A stretch of 64,000 bases of DNA from an uncultured Acidimicrobiia bacterium (GCA_963841465.1 CAWJCQ010000006.1:1168770-1232769), one strand, 5' to 3'; positions 1-64,000 are shown, counted from the first letter of the stretch. Numbers and translations: made by a program. The notes: generated by a model not told the origin, from the letters alone.

Positions 1-1595
1 ACCGGGCCACCGCCGCCGACTCCCTGGGCGTCGATCTACGGCGGCGGTTCACGATGGACGACGGGGTGATCACCGCCTACCTCGACGAGCACCTCGACGA
101 CCCGGATGCCGCCAACGTCGCGGGCGGCATCCCGGACCCGGTGCTCGCGGAGATCGGCGCCGAGCGCACCGGCGCGATGCGCGAGATCGTCGCCACGATC
201 CAGGCCGAGCAGGATCTCGTCATCCGTGCGCCGATGGACCAGGTGCTGATCGTCCAGGGCGGGCCCGGCACCGGCAAGACCGCCGTCGCCCTCCACCGCG
301 CCGCCTACCTCCTGTTCGAGCACCGCCGCCGGCTCGCCCGCGACGGCGTGCTCGTGATCGGCCCGAACCGGGCGTTTCTCGACTACATCGGCAACGTCCT
401 GCCGTCGCTCGGCGAGCGCAGCGTGCGCCAGACGACGGTGCTCGACCTGTGCCTGCCGAAGGTCGAGATCAGCGCCGTCGACGAGCCCGCCGCGGCCCGC
501 GCCAAGGGCGACGCGTCGATGCTCCAAGAGCTGGAGCTGGCGGCGATGCTCGGCGTGACCCCGCCGACCGAGGACGTCGTCGTGCCGCTCGGGGTCCGTC
601 GCTTGGTCTTCAGGGCCGCCGAGATCTGCGAGTGGCTGGAGCGAGCGATGAACGGCGTGGTGCCGTTCAACCAGCGCCGGCTGCGGCTGCGCTCGATCGC
701 CCAGCAGGAACTGCGCCGGCGCACCGGCGAGGACGTGTGGTCCGAAGCCGGTCCGCTGCGCAAGGCGCTCGACGCGGCGTGGCCGACGCAGCAGCCGATC
801 CGCCTCGTCGACCGGTTGCTGCCCGGGCCGCGCGGCAAGCGGCGGCAGTGGACGGCGGCCGACCAGCTGCTCGTCGACGAGGCCAACTCGATCCTCAACG
901 GGCCGCCGCTCGTCTACGGCCACGTCGTGGTCGACGAGGCCCAGGACCACTCCGCCGTCGCCCTGCGGGTGATCGGGCGGCGCACTCCGGTGGCGTCGAT
1001 GACGCTCGTCGGCGACGTCGCCCAGTCGACCACACCCGCGGGCCAGGAACGCTGGGCCGACGTGTTCGCCCGCCTGGCCGTGGGGGCGGCGCGTGACGTC
1101 GCCGAGCTCACGATCGGGTACCGCGTGCCGGCGGCGATCCTCTCCGTCGCCAACCGCCTGCTGCCGCTGACCGGCGTCGACGCCAGCGCCAGCCGGAGCG
1201 TGCGCGCCGATGGTCACGCCCCGACGTGGGTGCACGCCACCGTCGGCGAGCTGGCGGCGGCGGTCGCCGCCGAGGCCCACCAGCTCAAGCACCGTCACCG
1301 GCTAACCGGGGTCGTCGCGCCGATCGAGCTGCACGCGGCCATCGCCACGAGCCTCGATGCTGTCGGACTGCGCGCCGTCGACCACCTCCACCAACTGCAC
1401 CACGGCGAGATCCCGATGTTCGGGCCGGAGCAGGTCAAGGGACTCGAGTTCGATGGCGTGGTCGTCGTCGAGCCCGACCGCATCCTCGACGGCACCGCCC
1501 GCGGCGCCCGCCTGCTCTACGTGGCGATGACCCGGGCCGTCCAGGAGCTCTCGTTCGTCACGACGTCACCCCACCCGACGCCCGCGCTGGCGTGA
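1..1595 (+). CDS. HelD/UvrD-like superfamily-1 DNA helicase (5' end probably outside window)
   Basis: ORF 54..1595 has no upstream stop back to base 3. Walker A GGPGTGKT, DExx-like VVVDEAQD, C-terminal LYVAMTRA helicase motif. Confidence 0.8.
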   Translation, partial: RATAADSLGVDLRRRFTMDDGVITAYLDEHLDDPDAANVAGGIPDPVLAEIGAERTGAMREIVATIQAEQDLVIRAPMDQVLIVQGGPGTGKTAVALHRAAYLLFEHRRRLARDGVLVIGPNRAFLDYIGNVLPSLGERSVRQTTVLDLCLPKVEISAVDEPAAARAKGDASMLQELELAAMLGVTPPTEDVVVPLGVRRLVFRAAEICEWLERAMNGVVPFNQRRLRLRSIAQQELRRRTGEDVWSEAGPLRKALDAAWPTQQPIRLVDRLLPGPRGKRRQWTAADQLLVDEANSILNGPPLVYGHVVVDEAQDHSAVALRVIGRRTPVASMTLVGDVAQSTTPAGQERWADVFARLAVGAARDVAELTIGYRVPAAILSVANRLLPLTGVDASASRSVRADGHAPTWVHATVGELAAAVAAEAHQLKHRHRLTGVVAPIELHAAIATSLDAVGLRAVDHLHQLHHGEIPMFGPEQVKGLEFDGVVVVEPDRILDGTARGARLLYVAMTRAVQELSFVTTSPHPTPALA

Positions 1596-1598
1596 CGT

Positions 1599-1648
1599 CG
1601 CGTTTGTGCATCGGTGATCGGCTCACGCACTGTCGGTGCACAAACGCG
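1599..1648. terminator. 12-bp perfect inverted repeat (CGCGTTTGTGCA ... TGCACAAACGCG) between convergent genes; possible bidirectional terminator
   Basis: Arms at 1599-1610 and 1637-1648 read directly. Lies between the helicase stop (1595) and the citrate synthase stop (1744). The 26-nt loop is large and there is no T-tract. Confidence 0.35.
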
Positions 1649-1743
1649 GGGTCCTACGCCACTGCCGGGCCGACGTAGCGGGCGCTGGGACGGATCAGCT
1701 TGCCGATCGCCGCCTGCTCGCAGGCGTGGGTGACCCAGGCGAT

Positions 1744-2775
1744 CTAGCGGCTGACCGCGAACGTCGGGGTGAACAGCGCCCGCGGCAGCCCCGCCGCCGC
1801 CATCACGACGCCGGCGAAGAACTCGACGTTGCTCGGCAGCGGGTGGTCCCGCTTGAGCCGGGCGAGCGTGGCGAGGATCCGCCCCTCCGCGTCGATCGCC
1901 TGCTCGACGAGCTCCCCGCCGAGGCCCTCGGCGACCTCCTGCAGCAGCGCCGAGCGGGGATCACGGGTGCGGTAGACGGCATGTCCGAAGCCCATGATCC
2001 GCCGCCCGGCGGTGACCTCGGCGGTGACCCACGCCTCGGTGTTGGCGGGGTCGCCGATGGCGTCGAGGGCGTCGAGCGCCCGGCTCGGCGCCCCGCCGTG
2101 CAACGGGCCGGCCAGCGCGCCGAGGGCGGCGCCGACGACGTCGGCCATGTCGGCACCGGTGGAGGCGACGACGCGGGCGGTGAACGTGGAGGCGTTGAAC
2201 CCGTGGTCGATCGTCAGGACGAGGTAGTGCTCGAGCGCCCGGACGGCGGCGGCGGTCGGGGTCTCGCCGGTGACCGCCCGAAGGTACGCCGCCGTCGGAC
2301 CAAGGGCGTCGTCGTCGTCAACCGGGTCGTGGCCGAGGCTGACCCGGTGCAGCGCGCCCACGATCGTCGGGATCACGGCGGCGACGCGCAGCCCCTGGGC
2401 GGCCCGTTCGTCGGGTGCGAGGTCGATCAGCGGGCGCAGCCTGAGCTCGTCGGCGGCGATCGACACCGCCGCCCGCAGACGTCCGAGCGTCGGACCGGTG
2501 GCCTCGGCGAGCGGGCCGAGCACGGGCAGCAGCGCGCTCGGCAGCGGCCGTGCCGCGGCAACCTCGGCACGGAATGCGGCGAGCTCGGCGGCGTCGGGGA
2601 GGTGGCCGCGGGCGACGAGGTGCCAGGCCTCCTCGAAGCTGACGCGGCGGGCGAGCTCGGTGACGTCGTGGCCGCGGTAGTGGAAGCAGCCAGCCTCGCC
2701 GTCGACGTCGCCGATCGAGGTGTCGGTGACGGCGACGCCGTTGAGGCCGGGGGGTACGTCGATGAGAAGGGTCAT
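1744..2775 (-). CDS. citrate synthase family protein (citrate/2-methylcitrate synthase-like)
   Basis: 343 aa. Motifs GPLHGGAPSRA and GFGHAVYRTRDPR are typical of the citrate synthase active-site region; NVEFFAG stands in place of the usual NVDFY. Confidence 0.85.
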   Translation of the reverse strand: MTLLIDVPPGLNGVAVTDTSIGDVDGEAGCFHYRGHDVTELARRVSFEEAWHLVARGHLPDAAELAAFRAEVAAARPLPSALLPVLGPLAEATGPTLGRLRAAVSIAADELRLRPLIDLAPDERAAQGLRVAAVIPTIVGALHRVSLGHDPVDDDDALGPTAAYLRAVTGETPTAAAVRALEHYLVLTIDHGFNASTFTARVVASTGADMADVVGAALGALAGPLHGGAPSRALDALDAIGDPANTEAWVTAEVTAGRRIMGFGHAVYRTRDPRSALLQEVAEGLGGELVEQAIDAEGRILATLARLKRDHPLPSNVEFFAGVVMAAAGLPRALFTPTFAVSR

Positions 2776-2805
2776 GCCGCCATCCTGAGCGCGCGAGCGG
2801 CCTCA

Positions 2806-2830
2806 TCAACATTGATCTAGTCAACGTTGA
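2806..2830. promoter_or_regulatory. tandem 10-bp palindromes TCAACATTGA-TCTAG-TCAACGTTGA in a divergent promoter region; candidate operator
   Basis: Read directly in the 77-bp gap between the two divergent citrate-synthase paralogues. AT-richer than the surroundings. Confidence 0.35.
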
Positions 2831-2852
2831 CACACGCAGTACGCTCGACCGC

Positions 2853-4019
2853 GTGACGAGGTACGTCGGCGCCACGGAAGCCGCCCGCCTGCTCGGGATC
2901 CAGAAGGCCACGCTCTACGCCTACGTCAGCCGCGGCTTGATCGGCCGGCGCGTGGCCGTCGACGGGCGCACATCGCTGTATGCGGTCGACGACGTCGAAT
3001 CGCTCGCCGGCCGCGTGCACAAGCCGCAGGCCGAGCCGCGACCGTCGCTCGATGTGCAGATCACCACCGCCGTCACGACGCTCGACGAGTCGGGCGTGCG
3101 ATACCGCGGCTGGGACGTCGCCGAGCTGTCCCGACACTGCTCGTTCGAGCAGGTCACCGGGCTGCTGTGGGCCGGGGTGGTCGGGCCCCGTGAGCCGTGG
3201 GACCCGCCCGGCCACGAGGACCTCGCCACGACGATCGCCGTCACCGACGCCGTCGGTGTCACGGGTGTGCCGGCGCTCGTCGCGGTGTCCAGCGCCCTCG
3301 GCGTCCGACATCCGGGCGACGACCCGGCGGCCGCGGCGAAGCGTTTGATCGGTGTCGCCCCCGCCGCCGTGCGTCGTCGAACAAACGCGGCGATCCCGTG
3401 GGACGCCGGCATCGGCGCTCGTCTGGCCGTGGCGTGGCATCCCGACCCGCCGCCAGAGCTGCCCGGCACACTCGACCGGGCACTTGTCCTGCTCGCCGAC
3501 CACGAACTGGCCACCTCGACGCTGGCCGTGCGCGTCGCGGGGTCGACCTGGCCCAGCCCGTACCTCGCCTACGCCGCCGGCCTCGCCGCGCTCCATGGCC
3601 CCTACCACGGCGGCGCCGCCCGCGCCGTCCACGAGCTGCTCGTCGAGTGCGAGGGGGAGGGGGCCGCGCCCGTCGTGATGCGTCGGCTGCAGTCCCGAGA
3701 GCGGCTACCCGGCTTCGGCCACAAGATCTACGCCGGCGACGATCCCCGACTCGCCCCGTTGCTCGAGCTCGTGCGCGGGCTCCCGGATCGGTCGGGCCGG
3801 ATCGACGTCGTCGACGACCTGCTCGCCGAGACCGGCGTGCGGATGACCAAGCGGCCCAACGTCGACCTCGGCCTCGGCGCCCTGACGTTCGTCGCCGGGC
3901 TCCCAGACGACATCGAGCCGTTCGCTGTCGCCCGCCTCGCCGGGTTCGCCGCCCACCTCCAAGAGGAGATGGAGGAGCGACCGGTGCGCTATCGCGGCCT
4001 GGCCCGCGCCAAGCCCTGA
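2853..4019 (+). CDS. excisionase/MerR-type HTH domain fused to a citrate-synthase-like domain
   Basis: N-terminus ATEAARLLGIQKATLYAYVSRGLI resembles an HTH_17 (excisionase-family) motif. The remainder has GPYHGGAARAV, GFGHKIYAGDDPR and PNVDLGLG citrate synthase motifs. Confidence 0.8.
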   Translation: MTRYVGATEAARLLGIQKATLYAYVSRGLIGRRVAVDGRTSLYAVDDVESLAGRVHKPQAEPRPSLDVQITTAVTTLDESGVRYRGWDVAELSRHCSFEQVTGLLWAGVVGPREPWDPPGHEDLATTIAVTDAVGVTGVPALVAVSSALGVRHPGDDPAAAAKRLIGVAPAAVRRRTNAAIPWDAGIGARLAVAWHPDPPPELPGTLDRALVLLADHELATSTLAVRVAGSTWPSPYLAYAAGLAALHGPYHGGAARAVHELLVECEGEGAAPVVMRRLQSRERLPGFGHKIYAGDDPRLAPLLELVRGLPDRSGRIDVVDDLLAETGVRMTKRPNVDLGLGALTFVAGLPDDIEPFAVARLAGFAAHLQEEMEERPVRYRGLARAKP

Positions 4020-4309
4020 ACCCGCGAAGGAATCGCCCGGTCTCCCGGTGTCACCTCGGCTGCGGCCGGCGAGTTGCGCAAAGGGTGTTCGCCGGGGCGA
4101 CCGCGCGCGGTCGGAGCGGTCGGTCAGGGCCCGCCGGGCGCAACCTCACCGAGCAGGGGTGGATCTCCTACCTCGGCGACCTCGGTGGGTACCGGCCGAC
4201 GGGCCCGGCCGATCCGACGCCCTGAACCCACACGCCCTGAGCCCTGACGCGTTTCGGTCCGGATCCCGCTCGCACCGGCGACCGGGATCCGGACCAACAC
4301 GACAGACGG

Positions 4310-6070
4310 TCAGGCCGCCGCCAGGTCTGCCGCCGGGATCTCGTAGCTCTTGCCGTCGTTCTCGAGGACGGTCTGGCCGGCCTGCTCCTGGGTGTGGCTC
4401 TGCAGCCACTCGTCGCCGGCGACCGCACCGGCAACGATGTTCTCGCCTTCGAGGAGGACGTTGTCGCCGGGGCCGCCGTCGAGCGTGTCGACGCCGGGAC
4501 CACCGATCAGCACGTCGTCGCCGGCGCCGCCGAGGAGCGTGTCATCGCCCTCGCCGCCGATGCCGACGTCGTCGCCGTTGCCGAGGTCGATCGTCAGCTG
4601 CGCCGTCCCGGCCACGACCTGCGAGGCGTCGACGACGTCGTCGCCGTCGAGGGCCTTGATCGTGACCCGGTCCGTGGCCGGGGAGGCACCGGCGATGGAC
4701 ACCGCCGTCGCCAGGCCGGGGCCCTGGACGTCCATCGCCCCGCCCTGACCCTGGGCCACGATCACGTCGTCGCCGAGGGTGCCATCGATCGTGACGTTGT
4801 CGGCGGCGCCGTCGTCGGTGGCAGTCCCAGACGGGTTGGCGAGATCCGTGAAGATCTGGGTGAGGTCGGTGCCGGTCATGTCGTGGACGGCGAGATTGTC
4901 GGCCCCGCCCTTGGCGGTGAGGTCGATGCGCTCGACGTCATCGAGGTCCATCGTGATGCTGGCGACGTTGCGGAAGAAGCGCACCCGCCCGCCGTTCGCC
5001 GACACGTCGAAGTTCTCGTCGATGTTGGCCCCGTTGAACAGCATCGTGTCGGCGCCGTCCTGACCCTCGACGACGTCGCTGCCGTCGCCCGGATCCCAGA
5101 TGAAGGTGTCGTCGCCGGCGCCCAGGATGCCGACGTCGTCACCGCGGTTGCCGTCGATCGTGTCGTTGCCGTCGCCGCCGAGCAGCATGTCGGCGCCATC
5201 GCCGCCGTTGATGGTGTCGTTGCCGGCGCCACCGTCGACGTTGATCTTGATCAGCGTTGCGAGGCCATTGCTTCCCGTGAACGAGTCGTCGCCGCCGTTG
5301 GCGTTGAGCACGAGGTTCTCGGTCGTTCCGATGTCGACGAAGAACGGCGCCGGGTTGACCCGGTCGAAGCGCACCCGAGCGCCATTGGGTGTCGTCGTGA
5401 ACTGCTCGGCGCCGTTGCCGCCGTTGACCTCGGTCGTGTCGTTGCCGTCGCCACCCTCGTTGAGGTCGTTGTCGTCGCCCGGGTTCCAGATCATCCGGTC
5501 GTCGCCGGCCTCGCCGAAGGCCTGGTCGTCGGCGTCGCCGCCGGTCAGCGTGTCGTTGCCGGCGCCGCCGACCATCACGTCGTTGCCGCCCTTGCCGAGC
5601 ATCGTGTCGTTGCCGGCCTGGCCGATCAGCAGGTCAGTGGCCGACCCGCCCGTCAGCGTGTCGTCGCCAATGCCGCCGATCAACGTGGCCCGCGGCAGCG
5701 CCCCGTTGGCCTCGTCGAGCGCCAGGGTGTCATTGCCGGCCTGGCCGATCATCGTGACCGCTCGGGTGTTGGCGACCGTCGGCGTCCCACCCACCACGGG
5801 GATCGCCCCGCCGTTGACGAGGATCGTGCCGGCGGCGTCCCGGCTCACCGTGATCGCGTTGTCGTTGCCGTCCCCGATCACCGTGAGCACGCCGAGCGTG
5901 AACACGGCGCTGGGGCCGTTGGCGGCGTGGACCTGTCCGGGGCCGACGACGATTCCCATCGCCCCTGCACTGGCCAGACCGCCGAGGACGAGGCCACCGG
6001 TACGCCGGCGCCGTCCGTGATGTCGTGAAGTCACGAACCATCTCCATTCATCCGCGCGCGACCCGCTCAT
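4310..6070 (-). CDS. secreted RTX-type calcium-binding repeat protein
   Basis: 586 aa. Dozens of GGxGxD nonapeptide repeats (GGAGNDTLTGG, GGDGNDTIDG and similar). N-terminus has RRRR followed by a hydrophobic stretch and AxA (VHAANG), resembling a signal peptide. Confidence 0.8.
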   Translation of the reverse strand: MSGSRADEWRWFVTSRHHGRRRRTGGLVLGGLASAGAMGIVVGPGQVHAANGPSAVFTLGVLTVIGDGNDNAITVSRDAAGTILVNGGAIPVVGGTPTVANTRAVTMIGQAGNDTLALDEANGALPRATLIGGIGDDTLTGGSATDLLIGQAGNDTMLGKGGNDVMVGGAGNDTLTGGDADDQAFGEAGDDRMIWNPGDDNDLNEGGDGNDTTEVNGGNGAEQFTTTPNGARVRFDRVNPAPFFVDIGTTENLVLNANGGDDSFTGSNGLATLIKINVDGGAGNDTINGGDGADMLLGGDGNDTIDGNRGDDVGILGAGDDTFIWDPGDGSDVVEGQDGADTMLFNGANIDENFDVSANGGRVRFFRNVASITMDLDDVERIDLTAKGGADNLAVHDMTGTDLTQIFTDLANPSGTATDDGAADNVTIDGTLGDDVIVAQGQGGAMDVQGPGLATAVSIAGASPATDRVTIKALDGDDVVDASQVVAGTAQLTIDLGNGDDVGIGGEGDDTLLGGAGDDVLIGGPGVDTLDGGPGDNVLLEGENIVAGAVAGDEWLQSHTQEQAGQTVLENDGKSYEIPAADLAAA

Positions 6071-6189
6071 CGGGCCGCTCCATGGCCCCAGTACGCCGAC
6101 GCGGCGGATGCGGTTCTGCGCGCAACAGGTCAGGCGATCTCCAGCCGATCTGCAAGCACCGCTACGACCGACGCGCGCACCGAGCAGCG

Positions 6190-6708
6190 ATGCGAACCGT
6201 GCTGCGACACGTCATGGCCGCCAATCGCGCCTACTCGACCCCGCCCTTCTTCGACTTCCTGCGCGACGAGACCCTCACGCCGCGCCAGCGGCTGGCGTTC
6301 GTGCCCTGCAGCGCCGGTCAACCGGCACACCTTGAGGACGACCACCACTGGCCGTGGTACCTCGACGACCTGGCCCTGCTCGGCCACGACCACCAGCGGC
6401 CCACGACCGACGTGCTGCGCGCCGTCTACAGCGACCGCACGGCCGTCAACCGGATGCTGAGCGGGCGATTGGCGCACCTGATCCACGGCGTCACGCCGAC
6501 CGAGCGGCTGGTGGTCGTCGAGGCGATCGAGGAGACCGGCAGCGGGCTGTTCTCGCTACCGCCGGGCTGGCGCGGCGCATCGAGCAGGAGGAAGCGACGC
6601 CGGCCGGGCGCGCTGCCGATGGCTGGTCGATCGTGTCGTGGAGCTGATCGCGACGTGGGTGGCCGAGCTCCACGCCTACGCGCTGGCGGAGCTCAGCCTG
6701 GCCGTCTG
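6190..6708 (+). pseudogene. possible degraded gene of unknown family (apparent frame changes)
   Basis: Plausible protein text MRTVLRHVMAANRAYSTPPFFDFLRDETLTPRQRLAFVPC...EDDHHWPWYLDDLALLGH...VVVEAIEETGSG in frame 1. A plausible C-terminus (VVELIATWVAELHAYALAELSLAV-stop at 6708) sits in another frame. The listed long ORF 6025..7530 runs antisense into cobA and is not credible as a whole. Confidence 0.3.
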
Positions 6709-7416
6709 AGCGGCTGTCAACTCGAGCGCGGCGACGGCGCCGATCACGATCACCGCCGGTGCCTCGACCGGCGTCGTCGCCAACTCGTCGAGACGGCACC
6801 GGGCAACGACCTCATCTGGCGTCGTGGCCGAGCGGACCGCGGCCACGGGAGTCGACGGCGGCAGTCCGCCGGCGATCAGCTCGGCGGCGATCGTGGCCCG
6901 CCGGGCGACCCCCATCAGCACGACCACCGTGCCGCCGACGCGAGCGAGTGCCCGCCAGTCGACGTCGGGCTCGTCGACTCGGCGGTGCCCGGTGACGACG
7001 GTGAACGCAGCGGCCACGCCGCGATGGGTGACCGGGACGCCGGCGGCGGCGGGGGCGGCGACGGCGGAGGTGATGCCGGGCACGACCTCGAACGGGATGC
7101 CGGCGTCGAGCAGGGCCTGGGCCTCCTCGCCGCCGCGGCCGAAGACGTACGGGTCGCCGCCTTTCAGCCGTACGACGCGGCGACCGTCGCGAGCGAGCTC
7201 GACGAGCAGCGTCGAGATCAGCTCTTGCGGCACCGGACGCCCGGGCCGCTTGCCGACGTCGATCAGCTCGGCGTCGGGCGCGACGAGGGCGAGCACGGCG
7301 TCGCCGACGAGGGCGTCGTGGACGACGACGTCGGCCGCCGCCAACAGGCGGGCGGCGCGCACGGTGAGGAGGTCGGGATCACCAGGGCCGGCCCCGACCA
7401 GCGCAACCGGCGTCAT
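6676..7416 (-). CDS. cobA: uroporphyrinogen-III C-methyltransferase
   Basis: 246 aa. N-terminal VALVGAGPGDPDLLTVRA SAM-methylase motif of the CobA/CysG-C family. Start overlaps the sirA stop. Confidence 0.85.
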   Translation of the reverse strand: MTPVALVGAGPGDPDLLTVRAARLLAAADVVVHDALVGDAVLALVAPDAELIDVGKRPGRPVPQELISTLLVELARDGRRVVRLKGGDPYVFGRGGEEAQALLDAGIPFEVVPGITSAVAAPAAAGVPVTHRGVAAAFTVVTGHRRVDEPDVDWRALARVGGTVVVLMGVARRATIAAELIAGGLPPSTPVAAVRSATTPDEVVARCRLDELATTPVEAPAVIVIGAVAALELTAAQTARLSSASA

Positions 7417-9132
7417 GACGCCGCCCGCCGGCGCACGACCGGCTCGGGCAGCCAGGTCGCGATCGTCTCGGTGCCGATCGCCTGCGACCAGTCGCCGAAC
7501 GACTCGCCGGGGTCGGACCGCTCGGCGTAGCGGGCGAACACCGGAGCCAGCGTCGCCGCCAGCTGGTCCAGCGGGACGTCGGCGCGGATCCGCTCGCCGA
7601 GGCGCTCACCGGTGGGCGAACCGCCGACGTACACGTCGTAGCCGCGCTTGGTCCGTCCCACCACGCCGATCTCGGCGGTGTATGGGCGGGCGCAGCCGTT
7701 CGGGCACCCGGTCATGTTGAGACGGATCGGGGCGTCGCCATTGCCGGAGTCGGCGAGCGCCTTCTCCAGCCCGGTGACGAGGTCGGGCAGCGCCCGCTCG
7801 GCCTCGCTCAGCGCCAGCCCGCACGTCGGCAACGCCGGGCAGGCGATCGACAGCCGCCGCAGCGCGCTCGACATCACCAGCGAGCCTGACGCCGTGCGCA
7901 CGGAGGCGTTCCTCGACCTCCTCGGTGCGACCGTCGGCGATCCCGTGCAGCAGCAGGTCCTGGCGGCCGGTGACCGTGATCCGCGTGACGGTGCCGTCGG
8001 CGGTCAGCGCCCGCAGCGCCGTCCGCAGGTGCACGCCGTCGCGGTCGGCGACCTTGCCCGACGGCACGGGCAGCCCGATCACGCCGTCGCGCGTGCCGTG
8101 GTATTCCTCCGCCTCCCACGGCACCTGCTCGGCGAGCGCAGCGAGCTCGAAGGCGACCCGGCGACCGACCTCGGCGCGCACCCACTCGATGCCCCGCTCC
8201 TCGACGAGGTACTTCAGGCGGGCTCGGTGGCGGTCGTCGCGGCGGCCGAAGTCGCGCTGCGTCGTGACCACCGCCTCGACGACGTCGACGACACGCTCCG
8301 GCGACACGAAGCCGAGCGGCTGGGCGAGCAGCGGGTAGGTGTCCTCCTCACGGGCGTGGCTCATGCCGAGCCCACCGCCGACGTAGACGTTGTATCCGAC
8401 CGGCTCGCCGGTGGTGCCGTCGCTGAGGATCGGGACGATCCCGACGTCGTTGGCGAGGACGTCGACGTTGTTGTCGCCGGGCCAGGCGACGGCGATCTTG
8501 AACTTGCGCGGCAGGTAGACGTCGCCGTAGACCGGCTCGACCGAGCGCTTGCGGCCCTTCGGAGCGCCCAACGGCAGCGGTGCCGGTGCCGCGGTCACCG
8601 CTTTGTCGCCGTCAACCCACAACTCCCAGTACGACTCGGTCTGCGGGCGGAAGCGGGCGACCAGGGCGGCGACGAGCGGGGAGATCACCCTGTGGCGCTC
8701 GTCTGGCCACGGAGAACCCATCACGTTGCGCACGACGTCGCCGCAGGCTGCGAGCGTCGTCAGCAGCGCCCGGTTGATCGCCTCCACGAGCTGGTGCAGC
8801 TCACCCTTGTGCACCATGTGGAACTGCATGCCCTGGCGGGTGGTGAGGCGCATCGAGCCGTCGGCGAGGTCGGCCACGCGGTCGAGGGCCAGCCACTGCT
8901 CGGCGGTCAGCCTGCCGCCGGGCACCGAGGCGCGAACCATGCACGAGTAGGCGAGCGGCAGCTTCCTCGACGCCCGCTCACGTCGGACGTCGCGGTCGTC
9001 CTGCTGGTAGATGCCGTGGAACTTGAGCAGCACCTGACTGTCGCCGTCGAAGGCTTCGGTGCCGTCGACGAGCTGCTCGGGCAGCTCGCCGCGCAGGAAG
9101 CCGCTGGCCCGCTTGACGTCCTCCACGCTCAC
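7413..9132 (-). pseudogene. sirA: ferredoxin-type sulfite reductase (siroheme/4Fe-4S) carrying one apparent frameshift near 7868-7885
   Basis: The N-terminal ~415 aa are in ORF 7606..9132. The C-terminal part, with the SIACPALPTCGLALSEAERALP and NMTGCPNGCARPY cluster motifs, is in ORF 7413..7901. Total length is 1720 nt, not a multiple of 3. Confidence 0.8.
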
Positions 9133-9253
9133 TGGTGCACCATCCCGAGGTCGAGGAGGTCGTCGACCCTCCGTGCCTGGTGCACCAGTGAGCCTTCGGC
9201 GCCGTAACGCTGATTCGCTCGCTCGAAGACTCGCTCGCTCATTCTCCGCTCAG

Positions 9254-9880
9254 TCACGACACGTGGATCCCGCACTCGGACTTGTCGGTGCCGGCCCAGC
9301 GCCCGGCGCGGGCGTCCTCGCCCGGGGCCACCGGCCGGGTGCACGGCCAGCAGCCAATCGAGGCATATCCCCGTGACGCCAGCGGGTGCTCGGGCAGCAG
9401 CTCCATCGCCGCGTAGTGGGCGACGTCATCGTCGGACCACGTGGCGACCGGGTTGACCTTGGTGATGTCGCGCAGCAGGTCGCGATGCACGATCGGGGTC
9501 GAAGCCCGGGCCTCGGAGTCGGCCCGGCGCAGCCCCGTGACCCACGCCGTCTTGCCGGCCAGCGCCCGCTGCAGCGGCTCGACCTTGCGGGCGCCGCAGC
9601 AGGCGTCGGTGTCGGTCACCCACTGGTCGGGCACGGCGTCGTCGAGCGGACGCACGATGCGCAGGTTGAGGCCGTACCCACGGCGCAGGCGCTGGGCGTA
9701 CCATGCCGTCTCGGCGAACAGGTAGCCGGTGTCGAGGAGCACGACATCGGCCTCCGGGATCGCCCGGCTGACGAGGTGCACAAGCACGGCGTCTCCGAAG
9801 CTCGCCGTCACCACCAGGCCGTCACCGAACTCCTCACCCGCCCAGTGGAGGATCTCCAGGGGATGAGCGTCCTCGAACAC
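9254..9880 (-). CDS. cysH: adenylyl-sulfate (APS)/PAPS reductase, Fe-S type
   Basis: 208 aa. CCGARKVEPL plus SIGCWPCT cysteine motifs and the C-terminal ECGIH catalytic motif. Confidence 0.85.
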   Translation of the reverse strand: MFEDAHPLEILHWAGEEFGDGLVVTASFGDAVLVHLVSRAIPEADVVLLDTGYLFAETAWYAQRLRRGYGLNLRIVRPLDDAVPDQWVTDTDACCGARKVEPLQRALAGKTAWVTGLRRADSEARASTPIVHRDLLRDITKVNPVATWSDDDVAHYAAMELLPEHPLASRGYASIGCWPCTRPVAPGEDARAGRWAGTDKSECGIHVS

Positions 9881-9936
9881 CCCGCACAGTCAATCAAATC
9901 CCGAGTGATTCCATCAACTTTATCGGGAATTCCCCG

Positions 9937-10524
9937 GTGAGGCCGTTCGCCTACCCCGTCTACCTGGACCTCTCCGGCGTGCCGGTGCTCGTGGTCGGAG
10001 CCGGACCGGTGTCCGCCCGCAAGGTCGAGGGCCTCGCCGCCGCCGGCGCGTTTGTGCGCGTGGTCGCGCCCGACGTGTCGCCGTCGCTCAAACGCGAGCT
10101 CGTCGCCGAACTCCGCGAGCGCCGGTTTCTCGCCGCCGACCTCGACGGCGTCCGGCTCGTGATCACCGCGACCGGCGATCGCGAGGTCGACGCGGCGGTT
10201 GCTGCGGCGGCGACGGCGGCGGGGCTGTGGGTCAACGCCGCCGACCAGCCCGCCGACTGCACCTTCATCCTCCCCGCGATCGCCCGCAACGGCCCGCTCG
10301 CCGTCGCCGTCAGCACCGGCGGGGCAAGCCCCGCCCTCGCCCGACGCCTCCGCGACCACGCCGCCGCGCTGCTCACCGACGAGGTCGTCGCGCTCGCCGC
10401 GACCCTGGCTGCCGATCGGGCGGCGATCCGGGCGACCGGCGCATCGACTGAGGACGTCGACTGGTCCGCGGCGATCGACGCCGTGCTCCCTCCCGTCGAT
10501 GCCCCCGACCTCGACCGTCGGTAA
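9937..10524 (+). CDS. precorrin-2 dehydrogenase / sirohydrochlorin ferrochelatase (CysG N-terminal-like, SirC/Met8 type)
   Basis: 195 aa. Rossmann motif VLVVGAGPVSARKVEGL. Divergent from cysH and next to the siroheme-dependent sulfite reductase. Confidence 0.7.
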   Translation: MRPFAYPVYLDLSGVPVLVVGAGPVSARKVEGLAAAGAFVRVVAPDVSPSLKRELVAELRERRFLAADLDGVRLVITATGDREVDAAVAAAATAAGLWVNAADQPADCTFILPAIARNGPLAVAVSTGGASPALARRLRDHAAALLTDEVVALAATLAADRAAIRATGASTEDVDWSAAIDAVLPPVDAPDLDRR

Positions 10525-10535
10525 CTTCGACGGCG

Positions 10536-11450
10536 GTGAAGACCGCGCTGGCCAACTTGACGTCCCGCCTCGTCGGGCGCCGGCGCGAGATCGAGCTCGT
10601 GCTCGCGGCCCTCGACGCCGGGCGGCACATCGTGATCGAGGGGCCGCCGGGTACCGGCAAGTCGACGCTGCTGCGCGCGGTCGCCGACGAGCTCGGCGTC
10701 GGGTTCGAGTTCGTCGAGGGCAACGCCGAGCTGACTCCCGCCCGCCTCGTCGGCCACTTCGACCCGGCCCGGGTGCTCGCCGAGGGCTACGACCCCGACG
10801 TCTTCGTCGACGGCGCCCTCGTGACGGCGATGCGCGAGGGTGCGCTGCTCTACGTCGAGGAGCTCAACCGTGTGCCGGAGGAGACGCTCAACGTGCTGAT
10901 CACGGTGATGAGCGAGCGCGAGCTGCACGTGCCGCGCCTCGGGCGGGTCGTCGCCGATCCCGGCTTCCGCCTGGTGGCGGCGATGAACCCGTTCGACGCC
11001 GTCGGCACCGCCCGCATCTCGAGCGCGGTGTACGACCGGGTGTGCCGGCTCAGCGTCGACTACCAGTCGGCGCGGGAGGAGGAGGCGATCGTCGCCCGCG
11101 CCGTCCCTGCGACGGACGAGCGCTGGCTGGCGAAGATGGTCGAGCTCGTCCGGCGGACGCGGACGCATCCCGACCTGCGCGTCGGGTCGTCCGTGCGCGG
11201 CGCCCTCGACGCCACCGCCGTTGTGGCCTCGCTCGCCGCCCTCCGCGAGCAACCGGTCACCACGCCGTCGGTCGGGCTCGACGCCGTCCTCATCGCCCTG
11301 TCCGGCAGGGTGCGCCTGCGCGAGGGCTCGCTACGCACGACCGAGGAGATCATCACCGAGCTGTGGCGCGACGTGTTCGGTAGCTCCTCCGACGGCGACG
11401 AGGCGAGCGAGGGAAAAGCGATCGCCCCGACGGGGGCTTCCCCGGGCTGA
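10536..11450 (+). CDS. MoxR-like AAA+ ATPase
   Basis: 304 aa. Walker A GPPGTGKS, Walker B LLYVEELNR, typical MoxR length. Confidence 0.85.
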   Translation: MKTALANLTSRLVGRRREIELVLAALDAGRHIVIEGPPGTGKSTLLRAVADELGVGFEFVEGNAELTPARLVGHFDPARVLAEGYDPDVFVDGALVTAMREGALLYVEELNRVPEETLNVLITVMSERELHVPRLGRVVADPGFRLVAAMNPFDAVGTARISSAVYDRVCRLSVDYQSAREEEAIVARAVPATDERWLAKMVELVRRTRTHPDLRVGSSVRGALDATAVVASLAALREQPVTTPSVGLDAVLIALSGRVRLREGSLRTTEEIITELWRDVFGSSSDGDEASEGKAIAPTGASPG

Positions 11451-11542
11451 AGGAGGGCCAGCAGGCCCTCGACGCCATCGACAAGGCGAAGAAGTCGACG
11501 ACCTCGCGCCGCGAGCTCGCCCGGCGGCCGCGCTTCGAACAG

Positions 11543-12370
11543 GTGTCGCCGGACGTCGGCCGGCTCGACGAGGCGGCCTTCGACGACCTGATGAACGACG
11601 ATCCCGACGAGGCCATGGCGATGCTCGCCGACATGACCCGGGCCACCGATGCCCGGCTGCGCGAGCTGGCCCGCCGGCTCGCCAGCCGGCTGATGCTGGA
11701 GGTCGCCCGACGGGGTCGGTCGCGGCCGCGGGGGACGGGCCATATCGAGACGATGCCCTACCTGCCCGACGCCGGCGACCTCGACATCGACGCCAGCACC
11801 GAAGCGATCGTCGAGGCGCGGGCGGCGGGGTCGGCGATCGACCCTGAGCGCCTACGGGTCCGGCGCTGGGTGCAGCCGCGCACGGCGGTGTGCCTGCTCG
11901 TCGACCGCAGCGGCTCGATGGGCGGGCGCCCGCTGGCCACCAGCGCTGTCGCCGCCGCTGCCGTCGCCTTCCGGGCGCCGGAGGACTGGAGCGTGGTGTC
12001 GTTCGCCAAGGACTCCGTGGTCGTCAAGTCGCAGGACGGCTGGCGCCCGGTGGAGGCCGTCGTCGACGGCATCCTCGCCCTACGCGGCCACGGCACCACC
12101 GACCTCGCCGGCGCCCTCGCGGTTGCCGGCCAGCAGCTGGCCCGGTCGCGGGCGGGGCGCAAGATCGTTGTGCTGCTGTCGGACTGTCGTGCCACCGAGC
12201 CTGGTGACGTGGTCGTCGCCGCCTCCGCCCTCGACGAGCTGGCGATCGTGGCTCCCGAGGGCGACGACGCGGCAGCGGTCGAGCTGGCGGCGCAGGTCGG
12301 TGCGACGCTGACGACCGTCACCGGACCGACCGCCGCCGCCGACGCCCTCACTCGGGTGCTGTCCTTCTGA
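11543..12370 (+). CDS. VWA (von Willebrand factor A) domain protein, MoxR partner
   Basis: 275 aa. MIDAS motif DRSGSMGG. Immediately downstream of the MoxR ATPase. Start uncertain. Confidence 0.7.
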   Translation: MSPDVGRLDEAAFDDLMNDDPDEAMAMLADMTRATDARLRELARRLASRLMLEVARRGRSRPRGTGHIETMPYLPDAGDLDIDASTEAIVEARAAGSAIDPERLRVRRWVQPRTAVCLLVDRSGSMGGRPLATSAVAAAAVAFRAPEDWSVVSFAKDSVVVKSQDGWRPVEAVVDGILALRGHGTTDLAGALAVAGQQLARSRAGRKIVVLLSDCRATEPGDVVVAASALDELAIVAPEGDDAAAVELAAQVGATLTTVTGPTAAADALTRVLSF

Positions 12371-12481
12371 TCCGGCCCGATCGGGCCGGAATCCGACGAG
12401 GTTGGGCGAGCGCCGCTGCGGAGCGGCGGCGGCGAGCTCGGAGGCGAGGCGAGCAGCTTGGCTGCGAGTCGAGCCCGAGCG

Positions 12482-13780
12482 TTACGGACACTGGACGTCG
12501 CGCGGCGGGACGATGCCGACGTTGTTCTCCTGCGGTCCTGGGGCCGCGCTCGTCGGCGGGGCGGTCTCGGGCGCCGACGCTGCGGTGCGCTCGGGTGTGC
12601 CGGTGGTCGGCTCGAACGACTGCACCGGCGCGTCGGCGAGCGACGTGTCGCCGCGGAACATCGCCAGCACGGCCTGCATGTTCTCGCCGCCGATCCGCGG
12701 CTCGAGCACCGACGACCCGCCGATCGTCTTGCCGACCGCCTCGATCTGGTACGACGGGATGGCGTTGGGTTGGACATCCCGCAGCACGCCGGCGAACTCC
12801 ATCAGCTTGGCCAGCGTGAGCTTGTCGTCGGTGACGACCTCGCCGTTCGTGGCGGTGCTGATCAGGCCGCGCACGACGCTCGGGTTGAGCAGCCCCTTGG
12901 ACAGCACGCTCGACAGCGTGCGCCGGAGGAAGTCCTGCTGGCGGGAGATCCGCCCGAGGTCCGACGACGGATCCGTCTTCCAGTTCCCGCTGCCCGGCGG
13001 ATCCTCGAACTGGTAGTGGCGGGATCGCACGTAGGCCAGGGCGTGGTCGCCGTTGAACGTGTAACAGCCCGTCGTCGGCACGTCGAGGCCGGTACTCGGG
13101 TCGCGGGCCGGGTAGGCGAACGGCACCGTGACCCCCCCGACGGCGTCGACGAGGGTCTTGAAGGCGCAGAAGTCGACCTGGATGTAGTGGTCGATGCCGA
13201 TGCCGAAGTTCTGGTAGATGGTGTCGATCAGGCGCTGCGGCTCGTTGCGCTGGTAAGCCGAGTTGATCCTGCTCTTGGCGCTGGTGCCGGCGATGTTGAT
13301 GTAGAGGTCACGGGGGAACGAGAGCACCGCCACGCGGTCGGCGGCCGGGTCGACGCGGAAGACCATGATCGTGTCGCTGCGCTCGCCGACGCGGCCGCTG
13401 GTGGCATCGCCGAACGCCGGTGCGAACGGCGAGTTGGGGTCGACGCATGCGTTGTTGTCGGCGCCGGTGAGCAGGAAGTTCTGGGCCTGCGGGTCGGCCG
13501 GCGGAAACGTCTCGTTGGTCGTCGTCACCGGCGCCGGCGCGGTCGTGGCGCCCGGTGCAACAGTCGTCGTCGGTCCACTCGTCGTCGGCGTGGGCGCCGG
13601 TGCGGCTTCGGCGGGGTTGGTGATCTGGACCACGGGGCGCCGCCCGACGATCACGTAGGCGGCGACCAGCGTGCCAGCGGCGAGGAAGCTGAGGACGGCG
13701 GCGAGGATCGTCGCGGTGATCGCCAGCCGCTCCGGCCAGGTCCGGTGGGACGTCGCTGGACGCGGTCCCGGCTCGGCCAT
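12482..13780 (-). CDS. LCP (LytR-CpsA-Psr) family cell-envelope phosphotransferase
   Basis: 432 aa. N-terminal TM anchor. DTIMVFRVDP...VLSFPRDLYINI...INSAY core typical of the LCP domain. Confidence 0.8.
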   Translation of the reverse strand: MAEPGPRPATSHRTWPERLAITATILAAVLSFLAAGTLVAAYVIVGRRPVVQITNPAEAAPAPTPTTSGPTTTVAPGATTAPAPVTTTNETFPPADPQAQNFLLTGADNNACVDPNSPFAPAFGDATSGRVGERSDTIMVFRVDPAADRVAVLSFPRDLYINIAGTSAKSRINSAYQRNEPQRLIDTIYQNFGIGIDHYIQVDFCAFKTLVDAVGGVTVPFAYPARDPSTGLDVPTTGCYTFNGDHALAYVRSRHYQFEDPPGSGNWKTDPSSDLGRISRQQDFLRRTLSSVLSKGLLNPSVVRGLISTATNGEVVTDDKLTLAKLMEFAGVLRDVQPNAIPSYQIEAVGKTIGGSSVLEPRIGGENMQAVLAMFRGDTSLADAPVQSFEPTTGTPERTAASAPETAPPTSAAPGPQENNVGIVPPRDVQCP

Positions 13781-13808
13781 GAGGCGCTGAATCTACTGCT
13801 TGACCCGG

Positions 13809-16367
13809 TCAGGTTCCGGTCACGCCGGTCCCGTCCAGCACCACGTCGACGGCCAGCTCCGTGCCCTCGGCGAGCTCCAGCCGGTCGACGGTGAGGACGT
13901 CGACGAGGTCGGCGCGGGCTGCCTCGAGCGACACGAGCGCACCGGCCGGTCCGGTGACCGTCAGCCGGGCGACCTCGGCCCGCTGACTCTTCTTGGCCTC
14001 GGTCTTGGCACGGCGGACCGACGCCAGCACCTCGCTGACGATGTCGAGGTCGACCCCGCCGCCGTCGTGGCCGCTGGCGACCGGCCACGTGCCGGCGTGG
14101 ATGCTCTCGTCGTGCGACCAGCTCCACGCTTCGTCGGCGGCGAACGGCAGCGCCGGGGCGAGCAGCCGCTGCAGCGCCTCGAGCGCGGTGGCGAGCGCGG
14201 TGACCGCCGAGGATGCGGGCCCGTCGCCCTGCCCGCCGTAGGCCCGACCCTTGACCAGCTCGACGTAGTCGTCGCAGAACCACCAGAAGAACGACTCCGT
14301 GCGCTCGAGGGCGCGGGCGTAGTCGAAGCTCTCGAAGGCGGTGGTCGCCTCGGCGATCGTGGCGTCGAAGCGGGCGAGCATCGCCCGGTCGACCGGCTCG
14401 GTGACGGTGCCGGACTCGACGCCCTCGACCGCGCCGGCAATGCCGAGCACGAACTTGGTGACGTTGAGCAGCTTGGTGGCGAGCCGCCGCCCGACCTTCA
14501 TCTGGTCCTCACTGAACGCGGTGTCGACGCCGGGACGCGCCGAGATCGCCCAGTAGCGGACGGCGTCGGTGCCGTAGCGGTCGAACAGGGCCATCGGCGT
14601 GACGACGTTGCCCTTCGACTTCGACATCTTCTTGCGGTCGGGGTCGAGGATCCAGCCGTTGATCGTGGCGTTCGTCCACGGCAGCGAGCCGTGCTCGTAG
14701 TGCGAGCGCACGATCGTCGAGAACAGCCACGTGCGGATGATCTCCGGTCCCTGCGGGCGCAGGTCCATCGGGAACACCCTGGACCACAGGTCGGGATCGT
14801 CGACCCAGCGTCCGCCGATCTGCGGTGTCAGCGACGATGTCGCCCACGTGTCCATGATGTCGGGGTCGCCGACGAAGCCGCCCGGCAGACCGCGCTGAGC
14901 CGGGTCGTAGCCCGGCGGGATGTCGGTCGACGGGTCGATCGGCAGCGTGTCCTCGTCGGGCACGATCGGGTGGTCGTAATCGACCGAGCCGTCGTCGGCG
15001 ATCGGGTACCACAGCGGGATCGGCACGCCGAAGAAGCGCTGGCGGCTGATCAGCCAGTCGCCGTTGAGCCCCTCGACCCAATGCTCGTAGCGGTGGCGCA
15101 TGTGGTCGGGGAACCAGTTCAGCTCCTTGCCGCGGAGCAGGAACGCCTCCCGGCGGTCCTGGTCGCGCCCGCCGTTGCGGATGTACCACTGGCGGCTGGT
15201 GACGATCTCCAGCGGTCGGCTGCCGCGCTCGTAGAACTTCACCGGGTGGGTGATCGAGCGGGGCTCGCCGCGCAACTCTCCTGACGCGGTCAGCAACTCG
15301 ACCATCGCCGTCTGGGCCTGCTTCACCGTGCGCCCGGCGAGCTGGGCGTAGGCGGCCCGGGCCGCATCGGTGGTCAGCCACGGCGGCTCCGTGTCGATGA
15401 ACCGCCCGTCGCGACCGATCACGCTGTGCACCGGCAGCGCCAGCTCGCGCCACCACGTGACGTCGGCGGTGTCGCCGAACGTGCAGACCATCGCGATGCC
15501 GGTGCCCTTGTCGGGCTGGGCGAGGGGGTGGGCGACGATCGGCACCTCGACGCCGAAGACGGGCGTCCGCGCCGCCTTGCCGACGAGCCTGCGGAACCGA
15601 CGATCGTCGGGGTGGGCGACGAGGGCGACGCAGCTGACGACCAGCTCGGGCCGCGTGGTGTCGATCAGCACCTCGCCGTCGGGACCGTGGAACGCCAGGA
15701 GGTGGTAGGCGCCGGGCCGCTCGCGGTCCTCGATCTCGGCTTGGGCGACGGCGGTGCGGTCGTCGACGTCCCACACCGTTGGCGCCTCGGCGCTGTATGC
15801 CTCGCCGCGGGTGAGGTTGTGGAGGAACGCGGCCTGGCTGGTCCAGCGGCTGATGTCGTTGATCGTCTCGTACTGGTAGGACCAGTCGAACGAGATCCCG
15901 AGGCGCCGGAAGACCTCCTCGAAGACGGCCTCGTCGGTGGCGGTGAGCTCGTGGCACAGCTCGACGAAGTTGGGCCGCGAGATCGCGATCTCCTGGTGAT
16001 CCTTCGCGGCATCGCCGCGGTAGGGCGGCGTGAAGGTGGGGTCGTAGGGCTGTGACGGGTCGCAGCGCACGCCGTGGTAGTTCTGCACCCGGCGCTCGGT
16101 GGCAAGGCCGTTGTCGTCCCAGCCGATCGGGAAGAACACCACTTGACCGGCCATCCGCCGCTGGCGGGCGATCGCGTCGGTGTGGACGTAGCCGAACACG
16201 TTGCCCATGTGGATCGAGCCGGACACGGTCGGTGGCGGGGTGTCGATCGAGAACACCCTGTCCCGTTCGGCGGTGCGGTCGAAGCGGTAGATCCCGTCCG
16301 CCTCCCAGCGCTCGATCCATCGCTGCTCGATCCCGTCCAGCGTCGGTTTGTCCGGGATCCGGCCCAT
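13809..16367 (-). CDS. valS: valine--tRNA ligase
   Basis: HIGH-type motif SIHMGNVFGY and KMSKS motif (KMSKSKGN). Start set at the internal ATG (MGRIPDKPTLDGIEQRW) instead of ORF start 16463. Confidence 0.95.
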   Translation of the reverse strand: MGRIPDKPTLDGIEQRWIERWEADGIYRFDRTAERDRVFSIDTPPPTVSGSIHMGNVFGYVHTDAIARQRRMAGQVVFFPIGWDDNGLATERRVQNYHGVRCDPSQPYDPTFTPPYRGDAAKDHQEIAISRPNFVELCHELTATDEAVFEEVFRRLGISFDWSYQYETINDISRWTSQAAFLHNLTRGEAYSAEAPTVWDVDDRTAVAQAEIEDRERPGAYHLLAFHGPDGEVLIDTTRPELVVSCVALVAHPDDRRFRRLVGKAARTPVFGVEVPIVAHPLAQPDKGTGIAMVCTFGDTADVTWWRELALPVHSVIGRDGRFIDTEPPWLTTDAARAAYAQLAGRTVKQAQTAMVELLTASGELRGEPRSITHPVKFYERGSRPLEIVTSRQWYIRNGGRDQDRREAFLLRGKELNWFPDHMRHRYEHWVEGLNGDWLISRQRFFGVPIPLWYPIADDGSVDYDHPIVPDEDTLPIDPSTDIPPGYDPAQRGLPGGFVGDPDIMDTWATSSLTPQIGGRWVDDPDLWSRVFPMDLRPQGPEIIRTWLFSTIVRSHYEHGSLPWTNATINGWILDPDRKKMSKSKGNVVTPMALFDRYGTDAVRYWAISARPGVDTAFSEDQMKVGRRLATKLLNVTKFVLGIAGAVEGVESGTVTEPVDRAMLARFDATIAEATTAFESFDYARALERTESFFWWFCDDYVELVKGRAYGGQGDGPASSAVTALATALEALQRLLAPALPFAADEAWSWSHDESIHAGTWPVASGHDGGGVDLDIVSEVLASVRRAKTEAKKSQRAEVARLTVTGPAGALVSLEAARADLVDVLTVDRLELAEGTELAVDVVLDGTGVTGT

Positions 16368-16437
16368 CGGACCAGGATACGAGACCGGTCGAATACATCC
16401 GCGGGCGGAACCGGCGGCCCCCGTAGCGTTGGCCGTC

Positions 16438-17796
16438 GTGCTCCGGCTGTACGACACCGCCACCCGGGAGGTCCGCGAGCTCGCGCTCCGGGACCCGGGA
16501 AAGGTGTCGATCTACCTGTGCGGCCCCACCGTTTACGGGCCACCTCACCTCGGTCATGGCCGGGCGACGATGCAGTACGACTTCCTGCGCCGCTACCTCG
16601 AGTGGACGGGCGTCGACGTGCGCCTCGTCTCCAACGTCACCGACATCGACGACAAGATCATCGAGCGCGCCGAGCGCGAGGGACGGGACTCGGCGGAGAT
16701 CGCACGGCGCTGCGAGTCCGTGTGGTGGTCGGCGATGGCGGCGGTGGGCGTGGACCCGCCGACGGACGTCCCTCACGCCACCGAGTGGGTCGACGAGATG
16801 GTCGACATGATCGGCAGGCTCGTCGAGATCGGGCGCGCCTACGTCACCGACGATGGTGTCTACCTCTCCGTGGACACTGTCGAGGACTACGGTCTGCTCG
16901 CCCAGCAGTCGCTCGACGAGCTGCTTGTCGGCGGCGGCGAACGGGAGGTTTACGGCGCGGCAAGCAAGCGCAACCCCGCCGATTTCGCGCTCTGGAAGCT
17001 GGCCAAGCCTGGCGAGCCGTCGTGGGAGTCGCCATGGGGCGCGGGGCGCCCTGGGTGGCACAGCGAGTGCGTCGTCATGAGCCTCGAGCTGCTCGGCGAG
17101 GGCTTCGACCTGCACTGCGGTGGCCTCGACCTCAAGTTCCCGCACCACGAGAACGAGCGGGCCCAGGCCGTCGCCCTCGGCCGGCGCTTCGCCAACCACT
17201 GGATGCACCACGCCTTCGTCGTCGATCGGACCGGCGAGAAGATGTCGAAGTCTCTCGGCAACTTCGAGAACCTGCTCGACTTCGTCGAGCAGCACGACCC
17301 CCGCTCGTTCCGGCTGCTGCTGCTGCAGGCCCACTACCGCTCGCCGGTATCGGTCGACGCCGAGATCGCGGTGTCGGCCGAGCGGGCGCTCGCCGGGCTC
17401 GACGCCTTCGCCCGCCGCACCGCCGACCTCCCGCCGGCGCCCGCCGATGCCGATGTGCTCCAGCGCTTCCGGGCGCACATGGACGATGACCTGGATACGC
17501 CCGGGGCGATGGCCGTCGTGTTCGACGCCGTGCGCCGCGGCAACGCGGCGGTCGACGCCGGCGATGTCGCCACGGCTGCCTCGCTCGCCGCCGCCGTCCG
17601 AGACGTCACGTCCGCCGTCGGCCTCGAGCTCGGGCGCGCTGACGACGTGCCGGCCGATGTCCAGGCGCGCGTCGCCGAGCTCGACGCTGCCCGCTCCGCC
17701 AAGGACTACGCCACTGCTGACGCGATCCGCGCCGAGCTGCACGCCGGCGGTTGGATCGTCGAGACCACACCGAGCGGGACGTCCGTTCGGCGGTGA
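16438..17796 (+). CDS. cysS: cysteine--tRNA ligase
   Basis: CGPTVYGPPHLGHGR (HIGH) and KMSKSLGN motifs. Start placed at in-frame GTG 16438 (LRLYDT...), so it does not overlap valS. Confidence 0.95.
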   Translation: MLRLYDTATREVRELALRDPGKVSIYLCGPTVYGPPHLGHGRATMQYDFLRRYLEWTGVDVRLVSNVTDIDDKIIERAEREGRDSAEIARRCESVWWSAMAAVGVDPPTDVPHATEWVDEMVDMIGRLVEIGRAYVTDDGVYLSVDTVEDYGLLAQQSLDELLVGGGEREVYGAASKRNPADFALWKLAKPGEPSWESPWGAGRPGWHSECVVMSLELLGEGFDLHCGGLDLKFPHHENERAQAVALGRRFANHWMHHAFVVDRTGEKMSKSLGNFENLLDFVEQHDPRSFRLLLLQAHYRSPVSVDAEIAVSAERALAGLDAFARRTADLPPAPADADVLQRFRAHMDDDLDTPGAMAVVFDAVRRGNAAVDAGDVATAASLAAAVRDVTSAVGLELGRADDVPADVQARVAELDAARSAKDYATADAIRAELHAGGWIVETTPSGTSVRR

Positions 17797-19871
17797 GCCG
17801 CAGCGCCGACCCGTCGGGCGAGCTGGTGCTTCCCCGCCAACTTTCCGCGGAAACGGCCGGAAGTTGGCCGCTAGCGCGGAAAGTTGGCGAATCCGGCCAC
17901 CGATCACGGGCAACCCTCGGGTACCAGCCGGGGCTCGACGGACTGCGGGCGCTGTCGGTGATCGCCGTCATCTGCTACCACGCCGGGTTCGGCTGGATGC
18001 ACGGCGGGTGGATCGGCGTCGAGGTCTTCTTCGTCATCTCCGGGTTCCTGATCACCTCGCTGCTGATCGGCGAGCGCGAGCGCACCGGCCGGATCCGCCT
18101 CGGCGAGTTCTGGCGCCGCCGCGCCCGGCGGCTGCTGCCGGCGCTGTTCGTGATGCTCGCCGTGATCGCCGCCGTCACGCTGGCCGTCGGCACCGCCGCC
18201 GAGCGGGGCGGGATGCGGCGCGACCTCCCGTGGGCGATCTTCTACGTCGGCAACTGGGGCCAGATCGTCGGCGGCGTGCCGTACTACGCCACCGATCCGC
18301 CGATCCTCCGGCACCTGTGGAGCCTGGCCATCGAGGAGCAGTACTACCTGGTGTGGCCGGTGGTCTTCGTGGCGCTGACGGCGGGACGGCTGCGGCCGTC
18401 GACGATCGCCCGATGGCTCGCCGGCGTGGCCGTGTTCTTCATGGTGTGGACATGGTGGCTGCACGCCAGCGGGCCCGGACCGGTCCCCTTCTTCGGTGGG
18501 GTCGACCGCGTCAACTTCATGTACCTGTCGACGTTCACCCGCTCGAGCGGGTTGCTGCTGGGGTCGGCGGCGGCGTTCGTGTGGCGCCCGTGGCGAAGGC
18601 CGGCGACCAGCGACCCGGGCCGAGTGCTCGACCTCGCCGGCGGCGCCGCCCTGCTCGGGCTGGGGTCGATTGTCGGGACGGCGACGCTGACGGACGGCTA
18701 CGTCTACCAGTGGCTGCTGCCGATGGTGACGCTGCTGGCGCTGGCCGTCGTGCTCGTCGTCGTCCACCCGGCGGGGCGCCGGATCCGCGGCCTGCTGGCG
18801 TGGCGACCGCTGGTCGAGGTCGGTCGCCGCAGCTACGGGCTCTATCTCTGGCACTGGCCGGTGTTCGCCCTGCTCGGCGCCACCCACGGTTCCTTCGGCC
18901 GCTTCGTCGGCGCGCTCGCCGTGGCGGCGGCGGCGACCGAGCTCAGCTACCACTACGTCGAGCTCCCGGTCCGCAACGACTCGCTTGGACGGTGGTGGCA
19001 CGAGGCCGGGCCGGCGCGGAGTCGAGTGCTGCTGATCGCCACATGCGGCACGGTCCTGCTCGCCGGCTGCTACGCCGCGGTGCGGCCCTACGACCGCGCC
19101 GCCGGTGGCGCCGATGCGACGTTCGCCGCCCCCACGACCACCCAGGCGGCCACCACGGTCCCCGCCGCCGGCCAACCTGTCGTGCCGGCCACCACGGCGC
19201 CGGCGGTCACCGGTTTGGCGATCGTCGGCGACTCCCAGGCTCACGCCCTGGCGATCAACCAGCCCGACGGTCTCGAGGCCACCTTCTCCGTCACCGACGG
19301 CTCCGTCGACGGCTGCAGCGTCTACGACGAGGGCCGCGTCCACAGCAGCCGGACCTCGTTCACCAACTACTTCCAGATCTGCAAGGGGTGGCAGCAGGAG
19401 TGGGCCAGCGCGGTCATCAAGCGCCACGCCTCGCTGGCGCTCGTGGTGCTCGGGGCGTGGGACGTCTTCGACCTCGAGACCGCCGACGGCACCGTGCTCA
19501 CATTCGGCACGGCGGCCTGGGATGACTACGTGCGCGGCCACCTCCAGCAGGGGATCGACGCGCTCGTCGGTGCCGGCGCCCACGTCGCCCTGCTCGAGAT
19601 CCCTTGCATGCGGCCGATCCCGGTCAAGGGGGCGGCCGTGCCGGTGCTGCCCGAACGGGCCGACGACCAGCGCGTCGCCCACGTCAACGCGCTGTGGCAG
19701 GCCGTCGCCGCCGCCAACCCGTCGACGACGACGTTCGTCAAGGGTCCGCCGTGGTGCACCGACCAGGCGATGGCCACCGACGCCGGAATGCGATGGGACG
19801 GCGTCCACGTCTACAAGCCCGGCGCCAAGGCGATCTTCGACGCGATCGCTCCGACCCTCCTGGCGATCTGA
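17751..19871 (+). CDS. acyltransferase family 3 (OafA-like) membrane protein with C-terminal SGNH hydrolase domain
   Basis: LDGLRALSVIAVICYHAG...VEVFFVISGFLIT acyl_transf_3 signature, multiple TM segments, C-terminal LAIVGDSQAHAL (GDS block). The true start is probably downstream of 17751; no ATG occurs before the conserved region. Confidence 0.8.
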   Translation: MDRRDHTERDVRSAVSRSADPSGELVLPRQLSAETAGSWPLARKVGESGHRSRATLGYQPGLDGLRALSVIAVICYHAGFGWMHGGWIGVEVFFVISGFLITSLLIGERERTGRIRLGEFWRRRARRLLPALFVMLAVIAAVTLAVGTAAERGGMRRDLPWAIFYVGNWGQIVGGVPYYATDPPILRHLWSLAIEEQYYLVWPVVFVALTAGRLRPSTIARWLAGVAVFFMVWTWWLHASGPGPVPFFGGVDRVNFMYLSTFTRSSGLLLGSAAAFVWRPWRRPATSDPGRVLDLAGGAALLGLGSIVGTATLTDGYVYQWLLPMVTLLALAVVLVVVHPAGRRIRGLLAWRPLVEVGRRSYGLYLWHWPVFALLGATHGSFGRFVGALAVAAAATELSYHYVELPVRNDSLGRWWHEAGPARSRVLLIATCGTVLLAGCYAAVRPYDRAAGGADATFAAPTTTQAATTVPAAGQPVVPATTAPAVTGLAIVGDSQAHALAINQPDGLEATFSVTDGSVDGCSVYDEGRVHSSRTSFTNYFQICKGWQQEWASAVIKRHASLALVVLGAWDVFDLETADGTVLTFGTAAWDDYVRGHLQQGIDALVGAGAHVALLEIPCMRPIPVKGAAVPVLPERADDQRVAHVNALWQAVAAANPSTTTFVKGPPWCTDQAMATDAGMRWDGVHVYKPGAKAIFDAIAPTLLAI
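17837..17887. promoter_or_regulatory. 13-bp perfect inverted repeat CCAACTTTCCGCG / CGCGGAAAGTTGG with an internal third half-site
   Basis: Arms at 17837-17849 and 17875-17887; partial copy CCGGAAGTTGG at 17857-17867. Lies just after the cysS stop (17796), at or before the acyltransferase start. Confidence 0.35.
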
Positions 19872-19912
19872 CCAACCGTTTCCTGCTGACGGCACGCGGG
19901 TACTCCGCGCCC

Positions 19913-20506
19913 ATGCCCGCCAAGAAGTCCAACGCCAAGCCCGCACCCGCGCGGTTCACCGTCCCCGGCATGTCGACCCGCGAGGGCACCGAGGTCGCGG
20001 CGATCCTCCAGGAGCGCCTCAACGCCCTCACCGACCTCCACCTCACGCTCAAGCACATCCACTGGAATGTGGTCGGGCCGCACTTCATCGCCGTCCACGA
20101 GATGCTTGACCCGCAGGTCGACGCTGTCCGGGCGATGAGCGACGAGACCGCCGAGCGCATCGCCACCCTCGGCGTGTCGCCCGTCGGCACGCCCGGCGCC
20201 CTCGTCGCCGCCCGCACGTGGCACGACTACAGCATCGGCCGGGCCAATGCGATTGAGCACCTCGGCGCCCTTGACGTCGTGTACGCCGGGGTCATCGAGG
20301 GCCACCGCAAGGCGATCGACGCCACCGAGGATCCGGACAAGGTGACGCAGGACATGCTGATCGAGCAGTCGGCGCAGCTGGAGCTGTTCCACTGGTTTGT
20401 CCGCGCCCACCTCGAGAGCTCTGGCGGCGAGCTGTCGACCGCCGGCGAGGAGCACGTGCGCCCGGCGGCGAAGAAGGCCGGGGCCGCCGCCCGGCGCTCC
20501 GGCTGA
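19913..20506 (+). CDS. dps: Dps family DNA-protection/ferritin-like protein
   Basis: LKHIHWNVVGPHFIAVHEMLD and ...DMLIEQ...ELFHWFVRAHLE are classic Dps motifs. Start at ATG 19913 within ORF 19604..20506. Confidence 0.9.
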   Translation: MPAKKSNAKPAPARFTVPGMSTREGTEVAAILQERLNALTDLHLTLKHIHWNVVGPHFIAVHEMLDPQVDAVRAMSDETAERIATLGVSPVGTPGALVAARTWHDYSIGRANAIEHLGALDVVYAGVIEGHRKAIDATEDPDKVTQDMLIEQSAQLELFHWFVRAHLESSGGELSTAGEEHVRPAAKKAGAAARRSG

Positions 20507-20600
20507 GCCGTCTTGCTGGGGCTGATCGGGCCGGAATCAAAGGACAGTTCGAAGTTACCCGTGGGTAGACAAGGAGGTTACCCGCTGGTAACTTGGAGTT

Positions 20601-21815
20601 ATGGCCACCTTCAACGTGATGCTCGACGAGGACCAGCTGCAGATCCAGAAGTGGGTCCACGACTTCGCCGAAGGCGTCGTCCGGCCGGCCGCCCACGAGT
20701 GGGACGAGCGCGAGGAGTTCCCGTGGCCGGTCGTGCAGGAAGCCGCCGAGATCGGGCTGTACAGCGTCGACTTCATGGTCAGCGCCCTCGCCGACCCCTC
20801 CGGGCTCACGCTGCCGGTGACCGTCGAGGAGCTGTTCTGGGGCGACGCCGGGATCGGCATGGCGATCATGGGATCGGGCCTGGCGGCCGTCGGCATCGCC
20901 AGCAACGGCACGCCCGAGCAGGTCATGGAGTGGGCGCCGGAGTGCTACGGCACCGCCGACGACGTCAAGCTCGGCGCGTTCTGCGTCAGCGAGCCCGACG
21001 CCGGTTCCGACGTCTCGTCGTTGCGCACGCGCGCCGTGTACGACGAGGCCACCGACGAGTGGGTGCTCAACGGCACCAAGGCGTGGATCACCAACGGCGG
21101 GATCGCCAACGTCCACGTCGTCGTCGCCGCCGTCGATCCCGCGCTGAAGGGCCGCGGGCAGGCGAGCTTCATCGTCCCGGCGGGAACGAAGGGGCTGAGC
21201 CAGGGCCAGAAGTACAAGAAGCACGGCATTCGGGCCTCCCACACCGCCGAGGTCGTGCTCGACGACGTGCGCGTACCCGGCCGCTGCCTGCTCGGCGGCA
21301 AGGAGAAGCTCGACGCCAAGCTGGCCCGGGCCCGCGAGCGGGGCCATTCCGGCGAGAAGCAGCCGGCGATGTCGACGTTCGAGGCCACCCGTCCCATCGT
21401 CGGCGGCCAGGCCCTCGGCATCGCCCGCGCCGCCTATGAGTTCGCCCTCGACTACGCCAAGGAGCGCAAGGCGTTCGGCCGGCCGATCATCATGAACCAG
21501 GCGATCGCCTTCAAGCTGGCCAACATGATCACCGAGATCGACGCCAGCCGCATGCTGATCTGGCGGGCAGCGTGGCTCGCCCACAACGGCGGCTACCGCA
21601 ACGCCGAGGGCTCGATGAGCAAGTACAAGGCGAGCGAGGTGGCCGTGTGGGTCACCGAGGAGGCGATGCAGATCCTCGGCGGGTACGGCTACACCCGCGA
21701 CTACCCCGTCGAGCGCTGGCACCGCGACGCCAAGATCCACACGATCTTCGAAGGCACGTCCGAGATCCAGCAGCTGGTGATCGCCCGGGCGATATCAGGC
21801 CTGCGTATCGAGTAG
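20601..21815 (+). CDS. acyl-CoA dehydrogenase
   Basis: 404 aa. FCVSEPDAGSDV, WITNGG and the C-terminal IFEGTSEIQ motifs of the ACAD family. Confidence 0.9.
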   Translation: MATFNVMLDEDQLQIQKWVHDFAEGVVRPAAHEWDEREEFPWPVVQEAAEIGLYSVDFMVSALADPSGLTLPVTVEELFWGDAGIGMAIMGSGLAAVGIASNGTPEQVMEWAPECYGTADDVKLGAFCVSEPDAGSDVSSLRTRAVYDEATDEWVLNGTKAWITNGGIANVHVVVAAVDPALKGRGQASFIVPAGTKGLSQGQKYKKHGIRASHTAEVVLDDVRVPGRCLLGGKEKLDAKLARARERGHSGEKQPAMSTFEATRPIVGGQALGIARAAYEFALDYAKERKAFGRPIIMNQAIAFKLANMITEIDASRMLIWRAAWLAHNGGYRNAEGSMSKYKASEVAVWVTEEAMQILGGYGYTRDYPVERWHRDAKIHTIFEGTSEIQQLVIARAISGLRIE

Positions 21816-21913
21816 GCGCTCGAAACGGCGCTACGGCGCAGTATCGAACACCTGACCGGTTTAGGGATGCCATCCCTAACATCTGGGCGAGATCTGGCGT
21901 AGAGCGCTCGCGC

Positions 21914-23021
21914 ATGGCCACCATGCGCGAGCGACGGTCGAACGTGTGGGAGGTGCGCGTCTTCACGGGCACCGGCGCGGATGGTCGGCCGACCCAGCTG
22001 TCGAAGACGGTCCACGGCGGCAAGCGCGAGGCTCAGCGAGTCGCCGCCGAGATGGAGGCCGGTTCGGTACGCGCCGCGCCGGGCGGCCGGTCCGTGAGCG
22101 ACGTGCTCGACGCGTGGGTCGCCCAGAACCTCGACACGTGGGCGCCGTCGTCGGCGCGTGACCAGCAGAGCCGGGTCCGCAGCCTCAAGAAGGACCCGAT
22201 CTCGAAGGTGCCGCTCGCTCGGCTCTCCGTCGGTGACGTCGAGCGCTGGCACACCCGGCTTCGGCAGGCCGGGATGGGCGACGCGGGGGTCAAGAACCAA
22301 CGCGCGGGGTGCTGCGTGCCGCGCTGGCGCAGGCGGTTCGCTGGGGGTGGATCAACCGGAACGTCGCCGGCATGGCGCGGCTGTGCTCGACGAAGCAGAA
22401 GCGCCGCACCGTCATGACGCTCGACGAGGTGCGCGCCGTCATGGCTGCGGCCGAGTCGATCGATCCCGCCGCCGCGCTCGATGCTGCGCATCGCCGCCGT
22501 CTCCGGCGCCCGCCGCGCCGAGCTCGCCGCCCTGCGGTGGGACGACCTCCACGACGGGCTGCTCACGATCGACTCGGCGATCGAGATCGTCTCGAGCGAG
22601 CGAACGCGTACGCCAGCGTCGCGACGCGGCGACCAAGACCGCCAACACCCGCGCCGTGACGCTCGACGCCGGGACCGTCGAGGCGATCGAGCGGCTGCGG
22701 CTTGCAAGGGAGCCCTACGGCCCGTGGATGTTCGGCCTGGGCCCCGAACTCGTCAGCCCCGACCGCATCGGGTGGTGGTGGAAGCGCGCCCGCACGCTCG
22801 CCGGCATCGACGAGCACTGGCGCCTGCACGACCTCCGCCACTGGTCAGCAACGGTGGCGATCGGCCAGGGCCACGACGTCCGCACCGTCGCCGGCCGCCT
22901 GGGCCACGCCAACCCGGCGATGACGCTGCGCGTGTACGCCCACGCCTTCGCCGCCGCCGACCAAGCCGTCGCCGCCGGCCTCGGCGACCTCCTCCGCGAA
23001 CCGCCGACGAGGGAGGCGTAG
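21914..23021 (+). pseudogene. tyrosine recombinase (phage-type integrase) with at least 3 frameshifts
   Basis: The protein text hops between four listed ORFs. (1) SNVWEVRVFTGTGADGRPTQLSKTVHGGKREAQ... (2) LRAALAQAVRWGWINRNVA... (3) LRIAAVSGARRAELAALRWDDL... (4) HDLRHWSATVAIGQGHDVRTVAGRLGHANPAMTLRVYAH (the R..H.LRH..Y catalytic region). Confidence 0.8.
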
Positions 23022-23411
23022 AACGGTGGCAGGCGACCATGCCGTATCCGCGGTGCGGCGCTTCTCCGACGGTCTCCGGGCCGCCCAGAGGGGACGCTCG
23101 AGGAGACGTGTTAGCGGACGCGCGCCGATCCTCATCTGCCGGCTTGCAGGAGCTGCACGGCCTACCGAGCCGTCGGACGCGCACAGGCTTGCAGCCTGAT
23201 CTGCCACATAGACATTCCGAGCCAAGCGTCGCCGGACGAGTCCGGAGATCACCGCTCGCTCGTTTCGCCCTTCGATCCCGGCTACCGGCACGAACCCCAT
23301 GCTGCGGCTCCAGATCGTTGGGAGGCCTCGACCTGCTCCGCTTGAGGACGTCGACTGAAAGATGTTCGAGGAGCTGTCGCTTTCGAGGGATCTGGATCCA
23401 CCTGTACGGTT

Positions 23412-23588
23412 ATGAACTCGGAAAGGGATGCTCGCGACGTGCTGGTCTTCGTTGCGCTTCTGTCGATCCTGACGGGCTCCGTGTCTGTCTACTCGTCAAC
23501 AGCCGTTGCGTTCTGGAACAGCTCGTTGACGACGGCCGTCTCGCTGCTGGCGATCTACACGTTCGTTGCGGACAGCGACCGCCGGTGA
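23412..23588 (+). CDS. small hypothetical membrane protein (58 aa, two hydrophobic segments)
   Basis: My own translation: MNSERDARDVLVFVALLSILTGSVSVYSSTAVAFWNSSLTTAVSLLAIYTFVADSDRR. Below the ORF-track size cut-off. Lies in a locally lower-GC patch. Confidence 0.3.
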   Translation: MNSERDARDVLVFVALLSILTGSVSVYSSTAVAFWNSSLTTAVSLLAIYTFVADSDRR

Positions 23589-23611
23589 ACGCAGGGCGTA
23601 GCCAACAATCA

Positions 23612-24508
23612 TTGCGGTCTGAGCTGACGAAGCGACTGGCTTGGGCCCTCTGCGGTTTCGACGTGGAGCGGTGGGTCACTGTCGTCGGTGAGGTCGTCGA
23701 TGGGTACCAAGTCAGATCCGGGGACCTCAGCGGGGACCTCCTCAGTCGTCGCAGGTCACTGGAGCGAGTAGCCGCGGACGCGCTCGTGAGAGAATTGGTC
23801 GTCGGGGGCCACCGCGAGCATTCAGCAGTCGCCGTTCGCGCCGCCGTCGAGAAGGCGGTGGGACGGCACCGCGTGGAAGAACGGCTGCGCGCCGAGATTC
23901 GGCCGCTCGTCAGGGAAGAGTCCCGACGACTAGCCGAGGGCTGGACTGCGCCCGAGTTCGAGACCGCTTTACAGCGATCTGCCCACGACGCTCTTCGAAC
24001 GCTCGTACGACGGGCTCCCGCCAGTGATTTGAGCGTTGAGGCCGTTGCCCCGGACCTCCGAACGGCGATGAGCGCGGAGAGGCAGCGACTGGAGGCCAAG
24101 GTTGCGCGTCTCGTTCAGGAGCACATCCGACTCGCGGAGGTTACGGGTGAGGCTCCCGATTCGAACTCGCTGACGGACCTACGTGGCGCAGCCGAGGCAG
24201 CGCTTGAGGACGCAGCTCGCCACTACGTCTTGCGGTATCCACATGGGAGTTGGAGAACGACGTTCGCGCCGGTCGCTATCAGTCGGATCCGTCGGCAGCT
24301 ACGGGCCAGGGGCTGGTACGTCGAATCCACTCTGTGGGACGGTGTGGCCGCCGCAAACATCGGGACCCACACGCGACGTGGTCGTAACGCAGCGGCGGAG
24401 ATTGCGGACCGGCGAGAGCTACGTCGAGCCGATGGAGGCGCTGATAGGCGACTACGACTGGCAGGCCCACCGCGTGGCCAAGTAGTGGCAAGAAGGGCAC
24501 AGCGATGA
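23612..24508 (+). CDS. hypothetical protein (helical, Arg/Glu/Ala-rich); start (TTG 23612 or GTG 23663) and C-terminus uncertain
   Basis: This is the distal part of the 675-aa ORF 22481..24508; its upstream part is antisense or overlapping noise over the integrase relic. No recognisable motif. Confidence 0.3.
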   Translation: MRSELTKRLAWALCGFDVERWVTVVGEVVDGYQVRSGDLSGDLLSRRRSLERVAADALVRELVVGGHREHSAVAVRAAVEKAVGRHRVEERLRAEIRPLVREESRRLAEGWTAPEFETALQRSAHDALRTLVRRAPASDLSVEAVAPDLRTAMSAERQRLEAKVARLVQEHIRLAEVTGEAPDSNSLTDLRGAAEAALEDAARHYVLRYPHGSWRTTFAPVAISRIRRQLRARGWYVESTLWDGVAAANIGTHTRRGRNAAAEIADRRELRRADGGADRRLRLAGPPRGQVVARRAQR

Positions 24509-24527
24509 GCATGGTCTCGCGGAAGGA

Positions 24528-25100
24528 GTGGTGAGCGGCGACGACCTCCTGCAAGTTGGGCGGTTGGCAATTCTGGAGGCTGCCCGAACGTACGAAGCTG
24601 AGCGAGGAGACTTCGGGGCGTACGCGTTCGCCGCGATTCGCAACGCAGTGAAGAAGGAAGTCGCCAACCTAGAGAACTCGGCATACCGGCTGCCTTCCAA
24701 GATCGCCGATCAAGCTCGCCGCGCCGAGCAGGTGCTTCCTGGCCTCCGAAACGATCGCGAGAGGCGGCTCGTCGCGCTACGAACAGCCGCGCAGAGCCTC
24801 GATGCCTCAGAGGGCGAGTTCGCACCGACCCGTGCCGTTGTGAGCGAAGCCTCGGTGCCGTTCCGGTACCTGTTCGCCCGGGCCGCCTCGGCCGCTGGGC
24901 TCACCGACGACGAGTTCGCCACGTTCGAGGAGACGTTCGGCGGCCTGCTAGATACGGACGGCGACGCTTCTCGAAGATCGACCCCCGAAGTCGCTCGTAG
25001 GTTGGGTCCTTCGCAGCGCACCGTTCAACGTCGGCTGAGGCGAGCGCTTACCAGACTCCGTCCGATTCTCCAGCCTGGCGAGAGGATCACATCGACCTGA
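24528..25100 (+). CDS. sigma-70-family-like protein (region 2 and region 4 only), possibly 5'-truncated by an in-frame TAG
   Basis: DDLLQVGRLAILEAARTYEAERGDFGAYAFAAIRNAVKKEV resembles region 2.1-2.3. PEVARRLGPSQRTVQRRLRRALTRLR resembles the region 4.2 HTH. In the same frame upstream, MEALIGDYDWQAHRVAK ends at TAG 24483-24485. Confidence 0.55.
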   Translation: MVSGDDLLQVGRLAILEAARTYEAERGDFGAYAFAAIRNAVKKEVANLENSAYRLPSKIADQARRAEQVLPGLRNDRERRLVALRTAAQSLDASEGEFAPTRAVVSEASVPFRYLFARAASAAGLTDDEFATFEETFGGLLDTDGDASRRSTPEVARRLGPSQRTVQRRLRRALTRLRPILQPGERITST

Positions 25101-25332
25101 TCAAGGTTGGCGCACAGCGCAGCCTTCGAGTCGGGCGGCGGCGCGCCGACGCCGAACGCCCGCTGCGTGTGCGCGATGCACTCGCCAACTGCAGCCACAG
25201 CATCTGTGCGTTACCGCCGGGTCGACGGTGTGCGTTGCGGTCGGCCAACGCTCCTGGCGGAGGTGTGTCCGCTCGAGCGGGCTGGGCGTCGCCGTAGACT
25301 GATCGGCGGTGAGCAGGGTCCGTACTTTGACG

Positions 25333-25479
25333 ATGGCGGAACTTGCGGAGGACCTGCGTCCGCCGACCGACAACGACGTGCCGATGACGCTCGACTGGGA
25401 GCCGCTGGACACTCGGGAGAAGCTGCTCGGGTTTCTCGAGGAGATCAATCGTCGGCGCGAGACCGCCGATGGGGTCTGA
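25333..25479 (+). CDS. small acidic ORF (48 aa) overlapping the downstream nucleotidyltransferase start; candidate antitoxin-like partner
   Basis: My own translation: MAELAEDLRPPTDNDVPMTLDWEPLDTREKLLGFLEEINRRRETADGV. It overlaps the ATG of the next gene (25469) by 11 nt. Confidence 0.3.
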   Translation: MAELAEDLRPPTDNDVPMTLDWEPLDTREKLLGFLEEINRRRETADGV

Positions 25480-26002
25480 CCCGCCGTCGTTCAATCTCGA
25501 ACACATCCTGAGAACCTTCGAACGAAACGGCGTCGAGTACGTCTTGGTCGGCGGTCTCGGTGCTCGAGCCCACGGCGCCAACCGTCCAACCGAAGACGTC
25601 GACTTCGTGCCTCGCTCGACCCCGGACAATCTCAGTCGCCTCGCAGCCGCGCCACGCGAGCTGGGTGCTCGTCTCCGGGTCGGCGGCATGTCCGACGACG
25701 AGGCCCGCCGGCTTCCCGTCGTCATCGACGGGGCGACATTGGCAGCGTTCGGCAGCTCCACATGGCTGACCGATGCCGGGCCGATTGATGTCCTGCATGA
25801 CCTTCCCACGAACGCGGGCCGACTCGGCTACGAAGCGCTGCTGTCGACCGCCACGACCGCCCACGTCGAAGGCCTTGTCCTGCAGGTTGCCGCGCTGTCC
25901 GAGATCATCGCGAGCAAGCGGCACGCCGATCGCCCCAAAGACCGAGAGGCGCTGCCGGAGCTCGAAGAGCTCGAAGAGCGCACCCATCGAGACACGACCT
26001 GA
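25469..26002 (+). CDS. nucleotidyltransferase-fold protein (MNT/DUF6036-like)
   Basis: 177 aa. VLVGGLGARAHGANRPTEDVDFV matches the GG...G-x-D-x-D minimal NTase pattern. C-terminal helical part IIASKRHADRPKDREAL. Confidence 0.55.
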   Translation: MGSDPPSFNLEHILRTFERNGVEYVLVGGLGARAHGANRPTEDVDFVPRSTPDNLSRLAAAPRELGARLRVGGMSDDEARRLPVVIDGATLAAFGSSTWLTDAGPIDVLHDLPTNAGRLGYEALLSTATTAHVEGLVLQVAALSEIIASKRHADRPKDREALPELEELEERTHRDTT

Positions 26003-26349
26003 CTCGACGGCCCGATACCACCAACGCATGAGCAGCCCGGGCGCGCGGCGGCGACCGCGGCTCGCTGGACCGGCGTCCGCGACTGGATCGCGTCGCCGTG
26101 GGAGCTCGTACAGCTCGCGCCGAGCGCGGCGGTCCTTGTCGCGATCGGTGAACTCCTAGCTCGCGATGCCGTGCTCGAGGGCGCTGGATCGTCCGCGCTA
26201 TTGACGTCGTTCTGCCCGACCTCGCCGACGCGACGTCGACCGGCTCGAGCTCGGCTCTGCCCGACCGATCCCGAACCCGACTCGTCGGATCCAGGACTGA
26301 TGCCGGGTGTGCCGTGGACTGGTTACCGTTTCGCCCGTGCCGCTGTGGC

Positions 26350-27800
26350 GATTGTAGCTCGACTACCACCGCCGCGACGCCCGACGGCCGTTGGTACGCA
26401 CTCGACGCCCGCTACCTGAAGCGGCAGCAACGGATGCTCGGCGGTCTCTACCAATCGGTGCTGCGCGCCGAGCTCAGCCACCGACTCGGTGTGGAGTGGC
26501 GGCCGATCGTCAACGGTCAAGCGGAGATCGCCGGCATCCCCGACGAGCTCCTCGCCGTGTTCTCGAAGCGCACCGCCGACATCGACACCGCGCTCGCCGA
26601 CAAGCTCGACGACTTCCGCCACCGCGAAGGTCGTGAGCCGTCGCGGTGGGAACGCGCCGCGCTGACCCGTGAAGCATCCGCTGACACACGGTCCCGCAAG
26701 TCCGGTCACGGCGCCGCCGGTCTGACGACACAGTGGCAGACCGAGGCTGCCGCCGCCGGCTGGACCGTCGACCTGCTCACCGCCAGCATCGACGAGGCCG
26801 CCGCAGGCGCGGCTCCACCGGAGGTCGTTCACCGTGCCGGACGTCATCGACGCCGTGTCACAACAACGGTCGTCGTGGACACGGGCCGACGTGCTGCAGG
26901 CGATCTGCGACGTCCAACGCCCCGTGTCCAAGCTTTCGGGACACGGGTGGGCCGCCACGTTGGAACGAGCCGCCGACCGCGTCGTCGGCCAGCTCGTCGA
27001 TCTCGACCCGACCGGCGAGACGTCTCGCCGGTCGTCGGACGGCCGCTCGGTGTGGATCGAACCGACCGCACCCCGGTTCACGTCCGACCCGGTGCTCGCT
27101 CAGGAGGAAGCGATCGTGACGTGGGCGACGGCGGCCCAAGCCGACCCTCCCGCACCGTCCACCACCGTGAACCGGGACAGGCTCGACACATTGCAGGGCG
27201 ACGCTGCTGCCGCCGTCGCCGGCAACGATCGCCTCGTCCTCGTGGTCGGCCCGGCCGGCGCCGCCGAGACCCGCATGCTCACCGCCGCCGCGCAGGACCT
27301 GCGCGCCCACGGACGGGCAGTGTTCGCAGTCGCACCGACGGCGAAGGCCGCCCGCACGATCGCGCGCGACACCGGCATCCCGGCCGACACGGTCACCAAG
27401 CTGCTCCACGAGTGGCACCGCAGCGACCGGCCACCGCTCACCGAGTTCCAGCTGCCGGTCGGCTCCACGCTGATCCTCGACGAGCCGGCACGCTCTCTAC
27501 GCCAGCGCTCCACCAGATCGTGTCGCTCGCCGACCGCAACGGGTGGCGACTCGCGCTCGTCGGCGACCCGAGACAGCTCCAAGGCGTCGGCCGCAGCGGG
27601 ATGCTCGCCGAGCTCTGCGCCAACGGCCGCGTCGACCAACTCGAACGCCTACACCGATTCAGCCATGAATGGGAAGCGGACGCATCCCTGAAGCTGCGAC
27701 GCGGTGACCCTGGCGCCCTCGACGCCTACGAGACCCACCGCCGGATCGTTGCCGGCACCCTCGACGAGAACCTCTGTCGCCTCGCCGCCATCTGGGTCGA
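26350..27800 (+). pseudogene. MobF/TrwC-type conjugative relaxase-helicase relic (N-terminally truncated, at least 2 frameshifts)
   Basis: DGRWYALDARYL...LGGLYQSVLRAELSHRLGVEW (TrwC relaxase core). After a frame change, VLVVGPAGAAETRML (degenerate Walker A) and TLILDE. After another, LVGDPRQLQGVGRSGML (RecD-like helicase motifs). Confidence 0.75.
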
Positions 27801-28053
27801 CCGTGACGAACCGGCCGAAGCCCTCCTCGGCGGGGCCGGCATCATCCGCCTGGCCACCCAGCTCCCGAACCTGTTGGGCGGCGGCCGCGATGGTCGTCGA
27901 CATGGAAGTAGCTCACGATCTGCCGGGCGTCGTCGCCGCGGTGCAGCCCGGCTCGTCCTTCTGCCGTGCGGATCACTGCGCCACCCTCACCCATGGACTC
28001 GAACGTCCACCCCACGGCGCGTGTCAACCTTTTCGAGGCAGATCTCTTGAGAA

Positions 28054-29064
28054 TCACTGTGTCGTGGCGTCCTCCTTCGGCTCGTTGATCCACACCGCGG
28101 TGGGCAGCGCCGGCGGTTGCGGTGGCTTGCGGACGAAGCGTTCGGGGTGTGCGGCGTAGGCGTCGTTGAGCACGACAGCACGCTGCTCGCGAATGAACTC
28201 GGCTCGCCCGTAGTGGACGTCGGCGGGGGTGTGGAACCCGATGCCGGAGTGCCGGTGCTCGTCGTTGTACCAGTTGAAGAACCGGCTGCAGAAGGCGTGA
28301 GCGTCCTGGAAGCAGCCGAAGCGGTCGGGGAACTCGGGCCGGTACTTGAGCGTGCGGAACTGGCTCTCGCTGAACGGGTTGTCGTTGCTCACGTGCGGCC
28401 GGCTGTGGCTCTTGGTGACGCCGAGGTCGGCGAGCAAGAAGGCGACGGGCTTGGCCACCATCGGCGAACCACGGTCGGCGTGAATCGTGAGCTGACCATG
28501 CTCGATCCCTTGCTTGGCGACGGTGTCGGCGAGCAGCGCTTCGGCGAGGCGGGCGTTCTCGGCGTGGGCGAGCATCCAGCCCGGCACGTAGCGGCTGAAG
28601 ATGTCGAGGATCACGTACAGGTAGTAGTACGTCCACTTCTGCGGGCCGAGCAGCTTGGTGATGTCCCACGAGTAGACCTCGTTCGGGTTGGCGGCCAGCA
28701 GCTCGGGCTTTTTGGCCGCTGGATGGGTGGCCTGGCGGCGACGCTCGCGGACCTCGTCGTGCTCGCGCAACACCCGGTACATCGTCGGCACCGAGGCCAG
28801 GTAGACGCCCTGATCCAACAGCTTGGCGTAGACGGTGGCGGGCGCCTCATCGACGTGGTCCTCGCTGTTTAGCACCGCCCGCAGCTCCTTGCGCTCGAGT
28901 TCGCTGAGCGCCCGAGGCTGCGGTGTGGGCATCCGCTCGGGCTTCGGGGCCGGGGGGCTCTGGCGGTGCCGGCGATACCAGCGGGCCTGGGCCTCGCCGA
29001 TCGCCGCGCAGGCGTCGCGCACGCCCACCAGCGGTGCGAGCTCGGTGATCGCCTGATCGATCAT
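28054..29064 (-). CDS. IS3-family transposase OrfB (rve/DDE integrase domain)
   Basis: 336 aa. YSWDITKL..., [34 protein letters not shown] motifs of the DDE(35)E integrase core. Confidence 0.9.
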
Positions 29065-29513
29065 CTCGTCTCGCCCCGATCCGTCGGGGCGCTGTCGGTG
29101 GCGAGATCGTCCAACAGCGCCGAGAGCTTTCCCTGGACCTCGATGATCTTGCGGGCCTTGTCCAGCTCGCCGGCCAGCCGCTCGTTCTCACGACGCAACC
29201 GGGCCACCTCGCGATCACGAGGATCGGCCGGCTGGCGGCCGGCGGGCTTGGCCAACGCCGCCAGCGCGCCACGGTCGCGCTGGCGGCGCCACTCCGAGAT
29301 CAGCGACGTGTACAGGCCCTCGCGCCGCAACAGCGCGCCCTTGCCCGCCTTGTCGAGGCGCTCGTACTCATCGAGAACCTGGGCCTTGTACTTCGCCGAG
29401 TACCGACGCGGGCCACGGGCCCGCTCGGGGACCTCGGGATCCGGATCGTTCGTGTCGTCCACGGCGCCAGCCTGGGCGCGCGCGCTCGAAGAATCGTGGA
29501 TGATCGTGCTCAT
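29061..29513 (-). CDS. IS3-family transposase OrfA (HTH plus leucine-zipper)
   Basis: 150 aa. [13 protein letters not shown]...[18 protein letters not shown]. Stop overlaps the orfB start (ATGA). Confidence 0.85.
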
Positions 29514-29759
29514 TCGGGGAACTCCTCCCCACCCTCTCAGCTCAATGAATCGACTGCTCGATCCGCCTCACCCGAGGTTGACACAGAGGGCCAGAAGGGC
29601 CCGGCAACTCGCCGGTCATCAGATCCTCCTGCTCGGTGTCGCTCACACACTCCATCGTCCGCAGACCGAACGAACCCACAGAACCCGACCGCGTACCGTA
29701 CGGACGCTGCACGGATCAGAACTTCGGCGGTCGGTCCGGGAGCGCGGAGAGGCGCCGCA

Positions 29760-30218
29760 TCAATTCCTCGCCCACGGCACGCTCAAGCGAGGGTGCACGA
29801 GCAGGCGGATGCCGATGAGGCTGAGCAGAAGCAGACTGCTACTGGACGCCAAATCGGCGTACCACTGCCAGCCCACGGCGTCGTGGTGGCCTGTCAGCGG
29901 GCAGGCGATCGTTGTCGCCACCCAAACGACCCCCAGACCCGTTGACCACACCAACGCCTTTGACTGGCGGGCGACCGCGGCCACGACTGTGCCGAGTAGT
30001 CCAACCGTGAGCGCCAAGAACACGGCCGAGTCAACGAAGGTCGGCACAGCATTCGGATCGGCGGGTTCCGGGGTCAGGGCCATCACAACGACCAACAGCA
30101 GCGGCCACCCGGCTCCGACCGCCAACGCCCACGACCGGGGCAGCGGACGCGGTAGGCGCCGGACCCGAGGCACCGCGTCCGGCACTCGTGTGAGCTCGCT
30201 TACTCGGCGTCCGTCCAT
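29760..30218 (-). CDS. hypothetical integral membrane protein (about 4 TM segments)
   Basis: 152 aa with four hydrophobic stretches (WPLLLVVVMAL, AVFLALTVGLLGTVVAAV, GLGVVWVATTIA, SSSLLLLSLIGI). Confidence 0.45.
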   Translation of the reverse strand: MDGRRVSELTRVPDAVPRVRRLPRPLPRSWALAVGAGWPLLLVVVMALTPEPADPNAVPTFVDSAVFLALTVGLLGTVVAAVARQSKALVWSTGLGVVWVATTIACPLTGHHDAVGWQWYADLASSSSLLLLSLIGIRLLVHPRLSVPWARN

Positions 30219-30272
30219 GTCGACCTCCCAGCTCGGCGGACACCTCCAGTCTCGCGCTCACTGGTCAACGCG

Positions 30273-30592
30273 TCATCGACGCACATTGGCCAGCAGCCGA
30301 TCGACCACTCGCGCCGCGTCTGCGACATCGACACCACTGAGCCGCATGCGCTTCTGCCGGCTGGAGGCGCCCGAGATCACGCTGACGTCGGCCCGACTCA
30401 CGTTGAACTCCTTCGCCACCAGCTCGACCACTGCATCGTTGGCCCGGTTGCCGGTGGGCGGGGCGGCCACCCGCAGCTTCAGCGCGTCGCCGTAGCGGCC
30501 CACCACCTCGGTCGCCCTGCTCCGGGTTGCACGTGGACGGCGAGCACGGCGCCGCCGCCCTCGGCAGGACTGAGCTCTGGATGGTGCGACAT
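30273..30592 (-). pseudogene. DUF167 (YggU-like) protein with one apparent frameshift near 30520
   Basis: The ATG at 30592 gives MSHHPELSPAEGGGAVLAVHVQPGAG. The family core (RATEVVGRYGDALKLRVAAPPTGNRANDAVVELVAKEFNV...VISGASSRQKRMRLSG) is in another frame. The span is 320 nt, not a multiple of 3. Confidence 0.6.
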
Positions 30593-30918
30593 CAGCGCTC
30601 CTCGGTGTGCCCGAGAACTTCTTCGATCCAACCGAGCCCTGCGATCGCGGTCGGGAAGCCACAGGTCGTGATGGCGAGCAGGGCGACGTGCCTGATCTCG
30701 GCTGCCGTGTCGCCCGCCTCGAGCGCCTTGCGCGCGTTCGACCTCACCGCACCCTCGGCGAGCGAGCCGACCGCGAGTGCCACCTTGACGAGTCGTTGCG
30801 TGCGGGCGTCCAGAGGACCGCCCTGTTCAGTCGCCCGGCCAAGGTCGTCGAGGGCCTTGGCGACCTCCGGATGGGCCTCACGGAAGGCAAGGTAGATCGT
30901 CGGCAGATGCTGTTCCAT
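30592..30918 (-). CDS. carboxymuconolactone decarboxylase (AhpD-like) family protein
   Basis: 108 aa from the internal ATG: MEQHLPTIYLAFREAHPEVAKALDDLG...LDARTQRLVKVALAVG...EIRHVALLAITTCGFP. Stop overlaps the DUF167 ATG. Confidence 0.6.
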   Translation of the reverse strand: MEQHLPTIYLAFREAHPEVAKALDDLGRATEQGGPLDARTQRLVKVALAVGSLAEGAVRSNARKALEAGDTAAEIRHVALLAITTCGFPTAIAGLGWIEEVLGHTEER

Positions 30919-31129
30919 GCTTCCATTGAACGGCTTGTCCCGGCATCCGTCCACGCACAGGCGGGCACGTGGGGCTCTGGTAACGCTGAACTCGTTGATG
31001 GTGACAGCGATCGGCGCCGCTCGGCCAGTGGCGCTAGCACGCTCTCGGCGCGTCCGTAACGATGCTGGTATCGACGGGTACCTACGACGCAACCGAACGC
31101 CATCGTCGACCTCCTCAAGGTCGATACGT

Positions 31130-31382
31130 AACGGCATACATGTGGAGTGTGGAGCCGTCAACCGGTGCGATTGCCTCTATCGAGGCTGGTCCGGGCCGGA
31201 GGCCCGGACTCGGGGCGCGACGAGTCCGGCGTCGGACGCGTGTGCCGACGCCGCGGCGCGGTCATTCTTCTTGTTGGTCGGGTTGAGCCGGGGTCAAGGC
31301 CGGCCGTAGGCCGCCCGGAGGGCTTGGCCTTGACGCCGGCGATGGTGATGCCCCGAGATCGGGACAATGGTCTCGGCCCCGC
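31130..31382. repeat. copy 1 of a 253-bp perfect direct repeat (non-coding, hairpin-rich)
   Basis: I compared it base by base with 36921-37173 and found it identical. Contains GTGCGA at 31164 and at least 5 stems of 7-9 bp, e.g. GTCCGGGCC/GGCCCGGAC, GGCGTCGG/CCGACGCC, GTCAAGGCC/GGCCTTGAC. Confidence 0.95.
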
Positions 31383-31735
31383 ACGAACATCATCGACCTC
31401 CGCTCGCTCTGCCCCCCGATCATCATCCTCTCGGCACCGTCACCATGCAATGCCCCGACGACCCAACCGGACCGACCCGCTCGGCGCCGGCCGCGCACTC
31501 GCGCACGCCACCTGCATAGCCGGAGCACACCGAACGACGCACCGAACGACGGCAACCCGACCGGACGTCCGCGCACATATCGGCATGGTTGCGTCTCATG
31601 GGAGCTTGAACGGGCGGGTCGCGTGGTCGTTATCGGCCGCCTGCGCGAAGAGCACGTGCCCGCCGAGTTCACGCGCACTCCGGTGCGCTCGACGCGCGAC
31701 GCTCACGGAGTGCTCCCACGGGGTCTCGGTTAGCG

Positions 31736-32280
31736 ATGGTACTCACCGTGGCTGTGTGCGCCACCGAGGACCTTTCGGCCGCCCAGAAGGCCCGCATCAG
31801 CGACCTCTGCAACGCCGCCAACCACACAGACGCATTTCGCCACCTCTTCGTCCTGTACGTCCCGTCCGGCGGCCGGCACTTCCTTGGCTTCGACCACGAC
31901 GGCGTGCTCGCGAGCCACGCGGTGGTCACTACTCGGTGGGCCCAGCCCGGCGGCCACCCGCCCCAGCGCACAGCCTTCGTCGACGCAGTGGCGACAGACC
32001 CGACCCGTCAGCACGTCGGTCTGTCCACTGAGGCCATGGGTCGCCTCGGCCGCGAGCTCCACGACTTGCTCTCGGATGTCTGCAGACCGATCTACGAGGG
32101 TTCTACGAGCGCTTTGGGTGGGAGCTGTGGCGCGGGCCGCTCGCTGGGCGGCGCCACGGCGAGTTGGTGCCCACGCCCGACCAGCAGGGCGTGATGGTGC
32201 TCCGGCTGCCCTCGACCCTGCCACTCGACATCGACGGCTTGCTCAGCATCGAGTGGCAGCTGGACCGCTTCTGGGAATGA
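31736..32280 (+). pseudogene. GNAT N-acetyltransferase, AAC(2')-like, with one apparent frameshift near 32060-32098
   Basis: ORF 31736..32194 supplies ...HAVVTTRW...AFVDAVATDPTRQHVGLSTEAMGRLGREL. Another frame supplies LALGCLQTDLRGFYERFGWELWRGP...TPDQQGVMVLRLP...LSIEWQLDRFWE-stop (32280). The layout resembles AAC(2')-I as I recall it. The span is 545 nt. Confidence 0.6.
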
Positions 32281-32656
32281 ACGCATCCCAGCCGCCGCAG
32301 TGTCTCGGCCACGACCAGGACGGACCAGCCGAAGCTCGTCGCAGACCTGCGCAGCATCCTCCCGTGCGCCGAATGGACGCCAGCAGGCACTGTGGCTGTG
32401 CACCGAACGACGTGCCCGAAGACAAGGAGTCCACGACTCATCGCCGCACATATCGATGCTTCTATGGTTGTCAAGGGTCAATTCTTGGCGACGGTGCGGG
32501 CAGACCAGTGATGGGCCACTCGTGTGAGGGCAGGCTGTTATCAGGCCACGCGATGTCGCGAGAGCGGGTGGAGGTGGCGGGCCGACAGATCGTTATCAGG
32601 ACAGCCGTCGGCGTCGGGCATTTCGAGGGTCAGGCCCGTCACCTCGATCGTGAGCG

Positions 32657-33703
32657 CTAGACGCCGGGGAGGTGGCGATAGACCTCTCGGGCGACGTAGC
32701 GCTTGAGGACGCGCATGATCTCGCGTCTGCTGAGTCCTTGGGCGCTGCGACGTTCGACGTAGGCGCGGGTACGCGGGTCGGAGCTCATGCGGGTGAGCAC
32801 GATGCGCCACAGGGCGTGGTTGGCTTGCCGGTTGCCGCCTCGGTTCAACCGGTGACGGATGGTCTTGCCGGAGGAGGCGTGGATCGGTGCTGCGCCGCAG
32901 AGATGGGCGAAGGCGGCCTCGGAGGTGATCCGCTGGGCGTTGTCGCCGGCGGCGACGAGCAGCATCGCCGCGGTGTGGGGGCCGACGCCGTGCAACTCGA
33001 CGAGGCTCGGTGCCGTCGTGGCGACGAGGGCGGCGAGCTCGTTGTGGAGGCGGGCGCAGTCAGCGTCGATGTCGAGCACGCGGCGGCCGAGAATGTGCAT
33101 GGCCAGCTTGGTGGCGTACACGACCGGGTCGCCGTCGGGGTTGGGACGGAGTCCGGCGGCGGTCCGGCCAAGTGTGTCGGCGGTGACGTCACGGAACCGT
33201 TCCCGCAGCTCATCGGGGGCGCAGAAGCCGAGATGGCGGAGCTGGTTGAGGCACTTGATGCGGGCGTCGCGCCCGGAGCGGAAGGCGACGAGCAGCGCCC
33301 GGATCGCTTCCACGTTGCCGTCGGCGGTCTTCGCCACACCGTGGGCACGACCGCTCAGTGCCGCTCGAGCGGCCTCGATCGCGTCGATGGTGTCGGACTT
33401 GCCATGCTGGCGACGGGCCTGACGGTTGGGCCGGCTCACTTCGAGCACGGCCACCCCGGCGCCACGTAGGAAGCGGGCCAGGCCGGCCCCGTAGGCGCCG
33501 GTGCCTTCCACCTCGACTCGGCACAACGTGCCGAACGAACACGGCCACGCGTGCAGCTCGACGAACCCGGCAGTGGTCGTGGGGAACGACTCGACTGCGA
33601 GCACACCACCGTTGGCGTCCAGCGCGGCGGCGACATGAACATCCAGATGAGTGTCCACCCCACCGGTGATCGAGCGCGTCTCTACGATGATGGTCATCGC
33701 CAT
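32657..33703 (-). CDS. IS110-family transposase (DEDD recombinase), apparently intact
   Basis: 348 aa. N-terminal GGVDTHLDVHVAAALD (DEDD RuvC-like) and C-terminal LCGAAPIHASSGKTIRHRLNRGGNRQANHALW (Transposase_20 motif). Confidence 0.9.
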   Translation of the reverse strand: MAMTIIVETRSITGGVDTHLDVHVAAALDANGGVLAVESFPTTTAGFVELHAWPCSFGTLCRVEVEGTGAYGAGLARFLRGAGVAVLEVSRPNRQARRQHGKSDTIDAIEAARAALSGRAHGVAKTADGNVEAIRALLVAFRSGRDARIKCLNQLRHLGFCAPDELRERFRDVTADTLGRTAAGLRPNPDGDPVVYATKLAMHILGRRVLDIDADCARLHNELAALVATTAPSLVELHGVGPHTAAMLLVAAGDNAQRITSEAAFAHLCGAAPIHASSGKTIRHRLNRGGNRQANHALWRIVLTRMSSDPRTRAYVERRSAQGLSRREIMRVLKRYVAREVYRHLPGV

Positions 33704-34112
33704 CCCTTCTCAGTGAAGTGGTCAAGGGGTGGCACGCACGTCCCGGGAAGGAGACCGTGACGATCGGGCTGCGTCAACAGGCCGATCGATCACCCTCCGG
33801 AACGGGGCGTGCCCATGTTCGGCCCACGACTCCGATCGACAGGCATCTCTCAACGATCACGATGCATCAACAAGTCAGACCGAAGCCGCAGGAGCCGCCG
33901 ACCGTAGCCACCCTCAGCAAGCCAGTGGTGGACCACGAGTAGCGCCCACCTACATACACTGGCATCTCGTTGCTGGGCGTCGGAGCTTCACGTCGACCCG
34001 GCTCGGATGCCCCCTGCCGTCTGTTGACGAGGGTCCTGCCCACGGGTCGGGGCGCGCTCGTCGAGCGAGAACGCACTTCGCTCGTTGGTGGCGCCCGGTA
34101 GAAGGGAGCACG

Positions 34113-34409
34113 ATGGTCGCGTTCAATGAAGTGGTGGAGAAGATCACCGAGGCTGTGCGTCATGTGGAAGCTGACTCCGGCGCGTCGCCGGTGCTGGTGG
34201 CTGTCGTCGGGGAGTTCCAAGCAAAGCTCGCGAAGGCGAGGAAGTCTGCGTCCGGTGGCATCCCCGATCGTGACTCGGTGGTGGAGCTGGAGCAAGCCGG
34301 TGACAGCGCGAAGGTGGCCGCCGAGGCCGATGCCGGGTTGTCGGGCGATGCCCGAGAGTCGGTGCTCGCCGCTCACTTGGCCATCTGCAGACTGAAGGCT
34401 GGCGCCTGA
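34113..34409 (+). CDS. hypothetical small helical protein (98 aa)
   Basis: ATG 34113 is preceded by GAAGGGAG. Sequence MVAFNEVVEKITEAVRHVEADSG...; no known motif recognised. Confidence 0.35.
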   Translation: MVAFNEVVEKITEAVRHVEADSGASPVLVAVVGEFQAKLAKARKSASGGIPDRDSVVELEQAGDSAKVAAEADAGLSGDARESVLAAHLAICRLKAGA

Positions 34410-34562
34410 CCGCACGACGCTGGTGGACCCACGAACGTCGTTGCCGGTACCGGGTTCGGCCGATGGCGACCGGCCAGCAGACGTCGGTCGTCGACCGGTG
34501 AGGGAGCGCGCCCGAACGACCGCACCGCACCGATCGGCACGTCCGTGCGCGCCGAGCTCGGA

Positions 34563-34928
34563 TTATCGATGTCGTTGTCGGACGAACACGGTTCCGCCGC
34601 GTGTGATGAGTTCGCCTCGCCCCAGCGGCCACACCCGTGTCAGGAGTCGGTAGCCGGCGTCGGCGCCGGGGATCTTGGCGAACACTCCCTGGGGCCCACG
34701 AATCATGCGGCCGGTGGCGACGTCATAGCGGGCGCCGTGCCAGGGGCACACCAAGCATCCCTCACGGTCGGTTGATCCGTCGGCAAGATCGGCACCCAGG
34801 TGTCGACAACGGCGGGTCACCGCGAACAGCTCGCCGTTCGCATTCCCGACCGCGTAATCGCCTGCTCCACGGACGACACCAGGCGCCAGCTCGGACGCCG
34901 GCCCCACCTCAACTTCGTTGGCGGTCAT
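34563..34928 (-). CDS. Rieske [2Fe-2S] domain protein
   Basis: 121 aa. CRHLGADL ... CPWHGARYD (CxH / CxxH Rieske ligands). Confidence 0.8.
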   Translation of the reverse strand: MTANEVEVGPASELAPGVVRGAGDYAVGNANGELFAVTRRCRHLGADLADGSTDREGCLVCPWHGARYDVATGRMIRGPQGVFAKIPGADAGYRLLTRVWPLGRGELITRGGTVFVRQRHR

Positions 34929-35186
34929 CGAGTGTCCCTTCGACTTCGCGGCGACGATACCGGCGGGCGGCGATCGTTCGGCGAACCACCACGTCAGCGC
35001 CGCTGACCTCGCTCACCCCAGCGGCCGACACCGGGCCAAGGCACCCCGCGAGCGCGTCCGCACACGTTGCGGCCGGCCGGGCAGGCCGCCTGCGGCACAA
35101 ACCGGCGTCGAACCGAAGTCCGCGCCCACGGGGCCAGACGATGCCGATCGCTCCCAGCTGGTGGCCGCCGACCGTACGATCATCGC

Positions 35187-35444
35187 GTGGCCCACGCCTC
35201 ACCCTCGCCGACACCGAACCCAAACGCAATGAAGTTCACCTTGGACACCACCCTCCCGGATGTGCTCAACGTCGCCACCGCAGAAGCCGCAGCCGGCCAC
35301 CGCTTCGCTGAGGCTGTGTTCGCAGCAGAAGGTGTCGCCTCGATCTACGCAGTGAACGACTTCGTCACGGTCACCCGCCAGCCCGGCTTCGAATGGGATC
35401 CAATCGTGGCAGCAGTCATCGCCGCAGCCGCCACCGCTCTGTGA
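35187..35444 (+). CDS. Nfu/NifU N-terminal (Nfu_N) scaffold-like domain protein
   Basis: GTG 35187 gives VAHASPSPTPNPNAMKFTLD...ASIYAVNDFVTVTR. TPNPNAMKF is the hallmark N-terminus of the Nfu_N domain. Confidence 0.6.
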   Translation: MAHASPSPTPNPNAMKFTLDTTLPDVLNVATAEAAAGHRFAEAVFAAEGVASIYAVNDFVTVTRQPGFEWDPIVAAVIAAAATAL

Positions 35445-36040
35445 CACCGATCCGAGCCCCACTCGACCCGAACAGACCGGCGCGGGCCCCATACTTACGT
35501 TCGACCGCGCCATAACGCTCGCCCCGAACGTCAGCGCCGGCCCGCGCCTCGACGCGCCCTAACAAGCAGGCATCACCGGCGCGGACCGTCGGTGCGCATC
35601 CCGACTGAACCGCCGGGAGCGTTCGGTGCCCACCGCCGTCCCCCGAAGGCGAACGCGGGACTGTCAACGCTCGGCCTGACCTGCGGCCCAGCTCGCTATG
35701 GTTCCCGAACATTCGTTCGTAGTACGTCACCGAGTCCTCGACGGCCAACGGCGCCCGCTCTGTCCGCGCTCACGCTCTTGGTAGAGGTCGGCTTGCTGCT
35801 TCATGCACTACCAAGGGGCGTACGCCGAGTCGCTGTAGCCCTTCGTCGATGGGTAGATCGACTCGTACTCCCTGCGGCGTTGGGCCCAACAGGCCGCCAA
35901 GTATCTCAACAGCAACACAGCCTGTGAGCGATGATGGCGGTCCGCAGCACCCAGCGAAACGGGCCTGGCGGGCGGCCGCTCCGGCGGGCCGCCCCCGCCC
36001 GTGCCAACGACGAGAAGCGGCCACTGCCGGGTGGGTGAGT

Positions 36041-36517
36041 TCAGCCGTTGTCGATCTGGCTGAGCGGCCCCGAGGCCGTGATGGTGACCGTGCCGATCGG
36101 GGAGTCGCCGCAGGCGTCGGTGGCGCTGCCCCTCACCGTGTAGCGGCCCGAGCCGGTGTAGCCCGCCCATTCGCCGGTGCCGTTGCCCAGCACGTACGTG
36201 CCCTTCTCCATGAAGCTGAAGGTGCATTTCTTCTCGCTGAAGTGGTCCACCGAGTGCAGCGGCGCGTGGAACACGGTGATCGTGCCGTTGGCGCCGAAGT
36301 CGAAGAGGTCTTCGGTGTCGCTGATCACGATGTCCGTGCCGGTGTCGTTGATGACGCCGGACGCGGTCACCGGACCGCCACCTTCTTCGGTGATGTCTGC
36401 TATCAGCGTGAACGTCTCGGTGCCGACCTTTGTCGGCGCCGCCGAAGCCTGTCCGCCGACGGTCGCCACTCCCGCAGCGACCACGGCGGCAGAGATCAAG
36501 ACGTGGCGCAAGCGCAT
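36041..36517 (-). CDS. secreted hypothetical protein (signal peptide)
   Basis: ATG 36517 is preceded by CAGGAGGAAC. MRLRHVLISAAVVAAGVATVGGQASA-AP signal peptide. 158 aa. Confidence 0.5.
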   Translation of the reverse strand: MRLRHVLISAAVVAAGVATVGGQASAAPTKVGTETFTLIADITEEGGGPVTASGVINDTGTDIVISDTEDLFDFGANGTITVFHAPLHSVDHFSEKKCTFSFMEKGTYVLGNGTGEWAGYTGSGRYTVRGSATDACGDSPIGTVTITASGPLSQIDNG

Positions 36518-36920
36518 GCTGTTCCTCCTGTGGGATGCCTGATGGATCCGGCCTGTCGCCGCCCCCCAGCGATCCGGACAGGTATCAACGTGCCAACCCC
36601 ACTGCACACCGCCCACGTTCCCGCCCATGCCCGCTCCGCCCTTCGGCCGGTCTCGACAGACCTGGCTGAACCGTACGGCGGCCAGTCCGACCAGTCAAGG
36701 GTGACACGACGACCGACGGAGCCACGACCGGACAGCTCTGTTGTCAAGGATCGCCCCGGCGATTGGCGAGCACAGGGTTGAGGCCGCCTGGATGAAGCTG
36801 CCCGCCAGCGGCGACTCGCCAGCGCCTCCCGCCGGTCCGCGAGTGGGCGCGGCGGCGCCGCACAGCACAGCCGAACGACAGCGCAGAATGTCGGCCGGAC
36901 ACGTAACGGGGGCCGCCCAG

Positions 36921-37173
36921 AACGGCATACATGTGGAGTGTGGAGCCGTCAACCGGTGCGATTGCCTCTATCGAGGCTGGTCCGGGCCGGAGGCCCGGAC
37001 TCGGGGCGCGACGAGTCCGGCGTCGGACGCGTGTGCCGACGCCGCGGCGCGGTCATTCTTCTTGTTGGTCGGGTTGAGCCGGGGTCAAGGCCGGCCGTAG
37101 GCCGCCCGGAGGGCTTGGCCTTGACGCCGGCGATGGTGATGCCCCGAGATCGGGACAATGGTCTCGGCCCCGC
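36921..37173. repeat. copy 2 of the 253-bp perfect direct repeat
   Basis: Identical to 31130-31382. Ends 280 bp from the stop codon of the IS110-family pseudogene. Flanks on both sides are unrelated to those of copy 1, except for an ACGTAACGG just upstream. Confidence 0.95.
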
Positions 37174-37452
37174 CCCTGGGGCGGGGCCTGCTTGCCCTTC
37201 CCCTACTGTCCGCGCTTGGCGTGGTCGTCGGTGCGGTGTGGGTGGGCACGGTGAACCTGGCTTCGGTCCTCGTGCGAGCGAGGGGCGGGCAGCCCGGATG
37301 TCGGGTGCCTGGGCATACCTTCGTCACGCCCGACAATGCGGGGTGAGCATGAAGCCGTACGGTCACGACCACGACCAGCTCACTCATTTGCGTCGACCAC
37401 ACCTGGTGGTGGGTCATGCCGTTCCCGAGCTGCGTCGTGGCCGTGCCCGACA

Positions 37453-38467
37453 TCACGCCGCGTCAGTGGCGAGGCAACGGATCTCACCGTCGCGCAGGCC
37501 GTAGTAGACGAGCGTGAGGAGATGACGGGCCGCGGCGACCCGTCCGATGTTGCGGCCCCGGCGGGCGCCGACACGTGCTTTGACCGAGGCGATCCGCGGG
37601 TCGCGGACCGCCCCGGAGACCGCTTCGACCGCGGCCCAGCGCAGCAGCCGGGAGCCTTGCTTGGTGATGTGTCCACGATGGGTGTGGGCGTCGGACTCGC
37701 GCAGCCGAGGGGTCAGCCCGGCCCACGAGCACAACCGGCGCGGGTTGTCGAACCGGCCGACGTCGCCGATCTCGGGCGACGAACACCGCCGCCAACACCG
37801 GACCGACGCCACGCAACGCCTGCACCGCCTCGTAGCCGGGATGACCCTTCAGCCGACGGTGGATGGCCACGTCGCACTGGGTGATCTCGCGGTCATAGAG
37901 CTCGATCAGGTCACGCAGCGACTCGATCCGATCGACGTACACGTCGCCCAGCTGCAGCCCGTCCAGCCACTGCTGGCCGCCACCGCGCCAGATGTCGTCG
38001 AGCTGCGGGATCACCCCCTCCTTGCCGAGGGTCTGATGGACCTGCTGCTTCAACCCGGACCGCAGCCGACCCAACTTGGCCCGATAGCGGACGATCTCAC
38101 GCAACTGGCGCACCTCGGGCGGTGCCACCCACGCCTCCGGGAGACGACCCAGACGCAGCAGGTCGGCGAGCAGCGTGGCATCGCGGATGTCGTTCTTGAC
38201 CCGCCGGTTCTCGTAGCCGGCGATCCCCAACGGATGGGCCAGATGCAACCGGGCCCCGCACTCGGCGATCACGTCGGCCGCCCAATACCAGCCCCAGCAC
38301 GCCTCCATCGCCACCTCCGCCTCCGGTCCGCCGGCGGCGACGATCTCAGCAGCCAGGTTGGCTGGCGTGTTGTCGATCCGACTCCACGACACCCGCTCGC
38401 CATCCTCGTTCAAAACGACGACAACCGACCGGCGCCGGTGCAGATCGATCCCTACGTACGATCCCAT
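37453..38467 (-). pseudogene. IS110-family transposase with one frameshift near 37790-37812
   Basis: N-terminal YVGIDLHRRRSVVVVLNEDG... through LRGVGPVLAAVFVA is in ORF 37484..38467. IGDVGRFDNPRRLCSWAGLTPRLRESDAHTHRGHITKQGSRLLRWA is in ORF 37453..37812. Confidence 0.8.
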
Positions 38468-38632
38468 GTGAGCCTCCTCGCTCGAGGGTTGGTGTTAAGC
38501 AACCTCAAGCTTCATCCGGAGTAGAGGACCGAACCAACAGCGGGGAGGCTCAACCCTCCGACCAACTCCACATGGCATCATTGATGTCGGAGTGATGACC
38601 CGGTCGAGCGAGGCGACGCGCCGAGCGCTCGG

Positions 38633-39523
38633 TCAGCGGGGGCGGTCGCCGCGAATCGTGATGCGGCGCATGACACGGCGCTGGCCGCGGTAGTCGTGGA
38701 GCGCGAAGTGCTGGACGCTGCGGTTGTCCCACATGGCAACTGATCCGGGCTGCCACCGGAAGCGGCATGTGCGCTCCTCGGCCGTCGCCTGCTTGAAGAG
38801 GAACGCCAGCAGCGCCTTGGACTCGGACCGGTGCATGCCCTTGATGCCGATCGTGAACGCGGGGTTCACATACAAACCCTTACGCCCCGTCTCCGGGTGC
38901 GTGCGTACGACCGGATGCTCCACCCGGCTCGCCGCCGCCTCAACCGCACCGCGCGTCACGATCGCCGAGCTCTGCGTCGAGTACCCGGCGCCGCCGTACT
39001 GCGGACCGGCCGAGTGAATCCCGACGAGACCATCGAGGAGGGTCTTCATCGTGTCGCTGAGCGCGTCGTAGGCCGCGAGCTGGCTGGCGAACAGGGTGTC
39101 GCCGCCGTAGGGCGGCAGCTCGACGGCATACAGGATCGAGCCCAGATCGGGCTCAGGCAGGAACGTCACGTCGCTGTGCCAGCCGCCACCAAAGTTCACC
39201 CGATCGTCGGACTCGGTGACGACGTCGATGATCTCCGGATGCTCGGCGTTCGCGGCGACGTACGGGTGCCTCCCCAGCTCGCCGAACCGGCGTCCGAAAG
39301 CGATCTGCTGCTCCGGCGTCAGCTGCTGATCACGGAAGAAGAGCACCTGGTGCTCGTTGAACGCGCTGCGCAACCGCCCCACGGCGTCGTCGTCGAGCGG
39401 CGCCGCGAGGTCAAGTCCGTGGACGTCGGCGCCGATGACCCCGCTGACGGGAGCGATCTCGAACGTCGGTGCCACGACCCCGATGGTACGACCGGCCGCC
39501 GCCCAGCCAACGACCACCCCCAC
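38633..39523 (-). CDS. TauD/TfdA-family Fe(II)/2-oxoglutarate dioxygenase
   Basis: 296 aa. IGADVHGLDL..., GGGWHSDVTFLPEP (HxD), WQPGSVAMWDNRSVQH, RRVMRRITI. Start may be an internal GTG. Confidence 0.85.
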   Translation of the reverse strand: MGVVVGWAAAGRTIGVVAPTFEIAPVSGVIGADVHGLDLAAPLDDDAVGRLRSAFNEHQVLFFRDQQLTPEQQIAFGRRFGELGRHPYVAANAEHPEIIDVVTESDDRVNFGGGWHSDVTFLPEPDLGSILYAVELPPYGGDTLFASQLAAYDALSDTMKTLLDGLVGIHSAGPQYGGAGYSTQSSAIVTRGAVEAAASRVEHPVVRTHPETGRKGLYVNPAFTIGIKGMHRSESKALLAFLFKQATAEERTCRFRWQPGSVAMWDNRSVQHFALHDYRGQRRVMRRITIRGDRPR

Positions 39524-39998
39524 CTGGAGCGGGCCGTCTCCACGCGCTCGCCGACGGGTGATCCGCCGACGACGACGACCATGTGAACGTGCCCCGGCGT
39601 GCCAGGGTCGACGCGGCCTGCTCGCCTCGGCCGAGCAGGCCCGCCATCAATCCGGCCCGAACGTGAGCACCGAATGCCGGACGGTGACTCTCTGAATCCG
39701 CCACTGAACGAATGGCATTGATGTCGCAAGTCCGAAGATCGCAACTCCTGCTCAGGGCTGAGCTGATGGAAGGCGGGGCGCGAAGAAGTCGCCGGCTAGC
39801 CAGACTTGAGAGAGTGACCTCCACCGCCGAGCAGGATCTTCGTCATGTGATACTTCTCGCACAGCCCTGGTTGATGACACGCCGGCGCGTTCAAGACCCG
39901 GTTCGCCGAGACGGTCTGACAGTGACAACGTTCGACGAAGCGGAGCCGGTGGCCGCGAGCGAGCGCGCCTTCTCGATCGGCTCAACGTTGACGCCCAA

Positions 39999-40712
39999 GT
40001 GATGGTCGCCAATCTGACGATCATCGTCGATGCCGTCGCCGACTGCCTCCAGGTTGCGAGGCTGCGCGACAACGCAGTGAACGGGCCGGGACTGTCGTTC
40101 GCTGTACGTCCCGGCATGGAGGTGGCCGGCCAAGTTGCGTGGTTGCTCGATGATCGCATCGATGGCGCGGAGCGCGGGCGCCGGTATCTGGCCTGGCGTT
40201 TCAGCGACCTGAGGCAACAGCGTCTCTTGCTGGCCGATTTCCGCCCGGACGCAGCAGTTGCCGCAGCGCAGACGGAGGTCGAAGCGGCCGAGCAGAGCCT
40301 GCTGGGTGATGTCACGCGAGCGCGTTGGCAAGCCAGGCCGACAGCGATCTCTCCCAACGGACACATTATGGCAGCGGTCCTCCTTGACCCGCCCCAAAGC
40401 CCTAAGGCGGTACCGAAGATCAACGAGCTTGTTCGGCTTGTGTCCAGTACGCCCAGTACCTACAGCCTGCTCAGCGTGCCCGCTCACGGCGTCCGGTTCG
40501 GCGCTTATCACGGCCTCGAAACCGAGGATGATCCCTTGGCGGGTGTGCCTCGCTCACGTGTTCGGGGCTCCGCGATCGACATCAACTTGTTCATCGAGCT
40601 AGCCGTTCTCGCCCACAATAGGTCAGTGCGCTTGCTTGCCGGGTGGAACGGGCTGGACGCAGCTCGCTTCCATCGGGACTGCCGCAGCGTGACGCCCCGA
40701 GCCGGAATCTGA
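39999..40712 (+). CDS. hypothetical protein (237 aa), no recognised family
   Basis: Long ORF in a locally lower-GC patch. Antisense ORFs overlap it. No motif recognised. Confidence 0.35.
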   Translation: MMVANLTIIVDAVADCLQVARLRDNAVNGPGLSFAVRPGMEVAGQVAWLLDDRIDGAERGRRYLAWRFSDLRQQRLLLADFRPDAAVAAAQTEVEAAEQSLLGDVTRARWQARPTAISPNGHIMAAVLLDPPQSPKAVPKINELVRLVSSTPSTYSLLSVPAHGVRFGAYHGLETEDDPLAGVPRSRVRGSAIDINLFIELAVLAHNRSVRLLAGWNGLDAARFHRDCRSVTPRAGI

Positions 40713-40842
40713 GCCGAACAGCTCCGATCTGATCGGCTAATGGCAACGAAGTTCTGGTTTGCGTCTGACTTCGACGCGGAGGATCCACCGCGAAATGAAC
40801 CAGGGCTGGGAGTCTCCTCGGACGTTCTGAGAGGAGCAGTTC

Positions 40843-41619
40843 ATGTCCGAGGTCAACGCTCGCAGACGGCCGAAGGAGTTGTCGGCCGAGACGAAGTGGG
40901 AGATCTTCTTGCAGGTCACTGCTGGCGAGATCACCCAGGCCGACGCGGCCCGCAGGTGGCAGGTCGATGTCTCCACGGTGATCGGCGTTCGCCGTACCGT
41001 GAAGGACGCCGCCCTCGCCGCGTTGGCGCGGGTGCCGGGCAGGCCGGCCAAGGAGCGGGACTGGCAGCTGGAGGCGGCCCGGGCCGAGATCGGCCAGTTG
41101 ACCGAGGCGATCAAGGCGCAGGCGATCGAGCTGGCGGTCGTGCGGGGAAAGCGGCTGGGGCTGATCGGTCCGCTCCCGGCGCGGGTCCCCGCCTTGGTGA
41201 AGGAGCTGGTCCTCAAGACGGTGGATGAGGCCGTCGCCGACGGGTTCTGCCACACGTGGGCGTGTTCGCTGTGGCGGGTGTCCGACGACCGGGTGCACCG
41301 GTGGCGGGCCCAGCTCCGCGACGCCGGCACGTTGATTGATCGTGCGCCGGGCGGGAACCCGGTGCACGGGATCCTGCCCGCCGAGATCGCCGCCATCTTG
41401 GCGATCGCCGAGCAGTGGGGACCGGTCGATCGGTCCCACCGCAAGCTCGCCCATCGCGGCTCCTACGAGCACCTGGTGTGGGTGGCACCATCCACGTTCC
41501 GCCGGGTTCTGGCTGCTCACGGCCTCGTGCTGCCCGAGCTGTCGACCCGTTCGCTGTCGGTGAAGAAGCCATGGCCGGACTGGCTGGTGTGGGCACCGAA
41601 CCGGATCTGGATCTGGGAC
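40843..41619 (+). pseudogene. IS3-like transposase, 5' portion (HTH/zipper and start of the rve domain)
   Basis: MSEVNARRRPKELSAETKWEIFLQV...PNRIWIWD, followed by unrelated sequence. Joining at D-41619 to 45220 gives IWIWD-THFTNARRAVFAIVDMVSRRW. Confidence 0.75.
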
Positions 41620-42198
41620 GCGGAGCGCCACGAGGCGCTCTTGGACCGTGCGGTGATGGAAGGCACCGCCGTCGGCTTGTCGCAGCAGGCCGGTCGAAGC
41701 TGAGGGCAGCCTGATCCGGGGGACGCCGGGGAGGGTGGCAAGCAGCCCTGACAACGCCGGGACGTGCCAGCACCGTCAGATGGTGCGGGTCCGGCAAGCG
41801 AGACGGGACGGTGTAACGACGGTGAACCAGCGTGAGAACGCCTCTCAAGAAGCATCCACCAGCTCGAACCTGACGGATCGGGGCTGGGTTGCGGCGCGCA
41901 CCCATCCGGCACTTGCTGGGTGGGGAACTCCTTGGCCGGTCAGTGTCGCCGGTCGGGAGGCCACACCGAATGCCTGCGGCGTAGGTGTGGCGATGCCGCA
42001 GGGGCATAGCTGGGCACCACCCCCGTCGAACGGTCCAAGAGTGAACGTGGGAACCACCCCGATGGTCCCTTCCCGGCGCCGGCTGATGCTGTCGGGGTGG
42101 GGCGGAGGACCCGTGGTAGTCCGAGCACGGGAAAGCCGCGCACATGGCGAAGGGGTCCAGCGGATCAGCAGCATCCACGCTGAACGAAGAGGTCGCCG

Positions 42199-43425
42199 GT
42201 GAACATCGGCGCGCCGTGGCCGAGCCTGATCGAGGCGGAGCTGCGGGTACTCGCGATGCAGACGAAGCTGCACCAATGGGCGACCAGTGATCCTGGCCGC
42301 CAGTTCGATGACTTGTTCAACCTCGTCTATGACCCGGCGTTCCTCGTCGTGGCGTGGAGTCGGGTGCGGGGCAACAAGGGAGCACGGACCGCCGGGATCG
42401 ATGGGGTGACACCTCGCTCCATCGTGTTCGGCGCCGGGGAGTTCCTCGACGGGCTGCGAGATGACCTCAAGGCCCGCCGGTTCCACCCGGTCCCGGTCCG
42501 CCAGAAGACGATCCCCAAAGCCGGCGGCAAGGTCCGCAAGCTGGGCATCCCGACTGTCGCGGATCGGGTCGTGCAAGCCGCGTTGAAGCTGGTGCTCGAA
42601 CCGATCTTCGAGGCGGACTTCAAGCCATGCTCGTATGGCTTCCGCCCGAAGCGTCGAGCCCAGGACGCGATCGCTGAGATCCACTTCCTCGGCACACCCA
42701 TTCGGAACTACGAGTGGGTGTTCGAGGCCGACATCAAAGCGTGCTTCGACGAGATCGACCACCCCGCCCTCATGGGCAGGGTGCGACGTCGGATCGGAGA
42801 CAAACGGGTCCTCGGCTTGGTGAAGGCGTTCCTGTCCGCTGGCATCCTCACCGAGGACGCCACCGCCAGGGCGACGATCACCGGCACCCCGCAAGGCGGG
42901 ATCCTCTCACCGTTGTTGGCCAACATCGCCCTGTCCGTGCTGGACGAACACTTCACCGCCAAATGGGAAGCGCTCGGACCGGCATGGACACGCGCCAAGC
43001 GTTGCCGCGCCGGGGAACCGGCCATGCGCCTCGTCCGCTACGCGGACGATTTCGTGGTCATGATCCACGGCACCCGCGACGACGCCGAAGCTCTGTGGGT
43101 CGAGGTCGCAACGGTGCTCGCCCCGATGGGCCTGCGCCTGTCGGAAGAGAAGACGAGGGTCTGCCACATCGATGAGGGGTTCGACTTCTTGGGGTGGCGC
43201 ATCCAGCGTCGCCGCTGGCGAGGCCGAACCGGGAAACGAGCGGTCTACACCTACCCGTCGAAGAAGAGCTTGCTCTCGGTGACGTCCAAAGTCCGATCGC
43301 TCACCGCCCGCCACAAGCATCGAACGCTCGCCGATCTGCTGCGCCGATTGAACCCGGTGCTGCGGGGATGGTGCAACTACTTCCGTCACGGCGTGTCGAG
43401 GTTGTCCCGGAGCCTGTTGAAGTGA
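42199..43425 (+). pseudogene. group II intron reverse transcriptase/maturase, N-terminal 405 aa (cut by IS256)
   Basis: RT domains 0-7 with RYADDFVVMIHG (YADD) and the start of the X/maturase domain LRGWCNYFRHGVS. The ORF then runs into the IS256 end. Confidence 0.85.
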
Positions 43426-44836
43426 GGTGGTGATCCCTCCCCGGGCCGTGCCGTGATGGCAGGGTTCGGGGGTCCATCCAAGACATCCGAAAGGAGAGGG
43501 ATCACCGTGTCCAAGAAGGTACCCGTCGTGAAGATCACGACACCGGAGGCTGCCATCGCGCTGGAGGGTCTGCCCGTGCAGGCGACGGTGGCGATGGCCG
43601 ACGTTGCCGGCGCGTTGCGCGAGGGCCTGCTGGCGTTCGCGACGTCGGCAGGACTGGTGGTGATGCAGCAGATGCTCACCGAGGAGTTGACCGCGATCGT
43701 CGGCCCGAAGCACGCCAAGCTCGGCGCGGAGCGGGTCGGCAACTGGCACGGCACGACCACCGGTCAGGTCGTGCTCGGCTCGCAGAAGGTCAGTGTGCAG
43801 CGGCCGCGGGGCCGCTACGTCGACGGCGGCGAAGTGGAGCTGGGGACGTGGGAGTGCTTCGCCTCCGACGACGTGTTGCGTCAGGTGGTGGTGGAGCGGA
43901 TGCTCGCCGGGGTAGCGACTCGCCGCCACGTCGACGTCACCGAGCCCGTCGGCGTGGAGGGCACGGCGACGTCGAAGTCGGCGGTGTCGCGACGGTTCAA
44001 GGCCGCCACTGAGACGGCGATGGGCGAGCTGCTGGCCCGCGACCTGTCCGAGCTGGAGACCGCGGTGCTGATGATCGACGGGCTCTGTGTCGCCGACCAG
44101 ATGATCGTCGTCGCCCTGGTCATCTGCGCCGACGGGACCAAGGTGCCGGTCGGGCTGAAGCTCGGCGACACCGAGAACGCGGTCGTCGTCAAGGACCTGT
44201 TGGCTGATCTGGTCGCCCGCGGGCTGCGCTACAGCCACGGCATCGTCGCCGTGCTGGACGGCTCCAAGGCGCTGCGCAAGGCGGTCACCAAGGTGTTCGG
44301 CGAACGCGCCCTGGTGCAACGTTGCACGCTGCACAAGAGACGCAACGTGACCGGCTACCTGCCCGTCGGCGAGCGCGACGCGATCGACCAGCGTCTCGCC
44401 CGAGCGTTCGCCGACCCCGACCCAGACAAGGGCCTGCGCGCCTGCCAGGCACTCGCCCGCCAGCTCGAGGGCCGCCACCCCGACGCCGCCGCCTCGCTGC
44501 GCGAGGGCCTCGAGGAGATGTTCACCGTCGCCCGCCTCGGCGTCAGCGGCCGGCTCCGACGGTCACTGACCAACACCAACTGCATCGAGTCGATGTTCTC
44601 CATCGCCCGCACCACCACCGGCCGGGTCAAGCACTGGCGGGACGGCACGATGAAGAAGCGGTGGATCGTTGCCGGCATGCTCGAAGCCGAGCGCTCGTTC
44701 CGTCGCATCAAGGGCTGCGCCGACATGCCCGCCTTCGTCGCCGCCGTCGCCCGGGCCACCAACCCGGAAGCTGTCACACCCACCGACTACTCTGAAGTGG
44801 CCTGAGCAAGTTCGGGATCACCACCGAACTTCAACA
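43415..44836 (+). mobile_element. IS256-family insertion sequence (about 1.42 kb)
   Basis: Inverted repeats TGTTGAAGTGAGGTGGTGATCC (43415-43436) and GGATCACCACCGAACTTCAACA (44815-44836). No clear 8-bp target duplication. Confidence 0.75.
43507..44805 (+). CDS. IS256-family (mutator-type) transposase
   Basis: GTG 43507 follows GAAAGGAGAGGG. ...LMIDGLCVADQMIVVALVICADGTK...NTNCIESMFSIAR...HWRDG are typical IS256 DDE region motifs. Confidence 0.85.
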   Translation: MSKKVPVVKITTPEAAIALEGLPVQATVAMADVAGALREGLLAFATSAGLVVMQQMLTEELTAIVGPKHAKLGAERVGNWHGTTTGQVVLGSQKVSVQRPRGRYVDGGEVELGTWECFASDDVLRQVVVERMLAGVATRRHVDVTEPVGVEGTATSKSAVSRRFKAATETAMGELLARDLSELETAVLMIDGLCVADQMIVVALVICADGTKVPVGLKLGDTENAVVVKDLLADLVARGLRYSHGIVAVLDGSKALRKAVTKVFGERALVQRCTLHKRRNVTGYLPVGERDAIDQRLARAFADPDPDKGLRACQALARQLEGRHPDAAASLREGLEEMFTVARLGVSGRLRRSLTNTNCIESMFSIARTTTGRVKHWRDGTMKKRWIVAGMLEAERSFRRIKGCADMPAFVAAVARATNPEAVTPTDYSEVA

Positions 44837-45113
44837 CGAAGCGGGACATCCTCCGGAGGAGCCGGCGCGGACATTCAGTTACGTCGATCACTTCGCCTTC
44901 TGGCGGATCTTCGGCTGGCTCCGCAAACGACACGCCGGGCTGAACAAACGGGAACTTGTCCGCCGCCACCTCCCACGCTGGGAGATCCGCGACGGCCACA
45001 TCGAGCTGTTCCGGCCGCAACAGGTCGCCATCGAGCGATACCGCTACCGGGGCACCCGTATCCCGACACCATGGACGAGCCTGACGTCAGGATCACCCGC
45101 ACCAGCGGCATGA
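44835..45113 (+). pseudogene. group II intron maturase C-terminal segment
   Basis: My own translation: ...RTFSYVDHFAFWRIFGWLRKRHAGLNKRELVRRHLPRWEIRDGHIELFRPQQVAIERYRYRGTRIPTPW. No HNH endonuclease domain is evident. Confidence 0.7.
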
Positions 45114-45219
45114 ACCGTGGAGAGCCGGATGCGGTGAAAGTCGCTCGTCCGGTTCGGAGGGCGGGCCGGAGAAACCCACCTGGTGAAAGCCGGGCAGGGC
45201 GCTCCGGCCCGACCCCTAC

Positions 45220-45857
45220 ACCCACTTCACCAACGCGCGCCGCGCAGTGTTCGCCATCGTCGACATGGTCAGTCGCCGCTGGATCGACACACTCGTCAGC
45301 ATCGAGGAGACCGCCACCCAGGTGGCGGTGATCTTCGAGCACGCCCTCGAGGTCGAAGGTCTGCTCGAGCTGCTGACCGATGACCGTCTCGAGCTCGATC
45401 CCGACGATCCCCGCCGGCCGATCCTGCTGGCAGTGTCCGACAACGGCCCCCCGATGACCGCCCACGACACGCGAGCGTTCATGACCCTGCTCGCCATCGC
45501 CCAGCACCACGGCCGGCCCCACACCCCGACCGACCAGGCGTGGATCGAGAGCTTCTTCGGCCACATCAAGGGCGAGTGGCCCCATCTCGAAGACATCGAC
45601 GACCCCGCCGTGCTCGACGCCGAGCTCGCCCGAATGTCGGACCGAGTACAACTCGGTCAGGCTTCACGAGTCGATCGGCTACGTCACGCCCGACGACGAG
45701 CACTACAGACGGGCAGCAGCGATCCGCGAGGCCCGCCAGCAAGGCCTCCAACGAGCCCGCCAACAACGGCTCCACCACCACCGCCGGACCAACACCAACG
45801 ACCCCGAGGACACCCATGAGTTAGTTCATTTCCAACCCGATCTCCGCGGCAAAGTCA
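45220..45857 (+). pseudogene. IS3-like transposase, 3' portion (rve domain), with an extra frameshift near 45635
   Basis: THFTNARRAVFAIVDMVSRRWIDT...LLAVSDNGPPMTAH...HGRPHTPTDQAWIESFFGHIKGEW. Then YNSVRLHESIGYVTPDDEH appears in another frame. Confidence 0.75.
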
Positions 45858-47546
45858 GACCCGGATATTGCAGGCCGGGTTGTCTGATCGACCGGATTGA
45901 CGCGGCAAGTGCTCCGCCGCCTGGGACGATGTGGATTGCTACATCAAGACCGACCCAGGCAGAGGAGCACCTGACAGGTGAAGGCTAGTGCGACATTGTT
46001 CGATGCCGGGGAGATCATCGCTCGGCCTCGTCGGGAGGTGGCTGCGGTGAAGGCCACGGTCACCGATGACGACGTGACTGGCGTGGCTGGTGCTGTGTTG
46101 TGGGGTCCGCTGCTGGACCGGCTGAACCTGGTCGATGTGGCCGATGCTCGTGGGCTGCGGCCGATCGGGCCGGGCGGCTACAGCGGTGGGGAGTGCTACC
46201 GGACCCTGGTCGAGGTGTTGTTGGCCGGCGGCGAGTTCCTCTCCGACCGGTCGTTGCTGACCGGGGCGACCGAGCAGTTGCGGGGCCAGCACGCCCTTCC
46301 GTCGCACTCCACGCTGTTCCGGTTCTGTGCCGGCGCCGATCTCGGGCGGGCGCAGAAGGCGGCGGCGGTGAATCGCACGATGCTGGCTCGGGCCTGGGCG
46401 ATGGGTGCCGGGCCCGACGGCGGGGTGATCACGATCGACCCGGACGCCACGTTGGTTGACACCTACGGGCCGGGCAAGGAGGGCTCAACGTTCACCTATC
46501 GCGGTGAGGTCGGGCTGTCACCGTTGATCGGGGTGTGCGGCGAGACCGGTGACGTGTTGGCGTTGCACGCTCGCGGTGGCAGCGCCCACCCCGGGCGGGC
46601 GCTGGCCGGGTTCGTGCGTGAGTGCGCCGCAGCGATCCCCGCAGCGGTCCGTGCTGGCAAGAACCTGTGGGTGCGGATCGATTCGGCCGGCTACCAGCAC
46701 GACGTGTTCGCCGCCTGCGAGTCGCTCGGTGCGGTGTTCACGATCACCGCGCCGAACAGGACCAATGTGCGAGATGCGGTGCTCGCGCTGGCCGCCGACT
46801 CGGCCACCGTGTGGACCCCGGCGCTGGGCGCCGAGGCCGAACGAGGGTCCGAGATCGCCGAAACGACGATCGAGGTCGGCTGGCCCCGTCGCCATCAACA
46901 ACCGCGCCGGTTGCGGCTGATCGTGCGTCGTCAGCGCACCAGCGCCGGCGAGCAGCTGTCGTTCGACGACCTCGACGGGTGGCGGTTCCACGCCATCGTC
47001 ACCAACCTGCCGGCGCTGTTCGCCCCCGCCGCTGACGTCGAAGCCCACCACCGGCTACGCGGTGGGATCCCCGAAGACACCATCCGCCAACTCAAAGAGG
47101 ACTTCGGGCTGATCCACGCCCCGGTCCAGAACTTCTTCGGGAACTGGCTGTGGTGGCACGCCTGCGCCCTCGCCCACAACGTCGCCCGCTGGATCCGCGA
47201 CCGGGCACTGCCCCGCGAGTTCCGCCGCTGCCGGGGCAAACGTCTGCGGCTCGCCTTCTTCAACGTCGCCGCCCGCGTCGTCACCCACGCCCGCCAACTT
47301 TGGCTGCGCATCCCCCGCTCCCACACCTGGGCCGACGCCTTCATCGAAGCCCTCACCCGGATCCGAGCACTCCCAGCGTTTGCCTGACCGGCCAGGCACT
47401 CACACCACCCCAGCCCGGACAACCGCAGCGCACACGGTCCCTGGGCCGGCGCGCCCATCAATGACTCGAACATCGTCCCAGCCCTCCGGCCGTCACGATC
47501 GCGACCGCTCATCCCTCCGCCTGGCCGGCCTGCAATATCCGGGTCA
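45858..47546 (+). mobile_element. IS1380-family insertion sequence
   Basis: Inverted repeats CCGGATATTGCAGGCCGG (45861-45878) and CCGGCCTGCAATATCCGG (47525-47542). GTCAGAC lies immediately outside both ends. Confidence 0.7.
45978..47387 (+). CDS. IS1380-family transposase
   Basis: 469 aa, uninterrupted. N-terminal ...VTGVAGAVLWGPLLDRLNLV... and overall layout as I recall for IS1380 DDE transposases. Family call is from memory only. Confidence 0.65.
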   Translation: MKASATLFDAGEIIARPRREVAAVKATVTDDDVTGVAGAVLWGPLLDRLNLVDVADARGLRPIGPGGYSGGECYRTLVEVLLAGGEFLSDRSLLTGATEQLRGQHALPSHSTLFRFCAGADLGRAQKAAAVNRTMLARAWAMGAGPDGGVITIDPDATLVDTYGPGKEGSTFTYRGEVGLSPLIGVCGETGDVLALHARGGSAHPGRALAGFVRECAAAIPAAVRAGKNLWVRIDSAGYQHDVFAACESLGAVFTITAPNRTNVRDAVLALAADSATVWTPALGAEAERGSEIAETTIEVGWPRRHQQPRRLRLIVRRQRTSAGEQLSFDDLDGWRFHAIVTNLPALFAPAADVEAHHRLRGGIPEDTIRQLKEDFGLIHAPVQNFFGNWLWWHACALAHNVARWIRDRALPREFRRCRGKRLRLAFFNVAARVVTHARQLWLRIPRSHTWADAFIEALTRIRALPAFA

Positions 47547-48200
47547 GACACGCCTCAGTTTGCCCACCGAGGCGTAATCATCGTCGCGCCTCAGCACACC
47601 GCGCACCTCGGCGGCCAGCTGCAGGTAGTCGCGATCCAGGGCGCGCAACAGCTTGCGGATGGCCGAACGCAGCTGCGTCACCGTGTCCTGCGTGGACACT
47701 GCGTCATAGATCGGCGTCGAGTCCAACACCCGCACCCGGTTGCCCATCACCCCCGCCTCGCGTGCGGCAACCTTGGTGTCCTCCAAGAACCGCTTGTCCC
47801 TCCCAACGGTGCGCAAGCGATTGCGCTGACCCACCAGCGTCGTCGGATGGAACGCCACATAGCCGGCATCCACCCCAGCCGCCGCCTGCCATCGCAGATC
47901 GCACTCCAGACGGTCGACCGCCTCCTGATCCGACAAGCCCTCATAGGCCTGGAGCACCATCGTCGTGGCCAGCACCCACGCTGGGATCGTCGGCCGGCCC
48001 CGCCGCGAGACCTTGTAGCAGTCGGCGAAGTAGTCACCCGGGAAGATCCGCTCGCCGTGATCAGCCAACAACCGGTACACACCCCTGAGCCGCTCGCCCA
48101 ACAACTCGCGAGGGTTGTCGAACCGCTGCAACACCGACACCATGCCCAACGCCACGACCCAAGTCTGTTTTCGCGAGACTCCCCAGTGGTGGATGGTCAC
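47544..48200 (-). pseudogene. IS5/IS1182-family transposase, N-terminal fragment
   Basis: 218 aa. YKVSRRGRPTIPAWVLATTMVLQAYEGLSDQEAVDRLECDLRWQAAAG is the InsH-type N-terminal domain. The DDE part is missing; truncated next to the IS1380 end. Confidence 0.65.
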
Positions 48201-48291
48201 CCGACTACTTCAGGGCTCACCTAGACACTCAACCCAAGAGCCCGGTGGGGAATAACGCCGACGCCGGGCTAGGGAATAGCGGCGGCGTTGA

Positions 48292-48795
48292 CACGTGTGG
48301 CAGAACCCGTCGGCGACGGCCTCATCCACCGTCTTGAGGACCAGCTCCTTCACCAAGGCGGGGACCCGCGCCGGGAGCGGACCGATCAGCCCCAGCCGCT
48401 TTCCCCGCACGACCGCCAGCTCGATCGCCTGCGCCTTGATCGCCTCGGTCAACTGGCCGATCTCGGCCCGGGCCGCCTCCAGCTGCCAGTCCCGCTCCTT
48501 GGCCGGCCTGCCCGGCACCCGCGCCAACGCGGCGAGGGCGGCGTCCTTCACGGTACGGCGAACGCCGATCACCGTGGAGACATCGACCTGCCACTTGCGG
48601 GCCGCGTCGGCCTGGGTGATCTCGCCAGCAGTGACCTGCAAGAAGATCTCCCACTTCGTCTCGGCCGACAACTTCTTCGGCCGTCTGCGAGCGTTGACCT
48701 CGGACATGAACTGCTCCTCTCAGAACGTCCGAGGAGACTCCCAGCCTTGGTTCATTTCGCGGTGGATCCTCCGCGTCGAAGTCAGACGCAAACCA
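48292..48795 (-). mobile_element. IS3-like element, copy B (inverted, 5' 500 bp only)
   Basis: Encodes MSEVNARRRPKKLSAETKW...VADGFCHT, near-identical to copy A, then diverges at 48292. End sequence ...GTCAGACGCAAACCA at 48781-48795. Confidence 0.8.
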
Positions 48796-49453
48796 GGCGG
48801 CGAACAGGTCGCAGGTGCCGTTGCGTTGGCAGTCGTGGGTCGCCCGGGCCGGGGTGGTGGGCAGCATCGGCAGGGTCGGTGCGGTCCGGTTGAGGGCCTG
48901 GATCTGGGGTTTCTCGTCAACCGCGAACACCGCCACGGCCACCGGCGGGTTCATGTACAGGGCGACGAGATCGCGGATCTTCTCCACCAGCTCGGGGTCC
49001 GGCGACACCTTGAACTCGTCTTGGCGCCACGGTTTGAGCCCGAACGCCCGCCAGATCGCGCCGACGGTGGTGTGCGAGATCCCATGCTTGGCCGCCAAGC
49101 CCCGAGTCGACCAGTGCGTCGCATCCGGCGGTGCCGTCTCGAGGGTCTCGACAATGATCGCTTCGATCACGTCATCGCCGATCGTGCCGCGCCGCGCCGG
49201 GGCGGGGGGCATCCACCAATCCGTCGATCCGCTCCTTGGCGAACCGGTGCCGCCACTTCGACACCGTCGTGGGATGGACCCGCAACTCCGAAGCGACCTC
49301 ACCGTTGGGGCGACCCTCGGCGTAGGCCAACACGATCCGGCACCGCAACGCCAGTGCTTGGGACGAGCTGTGTCGCTGCGCCCAGCGCTGCAAGGTCTTG
49401 CGTTCATCGCCGCTCAACGTGATCTCGACCGTGGGTCGTCCACGACGTGCCAT
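48796..49453 (-). pseudogene. IS630-family transposase, truncated by IS3-like copy B and split over two frames
   Basis: [28 protein letters not shown]...TVSKWRHRF (HTH) in ORF 49172..49453. ...WSTRGLAAKHGISHTTV...FAVDEKPQIQAL...NGTCDLFAA in ORF 48322..49407, ending at the IS3 terminus. Confidence 0.7.
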
Positions 49454-49607
49454 GCCAGGCTCCTTCTGTCAGGGGTTCTACCTGGCAGAACGCGCCACAG
49501 ACGCGAAAACTCCCGATCACCCAACATTTTTCGCCGGAACAGCCTTCCAGGACATAGAAGGACGCTGCACGTGCCGAGGCACGAAGTACCGCGAGGGAGG
49601 CGTCGCC

Positions 49608-49973
49608 ATGTTGAAGCTCATCTATTGCCTGCGCCGCAAGCCGGACATGAGCGTCGAGGAGTTCCAGCGGTGCTGGCGCGAGGTCCACGCGCCGCTCGTC
49701 GCCGAACGAGCACACCTCCTTGGGATCAAGCGGTACATCCAGGCCCACACGACGATGCCAGAGGTAGTCCCTGCTCTTCAGGAGCGCAATGGAGGATCCC
49801 CCGAGCCCTACGACGGCGTCGCCGAAATCTGGATCGAGACTCTCGACGCACTGGGCAGTGAGGACGCGGCCGTACAGAAGGCGATGGCCGATCTCCTTGC
49901 CGACGAGGGCAACTTCATCGACCTGGCGCTGTCGCCCCTGTGGATCGCGCAAGAGAACGTCGTCGTCGCCTGA
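49608..49973 (+). CDS. EthD-domain protein
   Basis: 121 aa from ATG 49608: MLKLIYCLRRKPDMSVEEFQRCWREVHAPLV...YDGVAEIW is typical of the EthD fold family. Confidence 0.55.
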   Translation: MLKLIYCLRRKPDMSVEEFQRCWREVHAPLVAERAHLLGIKRYIQAHTTMPEVVPALQERNGGSPEPYDGVAEIWIETLDALGSEDAAVQKAMADLLADEGNFIDLALSPLWIAQENVVVA

Positions 49974-50019
49974 CGCACCTGTTGCCGTCGCGACGAGCGA
50001 ACCGCTGAGCGTCCGCTAA

Positions 50020-50290
50020 CGACGGGGATAACACCGGCCAGCGGCGCCTGGTAACGGCTGATACACGGGTGATCGCGAGGCGCATCACCTACGACACGTC
50101 GCCTCGATCACCCGTGTCGATCAGGCGTTATCCGGCCCGAAGGGCTTGGTGATCTTCGATCACCCGGATAACGCCGGGTCGATGGCGTCCGCGGCCCGTC
50201 CGATAATTACGACGGCCGAGAGGAGTCGCACTGCTCGGTAACCGGCGCAGTGCACGATCGCGATGCCCGATAACGCGGCGCGATAATGCA
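50020..50290. repeat. cluster of G(A/G)TAA(C/T) motifs plus two long hairpins next to the integrase 3' end
   Basis: GATAAC/GTTATC-type hexamers at about 50027, 50051, 50127, 50167, 50202, 50238, 50269 and 50282. IR ACACGGGTGATCGCGAGGCG (50063-50082) pairs with CGCCTCGATCACCCGTGT (50100-50117). IR GGCGTTATCCGG (50124-50135) pairs with CCGGATAACGCC (50164-50175). Confidence 0.8.
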
Positions 50291-50324
50291 CGGTGCCAGC
50301 ACTCGTCGTCTCAGCGATGCGCGG

Positions 50325-51382
50325 CTACGTCGAAGCCTCTTGGCGCTCCGAGATAGCTCGACCGAGCCGGTTGAGTGCGGGCCGCGCAGCACGCATCTCA
50401 GGCCTGTTGTTCAAGAGCCGGTCGAGGTTGTCGGCGATGTCTTCGTCATGGAGGGCGACGGCGTGTGAGTAATGCCGCAGCGTCGTCATCGGATCACGGT
50501 GCCCGAGACGGGCTTGGGCCTTGAGCAGCTGACCCTCGCCGACGAGGTGGGTGGCCACTGCGTGACGGAGGCGGTGAAGCGCGGGACGTTCCACGCCGGC
50601 TGCGACGCCGAGGCGACGGAACTTGTGTGACAACGCGTCGGCAGTGAGGAACGTCGCCCTGGCTGGTGTGGGTGCGAACAACCAGTCGTCGACCGGTGCC
50701 GGTTCCCGCTCGGCCCACGACGTCCATTGCGACTCGATCAGCGTTGCCGTCGTCGTGCCGAGGGTCAGTCGCCGCGACCGATTCGACTTGGTCGAGGCGA
50801 TCACGCCGTGGGACACGCCGCGCTGGATCGTCAGCACCCGCCCGTCGACATCGCCGTGACGGAGCACAGAGAGCTCCCCGCGACGCGCGCCCGAGTCGGC
50901 GGCCACCCGAACCAGCAGCAGTGCCTGCTCGGCGCTGAACAGCAATCGTCGCCACCACAGCGAGCTCGGGTCCGCCTCCAACGCCGCTGTCAGTCTGGCC
51001 ACGTCGGCTTCGGCCAAGGTGAGCATGCGGTGCACCTCGTCGAGGGTGTGGTGCAGTCGGGGTCGCGGGCGCGGCGGACCGCGCACCCCAACCAGCGGGT
51101 TCGACCGCAGCAACCCCTCGGTGACCGCCCACGAGATCGCCGAGCGCAACACCAGCCAGCGAGCCGACACCGTGGCCACCGACACTCCGCACGCCTGCCA
51201 GCGCACGATCGCCGCCCGCACCGTGCCCGCGGTGAGGATGAGCAGCGGACGGCGGCCGAGTGGGTCAGCGATCAGGTCGTCGACGACGTGACGGTGCGAC
51301 GCGTAGGTGGCTGGCTTCCACAGATGCGGACCAGCCATGAACCGGACCAATAGCTCGGCGACGTTCAATCCTGGGATGTCAG
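50325..51382 (-). pseudogene. tyrosine integrase (int2), C-terminal catalytic part, separated from its N-terminus by an ISKra4-like insertion
   Basis: ...ADSGARRGELSVLRHGDV..., ALHRLRHAVATHLVGEG, ARLGHRDPMTTLRHYSH (R...HxxR...Y). The listed ORF 50325..51875 extends spuriously into the IS. Confidence 0.85.
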
Positions 51383-51409
51383 ATGGGTGCGGCTCCCGTG
51401 GAGGGATAT

Positions 51410-52915
51410 TCAGGCGGCTTGAGGGATGATTCCGCCCGCGTAGCGAGCCTCGTGCACTCGGTGTCGTTCGCTGTCGAGATGGAAGGTCATGTACTCGTCG
51501 AAGTCGCCGTTGCTGCGTAGGGCTCGGAGCTTCAAGATGGCCTCTGCTCCGTTCAGTCCCCAACGGGAGCCGGTCAGATCGAGCCTGTCCTTCACCAGGT
51601 GGCGGCAGGCTCCCTCGATCACTCCGGTCGCGATCGGCCATCCTTGTTCGAGTGCCTGTGGGTAGTTGAGGTAGTCGCGCTTGGCGAGCAGGTAGTTGGC
51701 GCATCGATCGGCGTTGTGCCGGGCGTCGGCGTGGAGGCCGTGGCAGGTGGCCTTGCGCCGGATTGATGCGGCGACGGTCGACGCCTCTCCGTTGAGGACG
51801 GCGAGGGCTTTGGCGGCGACCCAGGCCTCGGCTGCGGGGTCGCCTTCGGTGAAGAAGGACCAGGCCGAGGACCACAGGTACTCGATGACGTGGACAAAGT
51901 CGCAGATGATGCTGACCTCGACGTGACGGGCCGTCGCCTCAGTGTGGATGCGGTCGATCTGGTGCTTCGCCCCGTCGACGAGGGCGATCCAGGTGCGCTG
52001 GTGTTCGGGGTCACGGCGCTCGGCCTCGTCGAACACGGCTGAGATGACCGCCGCCGCGTCCTTGACGACGCTGGCGGTGAGCCACTTGTTGTCTGCTTCG
52101 GGTGCCGGGGTCCTGTCGGCGTCGTCGGATCCGATGATGTCGGCGGGAGTGCGGGGAACCGGCGTCACGTCGTAGACGGCGCCGACCTCAGCGATGCGTT
52201 TCCGGTTCCGCTTCTCTCCCTTGGAGAGCCTGGTCTTCAGCTTGGCCGAGGTTTTGGCGGCGGCCTTGGCGGTTGAGGGCCGCAAGGCGTCGGGTCGCAT
52301 GACGATCCCCTTGCCGTCCGCGGAGAGCACGAGGACATCTTGTTGGTCGGCCGGCGTACGAGACGCGTTCTCGTAGAAGGCCTCGAAGTCGACCGCGCAG
52401 CGAGCCGCCAGCTCCTCGACCTGGCGCTTTCCGCACGTCACGCCGGTCGCGCGATGGATTGCCTCTCTCGCCTCCTCGAAGCTGCCCCTCGAGGACTCGG
52501 TGGCCGACAGCGCACGCAGCCCGTGGGAGTGCAGCTGGCGTGGAAGATTCAAGGCTGCATCGGCGGGATAGAGGTTGTCCTCGCCCCGGCGGCGATACGC
52601 CATGCGGGTGACGCTGACCTCGCCGAAGATCGTCGCCAGCGGCCGGACATGGCCGGTCTCGACGCTTCCCCGTGGGGCGCCGGCGGCGTCGGCCACCTCG
52701 ACCAGGCGCCCCTCGCGTGTGGCGCGCAGGTCCAGGTGGTCCTGGTAGAGCTGGCGGACCAGCTCACGGGCGTCGACGCTCAGCCTCGCCTCGAGCTCGC
52801 CGTGGGTGAGACTTGTCGCCTCCTCGCCGCCGATGAAACAACACACCTCCTCGAATCGGGCGCGGCTCGCGCTGAAGGCATCGTCGGCACAGTTGCTCGG
52901 CATGGGACCCTCCAT
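51410..52915 (-). CDS. ISKra4-family-like transposase
   Basis: 501 aa, uninterrupted. ...WIALVDGAKHQ...ICDFVHVIEYLW...GVIEGACRHLVKDRLDLTGSRW layout as I recall for ISKra4. Family call is from memory only. Confidence 0.55.
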   Translation of the reverse strand: MEGPMPSNCADDAFSASRARFEEVCCFIGGEEATSLTHGELEARLSVDARELVRQLYQDHLDLRATREGRLVEVADAAGAPRGSVETGHVRPLATIFGEVSVTRMAYRRRGEDNLYPADAALNLPRQLHSHGLRALSATESSRGSFEEAREAIHRATGVTCGKRQVEELAARCAVDFEAFYENASRTPADQQDVLVLSADGKGIVMRPDALRPSTAKAAAKTSAKLKTRLSKGEKRNRKRIAEVGAVYDVTPVPRTPADIIGSDDADRTPAPEADNKWLTASVVKDAAAVISAVFDEAERRDPEHQRTWIALVDGAKHQIDRIHTEATARHVEVSIICDFVHVIEYLWSSAWSFFTEGDPAAEAWVAAKALAVLNGEASTVAASIRRKATCHGLHADARHNADRCANYLLAKRDYLNYPQALEQGWPIATGVIEGACRHLVKDRLDLTGSRWGLNGAEAILKLRALRSNGDFDEYMTFHLDSERHRVHEARYAGGIIPQAA

Positions 52916-52966
52916 CCAGGTCGATGTTGCCCTACAGCGTTACCGCTGTAGGATCGGAGACGGTGG

Positions 52967-53392
52967 ATGCCCCGGCGAGGAGGAGAAGATGTGATGAGCA
53001 ACTCGGCGCGACGGCCGCCCTTTGCTGCGACCCGAAAGGCGCTGGCCGATGCCCTCGCCGAGATCGACGGGCTGCTCCCCGGATCAGTCATCGTCCGTCA
53101 TATGCGCTGCGGCAAGCCCAGATGCGCGTGCAAGGCCGACCCGCCCGTCCTGCACGGCCCCTACATCCAGTGGACCCGCACGGTCGGGGGCAAGACCGTC
53201 ACCAGGTTCCTGAGCAAAGAGCAGCTCGGGCGCTACCAGCCATGGTTCGACAACGCCAGACGCCTCAAGGACCTCGTCGCCAAGCTCGAGATCGTCTCGC
53301 TGCAGGCCCTCGAAACCGCCGAGGGGCCAAGCCCACGAGCCGCCGCCTCCGACTCAACGCCGCCAATGCCACCTCAGCACGTCGACACATAG
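52967..53392 (+). CDS. small Cys-motif protein carried inside the IS (DUF6788-like accessory)
   Basis: VIVRHMRCGKPRCACKADPPVLHGPYIQWTRTVGGKTVTRFL. Divergent from the transposase and inside the IS inverted repeats. Start could be ATG 52994. Confidence 0.5.
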   Translation: MPRRGGEDVMSNSARRPPFAATRKALADALAEIDGLLPGSVIVRHMRCGKPRCACKADPPVLHGPYIQWTRTVGGKTVTRFLSKEQLGRYQPWFDNARRLKDLVAKLEIVSLQALETAEGPSPRAAASDSTPPMPPQHVDT

Positions 53393-53532
53393 CTCACCCT
53401 CGGCCGCGATACTCGCCTCAGCGACCCCTCGGGCTCCGACACCCCACAGCCTTGTCGGATCCAAATTCGCAGCTCCCGGCCATGATCAGCCGAATCTGAA
53501 CAAACCCTCCACGAGAGCCGCACCCATGTCAG

Positions 53533-53764
53533 ATGACCCGACCCGGTCGATCCCGTACTCCTCGACCAGCTCACAGCGCCGCCGTTGCGCCCACGCCGCG
53601 TCGCCGTGCACGGTGAACGAACGCTGCACACTGTGCCCATGAGCAGGGTCGAAGCCGACCACGACGCGGATCTCCCACACCCCCGGCGAGCGTTCACGCA
53701 GCGAGCCCGTTCCCCGTCGAGCCCGCACACGAGACGGAATCTCATCCCTATAACTCGTCGTCAT
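53533..53764 (-). pseudogene. tyrosine integrase (int2), N-terminal arm-binding part
   Basis: MTTSYRDEIPSRVRARRGTGSLRERSPGVWEIRVVVGFDPAHGHSVQRSFTVHGDAAWAQRRRCELVEEYG parallels the N-terminus of the 21914 integrase. It joins in frame to 51382 once the IS and one GTCAG are removed, giving 429 aa in total. Confidence 0.8.
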
Positions 53765-55370
53765 CCCTATAGCTACTTCGACCTGAAATAGTCGATCCAC
53801 CACCTGCGCGCGTGCGTTCGATACGATGGCCTCGCCCCTGGTAGTTGCGTTACCGAACAGCGAGGCCATCGATGTTGCGAACGGTAGGCGAGGAGCCGAC
53901 GTTGTGGGAAGCGTTGCTCCCGGCGGAGGCGTTGGTGATGCCCGCCGAGCTGGTCCGCGTCGATGCGCTGTTGGATGACGACCGCTTCTTCGAGCCGTAC
54001 GCCGAGTTCTTTCACGCCACGCTGGGGCGGCCGTCGATCCCGATCGAGACGTATCTGCGGCTGATGTTCTTGAAGTACCGCTACCGGCTCGGGTTCGAGA
54101 CGCTGTGTCGGGAGGTCACGGACTCGATCGGTTGGCAGCGGTTCTGTCGCATCCCGCTCGGTGGACGGGTGCCGCACCCGACGACGTTGATGAAGATCAC
54201 CACCCGTTGCGGTGGGGTGGCCGTCAACGGGTTGAACGAGGCGTTGCTGGCCCGCGCCGTGGAGGCCAAGGTGTTGAGGACCAACCGGGTGCGCGCCGAC
54301 ACGACGGTGATCGAAGCCAACGTCGCGTATCCGTCGGACTCGTCGCTGTTGGCCAAGGGCGTCGCCAAGATGGCCAAAGCGGCCAAGAAGCTGCGGGCAA
54401 TGGGATTGGCGAGGCGCACCCGGCTGGCCGACAAGACGCGTACGGTGCGCTCCCGGGCCCGCTCGATCAACGCCAACCTGCGCCGCCGCACCGACGACAA
54501 GCTCGCCGAAGTCAAGCGGATCAACACTGACCTCGCTGGGATCGCCGAGCGGGTCGCCCGGCAGGCCGACGCCGTGGTGCGCAACGCCCGCCGTAAGCTG
54601 CGCACCCTCGGTGACCAGGCGTCTGGGCTCGCTCGTGCTGCGGTGGAAGGGCTGGAGCGGACCGCCACCTTGACCCGTCGGGTCGCCGCCCAGACCCGCC
54701 AACGCCTCGCCGGCGAGACCCCGCCGGGGGCGACTCGGGTGGTGTCGTTGCACGACGCCGAGGCCCGTCCGATCGCCAAGGGACGTCTCGGCAAGCCGGT
54801 CGAGTTCGGCTACAAGGGCCCAACTCGTCGACAACGAAGATGGTGTCATCGTCGACCACAACATCGAAGCCGGCAACCCGCCCGACGCACCGATGCTCGA
54901 ACCGGCGATCCAACGGATCAAGCAACGCACCGGTCGAGCACCGAGGGCGGTCACCGCTGATCGTGGCTACGGCGAACAAGGCGTCGAAGACGCCGTGCGT
55001 GCCGCCGGAGTACGTCATGTCGTGCTCCCCACCAAAGGCCGACCGAACGCGACACGTCGCCAGATCGAGAACCGACGCGCCTTCAAGAAGATGGTGCGAT
55101 GGCGCACCGGCTGCGAAGGCCGCATCAGCTGCGCCAAACGCGACTTCGGACTCTCCAGGACGCGGATCGACGGGCTCGCCGGCGCACGCACCTGGTGCGG
55201 TCACGGAATATTCGCCCACAACCTCGTCAAGATCAGCGGCCTGATCGACTGATCGAGCCCAACGAGATCGAGCCGGCGACCGGCGGCCCACATCGCCGAC
55301 AGCCACCGCGCCACACCCGCATCAACGTCACTCACGCCCCCCGCGCCCACACATTCTTCAGGTCGAAGTA
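53764..55370 (+). mobile_element. IS5/ISNCY-like insertion sequence (about 1.6 kb)
   Basis: 24-bp perfect inverted repeats TCCCTATAGCTACTTCGACCTGAA (53764-53787) and TTCAGGTCGAAGTAGCTATAGGGA (55347-55370). Confidence 0.8.
53872..55252 (+). pseudogene. IS5/ISNCY-like DDE transposase with one frameshift near 54817
   Basis: GRPSIPIETYLRLMFLKYRYRLGFETLCREVTDSIGWQRFC (InsH-type N-terminal domain) ...ADTTVIEANVAYPSDS...VEFGYK. A frame change then gives AQLVDNEDGVIVDHNIEAGNPPD...AVTADRGYG...RTGCEGRISCAKR. Confidence 0.75.
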
Positions 55371-55455
55371 GCTATAGGGATCGGTATAGGGATACGAACC
55401 GCCCGGGACATCCGTCACGGCCGACCGCGAGGCCGCGACCAGGGCCGATGGTCAG

Positions 55456-55497
55456 CGCGCTCGGAGGGAGTCGAACCCCCAACCTTCTGATCCGTAG
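55456..55497 (-). tRNA. 3'-half fragment of tRNA-Arg (anticodon ACG); not an intact gene
   Basis: The reverse complement reads CTACGGA (loop; U33-ACG) TCAGA AGGTT GGGGG-TTCGACT-CCCTC CGAGCGC G. That gives the anticodon loop, the 3' anticodon-stem strand, the variable loop, the T arm and the 3' acceptor strand. No matching 5' acceptor, D arm or 5' anticodon-stem strand lies upstream. Confidence 0.6.
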
Positions 55498-55795
55498 CCA
55501 CAGGATGGGGGTAAATCGAGGTCTCCGCCGACCCGCGACTATCTCGCTATCAGCGCCGTCTCGGACTGCGCGTCAGCGACGCGAGGGCAACGTGCCGGCG
55601 AATTGAGGCCGTCAACTTGACCGGCCCGACGTGCTCGTCGGAGGCCAGTCCGAGCGCGAAACCGCCCCGGCGGTAACCGGGGCGGAGTCTCATCCCACGG
55701 CACGCCATGGGTGGCACATCAGCTACGCCACCCAATGCTGGTCCTCGTCGTGGGACCTGTCAAGCACTGCCCCATGACGAGACGAGACCACGGAG

Positions 55796-56881
55796 ATGAC
55801 CGCCGCCGAGGAGTTCTTCGCCGCCGCCATGCGCGACTACGGCGTACGGGAAGGAGACCACGTGAGGATCCCGATGCGACAGTGCGAGCTCGCCCGACGG
55901 CACCACGTCGCGGCCTCCACGGTCGGCGCCTATCTGACGGCGATGGGGGCGTCCATCGTCAGCCGACGACCCGACATTGTCATCCGGCTCGTCCCGGACC
56001 GAGGCGCAGTCCCGCCTGCCGAGGAAGGGCCATCACGCCAAGACCGAACAGCGGACCTGGTCGGCGCGATCGCCGACCTCGTCGCACAGCAGGCACACCT
56101 CCTCCACGCCCTTGCCGAGGCCGTCGCCTCCGCGATGAAGCCGCGCGAATCCGCGCGCGGACTTCGCGCGGATGAGGCCGTTCCGCGCGAAGTTCTCGCG
56201 GAACACAGGAAGGACAGAGAAGACGAGCAGCAGGAAGACGATCCTTCTCCTCCGCATGCTGCTTCTTCGCGACCTTCGCGCGGAAACGCGGATCGTCCCC
56301 GCGGATCCGCGCGGATCGACTCCCTGCTTGAACCGCTCCACCAGGTCGCTGGCGCGCGTGGTCTCGTGCCGATGAGTGACCGCGACACGATCGCATCGGC
56401 CCTCGCCCCGTACGACGACGACACCGTCCGCGGCCTGGTCGCGGACATCGTCGAGCGGTCAGGCGCCGGCAAATCGACGGTCAGGAGTCCGTTCGGCTTG
56501 CTCGTGTCCCGGGCGAGACAGGGCCTCGTCCCGACGGCCGACACCAGGCCCGACGAACCGGCACCGGCGCCGCCGCGGGTCGGCGAGACTCCTGGCGGCG
56601 AGGAGATCGACGAGGTCAGCGTCGATGACGGAGTGTTCGACCTACTCGCCGACTACCAACAGAGCGGGACCGGCCTCGAGCTCGTGCGAGCGCTCGACGA
56701 AGCGATCGCCGACGAGTTCACACCGGCGGCGCTCCGCCTGCTGTCACCCACGGCGTTGCGTGCACTGAGAGCCGAGACGCTTCGTCGTCACAACAACCAG
56801 CCCGGGGGGATCGTGACGAGCAGAATTTTCGCGGCCGGACGTGACGTTTCGGCGCCCCGACCCGGCACTCATCGGCCATGA
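55796..56881 (+). CDS. hypothetical protein with N-terminal HTH-like segment and acidic linker
   Basis: 361 aa. MRQCELARRHHVAASTVGAYL looks HTH-like. The central HRKDREDEQQEDD is low complexity. Stop overlaps the next gene's start. Confidence 0.4.
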   Translation: MTAAEEFFAAAMRDYGVREGDHVRIPMRQCELARRHHVAASTVGAYLTAMGASIVSRRPDIVIRLVPDRGAVPPAEEGPSRQDRTADLVGAIADLVAQQAHLLHALAEAVASAMKPRESARGLRADEAVPREVLAEHRKDREDEQQEDDPSPPHAASSRPSRGNADRPRGSARIDSLLEPLHQVAGARGLVPMSDRDTIASALAPYDDDTVRGLVADIVERSGAGKSTVRSPFGLLVSRARQGLVPTADTRPDEPAPAPPRVGETPGGEEIDEVSVDDGVFDLLADYQQSGTGLELVRALDEAIADEFTPAALRLLSPTALRALRAETLRRHNNQPGGIVTSRIFAAGRDVSAPRPGTHRP

Positions 56882-57333
56882 GCACATTGTCAGACCCGGG
56901 CACGGCTCGACGCCGTCGCCCTGAGACCTTCCGAGACCTCGTCCAGCCTCTGCCCGACGGCCGGGACAACCCGGCGGCCGTCGTGACCGGCACGCAGCTC
57001 GCATCGATCCTCGGTGTGCACCCCGTGACGCTGCGTCGCATGGCCCGCATGAGCCAGCTCCCGGTGCGTTCTGTGAGCGTCGACTCGTGGCCCCGCTACT
57101 CCGTGCGCAGCGTCCTACGGTGGATCCTCGAGCGGGAACCGGCTGACGGCGACGACGGTACGGACTGCCGGCTCCTGACGATCGCCCAAGCCGCCAAGCT
57201 GCTCGGGTGCAGCCGCGCCACCGCCTATCGCCTGCTCGGCGTCCCTTCGCCACCGATCACACCAACCCCGGTCGGCGACGAGACGCGATTCCCAGCCTGC
57301 CGCGTAATCGCTTACATCGACGCGAGAAGGTGA
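56878..57333 (+). CDS. protein with two excisionase/MerR-type HTH (HTH_17-like) repeats
   Basis: VTGTQLASILGVHPVTLRRMARMSQLP... and LLTIAQAAKLLGCSRATAYRLLG... each match the excisionase-family HTH pattern. Confidence 0.55.
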   Translation: MSTLSDPGTARRRRPETFRDLVQPLPDGRDNPAAVVTGTQLASILGVHPVTLRRMARMSQLPVRSVSVDSWPRYSVRSVLRWILEREPADGDDGTDCRLLTIAQAAKLLGCSRATAYRLLGVPSPPITPTPVGDETRFPACRVIAYIDARR

Positions 57334-57786
57334 GCCCTCAACATGGCAGGAATCCCCAGCCTCCAGAGTCCGGCCGCCAGTGAACGACGCCCACGGTTCC
57401 ATGGGAGCCGGTCGCACCACCACGCCAATCGAGGCGCGACGAGCTGCGTGCTTGGCGGTGACAACCGCGGCGTTGACGCCCGACCGGACTCCGCGGGTCT
57501 GTTGTCGTCGGCGCCGTCCTCGAGGCGATTTGAAGGAGGTGCTGCGCTGCGGTGGTCGGGGGGTTCGGGGAGGTCTCCGATCCCTGGCTTCGTGGAAACG
57601 ATGTTGCGCCCGTTCGTGACGCTTTCCGCGCGCGGGAGGGACATTCATTCCGATGTGAGGGATCACTGCGAACGCCACGGGTGCGGAACTACGGTGCGCC
57701 CACTGCTCGGTGGGCGAGTCAGGGGCTGGGTTCGTGAGACGAGAACGGCCGGGGCGATCCGCTCCGGCAGAGGGTCCAAGCCAGGC

Positions 57787-58374
57787 ATGACCAGCGTCGC
57801 CGGCGCTCATCTCTCTCCGGCTGCGCGAGTGTGGCCCCGCTTGACGGCGGTCGGCGCGGCGCTGGCCGTCATCGCATGGGGCCTTATGGAGCGCGCGGCG
57901 GCCGTCCCCGTGGTGGTCATCGCGGCACTATCGCTTCTCGCGGCGGTCGTCGACGCCCGGAGCCACCGGATCCCGAACCAGCTCATCCTCGGCGGTCTCT
58001 TCGCTCTCGTCGCCGGCGGAGCTGTCACGGCCGTCGGTGACCACCGGGGACTGATCGACGTCGGAGGCGCGCTCTTCGCAGGGTTCGTGTTGAGTGGTGC
58101 CCCGCTTCTTGGTGTCATGTGGCTTGTTCGGCCAGCGACGGTGGGCGCCGGCGATGTCAAGCTGCTGACACTGCAGGGTGCAGCGATCGGCCTGGTCGCT
58201 CCGCTCGCCGCGCCGATCGTGCTGCTGATCGCCGGCGTCACCGCGTTGGGACAGTCGCTTGTGGGCGGTCCACGGCGCGCCGTGCCACTCGGTCCAGGCC
58301 TCGCGGTCGGGTTCGTCGGCGCTGTTGTCGCAGGCGTGACCGCTCGCGTCGTGTTCGGAGGGACGTACTGGTGA
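57787..58374 (+). CDS. tadV: A24-family prepilin peptidase (CpaA/TadV type)
   Basis: 195 aa from ATG 57787. Polytopic. AVVDARSHRIPNQL and VGAGDVKLL carry the two catalytic Asp motifs. Confidence 0.75.
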   Translation: MTSVAGAHLSPAARVWPRLTAVGAALAVIAWGLMERAAAVPVVVIAALSLLAAVVDARSHRIPNQLILGGLFALVAGGAVTAVGDHRGLIDVGGALFAGFVLSGAPLLGVMWLVRPATVGAGDVKLLTLQGAAIGLVAPLAAPIVLLIAGVTALGQSLVGGPRRAVPLGPGLAVGFVGAVVAGVTARVVFGGTYW

Positions 58375-59066
58375 GCCGGAGGAAGCGTCTACAGCTCACG
58401 GCGGCTGCGCTCCTCGTCGCGCTCACGCCGATTGCCTGTACCGACGACGACGACTCGACCGTCACATCGACGTCGGCGGCAGCGCCCCGTGTGAGCACGT
58501 CAACGACGACGCCGGTCCCAGCCGTAACCAGCAGTGCTGCGCCTTCGCCCCCGTCCCCTTCGACGACAACAGCGCCCACTACGGCGGCTGATCCCACGGC
58601 TGCAACTAAGGCCGCAGTAGCCGCTGCTGTTGCGCAGAACCGTCAGGCCTACAACTACGCGATTTCGAACTACGACGCACCGGATGTTTTGGACGTTCTC
58701 GCGCGATCGGTTGTTCGGGACAGCCCGTCTTGGAACATGACGCTGCAGAACATGGACACACTCCGCTCGAACGGCTGGTCGGCGCGACTCAACCCAGAAA
58801 TCCCGGATACCGCGACGGTCGAGGGCGAGGTGCAACTGCTCGACGGTCCACCGCCGACAAAGGCGCTTGCCATGGTCTGCACGATCAGCGCGGGTGTGGT
58901 CTACAAGCCAGGCGCAGCTCCCGACGGCGGGGATGTAGTCATCAACGACGAAGTTGTCGCTCGCCGCGATCAGGTGACGCTGGTGCTGGAAGACGGAACC
59001 TGGAAGGTCGAGCAGGGCACCAATGTCGGAACCTGGAAGGGCGCGTCGAAGTGCCCCGCCGCATAG
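58371..59066 (+). CDS. putative lipoprotein with Thr/Pro/Ser-rich linker
   Basis: GTG 58371 overlaps the tadV stop. LVALTPIAC lipobox-like signal, then a TSTSAAAPRVSTSTTTPVPAVTSS... linker and a globular C-terminal domain. Confidence 0.5.
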   Translation: MSRRKRLQLTAAALLVALTPIACTDDDDSTVTSTSAAAPRVSTSTTTPVPAVTSSAAPSPPSPSTTTAPTTAADPTAATKAAVAAAVAQNRQAYNYAISNYDAPDVLDVLARSVVRDSPSWNMTLQNMDTLRSNGWSARLNPEIPDTATVEGEVQLLDGPPPTKALAMVCTISAGVVYKPGAAPDGGDVVINDEVVARRDQVTLVLEDGTWKVEQGTNVGTWKGASKCPAA

Positions 59067-59938
59067 GCGCAGCGGTAATCGGCGGAGTCTTGTTCACCGC
59101 ATGCCTGGGGACGCCCGCTCGCGCAGACCTCGGCAACAACACTTCGACAACAGCAGCGAGCTCGGACCCGAGCGCGGGGTCAGTGGCTGTCGGCGCGTCT
59201 TTGACGACGTCGGGTGGTCCTCAGGCGTCGCGTTCGGCGCCGTCTCGGCCGACGTGTTCGTACGAGAAGTACGTGACGCCCCCGGATCTCCAACCGGTCG
59301 CCGACGCGCTCGGGCCCACCAGCGCGGTCAACGCTCTCTTGGAGCAGGCGGCGGCTGCCGACGCGACCCTGTACACGAAGACGTGCCCGAGTCCGAATGG
59401 CGGCGGTGTCCAGACGTGGGCGATGGTGCCGAATCAGGTGTCGGTCGATGACCTGATCTCGTCGGCGACGCGCCAGGTGACGGCACAGGTGCCCAGCCCG
59501 TCGATGAACATGAACCCGACTCCTGCGGTGGGCGGGGTCGTGAACATCGGGCTGTGGTTGGCGGTCGCTGATCCGGGTCAGGTGTCGATCACGGCGGAGG
59601 TTGGTCCGGTGTGGGCGACGGTGACGGCTCGTTATGAGGGCACGACGTGGGACTTCGGGAACGGGGACTCGACGACGTGTGACGGGTTGGGCACACCGAT
59701 CGTCGACAAGGAGACGGCTGAGCAGGGGCCGTGCGGTTACACGTACCGCTGGCCGTCGGCACGCAAGTTCACCGGGACCGATGACCTCGCCTACCACGCG
59801 TCGGTGACCGGTCATTGGGTCGTCACCTATGAGACGTCACAGGGGGCGGGCGGATCGCTGGGCCCGATCGATCGGACGACGTCGTTCAACTACCAGGTTC
59901 GGGAGATCCAGACAGTGAGGGTGGCTGGGAATGGCTGA
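59051..59938 (+). CDS. secreted hypothetical protein (about 295 aa) in the Tad locus
   Basis: GTG 59051. IGAAVIGGVLFTACLGTPARA-D signal peptide. Several conserved-looking Cys. No recognised motif. Confidence 0.45.
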   Translation: MPRRIGAAVIGGVLFTACLGTPARADLGNNTSTTAASSDPSAGSVAVGASLTTSGGPQASRSAPSRPTCSYEKYVTPPDLQPVADALGPTSAVNALLEQAAAADATLYTKTCPSPNGGGVQTWAMVPNQVSVDDLISSATRQVTAQVPSPSMNMNPTPAVGGVVNIGLWLAVADPGQVSITAEVGPVWATVTARYEGTTWDFGNGDSTTCDGLGTPIVDKETAEQGPCGYTYRWPSARKFTGTDDLAYHASVTGHWVVTYETSQGAGGSLGPIDRTTSFNYQVREIQTVRVAGNG

Positions 59939-60683
59939 CACGCAGACGGGTCAACGGTTGAGTGTGGCCGGCGCCGAGCTGGGCCTGCGGTCGGGGCTGC
60001 GGGTACGGCCGCAGCGACCGGCCAGGGCACTGTTCGGGCTGTTGCTGGTGGCGGTGTGTGTGGTGGCGGTGCTGGTGATCTACACCCGTGTCGGCGACCG
60101 CCAGGACGTGCTGGCGGTCAGTCGCACGGTGTTGGCCGGCGAGCAGTTGACCGATGCCGGTCTGCGGGTGGTGTCGATCTCGGCGGACGGGTCGTTCCCG
60201 TCGGTGCCGGCGACGGCCCGGGCGTCGATCGTCGGTCAGTACGCCAAGGTCCGCATGATCGACGGGTCGCTGCTGGTGGCCGACAGCGTTCAGACCCGGC
60301 CGCTGGTCGATCCGTCGAAGGTGTTGATGTCGGTCGCGGTGCCGTTGTCGGGGGTGCCGACGGGTCTGCGGGAAGGTTCGCGGCTGGTGCTGGTGGTGAC
60401 CCCAGACGCGGGTGGGGCGCCGCCGGTGCTGGTCGAGGCGACGGTGGCGGCGGTCCCTCGCAACCTGGGCGAGCTGGTGTCGGGCGGTGACTCGAACGGC
60501 TCGTCGGCGGTGGCGTTGACGGTGGAGGTCGATCCGGGCGCCGCGGCGACGATCGGCGCGGCCAAGGCGGTGGCCGTCGCCGTGCTCGCGCCCGACGAGC
60601 CGTTCCCGGACACTGCGGCAGCGCCGGGGAGCGACGTGACGGCGAGTTCCACGCCGGTGTCGACGCCGGCAGGCGGTGGCTGA
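59931..60683 (+). CDS. cpaB: CpaB/RcpC-like Flp pilus assembly protein (SAF domain)
   Basis: N-terminal TM (LFGLLLVAVCVVAVLVIY), then DVLAVSRTVLAGEQLTDAGLRVVSI (SAF-like), as in CpaB. Confidence 0.65.
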   Translation: MADTQTGQRLSVAGAELGLRSGLRVRPQRPARALFGLLLVAVCVVAVLVIYTRVGDRQDVLAVSRTVLAGEQLTDAGLRVVSISADGSFPSVPATARASIVGQYAKVRMIDGSLLVADSVQTRPLVDPSKVLMSVAVPLSGVPTGLREGSRLVLVVTPDAGGAPPVLVEATVAAVPRNLGELVSGGDSNGSSAVALTVEVDPGAAATIGAAKAVAVAVLAPDEPFPDTAAAPGSDVTASSTPVSTPAGGG

Positions 60684-61465
60684 TGCCGGCTGTCGCGCTG
60701 GTCGAGGCCGCCGGGACGTCGACGTCCACGACGAGCACGGTCGCGCTGTCAGCGACAGCGCCGGCGGGGTGGCAGTCACTGTTCGCCGAGTGCGACCCGT
60801 CCGGCGGCGACCTGGCGTCGTGGGCGGAGCTGTCGGACACGCCGGGCTGGACGACGTCGGTCTCGACCGGTGATCGCTCGTGGGACGGGCTGCGCACGCA
60901 CATGCAGGAGATGCCGTCCGGGTTGAGCGTGCTGCTGGCCCCGACGAGGGCCCGGGTGGCGCGCACCGTGGTGCGCGAGTCGGCGGCCCGGTTCGGACCG
61001 ATGCTGGCGTCGCTGTCGGACGTGATCACGTTCGCCGACTGCGGCCGGTTGGACGAGGCGCCGCCGGCGTGGGCGGCACCGGCATCACTCATCCTCCTGC
61101 TGGTCCGCCAGGCGCCCTCGTCAGCGGCGGCGACGGTGGCGCGGGTGGACCGCGCCGCCGAAGCGATGGAGCGTCTCTCACGGCTCAACGCCCCCGTCGG
61201 GGTCGTCGTGGTCGGCGCCCGCCCCTACGACCCCGGCGAGGTGGCCGCCACCGTCGGCGGCGAGCTGTTCGGGGTGCTCGCCGAGGACCCAATCGGCGCC
61301 AGCCAGGTCGGCGGGGCATGGACGGTCGGCCGCGGCGCGGCCCGTTCCGCACTACTGCGCTCGGCCCGCCCCGTCGCCCAAGCAATCACTGACGCGCTGG
61401 CCACACCGACGAGCGGGCTGGCGGCGGTGCAGGCGATGCAGGACCCCGCGGAGGCTGCGAGATGA
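60683..61465 (+). CDS. CpaE/TadZ-position protein, ParA/MinD-like fold but without a recognisable Walker A
   Basis: 260 aa located between cpaB and cpaF. Where (K)GGxGKT is expected it reads VEAAGTSTSTTSTVAL. The later LLLVRQAPSSAAATVARV... resembles the CpaE-like / Ssd-type family in actinobacteria. Confidence 0.45.
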   Translation: MPAVALVEAAGTSTSTTSTVALSATAPAGWQSLFAECDPSGGDLASWAELSDTPGWTTSVSTGDRSWDGLRTHMQEMPSGLSVLLAPTRARVARTVVRESAARFGPMLASLSDVITFADCGRLDEAPPAWAAPASLILLLVRQAPSSAAATVARVDRAAEAMERLSRLNAPVGVVVVGARPYDPGEVAATVGGELFGVLAEDPIGASQVGGAWTVGRGAARSALLRSARPVAQAITDALATPTSGLAAVQAMQDPAEAAR

Positions 61466-62862
61466 GCTGGTACGAACCGATCGACCGGACGCGCGGTGAG
61501 CTGGCGGTGGACGAGCAACGGACGTTGACCCGTCGCACCGCCGATGTGGTGGGCCGCAACGTGGCGGCCCGGGTCGAGGTGGCCGTGGAGGCTGGCACGC
61601 TGATGACGCCCGATGCCGAGATGGTGGCCTCGTCGACGGAGATCCAGCAGGCGTTGCGTTCCGAGAACGAGCGCCGGCTGCGTTCGGGCCTGGACCCGTT
61701 GAGCGACACCGCCCTGGCCGGGCTGCACGACATGGTGCTGGCCCACATCTACGGACTGGGCGAGCTCGACGACTTGTGGAACAACCCGGAGGTCGACAAC
61801 ATCGACTGCAACGGCGCCGGCACGGTGTTCGTCACGTTCGCCGGCGGACTGGTGAAGGACCCGCCGGTCGCGTCGAGTCTCGAGGAGTTTCTCGATTTGG
61901 TGCGGCGGGTCGGGCGGCGACTCGGCGAGGTCGAGGTGCAGTTCGACGCCCGGCACCCTCGGCTGGATCTGCAGTTGCCGGACGGATCACGGATGTTCGC
62001 CGTCTACGGCGGTCCCGGCACCAACGGTGTGGGCGCCGAGACCTACTTGTGCATCCGCCGCCACCGCTACCAGAACCCGTCGGTCGAGGATTTGGTCGAG
62101 CTGGGCTTGTGGCCGGAGAAGGCGGCGCGGTTTGTCGTCGCCGCGCTGGCGACCGGCGAGAACGTCATCATCGGCGGGGACCACGGGTCGGGCAAGACCA
62201 CATCGATGCGGGGCGTCATCTACTCAGCGGTGTCGCCGTGGGAGCGGGTGATCACCGTCGAGGCGGGGATCACCGAGCTCGGGCTGCACCGCTCGGGCCG
62301 GTTGAAGAACGTCGTCGCCTTGTTCTCCCGGCCCAACGGCTCCGAGGGCGAGGGCGAGGTGACGGTGTGGGAACTCATGGAGGACTACACCCGCCGCCTC
62401 AACGGCAGCCGCATCTTCGTCGGAGAAGTCCTCGGCAAGGAGGTGGGGCCGGTGCTGGATGCGTTCACAGCCTCGACGGCCGGCAGCGCCTGCACCATCC
62501 ATGCCCGCTCGGCCCGGGCGGTGATTCACCGCTTCGAACAGTATGGCATGGCCGCCAACCCGCCGCTGCCGCCCGAGGCGGTGCGACTGGCGTTCGCCAA
62601 CGCCCTGCCGATCATCGTGCACCTGGCCAAGGACGTCGCCACCGAGGACGTGGTGCGGCGCTACTGCACGTCGATCTGCGAGGTCACCGGGCTGGAGGAC
62701 GGCCAGGTGGCGATGACCGAGCTGTGGGGGCTCAACGAACGCGGGGAACTGGTGCCCCAGCACGCCTTGTCGGCCATGCGCCGCCGGTTCATGGCCCGCC
62801 AGGGCTGGTCCTGGACCACCGACGGCTGGGCCGACGACCTCCCCGACGGAGAGCTGGCATGA
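61462..62862 (+). CDS. tadA: CpaF/TadA secretion ATPase
   Basis: 466 aa. Walker A GDHGSGKTT, RIFVGEV (Walker B/Asp box), TIHARSA (His box). Confidence 0.9.
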   Translation: MSWYEPIDRTRGELAVDEQRTLTRRTADVVGRNVAARVEVAVEAGTLMTPDAEMVASSTEIQQALRSENERRLRSGLDPLSDTALAGLHDMVLAHIYGLGELDDLWNNPEVDNIDCNGAGTVFVTFAGGLVKDPPVASSLEEFLDLVRRVGRRLGEVEVQFDARHPRLDLQLPDGSRMFAVYGGPGTNGVGAETYLCIRRHRYQNPSVEDLVELGLWPEKAARFVVAALATGENVIIGGDHGSGKTTSMRGVIYSAVSPWERVITVEAGITELGLHRSGRLKNVVALFSRPNGSEGEGEVTVWELMEDYTRRLNGSRIFVGEVLGKEVGPVLDAFTASTAGSACTIHARSARAVIHRFEQYGMAANPPLPPEAVRLAFANALPIIVHLAKDVATEDVVRRYCTSICEVTGLEDGQVAMTELWGLNERGELVPQHALSAMRRRFMARQGWSWTTDGWADDLPDGELA

Positions 62863-63719
62863 CCCCGTCCGCCGTCGTGGGGGCGTTGCTGGCCGGGGTG
62901 GGTGCCGTCGGGGTGCTCATCACGGTCTCCGCCTGGACGACCCCACCACGTCCTCGCCAACCGCACGCTCGACGGCTGCCCCACCTGCTGGCGACCAAGG
63001 CGCTGGCCGCCGTCGTGGCTGCGGTGGTGGGCTTGTTGGTGACGGGCTGGTTGATCGGTGCGCTGGCCGCCGGGCTGGCCGGCTGGGCTGCCGTCAACAC
63101 ATGGGAAGGGCGCAAGAGGAACCGGGCTGGTGAGCAGCAGCGCATCGAGGCGTTGGCGGTGTGGTGTGAGCAGCTGCGGGATCTGCTGTCGGCCGACATC
63201 GGGATCATCGGCACGATCGACGCCACGGTGGCCACGGTGCCCGCGGCGCTGCGTCCGGAGGTGTCGCGGTTGTCGACGCGGTTGGCGCGCCAGGCCCCCC
63301 AGTTGGCGATCCGCCAGTTCGCCAGCGAGGTCGATGACCCCTCCGGGGACCTCATCGGGTCGGTGCTGTTGCTGGCCATGTCGCACTCGGGTCGCACCGC
63401 CGACCTGCTCAGCGAGCTGGCCTCGACGATCCGGGAACGGGCCACGATGCGACTGCGGATCGAGGCCGAGCGTGGCGGCCAACGCGCCGAGGCCCGGTTC
63501 GTGTTGGGCTTCGGGATCGCCGTCATCGCCGGCGTCGTCATCTTCGGTCGGGGCACGTCGTTCCTCGACGCCTACTCGAGCGCCACCGGTCAGGTCATGT
63601 TGGCGCTCGTCGCCGTGCTGTACGGGACTGCGATCTGGTGGCTGCGCCAGCTGGTCCGCTTCGACCGCCCCGCCCGGTTCCTTGCCACAGGCGTCACGGA
63701 GTTGGAGATGGACCGATGA
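62859..63719 (+). CDS. tadB: TadB-like type II secretion system F-family membrane protein
   Basis: 286 aa. ATG 62859 overlaps the tadA stop. N-terminal TM plus C-terminal TM pair with a cytoplasmic helical T2SSF-like domain. Confidence 0.7.
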   Translation: MTPSAVVGALLAGVGAVGVLITVSAWTTPPRPRQPHARRLPHLLATKALAAVVAAVVGLLVTGWLIGALAAGLAGWAAVNTWEGRKRNRAGEQQRIEALAVWCEQLRDLLSADIGIIGTIDATVATVPAALRPEVSRLSTRLARQAPQLAIRQFASEVDDPSGDLIGSVLLLAMSHSGRTADLLSELASTIRERATMRLRIEAERGGQRAEARFVLGFGIAVIAGVVIFGRGTSFLDAYSSATGQVMLALVAVLYGTAIWWLRQLVRFDRPARFLATGVTELEMDR

Positions 63720-64000
63720 TGCTGCTGGCGCTGGTGGCGGCGGTTGGGTTCGCCGGCGGGGTGTGGTTGATCGTGTCGGCGATCTGGCCACCACGGCCGT
63801 CATTGGCGCAGGCGTTGACTCGGCTGCACACGCCGGGCAGCCCACGAGCGATGTTCGTGCCGACGACCGCGTCGACGAGCTCGCTGGTGGTGCGGGCCGG
63901 GCGGATGCTGCTGCGCCGGGTGCGGGCCACGACGTTGGCCGACGAACAGACGACGAGCGACCTCGCCGTCGTCGCCCGCCCGCTCGAGGTGTACGCCGGC
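63716..64000 (+). CDS. tadC: TadC-like membrane protein (3' end outside window)
   Basis: ATG 63716 overlaps the tadB stop (ATGA). MMLLALVAAVGFAGGVWLIVSAIW TM start. Position follows tadB. Confidence 0.55.
   Translation, partial: MMLLALVAAVGFAGGVWLIVSAIWPPRPSLAQALTRLHTPGSPRAMFVPTTASTSSLVVRAGRMLLRRVRATTLADEQTTSDLAVVARPLEVYAG

Follow-up and report, generated by a model that had tools for sequence, protein, structure and literature searches.

An exact 253-bp repeat in an uncultured Acidimicrobiia bacterium is very probably the right-hand end of an IS1111-group insertion sequence

Insertion sequences of the IS1111 group are described as having sub-terminal inverted repeats, a 7-bp left extension, a long non-coding region 3′ of the gene and a transposase of 330–350 aa (PMC11187229; PMC11208160). 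For assignment to this group we looked for sub-terminal inverted repeats of 7–17 bp, a left extension of about 7 bp and the transposase motif GL-P----S(t)G, and for a seekRNA or bridge RNA we looked for short stretches matching both the target strands and the donor ends. If the element works as its family does, a seekRNA or bridge RNA transcribed from the 3′ non-coding region would be loaded onto a DEDD (RuvC-like) recombinase, which would circularise the element by joining its right end to its left and then insert the circle into a short RNA-specified target without target duplication. In the 64-kb stretch of DNA analysed here (the window), a 253-bp unit that occurs twice is very probably the right-hand end of a minus-strand insertion sequence (IS) of this group, 1,661 bp long, copy 1 of the unit being a leftover stub (Table 1).

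The two copies are 100% identical over 253 nt, with 0 nt of identity beyond either edge, and blastn against the whole 64-kb window returned these two only, confirming the sharply bounded exact repeat that an earlier note on this DNA had described. The unit has a G+C content of 70% (window, 69%) and folds more stably than its dinucleotide shuffles on both strands (z = −3.7 for plus, −4.6 for minus); it has several stems of 7–9 bp, in line with the earlier description, and the claim that it holds no credible ORF agrees with the lack of any significant Pfam match among the ORFs overlapping it. GTGCGA is indeed present near the left edge, on the plus strand from base 36 (35 nt from the edge). The sequence said to be shared just upstream of each copy, ACGTAACGG, does lie 12 nt upstream of copy 2 (36901–36909), but at copy 1 (31126–31134) it runs across the boundary, so that copy 1 reads ACGT-AACGG... 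and copy 2 ACGT-AACGG-GGGCCGCCCAG-AACGG.... Terminal inverted repeats are absent from the unit taken alone, as had been stated; however, inside each copy lies one arm of a sub-terminal inverted repeat of 10 bp, which pairs with an arm at 38565–38574.

Table 1. Coordinates of the features discussed, counted from the first letter of the window
Feature	Position	Strand	Basis
Complete IS1111-group (IS110-family) insertion sequence, 1,661 bp	36921–38581	−	Homology to related contigs; flank divergence
Left terminal extension ATGATGC (7 nt), before left inverted repeat	38575–38581	−
Left sub-terminal inverted repeat CATGTGGAGT	38565–38574	−	Common to all close relatives; flanks diverge just outside
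IS transposase gene	37453–38467	−	Identical to intact 337-aa P0006 save for a 1-nt frameshift at about 37773–37781
Best candidate seekRNA/bridge-RNA guide region, outside repeat	37238–37393	−	Most conserved part of 3′ non-coding region
Perfect 11-bp hairpin GGCCCCGCCCC-TG-GGGGCGGGGCC in complete IS	37166–37188		Read from sequence
Repeat copy 2, last 253 bp of IS	36921–37173	−	Identity to copy 1; related contigs
Three-way-junction motif (57 nt), copy 2	37076–37133	−	Covariance model R1, 72 bits
CCGACCAAC, complementary to GTTGGTCGG (38558–38566, just inside left inverted repeat)	37064–37072	−	Inside repeat
Right sub-terminal inverted repeat ACTCCACATG in copy 2, then terminal extension TATGCCGTT	36930–36939	−
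Repeat copy 1, very probably solo right-end remnant of second copy of same IS	31130–31382	−	Identity to copy 2
Three-way-junction motif (57 nt), copy 1	31285–31342	−	Covariance model R1, 72 bits
Right inverted repeat in copy 1	31139–31148	−
CMD-family gene, one side of copy 1	30592–about 31060	−
Frameshifted GNAT-like gene, other side of copy 1	31610–32280	+
Second IS110-family transposase gene, outside the repeat's element	32657–33703	−	Pfam, both domains; NF033542, 151 bits

From the related contigs, it is clear that copy 2 is part of a larger element. The contig L001 aligns with window positions 38582 to 36913 in an unbroken DNA alignment at 90.6% identity that passes straight across the repeat, and L002–L007 and L015 show 79–87% DNA homology to the 1,661-bp IS and have both ends in common. 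In more than 10 independent insertions, the flanks start to diverge just beyond ATGATGC-CATGTGGAGT at the left end and ACTCCACATG-TATGCCGTT at the right. The IS has 114 nt of non-coding sequence 5′ of its transposase gene and 532 nt 3′ of it, and the 10-bp pairing between its sub-terminal repeats is kept in the relatives; distant relatives have sub-terminal repeats of 11–16 bp, and most of 80 more distant relatives carry such inverted repeats with the right arm about 400–475 nt past the stop codon. No direct repeat that could be a target-site duplication was found flanking the 1,661-bp IS. The candidate crossover dinucleotides are GT or AT, and the family consensus of the right flank is TC[T/G]GGGGCGG. 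The earlier note had treated the repeat as an independent unit and had named the end of a longer known IS as the outcome that would speak against this; the 1,661-bp alignment of the relatives gives just that outcome, since copy 2 forms the final 253 bp of a complete IS and copy 1 is very probably a stub. The proposed link to IS110 thus holds in that the repeat lies in the 3′ non-coding region of an IS1111-type element, but not in the sense of a module in its own right.

The transposase gene is interrupted by a frameshift, and its two Pfam domains, DEDD_Tnp_IS110 (PF01548, E = 1.4e-17) and Transposase_20 (PF02371, E = 7.7e-13), fall in adjacent frames. A tblastn search with P0006 gave 100% identity, with aa 1–229 in one frame and aa 232–337 in the next. 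The intact P0006, which scores 218 bits on NCBIfam NF033542 (cut-off 140), is listed for the same 1.63-Mb contig as P0001, a product of the window itself. After frameshift correction, the 3′ end of the gene is 279 nt from the repeat edge, in good agreement with the distance of about 280 bp given earlier for an IS110-family gene. The C-terminal motif of P0006, GLTPRLRESD, has S then D where the IS1111 motif has G, and SD is also found in the relative L124. The second IS110-family transposase in the window shows no significant similarity to that of the repeat's element.

The unit contains a 57-nt three-way junction, in which an outer stem formed by GTCAAGGCC/GGCCTTGAC and CCGG/CCGG encloses the two hairpins GCCC-TCC-GGGC and GGCC-TAC-GGCC. 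The motif shows covariation and in part bears out the earlier suggestion of an unknown structured RNA. No Rfam 15 match to the motif was found in the window or at 14 carrier loci (E ⩽ 1). The junction also occurs 3′ of the transposase genes of IS3-like, IS481-like and other IS110-type elements, being downstream and in the same sense in 71 of the 71 transposase-linked cases, and it is present in addition at sites without a transposase, some of them intergenic. It is missing from the close relatives L002–L006 and L015, meaning that it is either dispensable or that those copies are decaying. Our best guess is that the junction and the hairpins serve as a structured 3′ cap or terminator of the transposase/seekRNA transcript. 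The 253-bp repeat is an ordinary IS end, though one holding a folded motif common to unrelated IS. In transposition, it would provide the donor end, namely the right sub-terminal inverted repeat and the terminal extension, and would also provide a run of hairpins including the conserved junction.

Copy 1 has the right end of the IS and nothing more. Upstream of it on the IS strand, nothing resembling a left end or a transposase was found (the best left-end alignment is 10 nt), the conserved guide-like region is absent beside it, and no further pieces of the 1,661-bp IS are present within the 64-kb window. Most likely, copy 1 is the remnant of a second, recently inserted IS copy that underwent a deletion, in which the left end and the transposase gene would have been lost together with the first 279 nt of the 3′ non-coding region. 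The breakpoint (37173/37174 in the complete IS) falls inside one arm of the 11-bp hairpin, which is present in L001, L007, L129, L145 and L176. The 100% identity indicates that the remnant is recent, or that it was homogenised by gene conversion. The right-flank sequence beside copy 1, TACGTATCG, does not follow the family consensus, so the insertion that gave rise to it may have been non-standard. From about 22 to 59 kb, the window is dense with IS elements and pseudogenes and also contains a disrupted group II intron; in such IS-crowded surroundings remnants are to be expected. The solo copy should be immobile, since left end, transposase and conserved guide-like region are all missing, yet its 253 bp may still support homologous recombination with copy 2.

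Could the unit instead encode the guide RNA (seekRNA/bridge RNA) of the IS, with copy 1 as a functional extra copy of that gene? The unit is highly structured and lies in the non-coding DNA 3′ of the transposase gene, the part of IS1111-type elements to which seekRNAs map, and CCGACCAAC inside it is complementary to the left end, which means that part of a functional RNA may sit inside the repeat. This complementarity extends over 8 nt in L001 and shows a compensatory change in L007 (ACCAGCT/AGCTGGT) at the same relative position, in three elements only, and CCGACCAAC is a possible donor-recognition or 5′/3′ pairing element. A second segment just 5′ of the three-way junction, GGCATCAC, is complementary to the left terminus (G/A)TGATGCC, but the match is weak in L001 and L007. 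The universally conserved part of the non-coding region, however, is the candidate guide region listed in Table 1, which lies upstream of the unit and is kept in every close relative, even those without the three-way junction. It includes GGTATGCC (37312–37319), identical to the right-end terminus, and AGGTATGCC in the non-coding region likewise matches the right-end terminus (8–9 nt) in all six elements examined. The non-coding candidates that match the flanks are also upstream of the unit; these matches, of 8 nt for the window's element, 13 nt for L001 and 11 nt (with a compensatory change) for L007, lie at inconsistent distances from the junction between element and flank. L002–L006 and L015 are without most of the unit's first 160 nt and still have the same ends and similar target flanks. 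Furthermore, the stems of the unit are perfect hairpins with 3–8-nt loops, unlike the large internal guide loops of bridge RNAs, and a search for sigma-70-type promoters found none. A guide gene coinciding with the repeat, the module suggested earlier, is thus unlikely, and the best candidate for the seekRNA is the region upstream of it.

An independent insertion at copy 1 would be expected if the unit were a non-autonomous hitchhiker moved in trans by the IS recombinase, and for this there is a precedent in ISPpu9, whose sRNA module is bounded by IS end-box copies, has three unlinked solo copies and forms module-only minicircles (PMC12288879). At copy 1 the right-end junction is authentic and the right flank has a CGTTCGG-like motif as in other family members, and the middle of the non-coding region is present in some close relatives and missing from others. 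Such a mini-element would need a second end, but no equivalent of the A′ box (ATGATGC-CATGTGGAGT) is found at the unit's inner edge, either from 37174 onward or beside copy 1, where the left end and the left inverted repeat are both lacking. Rather than marking a module boundary, the inner edge cuts through the middle of a hairpin arm. What the relatives have or lack is most readily explained by two internal deletions with end-points unlike the copy 1 breakpoint, and there is a single solo copy in 64 kb. We consider the mini-element put forward in the earlier note very unlikely.

Still less probable is a simple segmental duplication, or a gene-conversion tract, unconnected to transposition. 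In its favour are the identity of the two copies, their direct orientation at a distance of 5.8 kb and an extra ACGT that they share past the left edge once a 16-nt indel is admitted. Against it, both copies have one edge within 1 nt of an IS terminus defined by more than 10 independent insertions in other genomes, and past that edge their sequences are not homologous. A truncated group II intron 5′ domain, suggested by GTGCGA and by a group II intron elsewhere in the window (RF00029, 45120–45219, the window's sole intron match; reverse transcriptase/maturase gene, 42184–43425), is rejected with near certainty, since 36700–37500 gives no Rfam group II match on either strand (D1–D4, domain V) at E ⩽ 10, GTGCGA is on the strand antisense to the containing IS, homology to IS copies covers the whole unit, and the unit has no similarity to the window's intron region.

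Taken together, the right-hand IS end with its leftover stub can be compared with several known systems. The element resembles the IS1111 group (ISEc11, ISPa11, ISKpn4, IS4321/IS5075) in its DEDD plus Transposase_20 recombinase of 337 aa, its 10-bp sub-terminal inverted repeats and 7-nt left extension, its short 5′ end and long 3′ non-coding region (114 versus 532 nt), the lack of a visible target duplication, the similar short right-flank sequences at independent insertions, and a non-coding segment identical to the right-end terminus. It departs from the group in its C-terminal GLTPRLRESD, which is off the GL-P----S(t)G motif, and in its three-way junction, which is common to other IS families; in ISEc11, moreover, a 270-bp fragment (bp 1127–1397) with the non-coding region is sufficient in trans, whereas the region here is 532 nt. 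ISPpu9/MITEPpu9 (ssr9) of Pseudomonas putida KT2440 is likewise an IS110-family system with a structured segment 3′ of the transposase that also occurs solo elsewhere, but MITEPpu9 has both IS end boxes (A′/B′) and its own minicircles, while copy 1 has the right end only and an inner edge inside a hairpin. The junction motif is similar to REP/BIME sequences in being short, G+C-rich, strongly folding and present at many unrelated genomic sites; unlike them, it is a part of IS elements and hence not a target for these, and no association with a RAYT-type transposase was seen. Copy 1, for its part, resembles the solo IS-end remnants of IS-rich genomic islands, which keep one authentic terminus and its junction with the rest gone, and from which copy 1 does not differ in any essential respect.

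The 253-bp repeat forms the right-hand terminus of an insertion sequence (IS) of the IS1111 type, of which the window contains one full, frameshifted copy and one stub. The earlier note had described an exact 253-nt duplication with abrupt edges, and this is correct: the two segments match base for base, the identity extends 0 nt on either side, and a sensitive blastn search of the whole 64 kb gave no third copy. Each copy is located 3′ (in the minus-strand sense) of an IS110-family transposase gene; the two genes show no relationship to each other, and the repeat does not link them. The identities that had been favoured reduce to the right end of this IS, and the link to the IS110 family stands. 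A group II intron identity was rejected by the Rfam search, in which the repeat had no match, whether the gathering cut-off or an E-value cut-off was applied. Compared with shuffled controls, the unit has a more stable fold on each strand (z = −3.7 and −4.6), and Pfam gave no significant match for the ORFs that overlap it. The 21-mer GTCATTCTTCTTGTTGGTCGG, taken from mid-unit in a stretch that proved variable, had 0 exact matches in genome_contigs and metagenome_contigs; in the plasmid collection, blastn of the unit gave chance 50-nt matches only, and blastn of both IS regions only matches of about 67% to transposase coding sequence.

The limits of the element are clear from its relatives. A metagenome contig (L001) encoding an 84% identical transposase aligns continuously with window positions 38582 down to 36913 (90.6% identity), straight across repeat copy 2, and both ends are common to seven more close relatives (L002-L007 and L015). 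Flank divergence starts just beyond ATGATGC-CATGTGGAGT at the left end and just beyond ACTCCACATG-TATGCCGT(T) at the right end; since more than ten independent insertions diverge at these points, the element spans 36921-38581, or 1,661 bp. Among more distant relatives (n = 80), most have sub-terminal repeats, with the right arm about 400-475 nt past the stop codon.

Features of the insertion sequence, the repeat and the neighbouring mobile elements
Feature	Position	Strand	Remarks
Repeat copy 1	31130-31382		stub
Repeat copy 2	36921-37173		right end of the IS
Three-way junction, 57 nt	37076-37133; 31285-31342 (copy 1)	minus	inside the repeat
DEDD_Tnp_IS110	37484-38467	minus	Pfam; one reading frame of the gene beside copy 2
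Transposase_20	37453-37848	minus	Pfam; second reading frame of the gene beside copy 2
IS inverted repeats			10 bp, sub-terminal; CATGTGGAGT left, ACTCCACATG right
IS left extension			7 nt, ATGATGC
IS non-coding ends			114 nt at the 5′ side, 532 nt at the 3′ side
Second IS110-family gene	32657-33703	minus	unrelated to the transposase beside copy 2
Unoccupied CACCGAACGAC motifs	31528-31550; 32401-32411	plus	near copy 1; about 250 nt 3′ of the second IS110-family gene
HTH_32 protein	40831-41703		in the cluster bracketed by the 505-bp inverted repeat
IS4-like DDE transposase	45975-47387		in the cluster bracketed by the 505-bp inverted repeat
DUF772 transposase	47544-48209		in the cluster bracketed by the 505-bp inverted repeat
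Intron reverse transcriptase/maturase ORF	42184-43425		directly followed by the next feature
Mutator-family (IS256-type) transposase gene	43426-44805		
Intron domain V/VI	45120-45219		RF00029, 57.6 bits

The transposase gene beside copy 2 is read in two frames. A protein search returned an intact 337-aa transposase (P0006), recorded on the 1.63-Mb contig that also carries the 327-aa product of the window itself. Residues 1-229 and 232-337 of P0006 are encoded with 100% identity by the window gene in successive frames, indicating a single 1-nt frameshift near 37773-37781. P0006 scores 218 bits against NCBIfam NF033542 ("IS110 family RNA-guided transposase"), for which the cut-off is 140. A scan of 36600-38700 for sigma-70-type promoters found none; TTGACG-17 nt-TATGCC is present at the right end, its second hexamer falling short as a −10 box. 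On the plus strand, terminator-like hairpins with T-tracts (37032-37063) lack conservation among the relatives.

Copy 1 has an authentic right terminus (…TATGCCGTT, then flank), and its inner end is at the position equivalent to 37173/37174, which in the complete IS falls within one arm of a perfect 11-bp hairpin (37166-37188). On the IS strand, the sequence upstream of copy 1 resembles neither the transposase gene nor the left end, nor does it resemble the remaining non-coding region, and no other pieces of the IS are found in the window. Most simply, copy 1 would be a right-end remnant standing alone after a deletion with an end-point in a strong hairpin. An alternative is a case like ISPpu9/MITEPpu9, where a 3′ module that has a copy of each IS end at its borders is self-mobile (PMC12288879); here the 253-bp unit would likewise move alone as a 3′ module, but its inner edge is without a left-end-like box, and such mobility is thus unlikely. 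Truncation of copy 1 by insertion of the second IS110-family element is also unlikely, because no other fragment of the IS is present in the window, and a direct truncation by it is ruled against by a GNAT-like gene with coding signal that lies between the two on the plus strand. This weakly GNAT-like ORF (31610-32280) has a codon-position G+C signal that changes frame near 32100-32190, which suggests a frameshifted pseudogene beside copy 1. The two direct 253-bp repeats bracket a 5.8-kb interval, which homologous recombination could delete.

The right flanks of the family share GT|TC(T/G)GGGGCGG, followed 30-55 nt further by one or two CGTTCGG(T/G)G motifs; the flank of copy 1 (TACGTATCG…GGCGTTCGGTTGCG) fits this pattern only loosely. 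CACCGAACGAC motifs recur in right flanks from different genomes (L001, L002, L005, L129, L145, L176 and L199). These motifs (equivalent to GTCGTTCGGTG) are often tandem, about 12 nt apart, 30-55 nt past the family's right end. Exact CACCGAACGAC occurs three times in the window, always near copy 1 and the other IS110-family gene, and the motifs may form part of a clustered target.

In an alignment of close relatives, the best-conserved non-coding part of the IS is 37238-37393, upstream of the repeat, and it is retained even where about 145 nt of the mid non-coding region has been lost. Within it, AGGTATGCC equals the right-end terminus in 6/6 elements examined, and segments near AGGTATGCC match left flanks: the match is 8 nt long in the window and 13 nt long in L001, and in L007 (another close relative) it covers 11 nt with a compensatory change; the distances to the junction are inconsistent. 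The L007 left flank has an 11-nt perfect complement to its own non-coding segment (CGGGCAACCCG/CGGGTTGCCCG), the equivalent 13-nt match in L001 has a covarying base, and the L007 element sits centrally in a palindrome, GCATCCC…GGGATGC (flanks about 2361-2395 and 4034-4050). The 253-bp repeat itself contains CCGACCAAC (37064-37072), whose complement GTTGGTCGG is found just internal to the left inverted repeat; this complementarity is kept in L001 and, via a compensatory change, in L007. Judging from these sequence comparisons, the core of the guide RNA most likely lies outside the repeat, which may still contain a portion of the functional RNA. The family offers natural variants with the mid 3′ non-coding region present or missing, the same ends and similar targets, and such length variants could help to define the minimal seekRNA (guide RNA) of the RNA-guided IS110/IS1111 recombinases.

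Distant relatives (about 60-65% protein identity) share almost none of the non-coding region except for a 78-94% identical patch, which is the 57-nt three-way junction. Covariation was assessed in 29 sequences selected by transposase similarity, independently of the motif. Changes on both sides are seen in 9/21 pairs (shuffled mean 4.1, with 0/500 shuffles reaching 9), the covariation score is 0.158 vs 0.063 in shuffles, and every measure falls when the partner columns are slid. A U·G pair in 23/29 sequences would be a C·A mismatch on the opposite strand, which points to the transposase-sense strand. No Rfam family matches the motif in the window or at 14 other loci, and we found no described RNA motif common to IS3 and IS110 elements in the literature.

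The covariance model of the junction detects only the two repeat copies in the window, and 35/82 IS1111-type loci (one cut off by a contig end), always in the sense orientation and, where spot-checked, about 260-320 nt past the stop codon. L002-L006 and L015, all of them close relatives, lack the motif. The same outer stem is seen at 17 or more further loci, with a compensatory change (GAC/GTC, GGT/ACC) and a different interior. This variant module (L028, L029, L033, L035, L037, L048, L051, L059, L061, L066-L071, L075, L079) lies about 270 nt past the transposase stop, with the outer stem GTCAAGAC/GTCTTGAC or GTCAAGGT/ACCTTGAC; its interior, CGTCCTCGC-TACG-CTGCGGGCG, resembles the junction-flanking sequences of the IS3-type rod, as if parts were permuted.

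An exact 21-mer of the motif recovered at least 120 metagenome loci (L083-L202), a census biased by the exact-word search. Among the matches listed, 49 are preceded on the same strand by an IS3-family orfB that stops 39-54 nt before the motif, 21 have an IS110-family gene and one has an IS481-like gene; 36 are without a transposase within 700 nt, and 13 more are of undetermined context. The motif is internal to the IS3 elements, about 130 nt ahead of the right inverted repeat, and further pairing encloses it in a long rod-like fold situated between the orfB stop codon and that repeat. Some of the transposase-less instances border other conserved repeat units; a convergent small HTH gene adjoins one group, and another group lies upstream of a LexA-box promoter. 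At five transposase-less loci (L121, L133, L161, L091, L169), repeated GCCCTGAGC(C/T)TGTCGAAGGGC hairpins precede the motif, which is followed by a LexA-box-like TCGAAC-N4-(C/G)TTCGA, a TACAAT −10 box and a gene start. The window's own IS3-family element (28054-29567, minus strand, 1.6 kb from copy 1; rve/rve_3 orfB, weak HTH_Tnp_1 in orfA) does not carry the motif.

The motif is thus located 3′ of transposase genes, in the same sense, in no fewer than three unrelated families of IS (IS1111/IS110, IS3 and IS481-like). That it is the core of an undescribed structured-RNA module, shared horizontally among the mobile elements of soil Actinomycetota, is a tentative proposal that we consider rather doubtful. 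It might act as an accessory RNA of general use to IS elements, such as a 3′-end protector/terminator or a host-factor recruiting site; alternatively, it could be a selfish hitchhiker. For the motif itself, our best guess is a role as 3′ cap or terminator at the RNA level, or else as a module that hitchhikes. If the wider pattern holds, unrelated Actinomycetota IS families share one small folded motif 3′ of their transposase genes, which would point to a shared requirement or to an RNA that hitchhikes. What remains of interest is this cross-family junction, together with the natural length variants of the 3′ non-coding region.

The surroundings are rich in IS elements: at a G+C content of 69% for the window, the stretch between about 22 and 59 kb shows a weaker coding signal and many transposase genes. 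A 505-bp inverted repeat (40754-41258 and 48292-48796, 99.4% identical) brackets a cluster of mobile-element genes, and a group II intron (42184-45219) is seemingly interrupted, its domain V/VI match appearing only beyond the Mutator-family transposase gene.

For annotation, an apparent mystery repeat becomes part of a defined, uncatalogued IS1111-group element. The hallmarks of that group are sub-terminal repeats, a long non-coding region 3′ of the gene, a 7-bp left extension, a transposase of 330-350 aa and no target duplication (PMC11187229; PMC11208160). The window IS resembles the IS1111 group in these published hallmarks, with one feature that is not exact: its C-terminal motif is GLTPRLRESD, whereas GL-P----S(t)G is expected for the group.
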